A stretch of DNA of 64,000 nucleotides. It comes from Lingula anatina (Eukaryota > Animalia > Brachiopoda). Within the stretch, counting starts at the first letter, position 1. The number at the start of each line of letters is the position of its first letter. Below the pieces are notes generated by a model that was not told the DNA's origin, searched no databases, and saw only the letters and a list, made by a program, of their open reading frames with translations. Location: the NCBI GenBank assembly GCA_051362555.1, contig CM120640.1, forward strand, positions 47,284,788-47,348,787. Direction: 5' to 3'. The position numbers were made by a program, and so were the translations under genes. This document shows positions 1-64,000 of the stretch, one piece after another.

Positions 1-377
1 TTTAAAACTCCATTAATTTGTTGTTGTTGTTGTTATCATGTCACAGAATGGCTTGTGTCATTGTGTTAGAGAAGAAATATTGATTGTGCTATGTAATACA
101 GGAGTGGTGAGCTTCGCTCACATGGCTCGCTTTATTTAAGTTAACAAATTGTGTTGCTGCATCACGTCTTTTAGCGGTTTATTTTCATATTGAATCTACA
201 AATGACCAAAGTCAAACGTTGTCAGCCAACTGTTGTGAATAAATCCATTTGCTCTTCTTCTCCACTCCTACTGTGTCCCTCCAAAGACATTTAGAGGATC
301 TCTTGTGAGGTGTAATAGTAACAAAATCGAATTAAGCCTTAGGGAATTTTGGTGTGATATAATTTTCAGAAACTGAA

Positions 378-453
378 GAGGGGTTCAGGACCCCCTGACC
401 CCCCCCCCCCTTCTAAATCCGCCACTGTTTAAAAAATCCTGGATCTGCTCCTG
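378..453. mobile_element. Remnant ends of a short GC-terminal non-autonomous DNA element (MITE-like)
   Basis: Poly-C followed by TAAATCCGCCACTG and CCTGGATCTGCTCCTG resembles the ends of the element at 60328-60573. Confidence 0.4.
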
Positions 454-1111
454 TTATGTGCTCTCTTGCCTTTCTATGTCTCGAATTAAAAAGCAAATCT
501 GTAGACCTCATGCAAGGAATTAAACAAAAGTAGGGTACATGTACATGTACATATGTACCATAGTAGGCTTACTTGGATCCGTTCCCGCTCTGATTCTGTA
601 ACTTTATTTTAGTGAAAAAAAACTCTACAATTTAATCCAACACATGCAGGTTTATCGTAATGAAATAAAGCAAAATGCCCACATTTTCAAAAAAATTAAA
701 CGCGACGTTCAGGTGAACTGAATGCGGTCGCACACCTGATTGTGCTGCGGGCCACCCAATGCGACAGGCTGTTCTCTCAAACGCTTTCACGCCACAACGT
801 ATGGATATTTACAGTAAAATAACTTTTATGTTTTTTCGTCGTTCTGAAGGAAACAAATTATTACGTATGCTTCTTGGTTTTCTCACTGGTATTTCCGCCT
901 GTAGCTTTTATTATATTTAATAAGGCTTGTTATTTACAAAATCATCACGCTAATATTGTCACCTTCAGAGGGGGGAGGACCGGATACTGTTAGTCTAGCA
1001 CGCGGAGGGCAAAACGAATATCAGTATGGCGACTGGTATAAACTGTCAGGTAGCTGCCCTTGGAGCCGGATTGGTTTCCACTGGAAATAATGTAGAAGCA
1101 GCATAGCAGAC

Positions 1112-4100
1112 ATGCCTTTTATCAAAAGGGCCGTTGACCCGGTCTATCTTAGCCGGCGATCACCTGAAAATGATCAAAATGAGGAGTTATTGTCGGTTTC
1201 GAACTGGACCTTGTCGCAAGCTCTGCGACAGTTAGGGAGTCTTGTTAAACATGCCAACGACATTTTTGCCGATGTGGCACTAGAGTTCCAAGCGATAGGG
1301 AAGAGGACCGAGAGGCTGTCACAGAGGACATCCAACCTGAAGGAGTTGGTCGAGGCTCTGGATCACAAAACTGCGATTGTTCGTAAGTGAAAGAACGTAG
1401 TACAACTCTACTACAACTTCTTACTACATGTCACCAACTGAGGCTGTGGCAATGGTCCGTTCTGTCGTTTCCCTGATTTATGAAAGTATCAATGTAATTT
1501 GAGATCATATTGAGCATTGTAGTTTCTTAGCATTCTAGGGTGGTATTTCAAAGTTAGGTTATCATTCAGAACTCGGTCAGATACACGTTGTTATCAGGGT
1601 ATCGGTGCACTTGACCCGCAAACAACGTTTTGTAAACAAATCTACTCCAATCAATGGGGTGTTCTGACATGCAGTTTAATATGAAAAATATCTCCTCTTT
1701 AGTAACTGAAATGACCTATCACAGTGACCAGACTGAAAACAACTTTTTAGCAGGAATGTTTTGCAGACCACTAAAACATGTAGCTCATTATTTTTTTCTA
1801 TGGCAAAGCATTTGACGACACCTGGGCAAATTTTTAAATCAGTGACATGTGGTGATGTCTTCATGTTGTTTCTTTTGAGAAGGGAAATCATGGGATATAC
1901 ATGTAGTTGTTATTGTAAATTTTACTTATTTCTTCACCTTATCTAACATCTTGCAGATTTAATTCACCGACTTCCCATTGACCACAACAAGCACTGTTGA
2001 AAATGAGTTAACATGTCAAGCCTCTCTGTTTTTAGATTAAATGGACAAGTTGGTCTGTTCAATTAACTACCCAAAGGTTCTCTGTTCTCCTTTTCTTCTA
2101 TATACCAAAGCCATCATTTCTTCACCCTGTCCAAGCCAGCTTTTGTATTTACAATATAGGTATGCCTGCAGTAGCTGTTTCCCATTGTTGTTGAGTATTA
2201 TTTGTTGATTTTGGAAAATTGCGCATGGAGTGGTACAGAGGTAGAGGTCCTATGACAAAAGAAGTACTGCAAGACTAAGTGTGCAATGGGTGTAGTTTAA
2301 AGGTAGGGGGTCAAGGAAATAACCCAATTATGGATTTAAGTGAGAATTAAAACGAATGATTTAGAAAGAAAGTATCAGCGTCAGTCTTTCATTGATTTGT
2401 ACCTTTGTCGGTTCTTGTGAGGTTTGAAAAAGCATATAACTGGTTTCTTCCTCAATCATTTCTACAAGATAAAGTGTACATGTTCTATTGAATTGGGAGA
2501 TTTGATATCAAAATTGGTAAAGTGATCCATATTTTACTATTAACAATTTTGTTGGGACTGTTTGTTCAGCTGAATTTTGGTTATTTAAAAGGAAGAGAAG
2601 TTTAGTCAATGTGTCTCAATTTAGAGGGAATTCCGCTCGCATATTTTTTTTACATTGTGTGCTTACATTGGTTGATTACACATGTGTATGGATTGCTGTG
2701 AATTTAGCATGTACTTAGCAAGCTGTCTGAAGGCAGCACCAGCTGTTTTAGGTTTACTTTTCCATGTCCAGCTGCTGTTAAAAAAGACTTGGGTGGGGAC
2801 AAAGAATGAAATATTATATTTACTTTTATTTGAAATGAGGTTTCAGGTAATTTTGAACTTCTCAGTTTTAACCAGATAGGATTTTCCCCATAGGCTATAT
2901 TTATTTTGATAAAAGGAGTTGTTTGCATACATCAAATTAGATTCCACTTGCCAAATTCTATATTAAGGTGATGTTGTTTTAAATAAGTCAAAGGTACTTG
3001 TAAGGACAAAAAATAGATTTATTTAAAACACGTGTGTCTGGGACATTAATGCAGGTTCTTGATAAAACTCGTTTCACATTCATCAAGTTAAATCATTTTC
3101 TATCTGAATTTAAGATAAAATCATGTAAGTATTGCTAAAGTAATAAAGCAGTAGCTGTGCTGTGGGCTACTGAAATGGTGTTAATTTCTTCCTCCTCCAT
3201 ACTTAAGATACAATACCTTATGATCATAGCTGTATACTTCCTATAATTCCTGGTTATTAAGAGGCCATAAATAACTCTGTCACAAGCCACCCTACAAAAA
3301 CAAAGATGCCTTAGATAAGTTGCTATTGCATGCACCTGACATTATGTAAAACTGCCCGAGTTTGGATTCACTAGCTAACGTTATCCTTACTTTGTTTTGA
3401 CCAATCAGATAAAACAAAAAAATCAATTTTAACAATCAAATTTGACTGATTGGCTAGGTTGTTTATACTTTTGTCATATTTTTTATCCAATATATGTCAA
3501 AAAATTCAATTAATTAAAAATCAGATGGTAATTGTGTTGTACTTGTTATGCTATAAGGCCGTAAATAGAGTTATTAAGGTGGAAAATGAAAGAAGATGCC
3601 TCTGATAATAACCACTGGTGTATCAGGCATGCATAATATTATGCCTAATTACCCCAGTGATTTTTCTTTGATGTTTGCCCCTGGTATCAGCCCAGATTAT
3701 CACTAATGCATACCTTGATTACATCATTGAGTTGTATAGGAAGACTAGTTTGTATTATGAAGTGGGCCTTGTCCTTTGTTTATCTCTGGTAGATATGAAC
3801 ACACGATAGTGGTGTAGACTTAAATCCCCGTGCATTGTAAATGCTTAGTTTCACAGAGTACCTGTACAGGTGATAGAGTTGATGTAGTAGTAGTTATCAG
3901 TGGTGGTGTTGAAAAGATAGCATAAAGGATGTGGACTGTGATGTTACTTCCTACTACCCAAAAATCTAACAGCATTTGTAATCTGTTGTCTATCTTATTA
4001 TGAAAATTTCCTGCTCATAAAAGTTTCTGTAGGAGCTACATTTAATGTTCTTAACTTTCTGTATTCACATAGACATAATGCCTAATCACAAAATTTGTTC

Positions 4101-7100
4101 TTCTTTCTGCTATAAATATAGTGTCTGTCGTGTATGAAGGTATTCAATTTGTTTTCTTTGTCATTGCATTTTATTGCTTGCCCAGACCATACTGTTGAAA
4201 ATCAAATGTAATCCATCTACATTGCCTCATTAGAATAATGGCAGATTATTACCAAAGCAATTAATCTTAATGTGGTTTAACTGCTGTGATGATCACCAGC
4301 ATGGCCCCGGCTACCAAAACATAAGCTCAGTACAATATGGGCATATGGTGATGGGAGGAGAGATGACATCCCAAGGGGTACCATGTCTTTTCTCTTTTGT
4401 TGTCACTTGACAAATTGAGGCTGTCTCTAAAGGGGACATTGCACTGTCTAGCTACAAAAAAAGAAAAAAAGGCTGCACTGATTTCCCTTTTTTTAATTGA
4501 AGTTTTGTCTGTAAGCCATTAATTATTTTGAGTTATACTCCCACAGCATCAGATCTGTACCATTTGGATTTGTGATGTGTAGGTTTTTTCACTTATAATA
4601 CAGGTTTCCTCTTCATGCTTTGACATTACTTTAAAATGAGCATCTGGTGCCAGCTGGCAGAGTTGGTGTCAGGGCTTTCTCAGGGATATAGAATTTTTTC
4701 ATAATTATATTCAGCTTGATTGGACAGAGGAGTAGCTCAATGTGACATGAAGTCTCCTGACTAAGTGCAAAATTGCTGAAAAGTATTAATTAGAGAAGGT
4801 GCAATCTGCTCATTTTTTCAGCTTCAGAAAGCACTTGAAGACTTTAAGGGGAAATTGTCTTTATTTTGCCACAGTTGAAAAACAAAAAAGCCAGTTGTTT
4901 TTACTTAAAAGTTATGATTTGAACTCAGGGAAGCACCATTAAGCCTTTATTTATCAGTTGTGAATTTGTCTCGTATTGCACAGCTAATTGTTAATAAAGG
5001 TCATGTTTCATTTTTACTTAAATGTTCTTAATAAAGATTTCAGTTGGTGATCTCACATAAATAAAGATGTTCATTCATAAGTAGTGAAGTGACATTTGAA
5101 CTGAAATATCTTGCCCCCCCTGTACTAAGGTTATGTTCATTCATAAGAAATAAAAGCAGTCATCCATTTTATTTGTTTATGGGGTTTTCATTCATTAAAA
5201 GTGAATAACATTATGAACTTTTTTTGCACTAAAAGCTCCTAATGAGTTGTTTTCTACTACTGCCCCAGCAAGGTGACAGAGATGTCCATTCATGCTTATT
5301 GTATGACATTTGAACTGAGAACAAGCAGGCTTGTTTTGACACTATCGACCAGTTCTAGCAGATCATGCTGTGTTGATTCAATGTGAGCAGATATGGAGTA
5401 ATTAGGCTGCTTTCATTACCTGCAGACATGGCTAATAGTGGATAATAAATCAATCACCTGTGTTATTAATATAAGCAGTGCCCGAAGATGCCATTAATAT
5501 ATGGAATCCTGTGGGAGTTAAAGGGGGGGGGGGCACTTTTTGTGGGGGTATCAGTATAGGGTCAGGATTTAGTGTCATTCTAAGTAAATTTTCCAGAGAG
5601 CCCAAGGTTTGCCCTGGGTGGTTCTTGTGGGCATGGGGCAAACAGTAATGGGTGTTGATTTTGGTGTGGGGCAGGCAGTGTATGGATGTTCATATGGGTG
5701 TGGGTCAGACAGTGGTTGGTGTTCTTGTGGGTTTTACACTTTTTACTATGTTTGTTAGATGAATACATGCACAGATTCATTTGACTCACAAGGTTCATTA
5801 CATTTCTCATAGTGTGAGAAAGTTTCAGAAACCAAGGAAACACAAAAACTGTTGTTGAAATCTTTGAATTGCTCTAGAACAAAGTGCGCTCTTAGTTACT
5901 GTCACCAGAAACAACATGTAAATACATGTTTATAAAACAAAGTAATCTGATATATGCTGTTCCTTAAAAGAATACACACAAAATCTACTGTAAATGGAGT
6001 GCAGATGTCTCTCTTTTTTTCACTGTCTCAGTTTAATTTTGCCAGTAAGCATATGATTTAATAGTTCAAATAAGTGCCAGAGATATATATGCCAAAAAAG
6101 TCCATAAAAATATTTGAATTAGTTGGAATCTTACTGAGAAAAATTTTACATACTAGTATTAAGATTTAGACCCAGTTTAATGTGTTCATGTCAAGTAGCA
6201 ACCATCACTCTAGTACATGTTGCTGGAGGACTGAGCCTTTCAAAAATTGTGACAACTGCAGAAATTATTTGAAAAATTTCGCTCCATGGCCCAGTGGGAG
6301 AATTCAACTTTTGCCTGACATGTGTATGGATGCCTGTGTGCCAGTCTTTTGAAGCTTATGGGAGTTTTGAAACGATAATAACAGAAAATTACTTCAGTAC
6401 CAGTTACGCAGTTTCTAGCAATACCCAAGACCCTCTGTGAAAGACCTTGGGTTATATACATATGTACTTAGACCAAACTGGCTTGACATTTTCCATTAGG
6501 GATGAGAGCATTACTTCTAATGAACTAAACTGCAATATGTTCCTGTTTTGTCTCATTGTAAAAAAAACACTCCTCTATTTGTATATTAAAACTAAATGCT
6601 CCAGAAATGTGCCTTTTTTCAGCAGAGTGTCAATTACAGGGCCATTCTTCAAGTGGTTAAAAACTTGCTTATTGAGTCAGGTCTTTTCTGCCACTGACAA
6701 AGGCAGGTTGAATGGGTGCTTAATGCAACAGAAGCCAGAGGCTTTTTGCTTTAACACCTCAGTGAGTCCAATTAAGGTGCAAGCAGTCGGACAAAAAGTG
6801 ACTGTTTTTGAAGAACCGATGTGTTTTATGCTAATGTGTGTTTTAGAGGAGAAAGACTGTTTGCTTTGAAAATTTTTACTGCAGCATGCATTCAGTCATG
6901 GCAGGACAGAGACAATGAATTCTGTTTTCTAAACTAAATGAAAATCACCTCGTAAAGTTTGCACTACTTTTATATCATGTTATGTTTTTGTATTTTTACG
7001 AGAAAGATTTGGAAGATGTGGCATTGCACATTGCTTGAAATAAAACTCATAAAGTTTGCACTACTTTCATAGCATGTTATGTTTTTGTAATTTCACGTTA

Positions 7101-10100
7101 AAGATCTAGGAGATGTGGTATTGGATATTGCATGTAATAAACAACTGACCAGTGCATTCTGAGCAGTATGTTGCAGTTTTGAGATAGTTCATTTCAGTTG
7201 TCATGTGCGACCTCTATTTTAACACCTTTTAATATGATAGATTACTGAACATCTCACCTATCTGTTTTACACTCCAGGACCCACAACACAATAATGAATA
7301 ATTACCTACCAAATTACTTAATTATAGTAGGTCTCAACACCTGTGTTTAAGAAGTAGTAAACAATTCATTTAATTGGTCTAACACATGATGTCAGACATG
7401 TGGATGCCACATTCTTGTAGAATGCAGTTTGGCCACAATGTGATGCATATTTCCATAATGATTTCATTTTTCAGCTGTTTTGCCTCTTTAGCTAGGAAAA
7501 AAGGAAAAAAGAAAAAAAGGAAAAGATGTTGCTTAAAAACTAAAACTGCAACCTGTGCTGATGAATTTGTGTGTGTTTTTTACCTTTACATATCTTGAAA
7601 CTACAGCTTTACTGAATTCTTGGTACTGACAGATAGGGGATGATATCATGACAGGTTTTATTAATAATTTATCTCCTGGATATTATGTGTCCTCTTGTAA
7701 TCTTTTAAAGAAAAGGTGGGTATTTGAATATGACTAGATTAAGCAACTTGAACATGCAGTAATGACTCCGTAGACTGGTGAAGCCCTAGAGAGATTTTTT
7801 TCTTTTAGTCTTCTATTGACTGTGGATTCCCAAGCACCTGTCAAATCCCTCTGATGACATTGTATCACCTCCAGGGCAGGTGGTACAGGTACGCTGACCT
7901 TTGGCCATATGTAAAAGTGACCAGCCTGACCATTCTGTAAAAACATTAACACACAAGGATACACCATGGCTAAATAGTTAAACAAACTAGATCAAAAGAA
8001 CTTGCATGTTATCTTAGACTCTTGCCCATGTTGTGTAAAGTTGTGAAACTAAACACCTGAAACATTTCAATGTTTTCTGTTGCAACATGGTCTATGTTGA
8101 TGTTTAAATGCATAGCTGTATTTCTTGGACATTTGAGTGTACTCATTTGGTGAGCACAATGTGGACTTAAGTTAACATACTGCACATTACTCAATACTTA
8201 ACTTCCCCTGCCATTTTTTATCCCCCCCCCCCCCCCCCCAAGATCACTTTAAAATTGGCAATCCAATGTCAGATTTAAAGGAAAATTAGTGTTCAGTTTT
8301 TAGACAGTTGAGACCGAAACTCTTCCAAATCAAGTCTCGAGTTGAATTCCCCTTTACATCGCTACAAAAGTATTTCTAGACTGCTGTTGATATTACTGAA
8401 AACTGTCTGAATCACACCATACTGTTATGTTTTTCTGACAGTTTTGTATGTAGGAGTAACATTTATTTTAAGTCATACATGATATCAAGATGACATGAAG
8501 TATGCATGCAATGGTATCTCTTTAAAATGCTGGGATATATATTGTAAAATATCCCAATCTTTTAAGGCAGTGGACAAAAGAAAGAATTATTCATTTGAGG
8601 TTGAATTACTTTTCATGTCATAATTACATGTGCTTGTTTGAGATCAGATGATACTCATTTTAAACAATTTATACGGTAAACAGGTTTTATGTCCTCCAAG
8701 CCTTAGTTTTTCGGTTTATCATTTCACCCTCCTCAGAACTGCTATATACCTGAAGATCTCTAACTTAAAGGTGAAAGCTTCACCTCTTCAGTATGTCAGG
8801 TGTCTAATTTGGTCTGGCCCTGCGGGGGAGAAAGAACAAAGGCCTAGGTAAGCTATAATACTATCCGAGGGCTTAATGGATCACTGAGCTCAGCAAGGAG
8901 ACAATATTGGGGATAATTCCCACTTTTATGTTCATAACTGTACACTGGAAGACAGTTTCTTGAGTTACAATGAGAAATAGTAATCTTGTTTTGTTACCAT
9001 GTTTAAATGCTGGTCAGAAAAGATGGAGGTTAAGCTGGGGTATAAAAGACATATTGTGCTGAGGATAGTTTAAAAAAAAAAGGTTTTAGTAAGATGTTAG
9101 CATGAAAAGAATTAAATTGGGAAAGACTTATGAAGTAGCGTGAAAGTGTTTCATAATTCGAAAGATTTTGATGTGATAGTTTGAAATTGTAATCCGAAAA
9201 TGATAAGAAAAAGTGGGATTTAATTCCATCAAGACGTTCAGCTGGATAAGTTGTGTGAGAAACTTGGTTCAAGTTTTATAAACTTTTTTTTAGATAAAAG
9301 ACTTTTATAGCCATATTTATCATAATGTGTTAAAGATACTGCTTTAGATCTTTTTATAGGTACATTCATCTGCGTATAAATGTTTATGGTGATTAAGTGG
9401 ACCCTTTTTCATCTTCTTTACATTCAGTAAATTCTGTTCTTGCCTCGTAGAAGCAGGAAGCATAAACAGATACGACAAGAATGTTGTGGCAGCTACAAAT
9501 TCAGTGGCAGGTGGGGAAAGGCATGATGCCGCATAAATCTTAAAATTGAACAGACCACTTTTTAATATACTGGCTGAACATGATTATTTTGAAGAACATA
9601 AAAGGGTTTTTGTGGTTGACCCATAATTGTTTGGTACAACTTTTATAGAATATTAGCAATAAATTTTGTTGTTGTTTTTTATATGAGTTTCTTTGCATAC
9701 TATACTCTGAATGGACTTGATTCCATATTCAACTGGATTAAGATAGGGTTAGGAGTACAAAGTTGAAATTTCAGTAACTTCATGGAAAACATTACCTAGT
9801 AAGATTTGTAAATGTAGTAAAATTTGCACCATAATTTGTATATTTATTCCACTATTTAATAATATGAATAGTCTCTTTTTTAATTTAGCCACATATTAAT
9901 TCAAAGGATGGATTTTGTGTGGTTACTTTTATTTGCTTGTAATATCAATAACAAGTCTAGGGCAGAGAAAGAAAAATATTGAATCTTGCCTGTTGATGTA
10001 CACATTCATCAGTTTGAACAGTCCAGTTTTAATGGGCTTAGTGTCATTTCTACTAGTGTGTGGAAGGGTAAAATTCATTGGTTTCTGCAATGAGCAGGAG

Positions 10101-13100
10101 CTGTTCTGAACACCAACAATGGCTATGAAAGGGAAAGAAAAGATAATGAACATCGCATGTTAGCTTTGTATACATATTATGAGCAAGTGAGAGGGGACCT
10201 CTTCCTGTTATTGATTTGACAGACATATATGGAACAAAGAATCAAACCCCAACTTTAACAGTTTGCCCAGTAGTACAGGTGGGCCTTTCTCGTCTTTTCC
10301 CTGTCTGCGGTGACTGTTGATTTAGTATTGACCTGTTGATTTTTACCTGAAGTGCTAATGCTAATCATGAAAGAAATTGTTGACTAGGTAGACAAACTTG
10401 TGGTTACTTCGGTGGTTTGTTCAATTTCAATTATTAATTCTAGAAATAAAAAGAAGGGCCCCTTATTATATCTTTCACCACCCACACCCTTTGACAAGGC
10501 AGCTAACAACAAAAACAACAGAATAAAGACCATTCTGCTGATCTTGGTCATGCTGCTGTTCAATATTTCAATTTTATTGATATATTTTCTGCCTCTGATA
10601 GTTATTCCTCACCTACAGTGTACTAATAAGAACATTAAAGAATAAAATCAATTAGCAACCTGGTCCCCACCCTTTCACACATAACCCCACCCACACATGA
10701 CCCCACCATACCAACCAGACTGTATGACTTCATTTATATCCACAAATGGAACTTAATTCAAAAGTTTCAAAAGTGTTCCCCCACAAGCACTGTTGACATG
10801 GCCAGATTAACCCAGCTAGTAGGGAGGGATTAGGCATCTCAGCTTTCATCCATTTCAACCATTGCTTTATATTCCATAGCCAATGTACAGTATTGCAATA
10901 TTCATAGAGCATTTTGTGTTTGTTACATGTTAACATAAAGGTGGGTTTTCTTTTTCCTGCCTATTGGGTTCTGCTGCTTGACCTGCCAATGGGCTTACTT
11001 TAGTTGACAGGTGTAACCTCTTCAGTACAAGGACTGTGTGGTGTATACAACATTGTGTCCATCTAGCACTGGAATTATTATGTATTTATTTTTCTGTGGA
11101 ATTTTATTAACTGCTATGAAAGATTGTTTAAACAGCCACATATGTGCTTAATTACACAATGACTATTTAAGTCCTGGCAATGTGAAAAAAGGGGATGCCA
11201 AAAGTCTTTGAAAGAGACTTTGCCTTAAGTGTGTAGGAAGATATGCATATAAAAAGATTTAAAGTTCCTCAACAAGATATGAAAATATTGTTATCAGTAG
11301 AAAAATCTAACTTTGTCATGCTGTATCTTTATATCTATAGTTACGGGTATTCCCATATAGTATATTATACATACTATATCTATGTTGACATCCGCTTACA
11401 GTATATGCTGGTTCTTGGAAATATGAAGGCAGCAGACATAGGTGTGTGCATATGAATAATTCTATGTGAAAAGGAAGAAAAAACTAGATTATTTACGAGG
11501 CAGTCTGCAACTGTTGCAGTGCACTTGGTAGTTTTAAAGATATGTCTAAAATGTCATATCAAATGAAAGAAATGTGCTGCTGTGAAATTAATATATGAAA
11601 ACCTGCAAGAAATTGAAAACATATATTGTGAAGGGAAGCTTTAAAACCACCCAGGAAGCTGGGGTGTTAATAACTGTTACCTGCTTCAAGATAGATGGAT
11701 GGAAATCATTCACTGATGTGCTGTAAAATGTGTCATTTTTATTAGATAACCCACCTATTATTATGAACATGTGGCAGTATTTTGAAAGAAAAGATAAATA
11801 AAAATAATTTTAGACATGTCCACCAGCTACATTAAATATGTAGAAATGAAGTTGTGATGCAATTTATCTTTGTCTGTCACTATTTGTTTTATGTTACTTT
11901 GTTGTACTAAAAATTCATGGTGTAATTTAGGCTAAAGAAGTATCAATGCAAAGGCTTATTTAGGCTGATAAGTCTAAATATTTATGGTATGGAAAATTCT
12001 TCAGAAGAGAGAGAGAGGGGTGGGGGTGGTTGACATTGATATGATCAAGTTGTAGCAAAGTTACTTTTCTATGGTTATATAGCCTAGGTAATAGAACCTC
12101 TTTTTTGTAAGGAATGATAGTAAATATTACCATAATTTAGTGATTATAGGTGTGCACCTTAAATTACAGGGAGACTTAGCCCAAAGGTGCACAATTTTTT
12201 TACCCTTTCTCAATAGTAAGGAGATAATGGGTAAGGTTTGGTGTGGATAATAAAAACCATCTTCACCTGAAGGAGATTTTTTGTGCTTTTTTGTATTTGT
12301 TGTATAGAATAGTTCAGGTGAAATAAATGATCTGGTTCATAAAATTTGTAATAAAGTTGCTGGTGATGAATTATTTGCTACAGATAGACATATGAGCAAC
12401 ATAGGCAAATTTGGAAGAGTGGTTAAAATATTTTATAGAATTCCACTTGATTATTTACTTAAGACTATACAACCAGCTGTTAAATAAAATTTGTTGACCA
12501 CTCTTTAGCAAGAAACTGTTGACATAGACTGAGGTTGAGAATTAAAATGAAATAACACCTAGTTCAAGGGTTTAGAAAGTGCAAGATATAGTTGAGCAGG
12601 TACACATAGTTGATCATGATCAGTAAGCTGTGAAAACTGCTGTAAAATAAAGGGCACAACAAGTTCAAATAATGTGCATATAATAACTGAACTATGAACC
12701 AGGGGTGAAGTATGTGCCCTTTGGGTTGGAGAGTTCATGCAATTTGTCTGTTTTCTTGATCCCTGAAATATGAAATTTTGATGAGGAAGATAACAGTAGA
12801 ATAGGCCGGATTTCTTGATAAAGTCAAGCATGAAAATTGACACTGCCTCTATTCAGGTAGAGATTTATGAAAACACCATGCTATCATTATCTTTAATTTA
12901 TATCAGTAGGCCAATGAGTCATAAATTGGATGGTTTGAAAGGAAAATATGATAGTTTGAGGTTAAAACACCCTATCATAAAGGATTGAGTGTTGTATTTT
13001 CTAGAAATTATGACAATTTGGAGTAGAAATTTATCAAAACGGACAATATGCTTTTTTATGTACAGACACAGATGTGTCTGTACATATAGCCATCATCTGC

Positions 13101-16100
13101 GTCTGTCGTCGCCGTCGTCGCCGTCCTGCACTTTTACCGATAACACGATAAGTGGAAAACCGTTTTTGCTTTTGGCTTGAAACTTACAGAACTGATGAAT
13201 ATTCATAATATGCAGGTCAAGTTCGAAAATCAGCATGATCGGGTCATTTTTAGGGAAGTTACGCTGTTTTTTCCCTTTTTTCAGCATATATGCAACACCG
13301 ATAGCACGATAAGTGGAAAAACGTTTTACCTTTTGGCTTGAAACTTATGAAACTGATGAATATTCATAATACGCAGGTCAAGTTCGAAAATCAGCATGAT
13401 CGGGTCATTTTTAGGGAATTTATGCTGTTTTTTCACTTTTTTCAGCATTTTTGCAACACTGATAACACGATAAGTGAAATACCGTTTTACCCTTTGGCTT
13501 GAAACTTACAGAACTGATGAATATTCATAATACGCAGGTCAAGTTCGAAAATCAGCACGATTGGGTCACTCATAGGGTAATTATGCTGTTTTTTCACTTT
13601 TTTCAGTATATATGCAACACTGATAACACAATATAAGAAAAACAGATTGGCCAATTGTCATTATACTCACAGGAGGAGCCAATCTTACTAAAACGCAGGT
13701 TGAGTTTGAAAATCAGCATAATCAGTCCATTATTTTAGAAGTTATACTGTTTTTTCACATTTCCTCACATTCAATTCTTAGGCATGTTAACAGTCTCATT
13801 ATTGAACTAATAAGATACGTAAATGTGTTTGTTTGGCATTTCCTGCATCTTTACAACATTGTTAGTTGATTTTGTAAAAATGATGGTAAACTTGTTATCT
13901 GGTATTGTGTAATAAAGTGTCAAAAATGGAAATAAACTCATATCATTGCAGTTTGTCAGATGCATTCATCCACTATGTTCAGAATCTCAGAATGGAGGAA
14001 GTTGGACATTTAACACTGTTCTATTGATACTTTTCCCATCTCATCAATTTTCTTCATTGTTCATATAAAAATGGCAGTAAACTGTTTATTTTGTTTTATG
14101 TTAAAAAGTGTTAAAAATGGAAATAAACCCATTTCAGAACAGTGCTGTCTTGTTTACATTTTGGCATTTTCAATATGTGACTTTGAAGTTCCATGGGCCT
14201 GAAGACTTTTGCTAGTCACATTTTCTGAATAACCATGATACGAATATTTTATAATTAAAAATTGATGGTCATTATGCTGTAAAACATTATGTAATATTGC
14301 ATCAAAATTTGAAGAAACCCCTATTTTGGGCACTACTCCCATGATGACCATTTAAGGAAAATCATGTCACTTACTGTTCTCAAACTTACAGGAAAGAAAC
14401 ATGGGACTAAAATACAGCTTTAGTAGGCAATGCAGTCTGTTTGGTAAATTTTTCTGGTAGTTAAACAGTTTTTTGTGAAAATTTAATTTTTCACATATTG
14501 GCATTTCCAAGGTGTGACTTAGAACCTCCACGGGCTTGAAGGCCCAAGCTAGTCACATTTTCTGAAAATCCATGACACTTATATTTTATTATTTAAAATC
14601 GATGGTCATTATGCTGTTAAGCATTATGTAATGTTGCATCAAAATAGAAGAAAACACAATTTTTGGTGCTGCTGCCTTGATGACCATTATGGGAAAACCG
14701 TGTTACTTATGACCGTCAAACTTTAAAAAAAGAAACACAGGACTAAAATGCAGCCTGAGTTAGAAAAGCAGTCTAATTGGCTTCTTTTTCTGGAAGTTAT
14801 ACATTTTAGTGTAATATTCATTTCTTTTTAGCATATTCAATGTGGGACTCGGAGCTCTCATGGACATGAAGCCAAATGGTAATCATATTTTCTACATGTC
14901 CATCCTATTTATAGTCAATAAACAAAAATTGGTGATAATTATTCTCTAATTTATTATGTAATGTTACATCAAAATTGACAACAACTGCTACTGCAAACAT
15001 TATGAAAAGAAAACTGTCCTCATTATTATAATTTAAACTTACAAGTACGATTTTTAGGATTGGCCTTCAGCTCATATGAGAAAACCAGCTCTATTGGATT
15101 ATCATTTTTATTGTATTTATGCATTTCTTGTGAAATTTTCATTTTTCTCATTCTGGCACTTTCTAAGTATAAACTTGAACTCTGATGGGCCTGAAGCCTT
15201 ATGCTTTTACTTTCGTCTGTGTTACCTGTTAGTTGATGTTGACTGTGCAGTTAAACATAATGTATTATTGCATCAGGATTGGTAGTCTCCTATTTTGGGC
15301 ATTATGGTTTTGTGCTTTTCTTAAGGTGTGACTTATGGGCCTGAAGACCTTTGAGTGGGTCAGTCTGTAAATTACCCTTGGGTATCACTAGATTAATTTC
15401 AGAGTTATAAAGTCATTTGCCTTAATAGGCCATTAAATGAGATTACGTAAAGCACACTTGTTGATATTTCCCTGTAAACTCCCAAAGGCAAAGCTCTCTG
15501 CTAGATTAATAATAAGGAAGCAGTGATAATTATGCAGGTAAATTTTGTTTAATATTGCAAATAAGTTTTAAATAAATATATATATATATATCAAACTGGA
15601 AGATTAAAAGTTTGAATAGCATCTTCATTGGAATAATATTTACCTCAAGCTCTGCCAAGGAGGTTACATTTTCACCCCTGTTTGTCTGTCATCCACATAA
15701 CACAAAAAGTTATGGACCGATTTTGCAGGAATTTTCAGGAACTGTCGGAAGTTGGCCAAAGAGGACAATGATTAATTTTTGGTGGTGGTCCAGATCAATA
15801 ATCAAACAATTATCAATAATAATCAACAATTGCTGCCTTGGCAGAGGTCTGCACTCTCAAAGTGCTTTTCTAGTTTTGTTGTTTTCCTTTATAATTTTTT
15901 CTCAAACACTTGCATTTGTGACTTTTAACTCTCATCTGCCTGGGGCTCTGCACATTTTCTGTATTTCTACATAAGCAGTTGTGTTGTTTTTTATGTCTTT
16001 AAACATTATGTAATATTATTTTATGCACTGTCATCATTTTTCAAATATTGAGACTTTCATAATGTGAATTTGAACTCTCATGGTCCTGAAACTGTAATCT

Positions 16101-19100
16101 TATTGAAGGGGTGGATTGAGACCATCTTCTGGGTCTTCCGGAAGACAGTCAGGTTATTAAGTTTATATTGACTGGTATCTATTTTTTTCTGTTGGAAGAC
16201 CATCAAAATGGAGGATGGATCAACATAGATACTTTGTAATACTGTCAGAAAATATCTCTGGGTCCGCTCCTGTTATTGACCATGTTACCTGTTGTGCAAG
16301 ATTAAAATTCAGTGTTGACTGACAGTGCTATTATAAGCATTATTTATTATTGCATCAAAATTGACAAAATGACCTTTTTTGCATCTTTATTTTCTGTTTT
16401 TTGTCTGTACATTTGACAGCTTTGCTGCCTTGTTTATAAATTGAGCCAATTTGGTATAATGCTTTTCTAAAAGATGTCTGTTTTTTGCAAGGAAAAGTGA
16501 TACAACAAAAGTCTTCCCCACATTGATTTTCCCTTTGTTATCTGGGCATTATTATCTCACTTCAGAATGGTCCTTAAGTTTAAGCAGTAAAAGTCCGCTT
16601 TTATCCAGAGTCCACTGTAGAATATTGTCCATGTAAATATGAGGAGAATGCCTGTTAATTAGCAGCATTGAAGAGATATTGATCAGAAATAGAAGAATTC
16701 TGTTTGCCATCTCTCAAGAAAGTAAACAAAATGTTGAGATGTTAAAAGAAAAATGAGTCAACACCATTCCCTTTTCCATAGTCTCCTAAGGGTGAGAGGT
16801 AAACTTTGGGTCTAATCGATTTTAGTTGTTACGTCAACACTCTCAAAGCCAACCCAACACCTAACTGTCTGATGGTGGGATTAAAACTTAGATGTGATTG
16901 CTTGTTTATTTCTGATATTATATACAGTATATGTTGGACCATAACTTTTTCAAACTTTTCAAAAGCCCTAGGTGCGAATTAAGTGTCAGCTCAGAATTTT
17001 CAAAGGGTTATGGTGCTAGTTTAAGTGTGGAGTGTTTAATATATCTTACAGTGTTTATGTGCCAAGCCTCCTGTATACACTAGTTCTGTGTATTATGGGG
17101 GTGGGTCCCACTTCTCTGGTAATTCTGCTGTATATATCACCATCAAGGAGAGAGTTCTCACTCTATGTATGTCCTCATTAATGGGATACCTGCAGGGTTT
17201 GACAGAGTTTGTATGAAATGAAAAAACAGTGGGAGAAGTGGGCCTGTAATAGTAAAATTAGTAATTTAGGAGAAAGATGTGAGACAGTGAGCAGTGAGAT
17301 TAGAAGAAAAAACTAAAAGACATAGGAGGCAAAATATGCAGCAAGGTTTTGATTTGCCAAATTTCTCAAAATCTTACACAAAAAATCAGATTCCTTGAAA
17401 TATAGAGCCTTAAGAGATTTAGTAAATCTGCAGTTGTAGCATATAAAAGACCAACACGGGTAAGTTTTATCAAGTACTAGCCTGCCAAGGGTAGATACAG
17501 CCTTCCATCCGGGCTAGCTGACAGTTAAAAGTGATTCAAAAATTGAAATCACCTTTTTAACTTTATTTAGAGTGTCTCTCAAGAGATCTCTGACCAGTTT
17601 AAGAAGACCTTTAGGGTGGATCCAGCCTTACTGGTCTGTCTCCATATTTCAGGCTGGCACTCTTCTGATGTCTCAGAACAAATTGCTTTAAATCCACTCT
17701 GCAAAGGGATTGATGTTTAAGCTTGTCACAGACAGTAGACTATAATGAAAATGTGAAGCCTGGGGAATCATGTTGTAATTTGTGGATTATTAAGAAGTTA
17801 ACATTGACGTGAAATTAGAGGGTTGCTGGCCAGGTCCTATACAGGTTGACAAGGGCAGCATTGTCCTGTCAGGGTACTTAAAAGGGATGTCCATATGCTG
17901 TCACCCACCATACTGTGAAGAACAAGGTGACATCTTTCTGCTGTCATTGAGAGTTAGTGACAGTTTTCTCTTTTTGATGACTTTATCCACCTAGATTTAA
18001 AGTGAGATCATGCTGTTGTTGGAACGCAACTAATATGTAAGGGGGGACATTTTTTTCATGTGCTGTGATTAAAAAGATGCCTCCAGCTAGTGAAATAGTT
18101 TCATGTGCTGAAAAAGGAGAAAAATTTGTAACATTCTAGTACTCTAATAATGGAACACTTAGTTGAAAACACATCTCTTTATCACTGCTGTACAAACTGA
18201 CAAGAAAAATAGTTTGTTTACCAGAAGGTAAATATAGCTTTTTTCTTGCTTTGACAAATGAGGAAGGTAATTTCCGGTATGTAAGAAATGAGAATTGAAA
18301 AAAAGTCCATGCTTTGAAAAGTGAGAAGAACACGTCTTGCATTCATGCTGTAAAAGATAGCAATAAAATATTCTTTTTGCTGACTGTGAAAATTGAGAAT
18401 GAAAAAAATCTCTTTCCTTGTTTTGAAATATGAGCAGAAAATGATCTTTTCATTCATGTGCTCCCAAGTACCAAACACTCATGCCCGTGCTATCTCTCTA
18501 TTATTCCACTTTATTGTATCACATCATGCAAGCTCTCCACCATGTTCTAAGCTTCACATTTTATTCCTTTTTATGTCACATTTGCCACTCAGTTTGTGCC
18601 ATCAATGTTATCTTGATGCCCTAAATTACTGGGCCCTGAGTCATACACTCTACTATAGGAACCAGGGGGTTATGTCAGCATTTCTCTCCCTGTCTGGTCT
18701 GGTCTGGGGATTTATGAATGAATTGGAATAACTTCATAGATAGACTGAAGTATTGTAATGTGTTACAGAGCCAAGTAAAGAGAGGAAGCTTGACATTGAA
18801 GGAATTTAGAAATTGAAGGTTGCTGAGTCACATATATCTTTTTTCCCTACATTTTAAATGGGTTACATTTAGCCATGTGTGATATTAATTATGGGGGATA
18901 ACTGTTTTCTTTCATTTAAATAAATTGCATTTAATTTTCTGACTTAAATTAAGAATAATTTCAATATTCTTGTGTCTTTTACACAAGGAAAATGAATCCT
19001 GACTGAGCAAAAGAAAATTAATGTGTCAAATAATCATACGTGATAACAGAACCTACTATTTTCATGAGTCTCATTAGTCTGCTTAGCAGCAGTATCAGAC

Positions 19101-22100
19101 AGAGGTTGTTAAGAAGATAGTGTGTATCTCTTATTATCTCTAAACCCTGTGTTAAGTGTGTGTCAAGCATCCACAGCCTTGGTATTAGAATATTGCGTGC
19201 GGGCATTTCTTATTATCTGGACACTAAGAGCAGCTATTATATCACCCATTATCACTGATATTGGCTGTTTTAGAATAATGTATGTGGTAATTGACATCCA
19301 TTAAAGGAAAATGAAGACGCATGTGCAGTGTTCATGTCATGCATGTCACGATTAACATGCAAGAGACTTTAATTAAGATCTGGGTGTGAGAAATACATGT
19401 TAATTCCAATGCGAGTAAAAGGCTAAACATATCTGTTTAAATTTAAGCATTCTAAAATTGATGCCTTAGACTGTGCATTAAATAAACCTTCTTGATATTC
19501 AGATTCCCATATTGTTTCTTAGGCACATGTTTTTCAAAATGTCAAGTGTTGACAATCATTGCCTTTGCCACTCTGGCTCATGTGCGTTTTATTGAGATTT
19601 CTGTTTTTTAATGGTGCATTATGGCATTATTAGCATACTTCTAATGGCCTCCAGTAATTCAGTTTTAATTACCTAAATGCTATTCATAGGTAGTATTTCA
19701 CTGGATTATGGCACAAGCAATGATGGTTAGCTTTTCGATTTAATGTTTTAGGCATTGAAGCTGATCAATAAAGTCATGAATGCAATCATGAGATCAAACA
19801 CACTTTGAAGTACATTTTGATATATAATGTTATTTATGAATTTTTTTATTTGGTTATATTTTTTAAATTTCACATGATTTCATAATTAAGTAAAAGAGAA
19901 ATCTTGACTTTTTTATAACCAAATTATTGAGCTCCGAGCAGAATATGAAGTATTAAAAGATAATCTTTTTTATTTCTAGCTGAAAGTGATTTGAAAACGG
20001 TGAATGGAATAATCGAACATTTTCATCTCCACAATGGCTACGACTGTGACCTATTTGTCCGGGATACAAGGCCAGCATGCATTCGTAACTTATATGATAG
20101 TGCTAACCTCAACCCCGAGATCACCATTCGTAAGCTGGACCATGTGCGTCAAGATGGGAAGACTGCACGAGGATTGTTCTTCCTCTCTCCTGTGTTCACC
20201 AAGGAGGACTACCCTCAGAGAGATCCTCATATTGACTTGGAGGAACTTAAGGTAGAGCTATCATACCCAGCACATGGAGTTTATTACACCCAACACACTT
20301 TGTTATCACACCCACCACATTGAATCATCACACACCCCACTTTGAATTATCACACCTGGTACATTGTATTATTCCACCTGATTCACTCAAACAAATGCTT
20401 TGGCACCACAACCAGGTTTAAAACCTGTTATACCTCTACGTTTCATTTACTGTCATATTGTAATGGTAAAGGGTTTAAGGCTGGTACACACTTTCCAACA
20501 CAGTGACTACTTCTTCACTAGGGTGGTTTCTATATTTTCTGCTCTTGAAATTGATGTTAGTTAGGTATTACCCAAGAGAAGTAACACTCTGGTTTTGATA
20601 GTTGAAAGGACTTGAAGAACATATTGTCACACAGTGCTTACTTAAAAGTGTAGTTTTAATTCAGAACTGTACATAGTGTTAAAAAGTGAATGTAGTTTTA
20701 ACACAGAATGTAAATAGTAACTAACAGAAGAGTATTTTGTTTATTAGCTATGCACAGCAGTATATGTATTCTTTCTTGTACTTTTTGCCCTACTTGTTAA
20801 CCAGTGTAGTATTGCTCTGTTTCTAGCCTCCTAAGCACAAGTTCCACAAAGTCACCAGAAAGTTACTGCGGCTGCGCAACAATCGTCCCAAGTCAATGGA
20901 AGTTATGGACGCTTTGGACTACCAGCCTCTCACTGATGAAATCCCTCTCCCTACTCCAGAAGAGGCGCTGAGGCGAATGTGCAAGTCACAGCCTTCACTC
21001 TGCATTGTCGAAGTTGACACTGCAGGGACAAGCTTCAATCGCATGTGTGCTTTCAGGCAGTCTCTGCACCATATAGACTTTGAGAGCCTTGACACAGAGG
21101 CAACTGTAGAACAGTTTGATCCTGATGTCAAACCTATGGAACAGAAACGTAAGAGAAGACAGACTCTAACGGGAATTCCAGGACATATTGCCAAAGAACT
21201 TAGTCTCTTCAGAACAAAGAATCATGAAAAACTGAGGAACAATGCTCGTGACAGACCAAAGACAACTGACTTTGAAACTCATCGTCATCTGCACCAAAGC
21301 CCATGGATATTCCTTGAAGCTGAGACTGCAGAATTTGTTGGTGCAGTGGATCGGCGTTTCAGGTTGAGAAGACATGATAATGCATTATATGCCTCTATAA
21401 GACGTTGCAACTCTCTGCCTCGGATGTCAAGGAAAAAGGCAGTTGCTCCAGAGGAGAAACCTCCATATAAGGTTGCCATGCCACTTGTGCGAACACTGTC
21501 TGACAGTAGACTGAACGTTAAAAAGACAAAAGCTGAACACAGCAGTTTTTCCTCGCTCACGAGGTCTGTCTCATTTGCAGGCCGTGGAAAAGCATGGCTT
21601 GCTTCCTCAAGAGTCCGTCCCAAATCAGAAGAAGTCCTGGATGAACTTGACCCTATTCGTAGCCCAGAACCAAGTGACCTTGACATGAGGACAATGTCAA
21701 GTGTGGGATCTGGGTCAAAATCAACAGAAGATCTCAAGTGCTCCTTGCAGAGTTTGGCTGCAGTGTACAGTAGGCGTGGTTACCCCATGCCCCCAGCAGA
21801 GAGCCTGGCATCTGTGCAGCTTAGGGAGAACAGAAATAAGAAGAACAAAGAGGACCGACAGTCTTCATCAGGTGGGTATCAGTCAGCTGTAACAGCTGCA
21901 CCAGGAAGTTTTTGACCATGGACTTATACTGTTATACAGCTAAGTCCCTTAAGAACATAGTAGTAGTTTTACATTAATAAGTTGAACTTAAAGTTGAAGT
22001 GAAGAGCAAAAAAGAACTGTTGAACTACCATGCAATCATCCCCAATACATACATACATAGATAAATATTTCTCAGTGGATTGGATATTGGTCATTACATT

Positions 22101-25100
22101 GTTTGCTTAGCAGGTGGAACGATTTATTATTCATATTACTGTTATGTATGTCACTACTGCTGTAGCAGATTTTATATGAAATTTGTACATGGTAAGCTTA
22201 AATGCTGAAAATGCCTCTCATAGTTAAGCTGATAATTATGACCACCAGACAATACCTGAACCACTTCAATGTTTCATTGCAATGGGCAGAAATGACATTA
22301 AGGTTCTATAATGAAAATGTTGTCAGCGTAAACAGTTGAGTGAAAATCTCCCATAAATACAGGGTATGTTAGTATAATTATTATTTTGCTTTAGAATGCT
22401 GTTTACATGTTATTAAAGGCAAAGACCTGCAGCCCTCAATATCAGGTCCAATGTGATCAGTGTTAACAACTAGTAATGTTTGTTAACTGGTTATTGATGA
22501 TGCATTATGCAAACTTTTAATGGTAGTTTTGGCTGATCAGTCTGGTAACTTACCCAGGTGCAAATGCCATAAAGTTGTAACATGTTGTAACCTATAGGCT
22601 GTTAAGCTTGATTTCTTTCTAATTACTTGTCACTGAAATAGTGCTGTGACCCAACATTATCCTGTGAAGCACAATATTTGTTTCTAAATTTTAAAATTCC
22701 TTTAAAAAAGATAGCTATTTTATATATATACCTAATCAAATGTTTCCTGATACCAACTTTAAGTTAGAGTGACATAAGGAAAGTTCACTTTTGGTTTGGA
22801 AGATGTACACTTAAAGGTGTGCCATGCGGTAGTTAATGACTGCCTGTATTAGGCAGTAGGAATGACAACAGACCTTTAACAGATGGTGCACATAGTTTAT
22901 GGTCTTCTCTCTTCTCGCCAAATGACATTATGTGATTTTATTTTGACAGTGACAAATCTAACTAGATGCAGTTGCTCAGTTTTGCTCAGTATGTTTTAGG
23001 TTCTGGGGAAATATAGTTCCATGACTGGGGCTTATTAATGTATGAGGGAGCTTGTGTGTTGTGCTTGCCCTGGCTTGGTTACAGGTCAATTGTTGCAGTA
23101 CCAGTTTTGGATTTGACAAATTTTATTGAACTAAATAGTACTGTGATTATTTGATTGAATGAGTACTATTTTTGTACATGAATACATCCAAACCTTGTGT
23201 AAGTTTATATCTCATTTCAAATTTTTTTATTTCTAGGTAACTGGAGTGGTAGCAGTAACAGTGCCCGCCATTCCCTGGACTCAGACTATGCTAGGCCCTT
23301 CCACCACAGTACTGAGAGAGATTCCGCTGTGTCACTGACTGTGGACCATCTTCCCACAGCACAAGAAACTGACGGGTGAGTGGTGAGAGCAGAAAAAAAA
23401 CCATTGTTACATGTATTTGATTATATAAAGTCTGCCTGAAAGACGTAACCACATTAACATAAGCTAATGGTAAACTGAATGGGAAGAAAATATCAGATAA
23501 GAAGGATATTATTTGTTTTTAATTTTATTTATTCATGACCATTAATTAATTCATTTATTTATGAATAATTTCAAGAAGTCTTTAAGCTACTTAAGATGTC
23601 GCATTTAGTATTTAAAAACTATGGACTGAATGGTTTAATGATGTTTTGCTTTCTTTTACAGAGAGGAAAAAGCAGCAGAGGAAGAAGAAAAAGAGGAAAA
23701 GCGAAAACAAGAAGAAGAGAACTCAAATCAGTGTACAACAGACAATACACCTGAAGTACTTGTTACTCCAGCAGAGGAAATACCTAAACCAAGCACTGAT
23801 GAAAACAATGAGAATGAGGAAAATATTGTTAAACCAGAGGACGAAAACGATGGTTCAGACTTCACCTATATGGACACAGATGCTTGGCTTGCTAGTCTGG
23901 AGAGAAAGAAATCCAAAATGAAAAGTGAACCAAACTCTCCATTCAAACCAACAGTAGCAGCAGCAGACTCTGCTGAGCTAAAACCAGATGAAAAGGGTTA
24001 TGTACATCCTGACTATCGTCGATTGATGCAGCCAGACTTTCGCCGCCTGTCTCAGGCCAGCACTGGGTCTTCACTGAGCTCTGACCCCAGGAGGTTATCC
24101 TACACTGATTCCTCATCTGTAAGCTCAGAGGGACTCAGTATTTCGCAGCTGACTAGAGAAAATGTTAACATGCACGATGCATTGGACAACGTACTAGAAA
24201 ACCTAGGTACAAACTTCGACGATGAGTTGGGATCAGTGCACTCTATGGATGATGATGGTTTTTACACGTCTTTCCACACAGACTGTGGGCTCACTAGAAG
24301 CCTCAGTTCCTACTTAAACAACTCAAAGTTTGAATCTCTCATAGATGAAGAGGACCTTTCTGAAAAACAGAGGAAAGAATTGAACAGACTGTCTACTTAC
24401 AGCAACTGGAGTATCACAAGTTTTAGAAGTATTGACAGTGTGATTTATGTACCTCCTCCTGCTGAGAAACAAATCGAATCAGCAGATAAGAAAGGTAGCA
24501 TTAGCACAAAAGAAGCCATAGAAAAAGTGGCCATGTGGCAAAAGGCACATGCTTCTCCAGTTCCAACCCCTCCTGTTGAAGATGATGGTGGTGATCTAAA
24601 TAGAAAAGAACCTGTACAACAGCAACCTAAGCAGCAAAAGAAAACGCCACCACCTCCGCCAACAAGAACCACAACTTTACAGACTCAGAAACCAGATAAA
24701 ATGGATCCTCCTTATCTACCCAAGTCACACATTCCACACAGTGCCTCAGAACCTGTCATGCTCAACCCTGACCTCCATCCAAATGCATTACCAGTCCAGC
24801 GCCAAGTTTCCTTGGATAACACAGACTCTGAAAAGAGGCGAGCCAGCCTTCAGAGCACTACCAGCAATGCCAGTGGCGCCACCACAACAAGTCGTGTGGA
24901 GGCAAAGCTGAGAGAGGTCAAGGATAAAATTGCTGATCTTGTCAGTGGTAATAAGAAGGAAACTTCTGCCAAGATGATCAACTCTATGAGATTGACAGCA
25001 GACAGTGAGACTGACTCCAGTGAGGGTGACCCTGCAGATGTCCAGGACTTCGACAAATCCATGAAGCTAGGAGAGGTGGACACTTATGTCAAGTTTGATG

Positions 25101-28100
25101 TCACAGAACAAGACTGGAGTGAGGTGTCCAGCATGTCCTCTTTCTCATTCAATGAAGACATTGATAATGATTCTACCTACAACAGACTTGTGAACAAGAC
25201 CTCATTTAGTTCATCCTTGTACCCATCCTGGTGCTCTGTCACCCCAGTTCCTAGTGACGATGAGTCCATGGGACACGGAGACAGTCCTGACATAAGCATG
25301 GCACACACACAGCCAGATTTTCGACCTTTCAATTCAGTTTCTGTTAATGCTAATGGAGGTGTTTCTGCTAGTGCTGGTATTAAGGAGAAATACAGTGTAG
25401 TTACTGAGCCAGAGAGCAGCGTCCATGTACTTCAGCGTGTCCCAGCAACACCAGACACAAGCTGTGACAGCCTGGATGTCACTGTGCTCCCAAACACCAC
25501 AAGTGGGACTACACCTGCCACAACAGCACCACCTGTGGCTAAAACAGCACCGCTCTCTGTCACCACAGCACCATCACCAGTGTGGGAAAGAAGATTTCCA
25601 GAACCAGAGAAACCCAGCATCCAGGGCATACTGAAACAGACAAAGACCACAGCTACAGCACCAACAACCAGCACTAGCAATGCTGAACAGCCTCCAAAGC
25701 CTATGAAAGTCATCAACTTTGCTCCTGGAACCAGCATTTATGAAGCCGAGATTCAAATTACGCCCAACAAAAATAAGGCCCCTCCAAGGCCACCAAAGAC
25801 ATTTTTGAAACAAGGGAGCACCTTTGATGATGATTCAGACAGGACCAAGAAGCCCTTGCCTCCCTTACCTCAAGAGGGAAACAGAAACAGTAATATAAAT
25901 TGTCTTCCATGGCCTTTAGAGCTTCCATATCAAGAGTCACCAGCAGGAAGTGCTACAGTGATTGAGAATCACCATGTTTATAACTCTTTTGAGAAACAGG
26001 TTGTTGTCAGTCCTGATCAGACCCCTACAGGTTCACCAGTTAAGATTCGTACCACAAGTAATGGTTCCTATTCCACAATAGTATCACCAGATAGAACACC
26101 CACAGCTTCACCAGTGCAGCAATATCAGGATTCCTTTGAAAGCCCAGATTCTGTAGTCTCAGCAAGACAAGTGCCTAGTCCATCAGCAAATTATGTGGTG
26201 ATGTCACCAACTGTTGTTTCATCCAATCGAAGCTCAACATATTCATCCACTGGGTCATTGTCAAGGTATTCATATACCAGTAATGCTAGCTCCCACTCCA
26301 GTGGCTTGTTCAGTGGATCCATGAGTCCTTTAAGCACACCCAGTAATAGTAACCCAAGCACCCCATATGGAACTCTAACAAGAGAGGGGCGTCCTGCCAG
26401 TGGACTGAGTTCTTACAGCATGTCCCCAGCTACTACACCCACGGGGAGTGGTCAGGTCACTCCAACTGGTTCTCTTGACCGAAGGATCATTGCGCAAAGG
26501 GGTTCCACTGGCCGGCTGGTCAGCCCAGGGGTGTCAGCTGGAAGACTGGTTTCCCCAGGAGGTTCCTCTGGGTCTCTCACCAGGTCAAATTCTACAGGTT
26601 CACGGACAAGTGCCTATGGGACTGCTTCTACAGGGAGATCACCAGGTGACACACCCACCACTTCTGTCACCCCTGGGGAAGAAGTCCCACCCCCTCTGCC
26701 GCCAAAGTACATGCCTACAATTGTAGTGAAGCCAAGAGTGAGAGGAGATGGAAATGGAGCATCCAGTAGAACAGGATCTAGATCAAGTTGGGAAGGGTAT
26801 GGATATGAGTATGTTGGTACAGGCAGCACCCCTACTAATTCTTTAGACAGAAAACAAGCCAGGGTAAGCCTGATCCAGGCCCCTAGTAACAATGCAGGAC
26901 AGGTGGCTGAAAGTGGCAACATGCAAAGAAACTCCAACTATGCAACTCTGCCCACTTCTTCAACTGCCATCAGGGAGCCTATATATGCCAACTTTACTGG
27001 TGCACAATCAAGCAGTAGAACTTCCCCAAGCACTGCAGCCCCTTCCTCTATTAAACTGATCAGGGAACCAATCTATGCAAACATCAGGCGCGCACAGCAA
27101 CCTGTTGGTGTGCATGCTATTGTAGCTAGTGGGGTTGTTCCTGTTAAGTCCATTAACACAACTGCAGTCAGGCGAAGCAACCCTGATTATGAATATATGA
27201 GTGGCACTGAGAGTTGGCCAAGGATGTCTCCCAAAGTGACAGACAATCCTGGTCAATCACAGAGGATTTCCTCTCATAATGGTCCTCAAAATCAGATAAC
27301 AGCCAGTAAAGACAATCTTGGACAAAACTTTCCACATGCACCTGGTCAAATTTTACCAAATAACACTAGGAATTTACATGTTTCTCCAAAGGAGCCACAA
27401 AACCAGAGAGTATCCAGTGCATCTCAGAACAGAGCTAGGGCCAGTTTCCATGGAGAGTCTTCCACATTCCCACGCGAAGAAAATAAAGCACAGAGACCAG
27501 TTAGTCTTGTTATGCCGGGGCGGTCAAAACCAGCGCCACCTATGAGAAGTGTCTCCAGTCCATCTGGCAGCAATAAACCAGCTTTCCCTGTGAGAACAAC
27601 CCCTAGTCCATCCCAACATTATAGTAGACCCCCTCCACCAATGAGGGCAACCCCTAGCCCATCTGGGTCTTCAAATCAGAGTCAACAAAATACCAGGTCA
27701 TCTTCTGTGCCAAGTACTCCCCAGTATGAACAGCAAGACTCAAAGTCTGTGGAAAGCTTTAAGCAGTTGTTGTCTCAGCAGCTACAGAGATGTAGTCACA
27801 TTTCTGCTGCCCAGGCTCTTCATGTTCATCAAGAAGACATGTCTGATGGAGAATCCAGTGTCAGCAGTCATGTTTCTACTAATTCTTCACAAAGGCACAT
27901 GGTGTCCATCAAGGAGATTAGGCAGGCAGTAGGGAAGCCAGCTCAACTTAATGGCCCAGGACATGTAACTCAAATGTCCCCACAGCAACCATCACAGCAG
28001 AATGCCAATAATATAGGAAGACCTGACTCAGTCAATGGCCCTACCACTATCCACAATTCACAGTATGGTGCATGGCAAAATACCAGTCATGTAGGAAGGC

Positions 28101-28948
28101 CAGCTCAACTAAATGGTCCTACCTCTACTTCTGTGCAGTATCAATCACAGAATGGACCACAGCAAAATGTTATGCTCAATAGATCTGTGAGCCAACAAGA
28201 TAGCAGACTGCAAGGTGCAGCTCCTGCACACCCTAGTCATTATGGAAGTGTGGACAGAAAATCTGCGGGGTTTGTAAAGGATTCATCACAAGTAATTGTA
28301 AGGCCGCAGTCAAATTATTCTTCTGCTACTTTGCCAGCATCCATACCAACACATGCCACACAAGTTTCTGGCAATCAACGTCCTGTACAAAATCATCTGA
28401 CACATGTCTCCAAAGATCATGGTCAAATGCAAATTCATTTCCAAGGTCAAGGCTATGTTCAGAATCAGGTGACACATCCAACCCAAGGTCAAGGTGATGC
28501 TCATAACCATGTGAAGCAAGCACCCCCGAGTCCAAGGAGGAATCAGATAAGTTATGTTCAGCCTACAGAACAAAACTCTCCTCCTACTATAATATCAAAT
28601 CAGCTGCAAAAACAGCAACCCAAAGTGTCACCAAAGGAAAAGCTACACTATCCCGATGTCATCCAGTCACACACGGCCCAGAAAACCAGCAGTGCTGGGG
28701 TACCCTTGAGGGGGGCTGCAAAACTTATGGCCAAACAGAGTGGGCAGTTGGTGCAGATGAGGAGACAAACCTGGGCAAAGAGCAGTGAGAGACTTCCCAT
28801 GGAAACCCGCAGTGAATTCCGCAAATCGTCTGGCTCTCTGAATGAACTGGCTGTATTGTCTCTTATTGATGACATTAACTTGAAAATTGGAACAGATGGG
28901 ATTGAGGTTGCACAAGATGAGAGAGGAGTGATACACACTTGTGTATGA
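1112..28948 (+). CDS. NHS: Nance-Horan syndrome (NHS/NHSL/GUK-holder) family actin-regulatory scaffold with N-terminal WAVE-homology domain; 5 coding exons, about 2337 aa
   Basis: Exons 1112-1382, 19980-20251, 20827-21871, 23237-23375 and 23662-28948 are all GT-AG with matching phases (7014 nt). N-terminus MPFIKRAVDPVYLSR...VSNWTLSQALRQLGSLVKHANDIF is WAVE-homology-like. Family motifs LPTPEE, SSSGNWS (across the exon 3/4 junction) and DGFYTSFHTDCG are present, followed by a long S/P/Q-rich tail. The exact vertebrate paralog cannot be assigned. Confidence 0.85.
6954..7125. repeat. Direct tandem duplication, period 98 bp, about 1.7 copies
   Basis: AAAGTTTGCACTACTTTYATA.CATGTTATGTTTTTGTA starts at 6954 and again at 7052. 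Confidence 0.75.
13052..13765. mobile_element. Helentron-associated non-autonomous element (HINE/pearl-like) with internal tandem core repeats
   Basis: T-run, then the palindrome ATGTACAGACA-CAGA-TGTGTCTGTACAT, then a GTC/GCC microsatellite, then an array of 161-bp repeats. This modular layout is typical of HINE/DINE-1/pearl-type elements. Confidence 0.65.
13137..13760. repeat. Satellite-like tandem array, 161-bp unit, about 4 copies
   Basis: Unit starts CYGATARCAC at 13137, 13298, 13459 and 13620. The first three copies are highly similar and the fourth is degenerate. Confidence 0.9.
14155..15350. repeat. Diverged tandem array, period about 330-340 bp
   Basis: Motif GGCATTTyCAA...GTGACTT.GAA...CATGGGCCTGAAG recurs near 14160, 14498, 14829 and 15152, with partial copies near 15310 and 16050. 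Confidence 0.7.
15638..15875. mobile_element. Short HINE-like (Helentron-derived) element inserted in NHS intron 1
   Basis: Subterminal inverted repeats CTCTGCCAAGG (15650-15660) and CCTTGGCAGAG (15836-15846), a 3' hairpin GCACT-ctcaa-AGTGC (15851-15865), an end in TTCTAGTT and an internal TGTTTGTCTGTC microsatellite remnant. Confidence 0.7.
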
Positions 28949-29945
28949 AGTTCCTAAATAATGTTTAAAAGTTAGTTTTTTAATGGCATTTGTCTCCCCA
29001 GCAATTTGACAGAAAAAAAATGTCGCTGGTGTCATATTAAAAAAAATTATGCAGTGTTTTGCCTAAGATGGACACCATTTTGTCTCATTCATAACCTTGA
29101 AAATTTGATCCAAGCACACATGTACTTCACATATCAATTTTAAGTTATTTTGAAGTTATTTTATTACTCTTAGCCAAAAGTAGTTACTATGTGAATTAAT
29201 ATTTTAAGAGATTTCAGAGTCATTGTCAGTATTTCATTTACAGTAGTGTTATACATTTTATAGGTAAAATTTGTATAAAATGGTTGCAAGCTGTTAGAGT
29301 GCAATAGAGCTAGGTTTTTTTTAAAACAAATGGTGATTTGCAAAGTGCTTGTTAGACAAGACCAGTTGAAATTTTCAACAGACTCATGCTTAAAATTTTA
29401 ATTTTACCTGTATTTTATCTGAGAAAATATTTCCAATGGAAATATATAATTTAACTACTGATCATACTTTTAAGTGTTGATATTTGCTTTATCATGCTTT
29501 GTTTAGCATTTTCATTTGTTTATTTACCTGTATAACAACACATGGATAAGGAATTAAATTACCTTTCATTTTTTATTTGTAAATATTTTATGTTTGTACT
29601 ATATATGTAAACATATCTCTACCACTCTTTAACTGATCTCACTTTTGTGTCACCAAAGGTTAAACTGTAAGACATTTATAATTAGACAAATTAATATTAT
29701 TATAAAATCAGTGTGAATAACAATTTACAAGATTTTAGTGGTTAGCTGTTTTTATCTCAAGATAAAAATGACCTTGTATACATGTACAGGTAGTGTTTAT
29801 ATACCATGGTTGTTTGTTCATTTAGGCATGCCACTCTAGTGCCTTGAACTGCTGGACTTCATACAATAGTTTTCTGTATATACAAAGCCTTAATAAGGTA
29901 GTTGTTACTGAATGCTGATACTGTACATTACCACTGATCACAAAC

Positions 29946-29951
29946 AATAAA
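29946..29951 (+). promoter_or_regulatory. Candidate polyadenylation signal of the NHS-like gene
   Basis: AATAAA about 1 kb after the stop codon, followed by a GT-rich tract (TTATGTTGTT). The hexamer is common in AT-rich DNA. Confidence 0.35.
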
Positions 29952-32111
29952 GAAAAATACTGTCACACATATTATCTTATGTTGTTCAGTATTTACATAG
30001 ACTTTCTTTAGAATGGTAATAACGTTGGTAAAAACATTTACCACCAACATGAAGTTTATAAAAATTCTTATCAATTTAGTACCAGTCAAAGTCAAAAATT
30101 TTATTTTTTTTCTTTCAAGGGAAATTAACTAACTGTAGTCATTTTTAATTTAGATAATTTGAAAACTGTCTCTTTTGCATTTTACTTCAGAATCCTAGCC
30201 AATTGCTTTTCTTGAAGGGACCTTTCTTACATATTTATAGAGAATAAAATTGCTACAATTAGTTTCATTAGCACAATGCAAAGTAAAAAGACAAAGAAAG
30301 TACAACCCTCAAGTGAGTGCTAGCAAAGTGTAGTATATTTCTGAATTTGGAACTTTAAAATTATGGTAAAAAAATTTGCATTTTGAGCAGTTCCCATATT
30401 AGGAACATATTCCTAGTCAAGCAAAGTTCCTAAACCATGAAACTGATAACCTACAAGTCAAGTAAAAGATCACTTCACCTTGATCTTTCCACAGTACATT
30501 GAAACAACTCTCCGTCATTTAGAAAACTGCTGGAAATGAATTTGAACTATGCAACGTAAGAAAAAATTCTAAAACATATTCATTTTTATTCAAATTATAA
30601 AAGTTACTGTAGCTTTAAAAGTGCTTCTATTACAAGGAATAATTGCCACCATTATGGTCCCCATATTTTCACAATATCCCATTAACATGGTTGCACAAAT
30701 TAGGTCAAACAATATTAACCTTAAATGTCTGACTGGGATCCAGTTCCAATACTTTCATGCAATTTAGATAAGTTTACTAAAGATAGAACCTTTGAAGAGG
30801 GTAGAGCAAACATATGCTGGTCCACTATCTTCCATTTAAAAATTGTTTTAAGTATCCCTGTGAGAAGGTAAGATACATGACTCTGTTTCACACAGTTAAT
30901 ATACTTAAGTAATTTAGACTGCCAGGTAGTCCAAGTTCCAGCTTGTTGGTATTTTTTTAAAATTAAAAACAATTCACACATGCCTGCTATTTGGATAATG
31001 CTCAGTATGCTGCCAGGATGAGTAGCCTAATATTAATCGTCTTTCAAAATACTCCAGAAATAATGTTGGGTCTACTTTTACTATGAACATTTGGAATGTC
31101 TTCAACCTGACTTAAATACACCTGGCATTTGTGAAATATTTGAAATGTTACACTTGCTTTGTTCTTTCAACTTCATATGTAAAATAATCTTCATTTTGAA
31201 AAGGCAATTAAGAACCATATATATACAACATTCAAGATTAATGTCTTCATTCTGCCACCTCTATGACACCAAAGTTTAACATAACTTACTTTAAATGTAC
31301 ATACACCATTTTAAGCATTCTGGTCATAACAATAATTTCCTAAAACTATTACAATGTTCCAACAGCTGACATGATTGTTCATATCCACATTTGTACATAA
31401 AAAGAATGCTAGAAACAACACTGCGGTGAAAAAATTCCACTCAGCCATCAAGTCAGTACTGTTGTTTTCAAGTTTTACACAGTGGGAGCCTCATGCTCCA
31501 CAACTGCTAAATCTAGACTAGAAGGCTGATAATGACAGGCAGTCGGGCTTTATGTTACATGGTAAACAGAATCTTTTTAAATGAGTAAGAAATGAGAAAT
31601 GTTAATGTTTGAAAAATGCTTAAAATGCCATTTGATTGGCAGAAGGCAGTTTCCACACTCAAAGGTTATAAATGTCACATTAACAGCTCAACAGACTGAT
31701 TAGTTAATAATTAAAAAGCAATGAAATTATAACACTTACTGTGGTAACACACACATGGCATTGCTTACTTATTACAAATTATTTTACAAAATGCACGTCA
31801 GTCAGCAGAGAAGTACCACTTTTCAATCATATAATTTTCTATTCAACTCACTTTGTATAATTAGTCATGAACTTCTTTTCCTGTGAGAAAAACACTCACA
31901 ATTGACTTGTAATAATTTCATCTATATATTCATGCCGTTGACCCAAGGTTCATCAGCCAAACTGTAGCAGAGAGAGTTTGTACTCAAGAAAATCTGTTGA
32001 ATTATTTTTTCTTTCATGTGAACTTAGCCAAAACAGTGTCACATATTGCAATTCCCACTTTGGCTTTTCCATGATTACAAATTTATTATAAAAATTTCAG
32101 GATTACAAAAA

Positions 32112-35100
32112 CTAAGTTGCAAACAATGTCCACATTGCAATCACAATGTTAGCTGTCAATAACAGAGTCCCAAACAAAATTATCACAGAGTAGATTAGCC
32201 CACGTATGTCACTATCTGGTATGGTAGACCTCAGTGTGTACTCAATAAATGCCAGTAATATCCACTGTCCATCTAACGCATAACATGGAACCACATTCAA
32301 TATTGCTAGAGCCCCGGATAATGATATTAAATATCTGGGTTATAGTAAAGGCAAAAACTATAAGTTGATAATAAATCATCAATGCATGAGTAAATACAAA
32401 TTTGGGGAATAAATGTAGAGCAATATACTAATGAACAATACAAAAACATTTACTGTGATTGTAAAACAGATTGAAACCATGATGCTTTATGATCTGGTGA
32501 AATATAATATTCGCAAGAGCTTCATAATGATAATATCTGTAGCAAAGGATACTGACAAAAGGTTTCAATCACATATGGCATGTTCAATGGTATGAAGACC
32601 CCCACAGGAACATAGTTGCTGATATGAACTGAAATGAATAAGTTTAAAAACACTGTAATTTTTATAATATGGTAAATAAAGCAAGTATTTACAGAGTATG
32701 CAGATATGCTCCAGGTTTCATCACTTTAGATCACATTTGAGGTGATACAATATGTATTTAAGAAAACTGGACTAAAGCAAACAATAATAAATCCAAACAG
32801 TCCATTCCACAACATTTTTACCTCTTCCACAAGTTACCTTCCAGGATTTTTTCACTTCTGTTCCTACCATTTTAGTTTAAAAGACTTCCAAGTTATAGAA
32901 GTTTACAACTGATTTCTATTTTCATAAATGAAGATGGGAAAAATTACGAATAGGAAAAGACTTGATTTAAAATACTTTGGAAAGGCCCTCTACAAGAATT
33001 CCCAATCCACCAACCTGAATAATGCAAGTCCAGTGGATGACCCAGAAAAAGCAAAGGTGCCTTTCCATATCTGTACACTTTGAGGAATGTGGTGCTGTTA
33101 TCCAGTGAGGGGTAGACACATGCTGTCTCGACTTTGGGGTTTCTGCAGTCACTCTGCAGTCTGCAAGGAGGACGATCAGATGTACTGCGTGCAGGCAGGC
33201 AGGCATGTTTTAACTGAAATATTAAGTACCATGAATTTTTATGCCTTTACCATATCATGATTTAAATATAAAAAAGGCATTCATGCAAAATATTTAGCAT
33301 GTACAGAAGCTGGTTGGTAATACAAAATCAGAAACCCATTTGATTCATAATTCTTTGAGCATAAAAAAGACTTTTTTTAACCAAGGACATTTTAGAACTG
33401 AACAAAATGCACAGGACAAAAGACATCATTGTACAGGATATTACACCTCTCACCTGGATAATGTTAAACAGTATATTATAAAATATTACCTTATTGGGAC
33501 TAGCTTTGGTATGATACAAGAAACAAAGGTGAGTGCTGCTTGTACTGTTACAGCACTCTATATTTCCCATGACAGTCACATAATCTGTAACAGTAAAAAG
33601 AATAGAATATTGGGTACAAATCATACTAATGTAGTATTTTTTTAATGAAATCTTTACTGTGTATTCTTAAATTAATAAGCTCAAAGAGATCTTGCCCCCA
33701 AAAAAGGCAACATGTTTCATACTTTGAACTTGATGTTCATAAATTAACTGGAAATGTTCCAATAATGATGCATAACTTACATTAAAGATCAAAGATTTCT
33801 GAAATAAAATGTGTGGTCCTAATAAACAAATATCAGTCGTGAGCCCATAGATATTTGGTACTCATAAGTACTGTTTAGGAATTAAGATACCAACTTTGGT
33901 TATATGACACATCCTGTACTCCAATCTCTCCTACTGGCATACAGTAGCCACTGGATGGGTCCTTCATACTCTGCCCAATACACTGCATCCAGTCCTCCAC
34001 ATTGGTCACTCTACAGTGATTTATACTGGTTACATGGTCTCCAGTGACCAGTCCCCTTGGACCTGACACTGCTGACCCCTTCAATAAAAATGATTTTAAA
34101 AAATCATTTATGTTATCTAAACCAGGTATACAGTCATCTGAAGTGTTTAGTAATTCATTTATTTATTTAATGATTTAAAGTGCCATATGAAGAGGCGTCA
34201 AATGAAAAGCTTATTGTGGCATAAAAATATTCATTTGATACAGGTTAAACTAATGACAGAGAACATATTTCACAGGTACTTATAAAGACTAAAAACAAAA
34301 CCTAAATTAACACACAGCTAACAGCAATTCATATCTGTCCTTAGTCAAATCCTTACCTGTAATACATATGTTATAGCAACTCCAGTACCAGAGGAGTAAA
34401 ACAACATCAGCATCCAGGGTAAAAGGAACCATACTAGCAGTGCAACAATAACAATAATGAAGTTGTGCCATACTCCGGCACAGTATATTCTGAGCTGTCT
34501 GATTGGTGAGATCACTTGTAAATGTTCTGTATACAGATCTACAAATGCACCTGGGTATACAGCCAGTATGAATATCCCAAATCCATTTACTCTCACTTGC
34601 TCCCTTGAAAAGAACAGCAGCAAGTTAAGAACAGACATAATAAGGCATTAGCTTTCTTTCTTTCTTTATTATTGTTATTTTACTAATTGTTTGTCAGTTG
34701 TTAATTCGATGCTATTTGTTTTAGAACACAATAAGGATGCAGCTTCCAGGTAATGTTTTATACCTTTACATTTTGTTGCTTACATATGTGGTTATATATA
34801 TTAAGTACTACAATAATAAAATGACCATCATGTTAAAAACATGAATTAGGAACAAAGATGTCAACTTACAGAAATTGTTAACATTTATAGTAATTAAAAC
34901 GAAAATGCCACTTAATTCTCTAGAAAGTAGAATTGCTTACATATTTATCTTACAAATAAATGGTTAAACTGAATAATAAATAAACACAGCGGGCACACCA
35001 AGAGACAAATACTCTACCTGACTGCAGCCACTGCATGACCTACTTCATGTAAAATTCCACATACAAGAAGAGTCAGCAGATAGTAGAAGATTTGGTTCAT

Positions 35101-36621
35101 AGGAAGATTCACACCAGGCATCTATTAACACATGATATCAACTAGTTAGGAAGCAAAATTCAAATAAATATAAACAATTTATAATAGAGAAAATGAATAA
35201 GCTCTATAAACCAAGCTTTTCCTTTCTTGATGGTTAGCTTTTGATTTTTTTTTATTTTTTAGATAATGATTCTTTACATCAGGGTTTTGATCTTATATAC
35301 ACTCAATAACTGCTTTCATCAAGAGAGATAAAGCTTTGATAAGTACTACACAAAAACATACATCTGTACAAAAAAGGTTACAAATTCTGTTTTGCACCTT
35401 TCTGCAGCAACTGCATGCCCCAATTCATGGAACAGAGCACACAGAAGTAAAGTGAGTAAGTAATACAGCATTTGACTTAATGGGATATTCATTCCTAACA
35501 TCTGAAAATCAAATGTCATGCACACAAAGTTATTCAAAACCAAATAAATCTGCAACACTGAACGAGTTAATACATTTCCATTATATTTTATCACAAAGGT
35601 TAAATAAAATTAAGCATATGGTTTGTCTTTATTGCACAATTGTACCATTTTCCTATATACATAAATATATTTTAATAATAATAATAACTGGCTTTTCATA
35701 ATCAAGTATGAAACATTACATTCAAAAACATTTCAAATGCTTCATCTTATAAAATACAACTGAAAGCATTATCTTTGTTTTCTTTACTTCAACCTACCAC
35801 AGGAGTTAACACTTGTTGCTCTATGTGTTGTCTTGTTAGGGTATTGTATACCATGAGTGTCAACAGGCATACAGACAGCAACATGGCGACCATTCCAAAG
35901 ACAACTCCTGCAGTAAACCAAGTCCGAAGATATCTTGGTTTCCACTGCCCCATCCTTAGAAACACTCGGTTCAGACATTTTGTATACCATCTTATTTGTC
36001 CAACTGATAATGAGATTCCTGTCCTCTCTAAAAACTCAATGTATGGTCTAGCTGTTGACTTGTTTGACTAGAAAAAATAATACAAATTATCAAAACAAAC
36101 CAAAAAAAGACCACAGTTCACAGTTTAAGCTAATTAACCAATGTATGATGTGGTATAAATCACTTCTAAAGTCTATTTTATCTATTTAAGAAAATACATT
36201 GATGTAATGTTTTTATGAAAATAAAGTATACCTGTTATAGGCCTATAATAAACTGCCTGATATAACTGAGTGATACATGCATTTGGGTATCATTCACAAG
36301 GAACTGGCATAAAATCATTAATAAAAGAATAGGCATGGCTGCATGCAATACAAAGTACTATGTATTTTTTCATAATTCATAACCAGGGAATGTTGCACAA
36401 TCTGGGGAAAAAATGAAGTTTTTACTTTTACATTTTAGACAGTCCCTTTTACTGGTAGGTACTCTAGTTTGTAATCAAGACATGCACTGCACCTCTGCCT
36501 CACACCAAAATATACATTAACAATAATTTAACTATTCATTTGTAGTTACCTTTAAGAATGCATCAAGAAGATAAACAGATGACCAGGTCCCCAGGATCAC
36601 TGCAATCCCAGCAGGTTGCAT
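32112..36621 (-). CDS. MBTPS2: Membrane-bound transcription factor site-2 protease (S2P, peptidase M50), about 489 aa
   Basis: Exons 36621-36550, 36067-35798, [35501-35398 or 35121-35018], 34603-34357, 34078-33895, 33584-33490, 33213-33015, 32628-32553 and 32334-32112 (1470 nt). Motifs HExGH, YPGAFV, CAGVWHN, a Cys-rich lumenal region and [10 protein letters not shown]. Confidence 0.95.
32335..32552 (-). other. U12-type (minor spliceosome) GT-AG intron, last intron of MBTPS2
   Basis: 5' splice site GTATCCTTT, branch-site-like TGCCTTTAC about 10 nt before the AG, and no polypyrimidine tract. Confidence 0.8.
35018..35121 (-). CDS. MBTPS2: MBTPS2 exon 3b (canonical-looking HExxH exon)
   Basis: ttaatag|[35 protein letters not shown]|gtagag, 104 nt, phase 0 to 2. 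Confidence 0.9.
35398..35501 (-). CDS. MBTPS2: MBTPS2 alternative exon 3a (divergent copy of the HExxH exon)
   Basis: tttcag|[35 protein letters not shown]|gtgcaa, 104 nt, phase 0 to 2. Confidence 0.75.
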
Positions 36622-37014
36622 TATTTCTTTGAAATAAAAGTGGTTGTCCCGTTCTCGGGTGAGTCATTGCTTACTTCCAACTTCAAGATATCATGTTTTT
36701 ATTTCTGCAACAAAGGATTGACGTTCAAATACAATCAAATACACATATCACGATTGATCTCTTTCGGTTTTTGCGGCTTCTGAATTTCAAGATAACATTG
36801 TGGTTATATTCATACTTGCCTGACTGCGAAAAGGGTGGTTAAAATCTGACAAAAATCTGTGTAGTCTTAATGTTTTTCTTTCACGAACCACATGTTGAAA
36901 GCGAGCAAATTTAGTAGGTCATTACTAGCAACGGACAAGCGTGAAGTTGAGCTTTTTATTGGACAAGTTAACAGGAAACTCAAAGGACTGTGGGTAACCT
37001 TGCATCAGAACACC
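36622..37014. promoter_or_regulatory. Compact divergent (bidirectional) promoter and 5' UTR region shared by MBTPS2 and EIF2S3
   Basis: The two start codons face away from each other and are 393 bp apart. The interval is richer in CpG than the flanking introns. Confidence 0.65.
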
Positions 37015-40000
37015 ATGGCTGGGAACCAAGATATCAAAAATCTTCAACCTCATTTATCCAAACAGGACCTCAAAACATTAGTAAGTATTGGGTGTATTTG
37101 TTTCTATAGACATTTTTCTTTATAATAGTGTAAAACTTACCAAAATCACTGGTCTACTGGAGGTCCTGTCGATGGCCTTATTTTGCCGGCTGTGAGTTAC
37201 ACGTGTGTTTTACTCATTGGTTTGATTGGTTTCGACCTCGGGAAAACACCTTGCGATTTAACCATAGCTTTTATGTAAATAAGCATGAACTAGCCCTTGA
37301 ACCCCTGGGGAAATTTGCATATTTACGTCCTTCGGAATTCATTGGGATCCAAACCCTAACCTAGCTTTATAGCGACTGCAGTAATCCATCAATATGGACT
37401 GTTGATTATGTTTGTTTCTAGTTTTGGTTTGATAGAGGGCTTGCTCCTGCCCTGGTAGGCTGGTAGGTTGAATAATCAGCGTCTAACGAACACTACCAGG
37501 TACAAATGGTCATCACTTTCCACTCCCACTCCAATTTTGGACTTCTCAGCCGATTATTTAGCCCAATAATTCCAGCAGTTGAGCTTATCCCACGCTCATC
37601 TCAAACAGCTCTTCTTGCTCTTTGTTAGTATCTGGTCATAGTATTTATTTCTTAGCCAAGCAAATTTCCTTTTAAGGCAACAGTGACAGGTTGAAATATT
37701 ATAAGCCTAGTCATTGATTTGTTTCATTTTTGTTCAATTTTAGGATATTACAAAGTTAGACCCATTGACACCAGATGTCATCAGCAGGCAAGCAACAATC
37801 AATATAGGTGAGTGAAATCTGAGGTGGACAAAAATTCAAGAAGTTTTTCTTTAGCCTCTAGAAAATTCACAAAAAAGAAATGTTACTATTTACAGTGTAT
37901 GTTTCCATTATACAAGCTGAAAAATCCATTTGTACGGCTAAAAGAATGAGATAGCAGGTTGCCAGCACAATACTTTGTTAACAGATGGTCTGTACTTTAG
38001 TGGATTGGTAATTTTTATCTAAATTTCTTAATATATATAGTTGAACTGATTTGCAATCTTAGTATCATGTCCTTATTATATATGTAAATGTATTGATATA
38101 CTGAAGAACATAAATGTTGATCTGAAGTCACTGAATCCAATATTTCCTTATTATTTCAGGCACAATTGGCCATGTGGCCCATGGAAAGTCCACAGTTGTT
38201 AAAGCTATTTCAGGAGTACAGGTATTTGAAACCAGAAGAAAACCTTTTTTAAAAAATGGATACTACTGTTAATATTAATGATTGTCTGAAAGAGTGGTTT
38301 TATTAAAATCAAGCATCAGTTGCAAGGGTTTTATTTTTGCATCTTGTCTTTGTTTTATTAAAGCAAACTACTGGCTTTCACTTCTTATTTCTTTTGTTCA
38401 TTTCAGACTGTCAGATTTAAAAATGAAAAAGCTAGAAATATTACTATCAAATTAGGCTATGCAAATACAAAGGTAGGTTGATCTTTTATGTTGATCTTTA
38501 TGTTCTCTGCGTTTTCCAATGTAAAATCCATTTCGTGTCATTAAGGAACTTACCAGATTAATCTTTAGAAAGTAAAATATTTTGGGCTGCTGCCTTTCTT
38601 CGCTTAAGCCAAAGGACTTAAATATGACATGCTGTTGAGAAGAATTTTTTCAAAAACTTGGAAATCCTACCAAAAGTTGTTGATATGTGGCCAACAGTTT
38701 TGAGTCAATTTCAAAATATACTGGAGTGCACATGTGTTAAACTTGCTGGTATATTTTTCATGGTAAGTCTTTTGTGGTCTGGCTGACAGAAAAGACATAC
38801 ACCAAATGGGAATGAATATTACACTTGGTATCTTCTTGCTGATGTTTTCAGATCTACAAATGTGACTCAAACAGCTGTCCCAGACCAGCGTGCTACAGGT
38901 CCTGCAGCAGTAATAAAGAAGATGTCTTCCCCTGTGACAGGCCTGGCTGTGGGGGAAAGTTTAGACTAATAAGGTACCCATTATTCGGATTTTTTTTTCA
39001 TCCAGCTAGTTTCTTGTTATAAAAGGTTGATTATCGAATGATTTTCCTAGGACAAATCTCATTTAACACTTACTGAATGTAAGTTTATCACATGTAGCAA
39101 TCCACTTGCTAACATGTATACATCATTATCCCTTTCATGTTACTCTAAAAATCATATAATTGTGAAAATGGCCACTTATGAAGTAAGAGCACAATTTTGG
39201 TGTATGTTCCCTTTAAGTTTACATCATTTTTCAGACATGTATCTTTTGTTGACTGTCCTGGTCATGATATTCTTATGGCAACCATGTTGAATGGAGCAGC
39301 AGTCATGGATGCAGCATTATTGTTGATAGGTATGTTTTCATTTAGTAAAGTGGCCTATGCTGTTTATCAGTGCAGATTTATCAGTAAATATTGAGAGGAG
39401 TCTCCTTTATATGAGTTCTCTTGTGATAATTACTGATATAAGGGAATGTCTGGAGTCTTCACCTTGTTGTTGGATAATAATCTGAACAAATGTAATCTAT
39501 TTCATATTCCCATTTGAAAAAATGACAAATAATATTGCTTGTTCTGTTTTAATTTTCCCCAAAATAATTATGGCCTTGTGTATCTGTATAAAAGTGTTCC
39601 ATTTTTTTAAGCTGGAAATGAGTCATGCCCTCAGCCCCAGACATCAGAGCACTTGGCTGCTATAGAAATCATGAAGCTGAAACACATTCTGATTCTGCAA
39701 AACAAAATAGATTTGGTGAAGGAAAGTCAGGCTAGAGAGCAGTATGATCAGATACTCAAGTTTGTACAAGGTAGGCAGGTCAGGGAATATGGATATTCTC
39801 TGGTGTCATAAAGTTGGTGCAATTATGAAATGAAGAGGGTCTGGGCAGTAAACAGGTTTTGAGATGTCTGGTTATCTAATATTGCTAGTTGCACTATGAT
39901 GTACGTGATGAACATCAGTAGTTTGAACATACGCTGTAATGGATTTGCTAAGTAGTGGGAATATATTACTCTTTTCTTTTTAAACATTATTATTTATTTA

Positions 40001-42669
40001 TTTATTATAATTTATTAGTTTTCAGATAGTTTGTGTTTATTGTAAATAGGTTTTGGCATTTGGGTGCTGTTCATTGTTTAAACGTTTTTCTTCATTCTAA
40101 TACTCTCTGTTCAGGCACTGTTGCGGAAGGTGCTCCTGTTGTTCCCATTTCTGCTCAGCTCAAGTACAATATTGAAGTGGTATGTGAATATATTACCAAG
40201 AAGATCCCAATCCCTCCAAGGGATTTCACATCAGAACCAAGGCTCATAGGTATGTAACCATTTGGTTTCAAAAACTTTCTAAATCATTTTTAAAATGGTG
40301 TAAATTTTAAGACTAAGTCTTTTCTTCATTTAAATGTTGCATTGTAGTGTGCCCTTGTATGAATGTATGTGTGCATACTAAAGTACATAACTATTTTAGC
40401 TCTCTCATTTTTGTCTACATAGATCATTTACAACTCCATAGGTTTTAATTTCAAAATCTATGAAATATGAAAACAGTTATTGCAGTTTTATAAAATTTAA
40501 CAACTTAGATGCTATTGATTGACTTGATTTCAGTAATCAGATCTTTTGATGTAAACAAACCTGGGGCTGAGGTGGATGAGCTGAAGGGAGGTGTGGCAGG
40601 AGGCAGTATTCTAAGGGGAGTTCTCAAGGTTTGTTAAAAAAACACAAGACACACGAAGTAGTGCGGCATATAATATTTGAAAACAATATAGGATGTTCTT
40701 AGCTCGTGCCACTGTATAAGACTAAGGGTCTGGCAGAAAATGAATGATTTTGAGAGGAAGTGAAAAAGGTGATTTTGGAACAAATTTGTTTCTTGATTTA
40801 GGAGAGTTACTTTTGAAGTTGTTGGTAAGGAGTAATCAGCTCCAGTAGCGTAAAGTGTCTCCTTGGGGTTGGAGTTTTAGGCACTTAGATCCAGTTTCCC
40901 AGCAGTAATTTTTCTTGTATATTGTGGTGTAAAATTTGAATCTGGGGTCAATTTGGAATTTTATACCCATTTGGCCTGTAACATATGAAGCAGTTGGTTC
41001 TGAATTTTGTGCTTTGTTTTCAGGTTGGCCAGGAGATTGAGGTGCGACCTGGTATTGTTTCTAAGGACAAAGATGGGAAGCTGATGTGTAAGCCAATCTT
41101 CTCAAGAATTGTTTCCCTTTTTGCTGAACAGAATGATCTACAGTATGCTGTCCCTGGAGGACTGATAGGTAATTTCTATTTATACCACTAGTGTGAATTT
41201 AAATCTCTACAAGCCATCTTCCTGATGTATATTTAAATCTTTGCACACTGTTTTCATTACATCAGTTTTAATCCCCACAATCCGTGCTCTTAATGATTTA
41301 AAATGTACAAATTATGTTTCTTCGGCTCATTTATTTATTTATTTTATTTTGGTTAATCATTTTAATTAATTTTTTGTTTATTAAATATCATTTGATTTTA
41401 TGGTGGTCATTGACATATAAAATTTTCAGCATGGTAAATAACTGATAATTCTTCATGCTTGCAAATCTTTTTGAAATATTTGTCTACGAGTTTAAAACAG
41501 AAAATTAAAGTCTGAAGCTGTAGGTTTACATATGTCCCAAGAATATGAATGTAAAGGCTTTATTATTAAGAATGCACTTCCTTTTTCAAGGTGTTGGTAC
41601 AAAGATTGACCCTACACTCTGCCGTGCTGACCGTCTGGTGGGTCAGGTGCTGGGTGCCGTTGGAGCTCTGCCAGAAATTTACACAGAGCTTGAAATTTCT
41701 TTCTTCTTGTTGAGAAGATTGCTTGGAGTCAGGACAGAAGGGGATAAAAAAGCTGCCAAGGTACAATAACTTTTTTCATGGATTTTAATGGATGAACATA
41801 ATATAATGGAATATATAAGAAAAAAAACTTCTGAATATGTTTGATTTGAAATGTTTAAATTTGTCACAGTGATGTACCTTGAGAAGATTTTTTGAAGGGA
41901 TCTGAATGGAAATGCATTTTGACTTATAAGATAAAGCAAACTGAACCTAATTGATCTAATTGCCATAGTTATTTAATATTAAAATCAAAATAAATGTTTC
42001 TTAGTATTGTAGTGTGATAAATATTTTTAATGCACCTATTTACATCTCTGTTGTATCATAGTCCTTTTCAGTATTTGTTAGAATTGAAAATATGCCATTA
42101 TCTTATTTGAATTCCATTGTTTGTACCACAGGTCCAGAAATTGTCCAAGAATGAAGTATTGATGGTGAATATTGGTTCACTCTCCAGTGGAGGCAGAGTT
42201 TTGGCTGTGAAGGCCGATTTGGCCAAGATTGGTCTCTTTAATCCAGTGTGTACAGAGATAGGCGAGAAGATTGCTCTGAGTAGGAGAGTTGACAAACATT
42301 GGAGGTTTGTAGTACTCTTTATTGATTTTTACTTCTTGTGACAGTGATATGCATATTACACAAAATTTTCAGCATGTGTTAAAAGAAACTTTTGAATACC
42401 AAAGGTATTTGTCACAAGTCTACCTAAGTGGCATATCATATGTCCCACGTGTCAATATATTTTAAGAGACATATTTTTGTTTGAATACCTTTCCTTACTG
42501 CACATTTTTATCTGTCTAAAATCAATCGGCAACAAAAAATTTTTTTTCTGAAAAAGGAAAACCACAGGTTCTTGACTGAAGGTTTCTTCAACAAATTTTG
42601 TATTTTAGGTTGATTGGCTGGGGTCAGATTAGAAGAGGAGTGACTATCAAACCAGTGAATGAAGACTGA
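37015..42669 (+). CDS. EIF2S3: Eukaryotic translation initiation factor 2 subunit gamma, 13 coding exons, 470 aa
   Basis: Exons 37015-37080, 37744-37807, 38160-38221, 38407-38472, 38852-38973, 39235-39329, 39612-39770, 40115-40249, 40534-40628, 41024-41168, 41591-41760, 42132-42304 and 42609-42669 (1413 nt). Motifs [27 protein letters not shown] and [10 protein letters not shown]. Confidence 0.97.
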
Positions 42670-43700
42670 GGACACTTTGTAGATAAATGACTAATTTGTA
42701 GCCTTCAAGTTAAAGAAACAGTACAAGAAAGATGACTGAAGATAATGGGTATCGATATATCAGCACCAATTTAACAGGGCACTTGCCATGTTTTATGTTG
42801 ATCCTCATACAGCAAGCTGATTTTCATTAAGGACAGAAGCTCAGGTTTCCATTCAGTGGAAACAAATACCACCTGTTACCAGTATCCAAATTTATAACTG
42901 ACTGCAAAGTAGTTTTCTCTTTAAACCCCAGATTCAGATAATTGTTTGTCACTTTTGGGGAAAAAAACTGTCAAGTTTTACTTTATACGATGAATTGTTT
43001 TCTGACATGTTCATAGAGATCATCAAAAACTTGACTACTTCCTACTCCAGGACTTAGGCATTTGATTGCAACCTCCTTACTTGGATTAATATTGTGTCCT
43101 CTGACATGTATCAGATGCAGGTTTTATTTATTTGTGTGATGATAACATAAATTGACTTTTATTGTTATCAGGTTTATGACAGAATAATGATAACTAAGAA
43201 TGCCTGCTGATGGCATTGCTCCTTTCCACATTTGCAAATTACAAGGGACGAGTTTTGTAATAAAAAAGAATGAAGAAAATAAATGTAATTAGAAAAAAAA
43301 CTATTTAATCCTAACCCAAAATACCTCTTAATATTAAATATTTCAATAAAATATTTGTTATTTGAACTGCATCAAAAATCTGAATATATAAATTTTATAT
43401 AAACTTCTGAATATTAAAAGTATAATCCTACATCATTAAAAGTTTTCCATTAAAAGGATATGTACTTTGATTCTTATGAAAAATGTCATCAAAAAGTTTT
43501 TAAACAACAGACATAAGATGGATAAGGTATTAGTCATTGTCTATAATTTTAATAGCATAAGGCCTACATAAAAACCATAATTTTCTAATTTCAAAAGCAG
43601 TTCTCAAACATAACAGACGTGCTCCAAACAGGTACCTTAATACCAAATAACCTTTGTCAAACATTTTATCTATATCTAGCTCTTTCATAAAAATGCAGAT

Positions 43701-46700
43701 TTACTGTACGTGTGGAAAGTTTTCCAAATCTTCCATTATATCGGGACTGTCTTGAATATCTAGAGAGGTAGAATGCTTGTTCAGTGAGATGTGCAGCGGG
43801 TTTGAAGATCTAGGTACCACCGTGATATCTCGATCCAAAGCATATCTTATCAAAATGGACGCCGGACTTGTGCGGTACTTTCTAGCTGCCAGCATAACCA
43901 TATCGCTATTGAGAATTGGATTATTTGTTGTTGAACCATCCTTCACCCACCCGAACCCAAGTAAGCTATGAGCCATGAACCGAATACCATTAGCGTCGCA
44001 AAATTTCCTCAACTTCGTATTTCTCTTTATTAAATCAAATCTTGCTTGGAGAACTGAGACGGGAACTGTGGCCTCTGCCATTAGCTCCTTCAGCTGAGAA
44101 ATTTTAAAGTTACTGACACCAATAGAACGAATGCTTCCCGTTTTGTTCATTTCTTCCATCACCTTCCACGATTCCTGCCACGTGCCTCGATTTTCGTCTG
44201 CGTCACATTCGAACCCCTTAGTATCACAAGATGGCGCTTTGATAAGAACCAAATCAATATAGTCTGTCTTCAGTCTTTTCATTGATCTCTCAATGGACAT
44301 TCTCGTTGCTTCTTTGCCCAAATTCTTAGGATGGACTTTGACAATCACGAAAACATCTTCTCGTTTACAGTATTCGTTTTCTGAGAGGATGGAGCCTAAA
44401 GTAGTCTCACTCTCGTCCTCTGGGTCTGTGTCAAAGAGCCTGACAAGAGAAACCGTGAAAATACTTAGGCCTACTTAAGATTTTCCTTGTATGTATATAA
44501 GTGAAATCGAGTACATTGTTTCACTTTAGATTTTGTGAATTAAGTATTTAATCTTAAAGTTAAGAAAATAATCATTGCAAATTTCATATTCCGTTATTGT
44601 GTATAGGAATTTTGAGACTTTCTATACTGGTGAAAAATTATTTAATGTCTATACAGCTATTTACCTGTTCCCAATCTTCAGTGCGTGTCGAATACCTCTT
44701 TCAGCTTCATCTGGTGTCATTCCTCCAACACCAAGGCCTAACACGGGCACTAAAATGGGTTTACAGATATCTTATCTATTTTCATTATCAAACAAATTTG
44801 TCTAAAACAAATGTTTAAAGCTGCCCACTGATTTAAACCGCCCAGAGTGATCCCCACACCACCCCCATGATATTTACGTACTAGAATATCCACTCTTCAA
44901 TATTATATCTTCTTCTTCACCATGGCCTAACACGGGCACTAAAATGGGTTTACAGATATCTTATTTATTGTCATTATCAAACAAATTTGTTTAAAACAAA
45001 AGTTTTTAAGCTGACTACTGATTTTAACCGCCCAGAGTGATCCCCACACCACCCCCATGATATTTACGTACTAGAATATCCACTCTTCAATATTATTTCT
45101 TCATCTCTGTCGGTTCTGCTTTCCTGCTCAATGTCCATTGCTTCTGGCTTGAGGTATTTGTACTTGGAAAAAACCTCCCTGATGGGCATATCGTCTATGC
45201 GAATGTTACATTTTATCTCTGGAGAGAAAAAATATTGTTCAACGCCTTTTATTTAGAATACATTAACATTTAACTGCCCTTGACCAACAAAAAAGATAAA
45301 ACACAATATGTATTCTATAAAATAATTAAAAAGAAACTGTATCTCACCTTCAGGTTTCTCTTCTCGAAGCTTGATGCAGTTGTCAATATAAACAGAGTCG
45401 TTAGACGGTGGTGTGTTAAACATACAGAGAAGAAAGTCAATGAAGATGGCTATGGCGATATTAGGCGGTCCTCCGTGTGTTCTCACTTGGTGCCACCAAC
45501 CCTCGGGGACGTATATAATGTCACCGGGTTCTAGTATGGCCTTGTAGATGGCGATTTTGGACACGTCGGGGTATTTTTGCAAGTCAACCGCTTCTTGATT
45601 AACGGGTGACATGCCTGGAATATATGTATTTACTAGAGAATATCTTCAAACTTAAAATTAATGGTCTATAAATTAAACTACCTTCGAAAATTAAAAGAAC
45701 ACTAATGAACATTCCCATTAATACCTCAAAGTAACGGTATCTTTTTTCAAAAAAAGTTTTGTCACCTTGTAATGTCTTTTAAACATATAACAGTTTATCT
45801 GTTCTCAATCTTTCTTTGTTTTTGAAGTTTTTGAAAAGACTTTACAGATAATAACGCATCTTACCATCGTGGTGTTCAAATTCATCCGAGTACAGGTATT
45901 TTCCGTCGCTAGGAGTGGTCAATATCCACTGCCGCCCACCGGTCACTTGGGCAAAGATGGTCTCTGTGACGTCGAGATGAATGTCGGTGCTTGACCAGCC
46001 CGAGTTGAAGAAAATGGCAACCTGTTTCAGCTAAAATGATAAAGTAAAAGAAGAATAACACGCGATGCACCGAAGAAAGCTGAAGTTTCCACATTTTGCA
46101 TTCCATCTATTTAATTAAATCCTGCCTTCCGGTGTTCATTATCTACATTTTACTAAATTGACCTAAGATTCACTTACAATTTTCAAGTATTCATCACATG
46201 CTATGTAACCTGGAAAAGTGAGGTCTTCTGCCATTTCTTCACACACAGTGGAATCCATATATATCTTATGCTCTCTGTAATTACTGTAACAAATATATGA
46301 ATGAATAAATATATAAGTTAAAAAAAACAGACATTCTGACTTACCATATTCATAAAAGATAAATCAATAAACCCTTTTCTTGATACACTGCCAAAATGTG
46401 CTTAACAGGATTAAACCAACAAACTGCCAAGGAATTACAATGAAATGTAACAAAATAATAATGTATCCACAAATTTCACAAAGCATATATAAATCTAGGT
46501 GCTGGGTGAACCAAAATAAATTCAAAAATATGTTTTACCTGTGCCCAGTGACCTATGACCAGAGGTCACGTGCAGCAGGCTTCTTGAAATAAGTTTCATT
46601 ATAAATCTGTAAATCATCATTTTTTGGACAATGCATAGTTGATGTGTTAAAAGAACCAAACAAAAAACAGCTTCATACATTTAAGAAAGACAAATTTCTC

Positions 46701-47201
46701 AAATTGTTAAACCTCTAGCAGAAGAGTGATCAAATCCAGAGAGAGAGAAAGATAACAGACAGATGCTTACTCCAAAAAATCAGCCATAGACATCATCATA
46801 TGTGCCGGGTGATACGCATCGGTGATGTTTCTCCACATAGACAGAAAAGTACGGTGACCAAATCTCTCCCTCAAATAGTCTTCGTTCTTCCATTTTTCCA
46901 CTGCAGGCCAGTGTTTTAGTGCACCTTTGACCACCAAAGGCACAGACTTCCGCATGTAGTCCCTATAAAATACCTCGGGTTCGGGAAAGTGGTCCAGTGT
47001 TGGAATTTCCGTCAGCTCATCGACTTGTTCACCGAACTTTTCCATATGGCCCTTCAGGTTACTATTTGTGTCTTTATTTTCGCCACCAAAACTTGCAGAT
47101 AAATCTGGGAAATATTCCCCGACATTTGTTCCCCAGAAACCCCACGCTATGGCTAAAATAAGTGGCACAGCACCCGCGTAGAACTTTGCCTTGGTCTCCA
47201 T
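43701..47201 (-). CDS. Signal/anchor + JmjC (cupin_8) + aldo-keto reductase-like fusion protein, paralog 1 (646 aa; 665 aa with the extra 57-nt exon)
   Basis: Exons 47201-46771, 46283-46178, 46030-45865, 45614-45348, 45218-45072, (44938-44882), 44749-44665 and 44439-43701, with concordant phases. JmjC motifs PLVVKGALKHWPA, HLD and PGDIIYVPEGWWHQV. AKR motifs LKSGYSMPVLGLG, LKTDYIDL, SIGVSNF and VVPRS. Confidence 0.88.
44735..45101. repeat. Tandem duplication (about 190-bp unit, 2 copies) of an intron plus flanking exon ends in paralog 1
   Basis: GGCCTAACACGGGCACTAAAATGGG at 44735 and 44924; CTAGAATATCCACTCTTCAATATTAT at 44881 and 45071. Confidence 0.92.
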
Positions 47202-48047
47202 TTTGTGAAAGGCTGCCTTTATGCGATGTAAAGGATGTCTTCAGCAGTGTTATATGTAGAGCAATGTAAGTTCATGTAGTCGGTGCAGTCGAGGTCCCAA
47301 AAAGGTTCCGCATCAATACCGCTTTTATGTGTGAAGACAGAAAATTCTTTGCCCGCAGTGAAGTGCATTCTAAACACCATTCGGGCATATTCAAGGGGCC
47401 GTTTTGGGAACTAAATTTATTTGGATGTATAGGTGGGTGCAACAGCTTTAATGGGGCTATGTGGTTGGTTGTGGATGTCCATCTCTTTTTGATATTTATT
47501 TACATACTGCCAGTAACTGTGCAAGTAATTTGGAAGGGGATACATAAATATCAATTTTTTTCAAGGCAAGTGTCAACGGTCCACTAAAAATAGATATAGT
47601 TATACTATACTAAAAGGCATAATATAAGTTAATTTTTATCATTCTTTTAATTGAAGCATTGTATTATGATAACCCTTTTTTATGATTTTGTTAGTTTAGA
47701 GATCATTTAGTCGAGCGATCCTTGTATTTTACGGGTCAATGATTGTAGAGTGGTAGGCAGTAGTCGCACTAGACCAGGGAGAGGGGGAGCTACAAGTTTT
47801 GAGACAAGCCCACTCATATTTATCGTTCATTTTTATTAGTGAACTTCAGAAATATTTGTACATAAACGGCAATACTTTAAGTTATTATTTAATTAATTTT
47901 TTATTATTCGTGTTTATATATTTATTATTTTAGTTTACAAATTATATACTTATTTGACACAAGCCAGAAAATTATTCCTCAACGTACGTTAGCTTGTGGT
48001 CGTAATCCTTCGTGAGACTGACTTGAATACATGCTGTTACTAAAACA

Positions 48048-48238
48048 GGCTTTACACTGGACGGCGTCCTTTCTGCGTCCTTAGTACGATCATGATGCTG
48101 GAATCGCTGTGGTCGTTGAAAGGAGGCACAAGCATCGCTTTGGTTGCAAAATAAATGCTCAATGATCGGCCAGTTGGCGGCACACAACTGGGCCGTACTA
48201 CGGACGAAGAAAGGATACCGTCTAGTGTAAAAGGGGCT
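48048..48238. mobile_element. MITE with about 25-bp imperfect terminal inverted repeats (PIF/Harbinger-like by inference)
   Basis: TTTACACTGGACGGCGTCCTTTC (48051-48073) pairs with GAAAGGATACCGTCTAGTGTAAA (48209-48231). The interior is GC-richer than the AT-rich flanks. Confidence 0.65.
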
Positions 48239-49625
48239 TTGCTGACAGCTAGGTGGTAGCGCGCCAGGACCCTATTGTAAATGACAGCTTCTGTAAAATA
48301 ACTGTAAGACTGATATTCAAATAGCAAGCTAATGAACATTTTGCTCTTGTTTTGGTTTGGTTTTCAACATATGATATCAGACGATGTGAGAAATAAATGC
48401 TATAGAAAAAAAAACTCATGGGTTCGCTAAAACAATTAACAATTTTATTATTTTTGTAGTTTTATCGTATATATATTTAATGTATTCAAAATATACATTT
48501 TCTCATTGATACTTTGAAGAATGAGAAAAATAAATAAAAACCCTACACGACCCCTTGGTGTGTTATTCCGAAATGATGTTCCTTTTCACACAAAGCTATC
48601 ATAAAAGGACAAAAGAGTCCGCTCACCGTGACGGGCACATTGACAACAGGACATAATGCTTATAATGTCTAATTCCTTGCTACAACTAATCTATTGTTAG
48701 TGCTGTGATAAAGCCACTTGCACAACATTATTTCAACATGTAACAAAAACATACACCTAAGCTTCTTATATATATATGTCGCGTTGATGTATATTCAAAT
48801 TTTCTTAAGCTGTGATGAATCATCCGCTACCTTCATCCATTAATGTTATTTAAATTTATTATCATTACTCTTTAGTTATGAATAATACAGGTCAAGCTTT
48901 TCATCAAAAGCTAATTGTTTAGTCTCCATTCTATGCGGTGGGGGAAAAGCTATGACACTAACTCTTGAAAATCTGCCACGGGCGGTTCTGATCTGTGATT
49001 TTTTTTCATAAGACATTAAAGATGGGTATGCTGTATCATTAATTATCATTATTATTCTTCTTTCTTTTATTTAAAAGCGATTGTTTTCATTTTATTAATG
49101 CATTCCATTGCATGAGTTTCAAAGAAGTGAAAAGTTCATTTTAAATAGTCCTTCCAAAGACCTATATCCAATTTTAAAATAAGTGAACCAGAATTAGGAA
49201 GCAGCGTGCAATGTGTCTGGAAACAAACACAGTACGTTTCTTGTCCTTTTTCATGCTGTGCTTATATTGTTAACATGTCAACTCAAAATAAAGCGCACTG
49301 CAAGGCAAACTTTAGGCGAGTGAAACACTACAACGCTTTGTGATTGCGTTTCGATATTTTCCCAGTTATGAAGCTCATTGTCAAATTAACGTCACCTTCT
49401 CATGGCGGATATTTGGAATTTATTTTTCGAATTCTTATTGTCCCCATCACAATTTCCTATTGTTAATCGCCATAACAGAATTTCAAAATTTTAATTTCAT
49501 TTCGTTTTATTTACAATTAATGTAGTTTCAACCACAGCGTATTTAAGCAAATCTATAACTTTATTTAAACAGAAAAAGCTTTCCGCCACGAAAGAATGCC
49601 GGCATGTACTTTAAAGTTCCAAAAG

Positions 49626-52600
49626 TCATGGAATATGTGGGAAATTGTCCAAAGCGTCAAATGCATCTTTACTTTCACGAAGGTTCATTATCAGAGAATT
49701 TTTGTTCAGTACAATGTGTAGGCGGTTTGATGACTTAGGTACCACCGTGATGTTCTTTTCCAAAGCATATCTTATCAAAACTGAAGCTGGACCAGTACGA
49801 TAAAATCTAGCTGCAAATCCAACCATCTGGCTGTGTAATATTGGGTTAGTTTTTGAAGATGATTTCGCCCATTTAAAACCAAGTAAGCTATGAGCTATAA
49901 ATCGGATACCGTTCTTGTTGCAAAATTCCCTCAGCTTGGTGTTCCGTTTCATCAAATCAAATCTTGCTTGTAAAGCTGAGACTGGAACAGTGGTTATCGT
50001 TAACAGTTCTTCCATTTGCAAGATATTAAAGTTACTGACCCCGAGAGAACGAATGCTCCCTGCTTTACTCATATCTTCAAGTGCCTGCCACGATTCCTGC
50101 CATGTGCCTGGATTCTCGGCTGCTTTGCAGTCGATCATCTCCTTATCACACGATGGAGCTTTTATCAAAATTAAATCTATATAATCAGTATTCAGTCTTT
50201 TCATGGACCTTTCCACTGAACTCTTCGTGGCATTTCTGCCCAAGTTCTTTGGATGAACTTTGGCAATCACAAAAACGTCCTCTCGCTTGCAGTATGGATT
50301 GTCACCCATAATGTAACCCAGTGTTGCTTCGGTTTCATCTTCTGAGTCCGTATCAAAGAACCTGACAAAATATTAACAAAATATGATTCACGAAATATCA
50401 TTCAAACTTGAAATTTGATTTCAAAAATTGTTTTTATCTAGTCACGGAAAACATAAGTTCCCAGAAAATAACTCTATACGAATATAAATGATCCATACCT
50501 GTAGCCGTGCCTCATTGCATGGCGTATGCTTCTATTGGCCTCTTCTGGTGACATCCCGCCAAGACCGAGACCTAGCGTAGGCACTAGAATGGAATTTGAA
50601 GAAATATAACAAATGTCAAGGAAAACACACAATGAACAAAACGACCAATGCACAGCTTTAAAACAATGGCAATATCAAGATTAACGTAAATGTCATATTT
50701 TCTTCCCTTTGAAAATGACAGATTTGCAACTTTTAGAGCACGGCGAAATGACGCGCCAAGTTCGCTACAAAATGTTCAGGTTAAAATCAATGCATCAGTT
50801 CCACCGTTAATTTTGTAATATGGTTCTACTTACTTGAATATCCACTTTTCAGCGGTTGATACTCAAATATGTCTTTTCTAAATTCCGGAATTGTGAATTT
50901 CATAGCTTGTGGTTTGAGATGACTATAATTATCATACACCTCTTTGACCGTCATTCCATTCAAAGGCATGTTACACTTCATCTCTGATGTAAGGAATATA
51001 TACAAAAGTTACTCTCTACCAGAGGTCCTTTTAGCTGTTACAAAATCTGTTAAAGGACGGATTTGGTAACTGCTAGAACAGCTAGAGCCTCTGGTCGAGA
51101 GTAAGCAAAGGCAATGATTTGTTACTCTGTAAGGAACAGAAACAAACTGATTATATTTAAATGAATATCTATGTGGTGGGGCTTAGACGATATTGTGCTG
51201 CTTACTGATATTAAATCGTCATCAAAACTTTAAAAAGTATTATCTTTCAATAATGTTGAATCTGAATTAATAACAAGTGCCATTCGTGTTAACTTTGGGC
51301 CCATTATACATGTATTATGTTCAAGTGTTAAACAAGTTTATTAACTATACACTAAAGAAGGCAATCATAGTTTTTCGTTTGTCAATAGATATAGCAAAAT
51401 GATGTTAATCCCTTCCCATTTTTCTACTCGTCGACTCTATTGCCATTCAATACTGCGTGTTATAATACAAAAAAAAATCAGTTGGAAATGTTTACTTCAG
51501 ATAACTTAATTTTCAAAAAAAAAAAAAAAAAAAATTAAAGAAACTGCCTTTCACCTCTGGGTTTGTCTTCTCGAAGCTTGATACAGTTATCAATGAAAAC
51601 CGAATCGTTAGAAGGTGGTGCATTTTTCAAACAGTGCAGAAAGTCGATGAAAACGGCAATGGCAATATTCGGTATTCCACCGGTCACCTTTGCTTGGTGC
51701 CACCAACCCTCAGGGACGTAGATAACATCACCCACGTCCAGTGTGGCATTGTAGATGGCGATTTTAGACACATCCGGGTATTTAACCAAATCTATTGCTT
51801 CCCAGTTCACCGGGGAAGTTCCTGGAATAAATATGTACTTATGAAAAATAAAGGCGTTTCACCATTTCTTAGTGACGTTCTTTTAAGAATAAAAAATGTG
51901 TGGAAGGTTTATCATGAACATAAAAAGTACAAAAGTAATCAGAAAAGACCGTCTTTACGTTTTACATTTTGACACATTTCAAGATTGCCTATGACACCAC
52001 ACTGGCGCAAAGTCCCTTGTTTAAATTTATAATTTTCGCCTTAGCATTTAAGTCATAAAAAGTATCATTTGCTTCGTATGAAATCCATGTATCTTTTGCC
52101 ATTATGAACCTCGTGGCGGGATCTTAAATTCAGATTTTACATCAATTTTAATGCTTTAAAGCAAAGTATATTCAAAGCATGTAATACATAACTGCACAAT
52201 AACCCGACTTACTTTTTTATACGAATAATTCGTCCATTTGCTTTAAAGGATCCCATACCCCAGGACGGAATTAATTTGAACTTCCATGAAATACTTACTG
52301 TAAAAAGTTGTTCACATTCTTTTAAATGAAAATATTTTGTTATTGGACTAAGAATACAAAAAGAGAACTATAACCAGAATGGTTTGGAAATTCATCCGAG
52401 TACAGGTATTTTCCATCAGTTGGAGTGGTCAGCAGCCATTGCCGTCCCCCGGTCACTTGGGCAAAGATGGTTTCTGAGACATCAAAGTGGATATCACTTC
52501 TTGACCAACCAGAATTGAAAAATATGGCTATCATCTTTAACTGTAAATAAAATGATTCAACAAAATTAAACATTAGATTTACAAGTCACCAATTGTTTAA

Positions 52601-53976
52601 GTATATTGTAAGTATACTGTTCAGGTATAATTTGGATCTCAAGAAAAAAGCCAGGTAAGCAATCGATAAAAGAATTAGGAATTTTAGAAAAAGGTATGAA
52701 TGCGGCAAAGTTATACAACGATAGATCTACAACGCTACTTACCATTTCCATATACTCGCCGCAAGCTACAAAATCTGGGAGAGTGAGGTCTTCTGCCATC
52801 TTCTCAGAAATTAAAGAATCCATGTAAACCTTTCTTTTCTTAAAATCACTTAAAGAAAAGAGACATGCCTTAGTACAGAATTGAACGAGAATAGTTCACA
52901 CATTCAGAACTTACCTAAATATGTGTAGAGTAGCAGAGATGTACATAAAAAGCAGTTTAATTTCAGTGTAGTCCCCATAATTTTGTTTATGGATGTGGGT
53001 ATTTGAATAAGAGAAATTGGTACGCACTGAACCTAAAGTTAAATGTAATTTAACAGTCCGTGTATTCCAAATTACATATTTCTTTCATACTTGAGACGTG
53101 TACTGATTTATGACGCTGTGTAAATTACAGTTCACAGACAATGAGAGCGAAAGTGTGACGGAATCACCGTGGTACTCGTTTGACTGTCTATTTTTATTTT
53201 ATTTATTATTATTTTTTTTTTGAATCGACAGTCAAATGTTATTGCGGAGTAATCCATGTTTGTATCTTGTATTTTCGCCAAAATTTAACAAAGCAACAAC
53301 CCAAACAACTGTGTATGTTTTGTTGCTTTAATACTGATTGCACAAAAATTACGACCCTTTATTTTCATAGAAATTAAGTTCGGCGTTTTGTTTTGTATAC
53401 ACTCTTACAATAACATCAAAATTTACAAATATGTCAATCAATTCTAAAATATATTTTCCATGAAGTTTATAGCTAATATATGTTTCGTCGAATAAACGTT
53501 ACGACTATTTCGCAAATATTGAGGAGATTTGATACTCACTCCAGAAAATCTGTCATAGACATCGGCATAGTGTAAGAGTGATATGCATCTGTGATGTTTT
53601 TCATATTCACCATAAATACACTATCACCAAATCTCTCCCGTAAGTAGTCCTCGTTTTTCCATTTCTGAACAGCAGGCCAGTGTTTTAGGGCACCTTTCAC
53701 CACCAGCGGCACAGACTTACGCACATAGTCTCTGTAAAACACTTCTGGGTCGGGGAAATAGTCAAGAGTAATGATATCATAAATCTTCTCGGCTTGATTG
53801 CCAAATTTTTCCATATGGCCCTTTAAAATATTGTTGGCAGTTGTAGGGGTGGAATCTTCTTTCGTAGACGAGGAAAATCTGGGGAAAAACTCTCCAATAT
53901 TTGGGCCCCAGAAAACACACGCTAGAGCTAGGAAAACTGGAAAGACTCCGGCATAAAAATGGGTCATGGTCTCCAT
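49626..53976 (-). CDS. JmjC + AKR-like fusion protein, paralog 2 (648 aa, most divergent)
   Basis: Exons 53976-53540, 52848-52743, 52540-52375, 51821-51555, 50983-50834, 50583-50499 and 50361-49626. Exon phases are the same as in paralog 1, with HFD...WWHQ and SLGVSNF. Confidence 0.88.
51009..51104. mobile_element. 96-bp fold-back (hairpin) mini-element in intron 4 of paralog 2
   Basis: Outer stem TTACTCTCTACCAGAGG / CCTCTGGTCGAGAGTAA and inner stem TAGCTGTTACAAAATCTGT / ACGGATTTGGTAACTGCTA. Confidence 0.7.
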
Positions 53977-55348
53977 ATTGTCTCTGACCGCCTGCTATAT
54001 CTAACAAGCTGAAATGGCAAACGATAGACCTAGCATACCTGGCCACTGCAATGGGCGACCTCCATTGTCCGTTTATCATTAAGTTGTCACTTGCCAAGGG
54101 TATATTTTTGGACCCACATATGTGCTTAATGTAACGCATACATGGCCAAGGTGCTGTCACACCTAGTGTAAAAGAGGTACCTAAGTCGTAATGCCACTCC
54201 CATAGGCCCAATAGTCGAACCCTGCAATGCTCTTTCTTGTAAGCTTTTTTTACATAAATGCCCTTTTTAAGGCTATTGAAGTAAAATAAGCTTGGTTGCT
54301 ACTTACGAGACATAAAGCCGAAGCCGCCAATTTGTGAGGGAAAATAGAAAAACAGCCTAATGTCGACATATACACTTTATCTGTGGCTCTAGTGAATGTA
54401 TTTTCTGTCGAAAGAACACAGTAGGATAATTGACTACATCCTAGCATGTAACTGGTACTAAAAATAAAAATGGCCACCAAAACAAACAACAGAAGGCAAA
54501 GAAGAACCGCAAGATCAGTATATTTCTAGTATACTCAGTATGTCCGCCTTTGATTTTTCTATTCATTGTGATTTTCGTTAGCCATTATTTAAAACTATCA
54601 TTATACGCTTGTTGGACATTCAACCTGTTGAGGGGGTGAGCCACCTAGTAGTCGAGTTGTCATTTCCAAGAGCTCTATAGTCGGACCATGCTATGTTATT
54701 TCCTATGAGTAAAAGAAAGAATCTTGTTATTTGGGAGAATCTGGCTGATATGGCGCGCCATTCCTCTGGGGTGGTCGGGCAGTTCACTTCTACCCACTTC
54801 TTTATATGGACTGAGATGAGGTAGACTGTGTTGGTTCATTGCTCTATCACTTTGCATAATAATTCAGTTTGTGAAAAGGGTTGTTGTATTTATTGTTTCA
54901 AACTTTAACGAGACCGAAACAGTCCAGTTACTCAATGAAATATTTTACTATATTATTCTACCGTTCGAACTCAATTGTAAACAAACATCCATGTACATAT
55001 TCCATATGAATTATTCTGAATATCAAAAATGAATACAATACCATTACGTTTTAATGCTACATGTATACCGGTTGTTTTCTTCACAAGCAGTTCTCAAACA
55101 TTACTAACACAGTCGAGACATATGAGAGCAATAGAAGATAGGTATACTATAGGTATGTAGAAGTTACAGTGTAACTGTTGATTTACAATAATTAAACATA
55201 TCCTGAATAAAACCACTGCAAGTGTTGACTGTTTTATGACAACACGATAAACTAGACAGCCCCTCTAGCCCCTACTCCACGCACCCCAAAAAAGAAAAAA
55301 GGCTACTGTCAAACAACTTGATTCTAAAGCTATTCGGCAAAAATATAT

Positions 55349-58300
55349 TTATGGTACATGTGGGATGTTTTCCAAATCTTCCAATATTTCGGGGCTGTCT
55401 TGAATATCTAGAGAGGTAGAAAACTTGTTCAGTGCGATATGCAGCTGGTTTGAGGATCTAGGTACCACCGTGATATCTCGATCCAAAGCATATCTTATCA
55501 AAATGGACGCCGGGCTTGTGCGGTACTTTCTAGCTGCCAGCATTACCGCACTGCTACTGAGAATTGGGTTATTTGTTGTGGAACCATCCTTCACCCACCC
55601 GAACCCAAGTAAGCTATGAGCCATGAACCGAATACCATTATCGTTGCAAAATTTCCTCAACTTCGTATTTCTCTTCATTAAATCAAATCTTGCTTGGAGA
55701 ACTGAGACGGGAACTGTGGCCTCTGCCATTAACTCCTTTAGCTGAGAAATTTTAAAGTTACTGACACCAATAGAACGAATGCTTCCCGTTTTGTTCATTT
55801 CTTCCATCACCTTCCACGATTCCTGCCACGTGCCTCGATTTTCGTCTGCGTCACATTCGAACCCCTTAGTATCACAAGATGGCGCTTTGATAAGAACCAA
55901 ATCAATATAGTCTGTCTTCAGTCTTTTCATTGATCTCTCAATGGACATTCTCGTAGCTTCTTTGCCCAAATTCCTAGGATGGACTTTAACAATCAAGAAG
56001 ACATCTTCTCGTTTACAGTACTCGTTTTCTGAGAGGATGGAACCTAAAGTAGTCTCACTCTCGTCCTCTGGTTCTGTGTCAAAGAGCCTGACAAGAGAAA
56101 TCGCGGAAAGGTTCTTTGGCACGTAGGTATTTGTATATTCATGGGTAACCGCATGAATGATTTATTTCTAGATCTCATTTCGCTATTGTGAATCTTATCT
56201 TCATAAAACGGATTGGACGTATTCGTTTTCTTGTACATTGTACAATGGTATACAGAAGACAGTACTTGCTTATTGATGAAAAAAGCTCTTTTAATTTAGA
56301 TATTTACCTGTACCCAATCTTCAGCGCGTGTCGAATCCCTTTTTCAGCTTCCTCAGGTGTCATTCCTCCAACACCAAGGCCTAACACGGGCACTATTTAA
56401 AAAATGAATTTACAGATAAATCATGCTCTACCATTCCCAAACCAATTTGTTAGAATCAAACGTTTTTAACCATCCATTATAGCAAAAAAATTGAAACTGC
56501 ATTTTGATTTAGTCAATCAAGGCTGACCTCCCCCACAATAAGTTCAGCCAAAAACACAGTATATACGTACTAGAATATCCACTCTTCAGTATTATTTCTT
56601 CTTCTCTGTCGGGTGTGCTTTCCTGCGCAATGTCCATTGCCTGTGGCTTAAGGTATTTGTACTTGGAAAAAACCTCCCTGACAGGCATATCGTCTATGCG
56701 AATACTGCATTTTATCTCTGGTGAGAAAAATGTAATGAAGCATAAAAGCTGAAGAAATGTGTATGACAATATTCATCAAAAGATATGGGAAACATTTTAA
56801 TATGCATGAATGCAGTTTCGTCCGCCCGTGTTGTCAAAAACACTGCATGGTGTTTCTGTCCATCCACAGGACACAGCATGTATATTTCTTATTTTGGTTT
56901 TCGATGTAAACTTCCTCAAACTACAAAATTAAGGAAAAAATTCAAAAGAAATTGTATCTCACCTTCAGGTTTCTCTTCTCGAAGCTTGATGCAGTTGTCA
57001 ATATAAACCGAGTCGTTAGACGGTGGTGTGTTAAACATACAGAGAAGAAAGTCAATGAAGATGGCTATGGCGATATTAGGCGGTCCTCCGTGTGTTCTCA
57101 CTTGGTGCCACCAACCCTCGGGGACGTATATAATGTCACCGGGTTCTAGTATGGCCTTGTAGATGGCGATTTTGGACACGTCCGGGTATTTTTGCAAGTC
57201 AACCGCTTCTTGATTGACGGGTGACATGCCTGGAATATATGTATTTACTAAATAATATCTTCAATCTTCAAACTGGTCTATTAACTGGTCTATTTCTTCG
57301 GAAATTAAAAGAACACTACTGAACATTTCCACTTGATGTAACGGAATCTTATTTCATAAAAATTTTGTCATCTTGTATTGTCTTTAAAACATGTTTTTAA
57401 AGTTGTTGAAAAGAGTGTATAGATAATGAAGCATCTTGCCATCGTGGTGTTCAAATTCATCCGAGTACAGGTATTTTCCGTCGCTAGGAGTGGTCAATAT
57501 CCACTGCCGCCCACCGGTCACTTGGGCAAAGATGGTCTCTGTGACGTCGAGATGAATATCGGTGCTTGACCAGCCCGAGTTGAAGAAAATGGCGACCTGT
57601 TTCAGCTGAAATGATTAGTGTGAAAAAAGAAAATACGACTCTGACATCGTGCATTCCATTTTTAAATTAAATCAAAATTAAATCCCGCCCCCTGCGTCTG
57701 TTTTCTACTTTTAAATGAATGAAGTCAGAGTGACATATCTATGTACTTTTCTATTCAAGAACGTTAGATTCACTTACAATTTTCAAGTATTCATCACATG
57801 CAATGAAACCCGGGAAAGCGATGTCTTCTGCCATTTCTTCAGACACAGTGGAATCCATATAAATCTTGTGCTCTCTGTAATTACTGTAAAAAAATTTAAA
57901 TATATGAGTGATAATGCAGATTTTCTAAAAATGACCCTTATAAAGAATACTGGACAGGATAGCTATCCACTGAACATCAGTTGGATAACCTTTCAAATGT
58001 AATCATGCAGTCTCTCCATCGGATTCAAAGAAAAGCATTTACAAACACAATGAAATGCAACAAAAAAATTCTTATTAAAGTTTTCATGTATGTATGTATA
58101 GAATGGAAAGAGTTTTGAATGAGGTACCAATATAAAACTTTATGTTTAGTGAAACACAGAGAAAGCAAAAACTGGTGTCAGGCCTGCGCCCTAAAGTAGT
58201 TTGCATTTAGACTCCTAAAACAAGTTACTGTAACTTTTTAAAAATCTTTTTCATACAGTTGTTGACAAAGAAAAAATGCATCATAAATGAGGAGAAGAAT

Positions 58301-58788
58301 GTGAAGAAGCATTGAGAAGATTAGGTCGTGCTGTTAAAATAAGATACAAATCCTTACTCCAGAAAATCTTCCATAGACATCATCATATGTGCCGGGTGAT
58401 ACGCATCGGTGATGTTTCTCCACATAGATAGAAAATTACTGTGGCCGAATCTCTCCCTCAAATAGTCTTCGTTCTTCCATTTTTCTACTGCAGGCCAGTG
58501 TTTTAGTGCACCTTTGACTACCAAAGGCACAGACTTCCGCATGTAGTCCCTATAAAATACCTCAGGTTCGGGAAAGTGATCCAGCGTCGGGATTTCTGTC
58601 GGCTTATAGACCTGTTCACCGAACTTTTCCATATGGCCCTTCAGGTTACTATTTGTTTCTTTATTTTCGCCACCAAAACTTGCTGATAAATCGGGGAAAT
58701 ATTCCCCGACATTTGTTCCCCAGAAACCCCACGCTATGGCTAAAATGAGTGGCACAGCACCCGCGTAGAACTTTGCCTTGGTCTCCAT
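55349..58788 (-). CDS. JmjC + AKR-like fusion protein, paralog 3 (646 aa, closest to paralog 1)
   Basis: Exons 58788-58358, 57883-57778, 57605-57440 (GC donor), 57229-56963, 56717-56571, 56392-56308 and 56087-55349. Confidence 0.87.
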
Positions 58789-59277
58789 TACGTGGCAGGT
58801 TGCTCTATTGGTCACAATACCAGAGAAGATGCTGCTGCCTTTAATTGCGTTACATATATAAAGAGAAGTTCATTTATTTGGAATTGCATAATGTTTCTCG
58901 CATCGGTACAGCTATTATGTGTATAACATAAGAACCATCTGGACATTGGTTCATATCATTTAACTTCATTGGGGCGTTAGATTAGATACAACGCCTGTTC
59001 ACACGAGGAGCAACTCAGACCTAACCAACATATTCATGCTGAACACAAGTATTCATAAGTGATGAAAGTAGAAAGCGATCCATTTCAGCTGTCTTGACAC
59101 TGAGGATGTAATACGACGGGCACCTTTGCTCTTACAATTCAACGCGCCATGCGGAACATCCTTTTACGTTTATTCGTGCGATACTCTTGATGACATAGAC
59201 GGACATCAGACTATACTGGTGCATGTTCCCACTCAGCAATCTTGTACAGTGTATCCGGCGAAAACAATCGCGAAAAC
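58789..59277. promoter_or_regulatory. Divergent promoter region between paralogs 3 and 4
   Basis: ATGs face apart with 489 bp between them. A TATA-like TATATAAA lies at about 58855-58862. Confidence 0.5.
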
Positions 59278-60277
59278 ATGGAGAACAAGGCCAAACTGTA
59301 CGCAGGAGCCGTTCCAGTCTTCCTGGCGTTAGCATGGAGTATCTGGGGACCAAATGTTGGTCAATATTTACCGCCGATGTCAACGGGTCTCACAAATGAG
59401 GTGCCAAACGACACGAGCAATTTAAAGGGACACATGGAACGGTTCGGAGAGCAAGCCCAAAAATATGAAAATCTCATTACTCTTGACTATTTCCCCGACC
59501 CAGAAGTGTTTTACAGAGACTACGTGCGTAAGTCTGTGCCACTGGTGGTGAAAGGTGCCCTAAAACACTGGCCTGCTGTTCAGAAATGGAAAAACGAGGA
59601 CTACTTACGGGAGAAATTTGGTGAAGATTTTTTTAATGTCCATTGGAGAAACGTCTCGGATGAGCACCACCCAGCCTACATTGACATGACCATGGAAGAT
59701 TTTTTAGAGTAAGAGCTCTCCCCCTTTTTTCGTCACAGCGTTGTATCAAATGGCAGTTAGTTGATGAGTTAATTATCTTTCATTGAAAACCTTTATTGAT
59801 AACTTAATGACATTTACAGTGAACTTGTGAATCAAAAATTGGTGAGATTGAAGAGTAACTCTGTACTGATCATGGCTGAATGTATTCAGGTACGACCAAC
59901 AACACACGTACCTGGGTTAATACATTTGTATCACCCGTTGAAAGCATGTTTTGCAGGTGGCCCATTCACAGCGCTGTAAATAGATTTGTGGTAGATATAA
60001 TAAAGCTTTATGTCCTGTTGTCAATATTGGTAGTCACGGTGAGCCGGCTCTCTTGTTCTTTTATGAGTTCTTGAAATGAAGAGGAAGGCTGTCTCCGAAA
60101 AGCCTGACTGGGGGACGGATAGAGTTTTCATTTTTTTATTCCCCAAAAGATTACTCACTTAGAGACATATGTACTCATAAAATGCATGAAATATAAAAAA
60201 AATAAAACTATACTTTAATTCTATTCTATATATGTAAATAAGAAAAGTGCCAAAAAAATAAAGACACTTTCAGTCCG

Positions 60278-60332
<55 letters not shown>

Positions 60333-60633
60333 GCGGATCCAGGCTTATTTGAAGGGGGGGGGGGGGGGTCGGCGGATGCGAAGCCGACCCTCCCCTCCCC
60401 CTTGTCATGGGTTCGGGGCACTCCATCGGGCCCCGAAAATTTTTGGTATTTTAGAGGGCGAACGGTGCCATTTTGTACGTTTTTAGAACAATGATTCAGC
60501 TGGTCAAAATTCTGATTTCAAGAGGGGGCCATGGGTGTGATTTTCTCCCGACACCCCCTTAAATTAGCCACTGATTGGTGTTGCAAATGGAAGACCAAGT
60601 CTGAGTATGATACTTAATTTTAATGGATGTCAT

Positions 60634-60683
<50 letters not shown>

Positions 60684-61722
60684 ATAAATTTTTTTTATAT
60701 ATTACATGATTTCGTTATATAGTACATACAGGAAAGAAAAAATCTACATGGACTCCACAGTAAGTCCAGAGATGGCGGAAGACCTCACCTTTCCAGGTTT
60801 TGTCGCTTGTGAAGGGATGCTGAAAATGGTAGGTTGCGAATGAAGCGCTGGATCTCCTTGGTGTATGCTGCATATTTTTTTCAATTCAATATAAAGAGCT
60901 AACATGATTTACCCACCAGTTTCTATAAAAATTTATTCACTTATGAGGTTAACGTTAACACAGATTCTTCCTGCTAACAAAAATATGAAAACTATGAACA
61001 TGGCGAGCGTTTGGACCTTTTTTTATTCTCAGTAACGTTTTTAGATAAGTATGTGAACAGCAAGGGAATAACTGGTTTTAGGCTTATTAAAACCTTGCAT
61101 AATGTTAAGGACTACATTGCTCAAACGGCAACAAACCTGGTAATGAACTTCACAACTACCAGGATCTAGAGAAAGAAAAAAAGAGGGGCTGCCCAGAAGT
61201 GCAAATGACAAACTTTGAATATATATTGCATTTGGAAAAGATATTTATCAGCCTGAAATACATTTAAATATAAACGTTCCTTTAACCCACAGAAAGTTTT
61301 GGCAAAAACGAAGGTCAGTTCCTTAACAGCCGAAGTTAAATTTGTTAAAAAATGTAATTAAAAAACGCATAGCCCTAAACAAATAATAGCTGTCAATTTT
61401 TGTCCTCACAATACCCAATATATATTAGGAGGGATTTTATCTATCTACCATACGTAATATTGTATACTATACCATTTTAGTAATAACTGTAATGCTAAAT
61501 GAATTATTATTATACTTTCAGCTGAAGCAGGTCGCCATTTTCTTCAACTCGGGCTGGTCAAGTACCGACATTCATCTCGACGTCACAGAGACCATATTTG
61601 CCCAAGTGACCGGTGGTCGTCATTGGATATTGACCACTCCACGCGACGGCAAATATCTATATACAGATGAATTTGCGCCCCATAATGGTTAATATTTGCA
61701 TTCTATCCTTTTTATCTTTAAA

Positions 61723-61771
<49 letters not shown>

Positions 61772-64000
61772 TTGCGGTAGCGTGTAATTCTCTCTCTCTT
61801 TCTTTCTAATTTTAAGCGAAAACTTAAATGACGTACTTCTATCTTCCAGGCATTTCCCCAGTAAACCAGGAAACAGTTGATCTGATAAAATTCCCCGACG
61901 TTTCCAAAATAGTTATTTACAATATCACACTGGAGGCTGGTGATATTATATACATACCCGAGGGCTGGTTTCACCAAGCGAGAACCAAAGGAGGGGCTCC
62001 AAATATTGCCATCGCCGTGTTTATCAATTTTTTGTTGTGTATGTGGGAGTGTCCAGACTCAGACGATGCTGAATACGTTGAAAACTGCATTAAACTCAGA
62101 GAACAGAAACCAACAGGTTTGTTTTCAAGGAAATTATACCATACTATATTAAAAATGACCCTTATAATTGGTCAAATTCGATTACACAGTGCAGTAGTGC
62201 TTGGCTGGATTTTTTTTTTTAATATTGACTTTTGATCGTGTCACAATTGGAGATTCATTGTAACATAAAAGCAAATGCAGTTAGTCTGGCAATTTTATTA
62301 AGGTGGAACGGCAAATGTGTACATCCTATATGGGGATTTACTGAATCCCGACAATCTCAATTTCAAAGTCGGCAAGCTCAAAATTACTTTACAACTGTAG
62401 GTCCACAAGCTTTTTCATTAGCAGATGACATATGTCATAAGGTATGATGAGTTGTGTCCTATGAGAACACTTATATTACACTGCCTTTACACAAATATTG
62501 CAGCATGCACCGAGAAATCAAAATGAGCAATATGTGGTATCAATTGTTTTTTTTTTTTTTTCATATTTAGATAAAGGGGAGATTTTCTGTATCACTGTTA
62601 GTGGCGCATGTACTATTTCATTAACAAGTGTGGCATTATATGCTTTTTAACGAGAAACGTGCACCGTTCTAATCCTTCAACATTATTGAGTCGCTTGTTG
62701 TATGACACTTTAGTGAGCATAGTGTAGGTGGAAGTAACATCAACTCTTTTTTTAATAATTATTTAAGACCAAGTTTTTTCTCCAAAGAAATGAATACAAA
62801 CCTTGTCAACTAATCAATACTTTTTTTAATTCATTTTTCTTTGAAAGAACTGGAGTGTAATTTTCGGATGGAAGATTTGACAGTGAGAGAGGTGCTTGAC
62901 AAATACAGTTATCTCGTACCTCCCGGTATGGTGCAGTGGAACAAGAAAGAGGAGCTCACACCTGTACTTCTTAAGAGTGGATATAACAGTATGTTCTATT
63001 ATATCATTTCACATCCTCTTATATATGAGTACATGTACTTAAAAACATACTGCATTTAATCTGTAGCCTACATACATGCGTAAAAATATTAAGTAAGTCC
63101 ATTGCAGAATTTAGTTAATTTTATTTGTATATCTCACTTCACTAGTTTGTTTACGCCAGATTATCGATAAAAGAAGGCGTTATTAGCCTACAAAATGACT
63201 TCAAATAAAAATCCTCGAGCATACGCCCCAATGGTAACAGACAACACAACGCTGCTAATTTGACTAATAACTTTTTATTGTAAAATATTTTAGTGCCTAT
63301 GTTAGGCCTTGGTCTCGGTGGAACGTCGCAAGAGAATGCAGACAGAGCTATACGACACGCACTTAAAATCGGGTACAGGTAGGCTTAAAAGCAAATATAT
63401 ACGTCATATATATGTCAAAGTTTCCATTTATTACAGATATAAACAAAAGATCTGTGCTGTGCTGGAATAGCCAAGTATTTTTCTTGTAGAGCGATTCCAA
63501 AGATTTGAAGCAAGTAAATTAATGGTACATTATACACACACATAATGCAAACAATTATCACACATCATGTTTTATATTTTTATTTACTATATTTTACAGG
63601 TTATTTGACACAGATCCAGAAGGTGAGAGCGAGGCGGTTCTGGGCTCCATTTTAGCTCAAAATCCCTATCGCAAACGCGAAGAGATTTTTGTGATTGTCA
63701 AAGTTCATCCAAAAGATTTGGGTAAATATGCCACTAAGTCGTCAATCGAAAGATCAATGAAAAGACTGAAGACAGACTACATCGATCTGGTTCTCATTAA
63801 AGCGCCATCTTGTGACACGAGAGGGTTCGAGTGTGAAGCAGACGAGAATCGAGGTACGTGGCAAGAGTCGTGGGAAGCATTAGAAGAACTGAACCGGACT
63901 GGAACTGTCCGTTCTATTGGCGTCAGTAATTTCAAAATATCTCAAATAAAAGAACTACTGAAAAAAGCCAAAGCCCCATTGTCCGTTCTTCAAGCCAGGT
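59278..64000 (+). CDS. JmjC + AKR-like fusion protein, paralog 4 (inverted; truncated by the window end)
   Basis: Exons 59278-59708, 60723-60828, 61522-61687, 61850-62116, 62848-62988, 63294-63378 and 63600 to beyond 64000. Motifs HLD, AGDIIYIPEGWFHQ, MPMLGLG, IDLVLIKAP and SIGVSNF. Confidence 0.87.
60280..60329. repeat. (CA)n microsatellite
   Basis: About 25 perfect CA units. Confidence 0.97.
60328..60573. mobile_element. Non-autonomous DNA element (MITE-like) in intron 1 of paralog 4
   Basis: GC-rich island starting CAGAGGCGGATCCAGG plus poly-G and ending CCCCCTTAAATTAGCCACTG (imperfect inverted ends). Similar ends occur at 378-453 and about 16108-16272. Confidence 0.6.
60637..60681. repeat. 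(AG)n microsatellite
   Basis: About 22 perfect AG units. Confidence 0.97.
61728..61768. repeat. (CT)n microsatellite
   Basis: About 20 CT units in intron 3 of paralog 4. Confidence 0.95.

Follow-up and report, generated by a model that had tools for sequence, protein, structure and literature searches.

A Tandem Duplicate of the Catalytic Exon in the Site-2 Protease Gene of Lingula anatina, Probably Selected in the Past and Unseen in the Spliced RNA Sampled

Results

We analyzed a window of 64,000 nucleotides of Lingula anatina DNA (GCA_051362555.1 CM120640.1:47284788-47348787), and positions are counted from its first letter. The gene MBTPS2, encoding site-2 protease (S2P), lies on the minus strand at 32112-36621 and has nine coding exons, all of them on that strand. 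The first coding exon (36550-36704, with the ATG at 36621) is preceded by a 5' UTR exon above 36819, and exon 2 (35798-36067, 270 nt, ending in phase 0) matches Lingula anatina site-2 protease at 100% identity. The next exon is present in two versions, 3a (35398-35501) and 3b (35018-35121), separated by an intron of 276 nt (35122-35397). Downstream lie exon 4 (34357-34603, 247 nt, starting in phase 2), exon 5 (33895-34078), exon 6 (33490-33584, 95 nt), exon 7 (33015-33213), exon 8 (32553-32628), whose downstream intron has the U12-type donor GTATCCTT, and the last coding exon (32112-32334), which carries the LDG motif and the stop codon. The first coding exon and exons 2 and 4–8 were placed by RNA joints and in-silico splicing, and the last exon by these and tblastn. 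Splicing in silico with 3b alone gave a protein of 489 amino acids identical to NCBI XP_013407159.1.

The last intron (32335-32552) starts with GTATCCTTTG and has CCTTTAC shortly 5' of its AG; this donor and the CCTTTAC are the signature of a U12-type (minor spliceosome) intron, and the joint is borne out by RNA reads. A U12-type donor motif was also seen at the matching exon end in two S2P loci from metagenome contigs, L009 (3176) and L012 (6409), and probably in L014 (6745) and L017 (4548). We found no literature on a minor or U12 intron in MBTPS2. The 5' UTR intron (36705-36819, minus strand) is of the GC-AG type, with 88 reads in run X1 and 120 in X2. Around the short exon 6, at 33330-33720 on the minus strand, read depth exceeded the expectation for the exon alone in X1, X2, and X4, which may reflect partial intron retention; the second NCBI model, P0007, differs from P0001 around this region as well.

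Elsewhere in the window, several similar genes form a tandem array at ~43700-64000, on both strands, and contain pieces of aldo-keto reductase (PF00248) and of cupin/JmjC (PF13621). These genes share an N-terminal hydrophobic start and are possibly AKR-JmjC fusion genes. On the plus strand, 23642-28945 is free of stops for 1,768 codons; the encoded sequence is rich in Ser, Pro, and charged residues and has no Pfam match, and the gene holding it converges on the MBTPS2 3' end.

The MBTPS2 protein matched Pfam M50 (PF02163) with 88.9 bits, above the cut-off. HExxH and LDG are the catalytic hallmarks of S2P (PMC7981912), and the Lingula protein has both the HExxH in a membrane helix and the downstream LDG/NxxPxxxxDG motif that define site-2 proteases of M50. 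Residues H139, E140, H143, N429, P432, D437, and G438 were invariant in an alignment of 144 sequences. In a structure model with mean pLDDT 96, which we used for secondary structure only, the exon 3 segment (residues 115–149) forms a loop and a helix (122–149) bearing H139, E140, and H143; an earlier model built from 10 sequences (pLDDT 43) was too poor for use. The predicted fold matched RseP structures in a fold search. Profile and fold searches matched bacterial and archaeal S2Ps only, and phmmer found no solved structure.

The initial annotation had described two homologous 104-nt exons with AG/GT borders and a spacing of 276 nt, both of which encode the HExGH helix. Both were confirmed at 35398-35501 and 35018-35121 on the minus strand, a strand that the annotation had left unstated, and their translations match those given there. 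Exon 3a (acceptor tttcag/ATG, donor AAG/gtgcaa) is an open-frame duplicate of the HExGH exon with no spliced reads seen, and 3b (acceptor taatag/ATG, donor CAG/gtagag) is the HExGH exon in use, encoding residues 115–149 and placed by RNA joints and NCBI models. The two are identical at 69 of 104 nucleotides and 21 of 34 amino acids. A profile of the exon 3 segment scored 49 bits for 3a and 63 bits for 3b. When the protein was searched against the window by tblastn, 3a was found at E 7e-5, with every other match outside the exons at E ≥ 1.5, and no further duplicated exon of MBTPS2 was detected within the window. These data establish a tandem duplication of the S2P catalytic exon.

The same annotation had argued that only one exon or the other gives a full-length protein, and in-silico splicing bore this out. 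Use of 3a alone gave 489 amino acids. Joining both exons produced an immediate stop at codon 153, after 152 amino acids (...AAERCLV*), and skipping both broke the frame, with a stop after 218 amino acids. Two copies or none thus truncate S2P, and only single-copy messages are productive. It had also seen no obvious similarity between the flanking introns. We agree: their likeness did not go beyond that of unrelated splice-site flanks of MBTPS2 (rank 3 to 14 among 36 pairs). The 60-nt stretches 5' of the two exons seemed alike when compared with base shuffles (p 0.008), a similarity that was gone when other acceptors served as the comparison.

Use of the two exons was examined in RNA. Nine runs were assigned by species label, and seven, from three studies whose sampled tissues are not specified, were examined at ~6% of the reads of X1–X5 and ~25% of those of X7 and X8. 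The proposal of a working splice switch was not borne out: 169 exon 2–3b and 124 3b–exon 4 junction reads stood against zero spliced 3a reads in the seven runs. The exon 2–3b joints numbered 51 in X1, 46 in X2, 57 in X3, 0 in X4, 2 in X5, 3 in X7, and 10 in X8; the 169 reads represent 96 start places, and 154 of them came from the three runs of one study. No 3a–3b or exon 2–3a joint was listed in the seven runs. As the table of joints shows only those with at least three reads and hides any below that number, depth is the better test of 3a use. None of the seven runs had any read depth over the 5' half of 3a, and in six of them the depth was 0 along the entire exon. Loose read ends at the exon 2 border carried the start of 3b. 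Pooling the runs, the 95% upper bound on 3a use was 1.8% by reads and 3.1% by starts. The initial annotation had named two signs that together would refute its proposal, a complete lack of reads with 3a and its absence or frameshift in related species; as far as the seven sampled runs go the first sign is present, since none contains a spliced 3a read.

The sole reads touching 3a were approximately one pair in X4 (~35322-35425, sense strand), which crossed the 3a donor unspliced and continued into the intron, and which we read as pre-mRNA. They were at least 99% like the window at the 3' end of 3a, and this end is near-identical in a second animal. Four intronic X5 reads at 34695-34840 carried one indel and 7 base differences relative to the window over ~145 nt, pointing to intron variation of up to ~5% between animals; this variation is similar to the neutral time that fits the decay of 3a. 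All three NCBI Lingula models use 3b (3/3). A 3a-centred query matched no database protein at E up to 10, in a weak test with one candidate.

We looked at the splice sites and for a device that could enforce exclusivity. Pairing with U1 was −5.3 kcal/mol for the 3a donor and −9.5 for the 3b donor; the donor of the constitutive exon 5 of MBTPS2 pairs at −4.2, weaker than that of 3a. Among branch-point-like sites in the intron between the copies the best is CCTAAC, located ~24 nt 5' of the 3b acceptor, at a distance of 252 nt from the 3a donor. A sterically hindering branch point was not found, the nearest branch-like motif being 79 nt from the 3a donor and the best one 252 nt. There was no U12 donor around exon 3 that would point to a U2/U12 clash. 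Ten region pairs examined for docking-selector pairing gave none better than shuffles, 2 of 20 shuffles reaching the best one. We infer that the simplest working rule would have 3b used by default, with messages that contain both exons or neither removed through frameshift and decay.

Most amino acid changes lie on the 3a side: among 135 close homologs (139 minus three Lingula rows and one indel row), none was nearer to 3a than to 3b, and two were tied. Residues found in other S2Ps account for 11 of the 13 amino acid differences of 3a. The other two differences are outside the range of the family. At segment position 2, 3a has Leu (P116L), a site at which all 241 unique homolog segments and another 65 of 65 cluster members have Pro; P116 is among 13 invariant columns of the 144-sequence alignment. 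At position 34, the Glu of 3a (V148E) occurs in 0 of 241 homolog segments, with R, K, D, Q, or N there in nine. Two or more private residues are also present in 11 of the 241 working homolog segments, and the profile score of 3a, 31st from the bottom of the 241, is within the family range. In the distant protein set, 140 of 149 sequences were usable, seven lacking the motif and two having too little upstream sequence. No disabling lesion (stop, frameshift, or lost splice dinucleotide) was seen in 3a, only P116L, V148E, and the weak donor.

The 35 differences between 3a and 3b fall 10/4/21 on codon positions 1/2/3, with pS 0.73 and pN 0.22. In a first simulation, 3b evolved under constraint and 3a neutrally from the duplication onward, with 3b as the ancestor and with indels and splice sites ignored. 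Among the 5,751 runs that had 18–24 third-position differences, none kept both HExxH and a frame free of stops with four or fewer differences at second positions. This rejects a never-functional copy, and an allelic artefact likewise. In a second simulation with site preferences, 3a selected and then neutral for 0.03, 0.06, 0.1, or 0.2 matched in 73, 82, 45, and 6 of 1,200 runs, relaxed constraint matched in 33, 90, and 19 of 1,200, and neutrality throughout and full family constraint (a harsh model) each matched in 0 of 1,200. As relaxed constraint and recent silencing both match, sequence alone cannot separate a rare isoform from recent silencing. Gene conversion between 3a and 3b was set aside by reasoning, since the first two codon positions would not be spared by it. 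Past protein-level selection on 3a is supported by these codon patterns, which indicate that an alternative S2P form was once made and selected in the Lingula lineage.

A scan of metagenome contigs gave 19 S2P loci. Nine of these have this 104-nt exon with unchanged borders, once each within the DNA covered; seven are intronless around the HExGH segment, and three (L008, L010, and L019) lack the whole exon. A duplicate HExGH exon was not seen in any of the nine loci with the exon, of which four have both flanking introns complete (L009, L012, L013, and L014, the last two perhaps from one species). The S2Ps encoded by L001–L007 share ~40–49% identity with that of Lingula, and the stretch matched is free of introns. 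Six of the nine (L013–L018) encode segments like those of coral proteins, so the borders of the 104-nt exon probably predate bilaterians. From these comparisons the exon looks old and the duplicate local.

Among 335 homolog proteins (254 close pairs), we found no isoform pair swapping the HExGH segment, and 0 of 288 proteins had two copies of the segment. Four proteins share Ala22/Phe24/Leu27-like states with 3a. In a tree built without the segment (33 rows) they grouped with annelids (support 95/95), and their 3a likeness thus looks convergent and not that of a relative keeping 3a. Two segment versions in one cephalopod cluster, considered as isoforms, differed along the whole protein and represent species.

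Discussion

Of the initial interpretation, the tandem duplication, the one-copy logic of the reading frame, and past selection on both copies are supported, and the working splice switch is not. The likelihoods that we attach to the explanations below are judgements and not computed posteriors. We lean toward 3a being a former mutually exclusive exon (MXE) that was long translated and is now likely silent. A local DNA duplication would have copied the exon together with its splice sites. Messages with two copies or none would have been truncated and expected targets of nonsense-mediated decay, with single-copy messages productive. Inclusion of 3a would have been frequent enough for its protein sequence to be retained as introns and synonymous positions diverged to the full. 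Its use would have faded later, probably via its weak donor, and P116L and V148E would likely be early marks of decay, corresponding in simulation to ~0.03–0.1 neutral substitutions per site. As 3a has no stop, frameshift, or lost AG/GT, its death, if it is dead, would be recent. This also weighs against silence: with length, frame, HExGH, and AG/GT all kept, the neutral phase is a narrow window to catch. The RNA sampling is thin, too. A rare mutually exclusive exon still in use, in an unsampled tissue, stage, or stress, would likewise suit the open frame of 3a, its exact length, the HExGH, the AG/GT borders, and a product of full length; we hold it to be possible if doubtful. Such a form would be a 489-aa S2P with intact zinc ligands, a changed loop (P116L/V118M/L120I), a changed helix end (V148E), and looser selection, and its exclusivity would rest on weak splice sites and on decay of double-inclusion messages. 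The strong codon-position bias (10/4/21) argues for it, as do the occurrence of 11 of the 13 differences in other S2Ps, charged or polar residues at position 34 in 9 of 241 segments, the near-identical 3' end of 3a in a second animal (X4 reads), and a simulation in which relaxed constraint matched as well as silencing (90 versus 82 of 1,200). It is opposed by the zero spliced 3a reads in seven runs from three studies, the absence of an NCBI model with 3a, the loss of an invariant proline, the absence of a segment-swapping isoform pair among the 335 homolog proteins, and the failure to find an enforcing device. That 3a still replaces 3b in some tissue, stage, or stress, giving a second Lingula S2P with its zinc ligands kept, we consider unlikely.

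Nonsense-mediated decay targets are under-represented in steady-state RNA, and decay would keep double-inclusion messages scarce there. This, the retained 3a splice sites, and a double-inclusion stop after 152 amino acids, far 5' of later junctions, would accord with 3a acting as a poison exon, whose joint inclusion with 3b stops at codon 153, destroys the message, and lowers the level of S2P. Such a role leaves the protein-level conservation of 3a unexplained, and neither 3a–3b nor exon 2–3a reads were seen; we judge it improbable. Still harder to credit is an origin of 3a in misassembly or in an allele, or as a duplicate without any functional past. Such a view could draw on a 9-kb contig that carries another, partial MBTPS2 model, and on the heterozygosity of Lingula anatina, 1.6% (PMC4595640). 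Yet a pS of 0.73 places synonymous sites near saturation, far past alleles, and RNA of another sample crosses the 3a donor into the intron, while neutral decay of a never-functional copy matched in 0 of 5,751 and 0 of 1,200 simulations.

If 3a is silent, as we lean toward, it would offer a clean snapshot of an alternative catalytic exon just after loss of use, which would help in studying how exons arise and are lost and would not be new biology. If 3a is still used, S2P, treated as a single catalytic form, would gain a second active-site helix chosen by splicing. For an M50 intramembrane protease this would be the first report of a catalytic helix swapped by splicing. The variant would then provide a direct test of the role of the invariant pre-helix proline and a natural variant for the effect of the IPG/MPG loop on the choice among SREBP, ATF6, and CREB3-type substrates.

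Tandem homologous exons are well known, and as far as we found, a duplicate of the catalytic exon is new for the S2P family. Among the papers listed in searches that miss most subscription papers and preprint supplements, judged by title or the opening of the abstract, we found no published mutually exclusive or duplicated exon of S2P/MBTPS2. The portion available of an S2P review (PMC7981912) has no mention of an isoform swapping the HExxH segment, and MBTPS2 does not occur in 10 supplementary files of PMC5740500.

Human MXEs derived from tandem duplication are catalogued in PMC5740500, where validation needs junction reads for each exon. Like them, 3a and 3b are neighboring, homologous, equal in length and phase, and located in a folded membrane domain. 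Their 104-nt length is also not divisible by three, as is the case for 60% of human MXE clusters (PMC5740500). The pair shows the structural features of MXEs (adjacency, equal length, phase, and compatible splice sites), and their joining is not productive, with a stop after 152 amino acids. Junction reads differ between the two exons, with 169 and 124 for 3b and 0 for 3a in the seven runs. Validation of rare human MXEs was unsaturated even at 15 billion reads (PMC5740500). With zero junction reads here, 3a is not classed as a validated MXE.

A vestigial duplicated exon is a pseudoexon left by tandem exon duplication. Exon 3a resembles such exons in being homologous to a used neighbor, unseen in the mRNA of the seven runs, equipped with a weaker splice site, and changed at constrained residues; it differs from them in having no stop, frameshift, or lost AG/GT. 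With eukaryotic MBTPS2 of the M50 family, the Lingula 3b form shares HExxH, LDG, the Pfam M50 match, and an RseP-like predicted fold. Lingula MBTPS2 has in addition a second genomic copy of the HExxH exon, of which none was seen in the nine other loci with this exon.

What the first reader, a model, noticed from the sequence alone, without database searches (positions are those of the whole stretch)
43701..64000. Four-gene cluster encoding a signal-anchored JmjC dioxygenase fused to an aldo-keto reductase domain
Seen: the separate JmjC and AKR ORFs splice in frame into single ~647-aa proteins. The architecture is hydrophobic N-terminus (e.g. KFYAGAVPLILAIAWGFWG), then JmjC with HxD...H, then a Cys-containing linker, then an AKR barrel. 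The conserved exon sizes (106, 166, 267 and 85 nt) and phases are identical in all four copies, and no stop codon falls between the domains. Established: JmjC/cupin_8 proteins (FIH, JMJD5, JMJD7, TYW5, JMJD8) are Fe(II)/2-oxoglutarate oxygenases, and AKRs are normally cytosolic NAD(P)H oxidoreductases. I know of no characterised animal protein combining them. Inference: an expanded oxygenase family in the secretory pathway with an accessory AKR-fold module, possibly for matrix-protein modification or small-molecule chemistry.
Basis: partly seen in the sequence, partly recalled or inferred. Interest (0 to 1): 0.9.

Follow-up and report, generated by a model that had tools for sequence, protein, structure and literature searches.

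The report
Brachiopod oxygenase fused to disabled reductase
Four neighbouring brachiopod genes each join an iron-oxygenase domain to a reductase domain that has lost two of its four catalytic residues, likely making a secretory-pathway hydroxylase of an apparently unstudied family that also occurs in sponges, corals, amphioxus and a choanoflagellate.

Summary
The window is Lingula anatina. Four 7-exon genes splice without a stop into 645-648-aa proteins: hydrophobic N-terminus, JmjC (Cupin_8), linker, aldo-keto reductase (AKR) barrel. RNA reads cross all six introns in copies A and D and five of six in B. Expression of C is only weakly shown.

First, the fusion is old: JmjC+AKR relatives, mostly with a C-terminal beta-propeller, occur in a choanoflagellate, sponges, cnidarians, a hemichordate and amphioxus. 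Second, the AKR catalytic Tyr and His are absent in 12 of 12 Lingula proteins, while the tetrad is intact in 17 of 18 other relatives. The JmjC iron triad is intact in 12 of 12, and the altered AKR is under purifying selection.

Best reading (0.5): a lumenal Fe(II)/2-oxoglutarate hydroxylase of secreted proteins, carrying a non-catalytic AKR module. Main rival (0.22): an oxidise-then-reduce relay like poppy reticuline epimerase, whose AKR works with an altered tetrad. The substrate is unknown. My literature searches found no description. New variant of a known kind; interest 0.62.

The parts
43701..47201 (-). Copy A, 646 aa (RefSeq LOC106171383). Exons 47201-46771, 46283-46178, 46030-45865, 45614-45348, 45218-45072, 44749-44665, 44439-43701. 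Fe triad H197/D199/H276; AKR D404 and K435 kept, Tyr absent, His replaced by K468.
   Evidence: Model; 646 of 646 identical to P0001; all six joints in three RNA runs, stranded reads fit a minus-strand RNA; residues
49626..53976 (-). Copy B, 648 aa (RefSeq LOC106171369). Exons 53976-53540, 52848-52743, 52540-52375, 51821-51555, 50983-50834, 50583-50499, 50361-49626.
   Evidence: 8 differences from XP_013407135; five of six joints listed in X7, little or no depth in X1, X3, X4
55349..58788 (-). Copy C, 646 aa, recent duplicate of A (94% aa). Exons 58788-58358, 57883-57778, 57605-57440, 57229-56963, 56717-56571, 56392-56308, 56087-55349.
   Evidence: introns 61-85% identical to A's and synonymous difference 0.11-0.15, far above the 1.6% heterozygosity in PMC4595640, so a paralogue and not an allele; expression only weakly shown
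57230..57439 (-). Intron 3 of copy C, with a non-canonical GC donor where A has GT
   Evidence: Sequence; use of this donor not shown, since reads there are mostly A-derived
59278..64000 (+). Copy D, head to head with C, runs off the window (full protein P0003, 645 aa). Exons 59278-59708, 60723-60828, 61522-61687, 61850-62116, 62848-62988, 63294-63378, 63600 onward.
   Evidence: all six joints in X7, five in X9, none in X2 or X5
44729..45106 (-). Tandem duplication of about 189 bp (94% identical) covering the end of exon 5, intron 5 and the start of exon 6 of copy A. It makes a possible in-frame 57-nt exon at 44938-44882.
   Evidence: Reads joined at 44882 continue as exon 5 sequence (loose ends at 44915), so they are mis-laid exon 5 ends; no listed joint includes the extra exon. 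Possibly two haplotypes assembled in tandem (inference).
53624..53775 (-). Likely gene-conversion tract shared by B and D (D about 59473-59625), 152 nt with at most 3 internal mismatches between genes otherwise about 70% identical

Best explanation
These genes are transcribed and spliced as JmjC-AKR fusions whose products likely enter the ER, where the JmjC domain would use Fe(II), 2-oxoglutarate and O2 to hydroxylate a residue of secreted proteins, while the AKR barrel, which lacks its catalytic Tyr and His, likely serves as a non-catalytic docking or regulatory module. Shown: exon structure, splicing across the domain boundary, both domains, intact iron triad, broken tetrad, purifying selection, and the wide family. 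Inferred: lumenal location, oxygenase activity, a protein substrate, and loss of reductase activity. History (inferred): an old JmjC-AKR(-ShK)-propeller gene with two intact sites; in the line leading to Lingula the propeller was lost, both active sites were remodelled together, and the gene multiplied in tandem, with copies differing between RNA runs.
For: Splice joints and models. HxD...H in 12 of 12 Lingula proteins and 15 of 17 scorable others. The nearest solved JmjC domains are JMJD5 (sequence E 3e-21; Z 23.0, rmsd 2.8, 226 aligned), then JMJD7 22.0, TYW5 21.2 and FIH 20.4; that these act on proteins or tRNA is partly from PDB titles, partly recalled. AKR tetrad intact in 0 of 12 Lingula and 17 of 18 others; the exception is P0021, which groups with Lingula. 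Single tetrad mutations abolish or nearly abolish codeinone reductase (PMC8524200 passages). NADP-site residues have decayed in 6 of 12 Lingula paralogues. AKR dN/dS is 0.09-0.28 in all six pairs of window copies. Secretory signs: hydrophobic N-terminus in 26 of 29 family proteins; N-glycosylation sequons 128 against 85 expected from shuffles (sequences not independent); Cys at positions 173, 327, 472 and 479 in 29-30 of 30 rows; KDEL-like ends in 18 of 169 stored relatives, including amphioxus P0024. Reciprocal loss: P0032 and P0033 lack the iron triad but keep the tetrad; Hydractinia P0188 has JmjC+propeller without AKR.
Against: No activity or substrate is known. The four window copies keep the aligned NADP(H)-site residues S510, N511, Q532, S559, R/K611, S612 and N621, and an acidic residue at 406 is newly conserved in 12 of 12, which suits a remodelled active site. 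DRR, the AKR half of reticuline epimerase, is active with two tetrad residues replaced (PMC8524200). The 2-oxoglutarate-binding Lys (JMJD5 Lys336, PMC5818494) is Arg212 in 12 of 12 Lingula proteins, so co-substrate binding is altered. The N-terminal hydrophobic stretch is modest (12-residue mean 2.1-2.8), no higher than an internal strand in A, C and D, and no signal predictor was run. The Lingula proteins have no KDEL. The two Lingula shell papers do not mention these domains.
Confidence: 0.5

Rival explanations
1. Two-step relay: the JmjC domain oxidises a substrate to an imine or ketone and the AKR domain reduces it with NADPH, inverting a stereocentre or fixing a new modification. The Lingula AKR is a non-canonical but active reductase. 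This is probably the better model for the sponge, cnidarian and deuterostome forms, which keep both sites.
For: Same oxygenase-then-AKR order as reticuline epimerase, whose AKR has His and Lys of the tetrad replaced yet reduces a C=N bond (PMC8524200). Both sites are intact in 14 of the 17 non-Lingula fusions where both could be scored. The window copies keep the NADP-site residues. JmjC pocket residues (203, 205, 212, 214) and AKR pocket residues (406, 468) changed together in the Lingula group.
Against: DRR keeps its Tyr; Lingula has lost both Tyr and His. NADP-site residues are lost in half of the Lingula paralogues. Either domain is degraded or dropped in some relatives (P0032, P0033, P0188), so strict coupling is not universal.
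Confidence: 0.22
2. The JmjC domain is an active oxygenase on a small molecule (lipid, sugar, amine or dietary compound) in the secretory pathway, with the AKR kept as a structural appendage; tandem expansion broadens substrate range.
For: Twelve diverged Lingula proteins; copies differ strongly between RNA runs; the cluster lacks the CpG depletion of its housekeeping neighbours (observed/expected 0.77 against 0.22), which suggests restricted or inducible expression (inference).
Against: The closest solved JmjC folds are of the JMJD5/JMJD7/TYW5/FIH type; the propeller and ShK modules of relatives look like protein-binding modules (inference).
Confidence: 0.15
3. The Lingula proteins are no longer 2-oxoglutarate oxygenases: they are metal-binding lumenal chaperone or scaffold proteins in the manner proposed for JMJD8, or metal-dependent peptidases as proposed for JMJD5 and JMJD7.
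For: Lys-to-Arg and Asn-to-Thr changes at the co-substrate site. JMJD8 is a lumenal JmjC protein linked to protein folding (PMC5684140 passages). Peptidase activity is reported for JMJD5 and JMJD7 (PMC5818494 passages).
Against: The iron triad is invariant in 12 of 12; Arg212 is invariant and can bind a carboxylate, as Arg does in many 2-oxoglutarate oxygenases (recalled); JmjC dN/dS is 0.08-0.17.
Confidence: 0.1
4. The fusion is an annotation artefact: JmjC and AKR are separate transcripts.
For: Reads are at most 151 nt, so no single read spans both domains; B's exon 4-5 joint is not listed.
Against: The exon 4-5, 5-6 and 6-7 joints are read in A and D; the AKR's first hairpin begins in exon 5; the same fusion is colinear over 614 columns at 34% identity in a hemichordate and occurs on transcript-derived records of a sponge and a choanoflagellate.
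Confidence: 0.02

Closest known systems
JMJD5, JMJD7, TYW5, FIH (JmjC-only 2-oxoglutarate hydroxylases)
   Same: Cupin_8 domain, same fold (Z 20-23), HxD...H triad in register with JMJD5 H321/D323/H400.
   Different: About 20-25% identity; N-terminal hydrophobic segment and conserved Cys; fused AKR; Arg in place of the 2-oxoglutarate-binding Lys336.
JMJD8
   Same: JmjC protein with an N-terminal signal, located in the ER lumen (PMC5684140).
   Different: JMJD8 is JmjC-only. It was not in my trees, so the relationship is untested.
Reticuline epimerase (REPI; P450 + AKR fusion of opium poppy)
   Same: N-terminal oxygenase fused to a C-terminal AKR with an altered tetrad (PMC8524200).
   Different: Haem P450 rather than JmjC; DRR keeps Tyr and loses His and Lys, Lingula keeps Asp and Lys and loses Tyr and His; unrelated origin.
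Canonical AKRs (xylose reductase, aldehyde reductase, prostaglandin F synthase, DkgA)
   Same: (alpha/beta)8 barrel, Z up to 34.0, rmsd 2.0 over 263 residues; most cofactor-site residues kept in the window copies.
   Different: Tetrad broken; a Cys pair in the loop after strand 4; far below the NCBIfam cut-offs. RefSeq names such as 'prostaglandin F synthase' and 'D-xylose reductase-like' on paralogues P0009 and P0006 are not supported by their active sites.
AKR-fold proteins with non-reductase roles (GCLM, SmbA, a Chlamydomonas radial-spoke protein, Kv-beta)
   Same: AKR barrel used as a regulatory or binding module. GCLM carries the AKR domain (PMC5411833); SmbA (Z 22.7) and a radial-spoke chain (Z 21.5) match the model. 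Their non-catalytic roles are recalled.
   Different: Those are separate subunits, cytosolic or axonemal; here the module is fused to an oxygenase in a likely lumenal protein.

Membership tests
JmjC/Cupin_8 Fe(II)-2OG oxygenases | Cupin_8 match above cut-off and double-stranded beta-helix fold | tested here: met
   125.8 bits against cut-off 27.4; JMJD5 Z 23.0, rmsd 2.8, 226 aligned
JmjC/Cupin_8 Fe(II)-2OG oxygenases | HxD/E...H iron triad | tested here: met
   H197, D199, H276 in 12 of 12 Lingula proteins
JmjC/Cupin_8 Fe(II)-2OG oxygenases | Basic residue binding the 2OG C5 carboxylate (JMJD5 Lys336) | tested here: inconclusive
   Arg212 in 12 of 12 Lingula; Lys in 14 of 16 scorable canonical relatives
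JmjC/Cupin_8 Fe(II)-2OG oxygenases | 2OG turnover and substrate hydroxylation | not testable with these tools
   Needs an assay
JMJD5, JMJD7 or JMJD8 orthologue | Groups with the named subfamily in a tree | not tested
   These sequences were not in the trees; the fusion family forms its own clade against 12 other secreted JmjC proteins (100/98)
Aldo-keto reductases | (alpha/beta)8 barrel of the AKR type | tested here: met
   Pfam E 6e-43; Z 34.0
Aldo-keto reductases | Catalytic tetrad Asp-Tyr-Lys-His (PMC12562546) | tested here: not met
   0 of 12 Lingula proteins; Tyr absent from loop 405-412, His replaced by Lys, Gln or Arg
Aldo-keto reductases | NADP(H)-binding residues | tested here: inconclusive
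   Aligned positions kept in the four window copies, decayed in 6 of 12 Lingula paralogues; their roles are recalled from aldose reductase
Aldo-keto reductases | NAD(P)H-dependent carbonyl reduction | not testable with these tools
   Needs an assay
REPI-type oxygenase-AKR epimerase | Cytochrome P450 domain fused to AKR | tested here: not met
   The N-terminal domain is JmjC; no P450 family matched
REPI-type oxygenase-AKR epimerase | Oxidation then reduction of one substrate | not testable with these tools
   Analogy only
Secretory-pathway protein | N-terminal signal or anchor, sequons, conserved Cys, ER-retrieval ends | tested here: inconclusive
   Family-level signs are positive; no signal predictor or localisation; Lingula copies have no KDEL

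The most novel reading that the evidence does not exclude
An undescribed ER-lumenal two-enzyme machine (JmjC oxygenase + NADPH reductase + propeller), already present in the common ancestor of choanoflagellates and animals, installs an unknown oxidise-then-reduce modification, such as inversion of a stereocentre, on secreted proteins or metabolites. Lingula has re-tooled both active sites together into a Tyr- and His-free imine reductase relay and multiplied the gene about twelvefold.
Probability: 0.22. Interest if true: 0.85.

Novelty: new variant of a known kind. Interest (0 to 1): 0.62.

Why it matters
JMJD8 was described as the first JmjC protein in the ER lumen (PMC5684140). This family points to a further lumenal branch, present from a choanoflagellate and sponges to amphioxus, coupled to a reductase class usually regarded as cytosolic. 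It implies unknown secretory-pathway chemistry in marine invertebrates. It also offers a natural set for testing: both sites intact (coral, sponge, hemichordate), AKR altered (Lingula), JmjC altered (P0032, P0033), AKR absent (Hydractinia). It flags misleading automatic names on some Lingula paralogues. The limit is that no substrate or phenotype is known, and RefSeq already holds most of these gene models as uncharacterised proteins with both Pfam domains.

Tried and rejected
Complex prediction of the JmjC part against the AKR part gave no verdict (score 0.01, alignment not used). The run search listed no RNA holder of the stretch; the nine runs came by species label. No whole genome is held for this window, so the end of copy D and any further neighbours were not read from DNA. 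A word-based search with P0021 returned only itself. ESM Atlas gave one hit at 0.77, an AKR/propeller cluster, mostly Cnidaria: a lead only; the JmjC-only Atlas query did not complete. Foldseek and VIA-align listed no solved chain covering both domains (best TM-score by query 0.40). Paper searches found no description of the fusion: (terms normalised to cupin8 and aldoketred); term look-ups in PMC4595640 main text and its one held supplement and in PMC13425148 main text (its supplements, which may list shell proteins, were not searched). The library lacks most subscription papers. Look-ups of earlier findings of this scan returned nothing. Rejected: the 57-nt extra exon in A as a used exon (mis-laid reads); C as an allele of A; a Lingula-specific origin of the fusion. 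Not shown: a single origin of the fusion including the choanoflagellate, since the quick AKR tree needs 6 label changes and leaves Stephanoeca, P0037 and P0034 outside the animal group. No second oxygenase type was found fused to the related AKR-only proteins; 14 of 60 scanned carry ShK.
Full report
Observation. Stop-to-stop ORFs and Pfam placed Cupin_8 pieces and AKR exons four times between 43701 and 64000, and tblastn found no further copy in the window. Splicing by coordinate gave four 7-exon models without internal stops: A 646 aa, B 648 aa and C 646 aa on the minus strand, and D on the plus strand, cut after 532 codons. Exons of 106, 166, 267 and 85 nt and all phases are shared. Of the 24 introns, 23 are GT-AG; intron 3 of C is GC-AG. 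A equals Lingula anatina LOC106171383 at 646 of 646 residues, which names the organism. B corresponds to LOC106171369 (8 differences) and D to P0003. No full-length record of C appeared among the hits.

Transcription. Seven of the nine listed runs were laid (X7 twice), each read in part (about 6-30%). On A, runs X1, X3 and X7 show all six joints; exon 4-5 has 47, 61 and 63 reads and exon 6-7 has 79, 81 and 65. Exon 5-6 reads split between the true joint (21, 22, 12) and a duplicated copy of the exon end (38, 56, 29). Their loose ends are exon 5 sequence, so both sets are the same joint. X4 hardly covers A. B has depth essentially only in X7, with five of six joints listed. D shows six joints in X7 and five in X9, none in X2 or X5. 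Reads on C carry A's base at 36 of 40 listed sites; a minority of C-type reads in X7 and X9 (for example 3 of 15 and 5 of 12 at 56704) hints at low expression. Reads are at most 151 nt, so full-length molecules are inferred from the chain of joints.

Domains. AlphaFold2 gave mean pLDDT 81 and pTM 0.73 with 13 sequences, and 87 and 0.78 with 31. The iron triad H197/D199/H276 is in register with JMJD5 H321/D323/H400 (PMC5818494 passages). JMJD5 Lys336, which binds 2-oxoglutarate, aligns with Arg212 in all 12 Lingula proteins, and the neighbouring Asn with Thr203 in 10 of 12. In the AKR, Asp404 and Lys435 remain, the loop that carries the catalytic Tyr has none, and the His is Lys468. Among 30 aligned fusions the tetrad is intact in 0 of 12 Lingula and 17 of 18 others (Corticium and Pocillopora, named later, were not in that count). 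The tetrad definition is from PMC12562546 (passages). Nei-Gojobori dN/dS for the AKR part is 0.09-0.28 over the six pairs of window copies and 0.08-0.17 for JmjC, with synonymous sites near saturation except for A-C. The altered barrel is therefore maintained.

Family. A profile search of 1.84 billion representatives (best 150 listed), with Pfam scans and cluster names, found JmjC+AKR fusions in Stephanoeca diplocostata, Oscarella, Sycon, Corticium, Nematostella, Actinia, Oculina, Stylophora, Pocillopora, Branchiostoma lanceolatum and Glandiceps, plus unnamed records. Most named animal relatives end in a PQQ-type beta-propeller, some with ShK; Oscarella and Stephanoeca have no propeller match. 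No named vertebrate, arthropod, nematode, mollusc or annelid fusion appeared, but only the top hits were seen and many are unnamed, so this does not show absence. In a careful tree of 35 JmjC domains (fragments, near-copies and the two long-branched P0032 and P0033 left out), the fusions and JmjC-propeller proteins form one clade against 12 other secreted JmjC proteins (100/98). Lingula with P0021 (100/100) sits with amphioxus, the hemichordate and two unnamed JmjC-propeller proteins (98/94). The quick AKR tree (119 rows) groups 25 of 28 fused domains with 7 AKR-only rows (93), inside a larger group of AKRs many of which have hydrophobic N-termini and a Cys pair. It leaves Stephanoeca, P0037 and P0034 outside that group, so one origin for all fusions is not shown.

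Location. Twenty-six of 29 family proteins have a hydrophobic N-terminal stretch; the other three look truncated. Sequons number 128 against 85 expected; four Cys positions are kept in 29-30 of 30 rows. Eighteen of 169 stored relatives end in KDEL-like motifs. Against this, hydropathy alone is not decisive, because an internal strand scores as high in A, C and D, and Lingula has no retrieval signal. A lumenal or secreted, possibly anchored, location is an inference. Lumenal NADPH from hexose-6-phosphate dehydrogenase would make an ER reductase feasible (recalled).

Mechanism. The simplest reading is an active JmjC hydroxylase with a non-catalytic AKR module (0.5). Tyr and His are both gone, single tetrad mutants of codeinone reductase lose activity (PMC8524200 passages), cofactor-site residues have decayed in 6 of 12 paralogues, and AKR folds serve other roles elsewhere (GCLM, PMC5411833 passages; SmbA and a radial-spoke chain; roles recalled). 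The same paper supplies the strongest rival (0.22): the AKR half of the P450-AKR fusion reticuline epimerase reduces an imine although His and Lys are replaced. The window copies keep their cofactor-site residues and have a newly conserved acid at 406, and both pockets changed together. A small-molecule substrate (0.15) and a non-oxygenase role (0.1) remain open. Nothing here ties the genes to shell formation.

Comparison and verdict. The JmjC domain meets the fold and triad tests for the JMJD5/FIH class; the co-substrate site is inconclusive. The barrel is an AKR by fold but fails the tetrad test, so it should not be filed as a canonical reductase. It may work like REPI or like GCLM without belonging to either. 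Papers seen: passages of PMC5684140, PMC4595640 (plus one supplement searched), PMC13425148, PMC12562546, PMC5411833, PMC5818494 and PMC8524200; all others as search listings only. Searches found no description of the fusion. Verdict: real, transcribed, apparently uncharacterised; a new variant of 2-oxoglutarate oxygenase architecture with an old history and a lineage-specific altered reductase. Interest 0.62.

Noticed in passing
window 2000-43000 versus 43600-64000: CpG observed/expected is 0.22 over the upstream genes and 0.77 over the cluster, a sharp boundary that suggests gene-body methylation stops at the cluster.
   Followed up: partly
window 45935-46027 (A), matching exon 3 of C, and 61525-61617 (D): About 90 nt around the HxD motif is 96% identical between A/C and D against about 70% elsewhere: a second likely gene-conversion tract. 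Exons 3-4 of A and C are also 99% identical.
   Followed up: partly
window 48050-48183: Short repeat between copies A and B that collects reads from both strands with loose ends and an opposite-strand joint in all four runs; probably a transposon fragment. It shows no perfect hairpin by eye.
   Followed up: no
window 1091-28945 (+): Large gene with an N-terminal exon that resembles the WAVE/NHS homology region (recalled; no Pfam hit) and a 1768-codon Ser/Pro-rich ORF at 23642-28945.
   Followed up: partly
window about 34300-36100 (-) and 41500-42400 (+): Exons of a Peptidase_M50 (site-2 protease-like) gene and of eIF2 gamma; ordinary neighbours.
   Followed up: partly
window 13136-14978 and 6949-7141: Tandem repeats of about 161, 337 and 97 bp in introns of the upstream gene.
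   Followed up: no
P0048, P0054, P0056, P0059, P0065, P0087 and relatives: A large group of AKRs with hydrophobic N-termini, a Cys pair after strand 4, often ShK domains or KDEL-like ends; named members include the alga Coleochaete and the sponge Sycon. Looks like an undescribed secretory AKR subfamily.
   Followed up: partly
P0032, P0033, P0114 (unnamed records): Mirror-image fusions with a degenerate JmjC domain; P0032 and P0033 keep the full AKR tetrad.
   Followed up: partly
P0024 (Branchiostoma lanceolatum XP_066296046): JmjC + two AKR domains + propeller + KDEL in one 1380-aa model.
   Followed up: no
runs X7 and X9: Reads are mostly 95-99% identical to the window, against about half at 99% or more for X1 and X3 on copy A: a more distant population of the same species label.
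   Followed up: no
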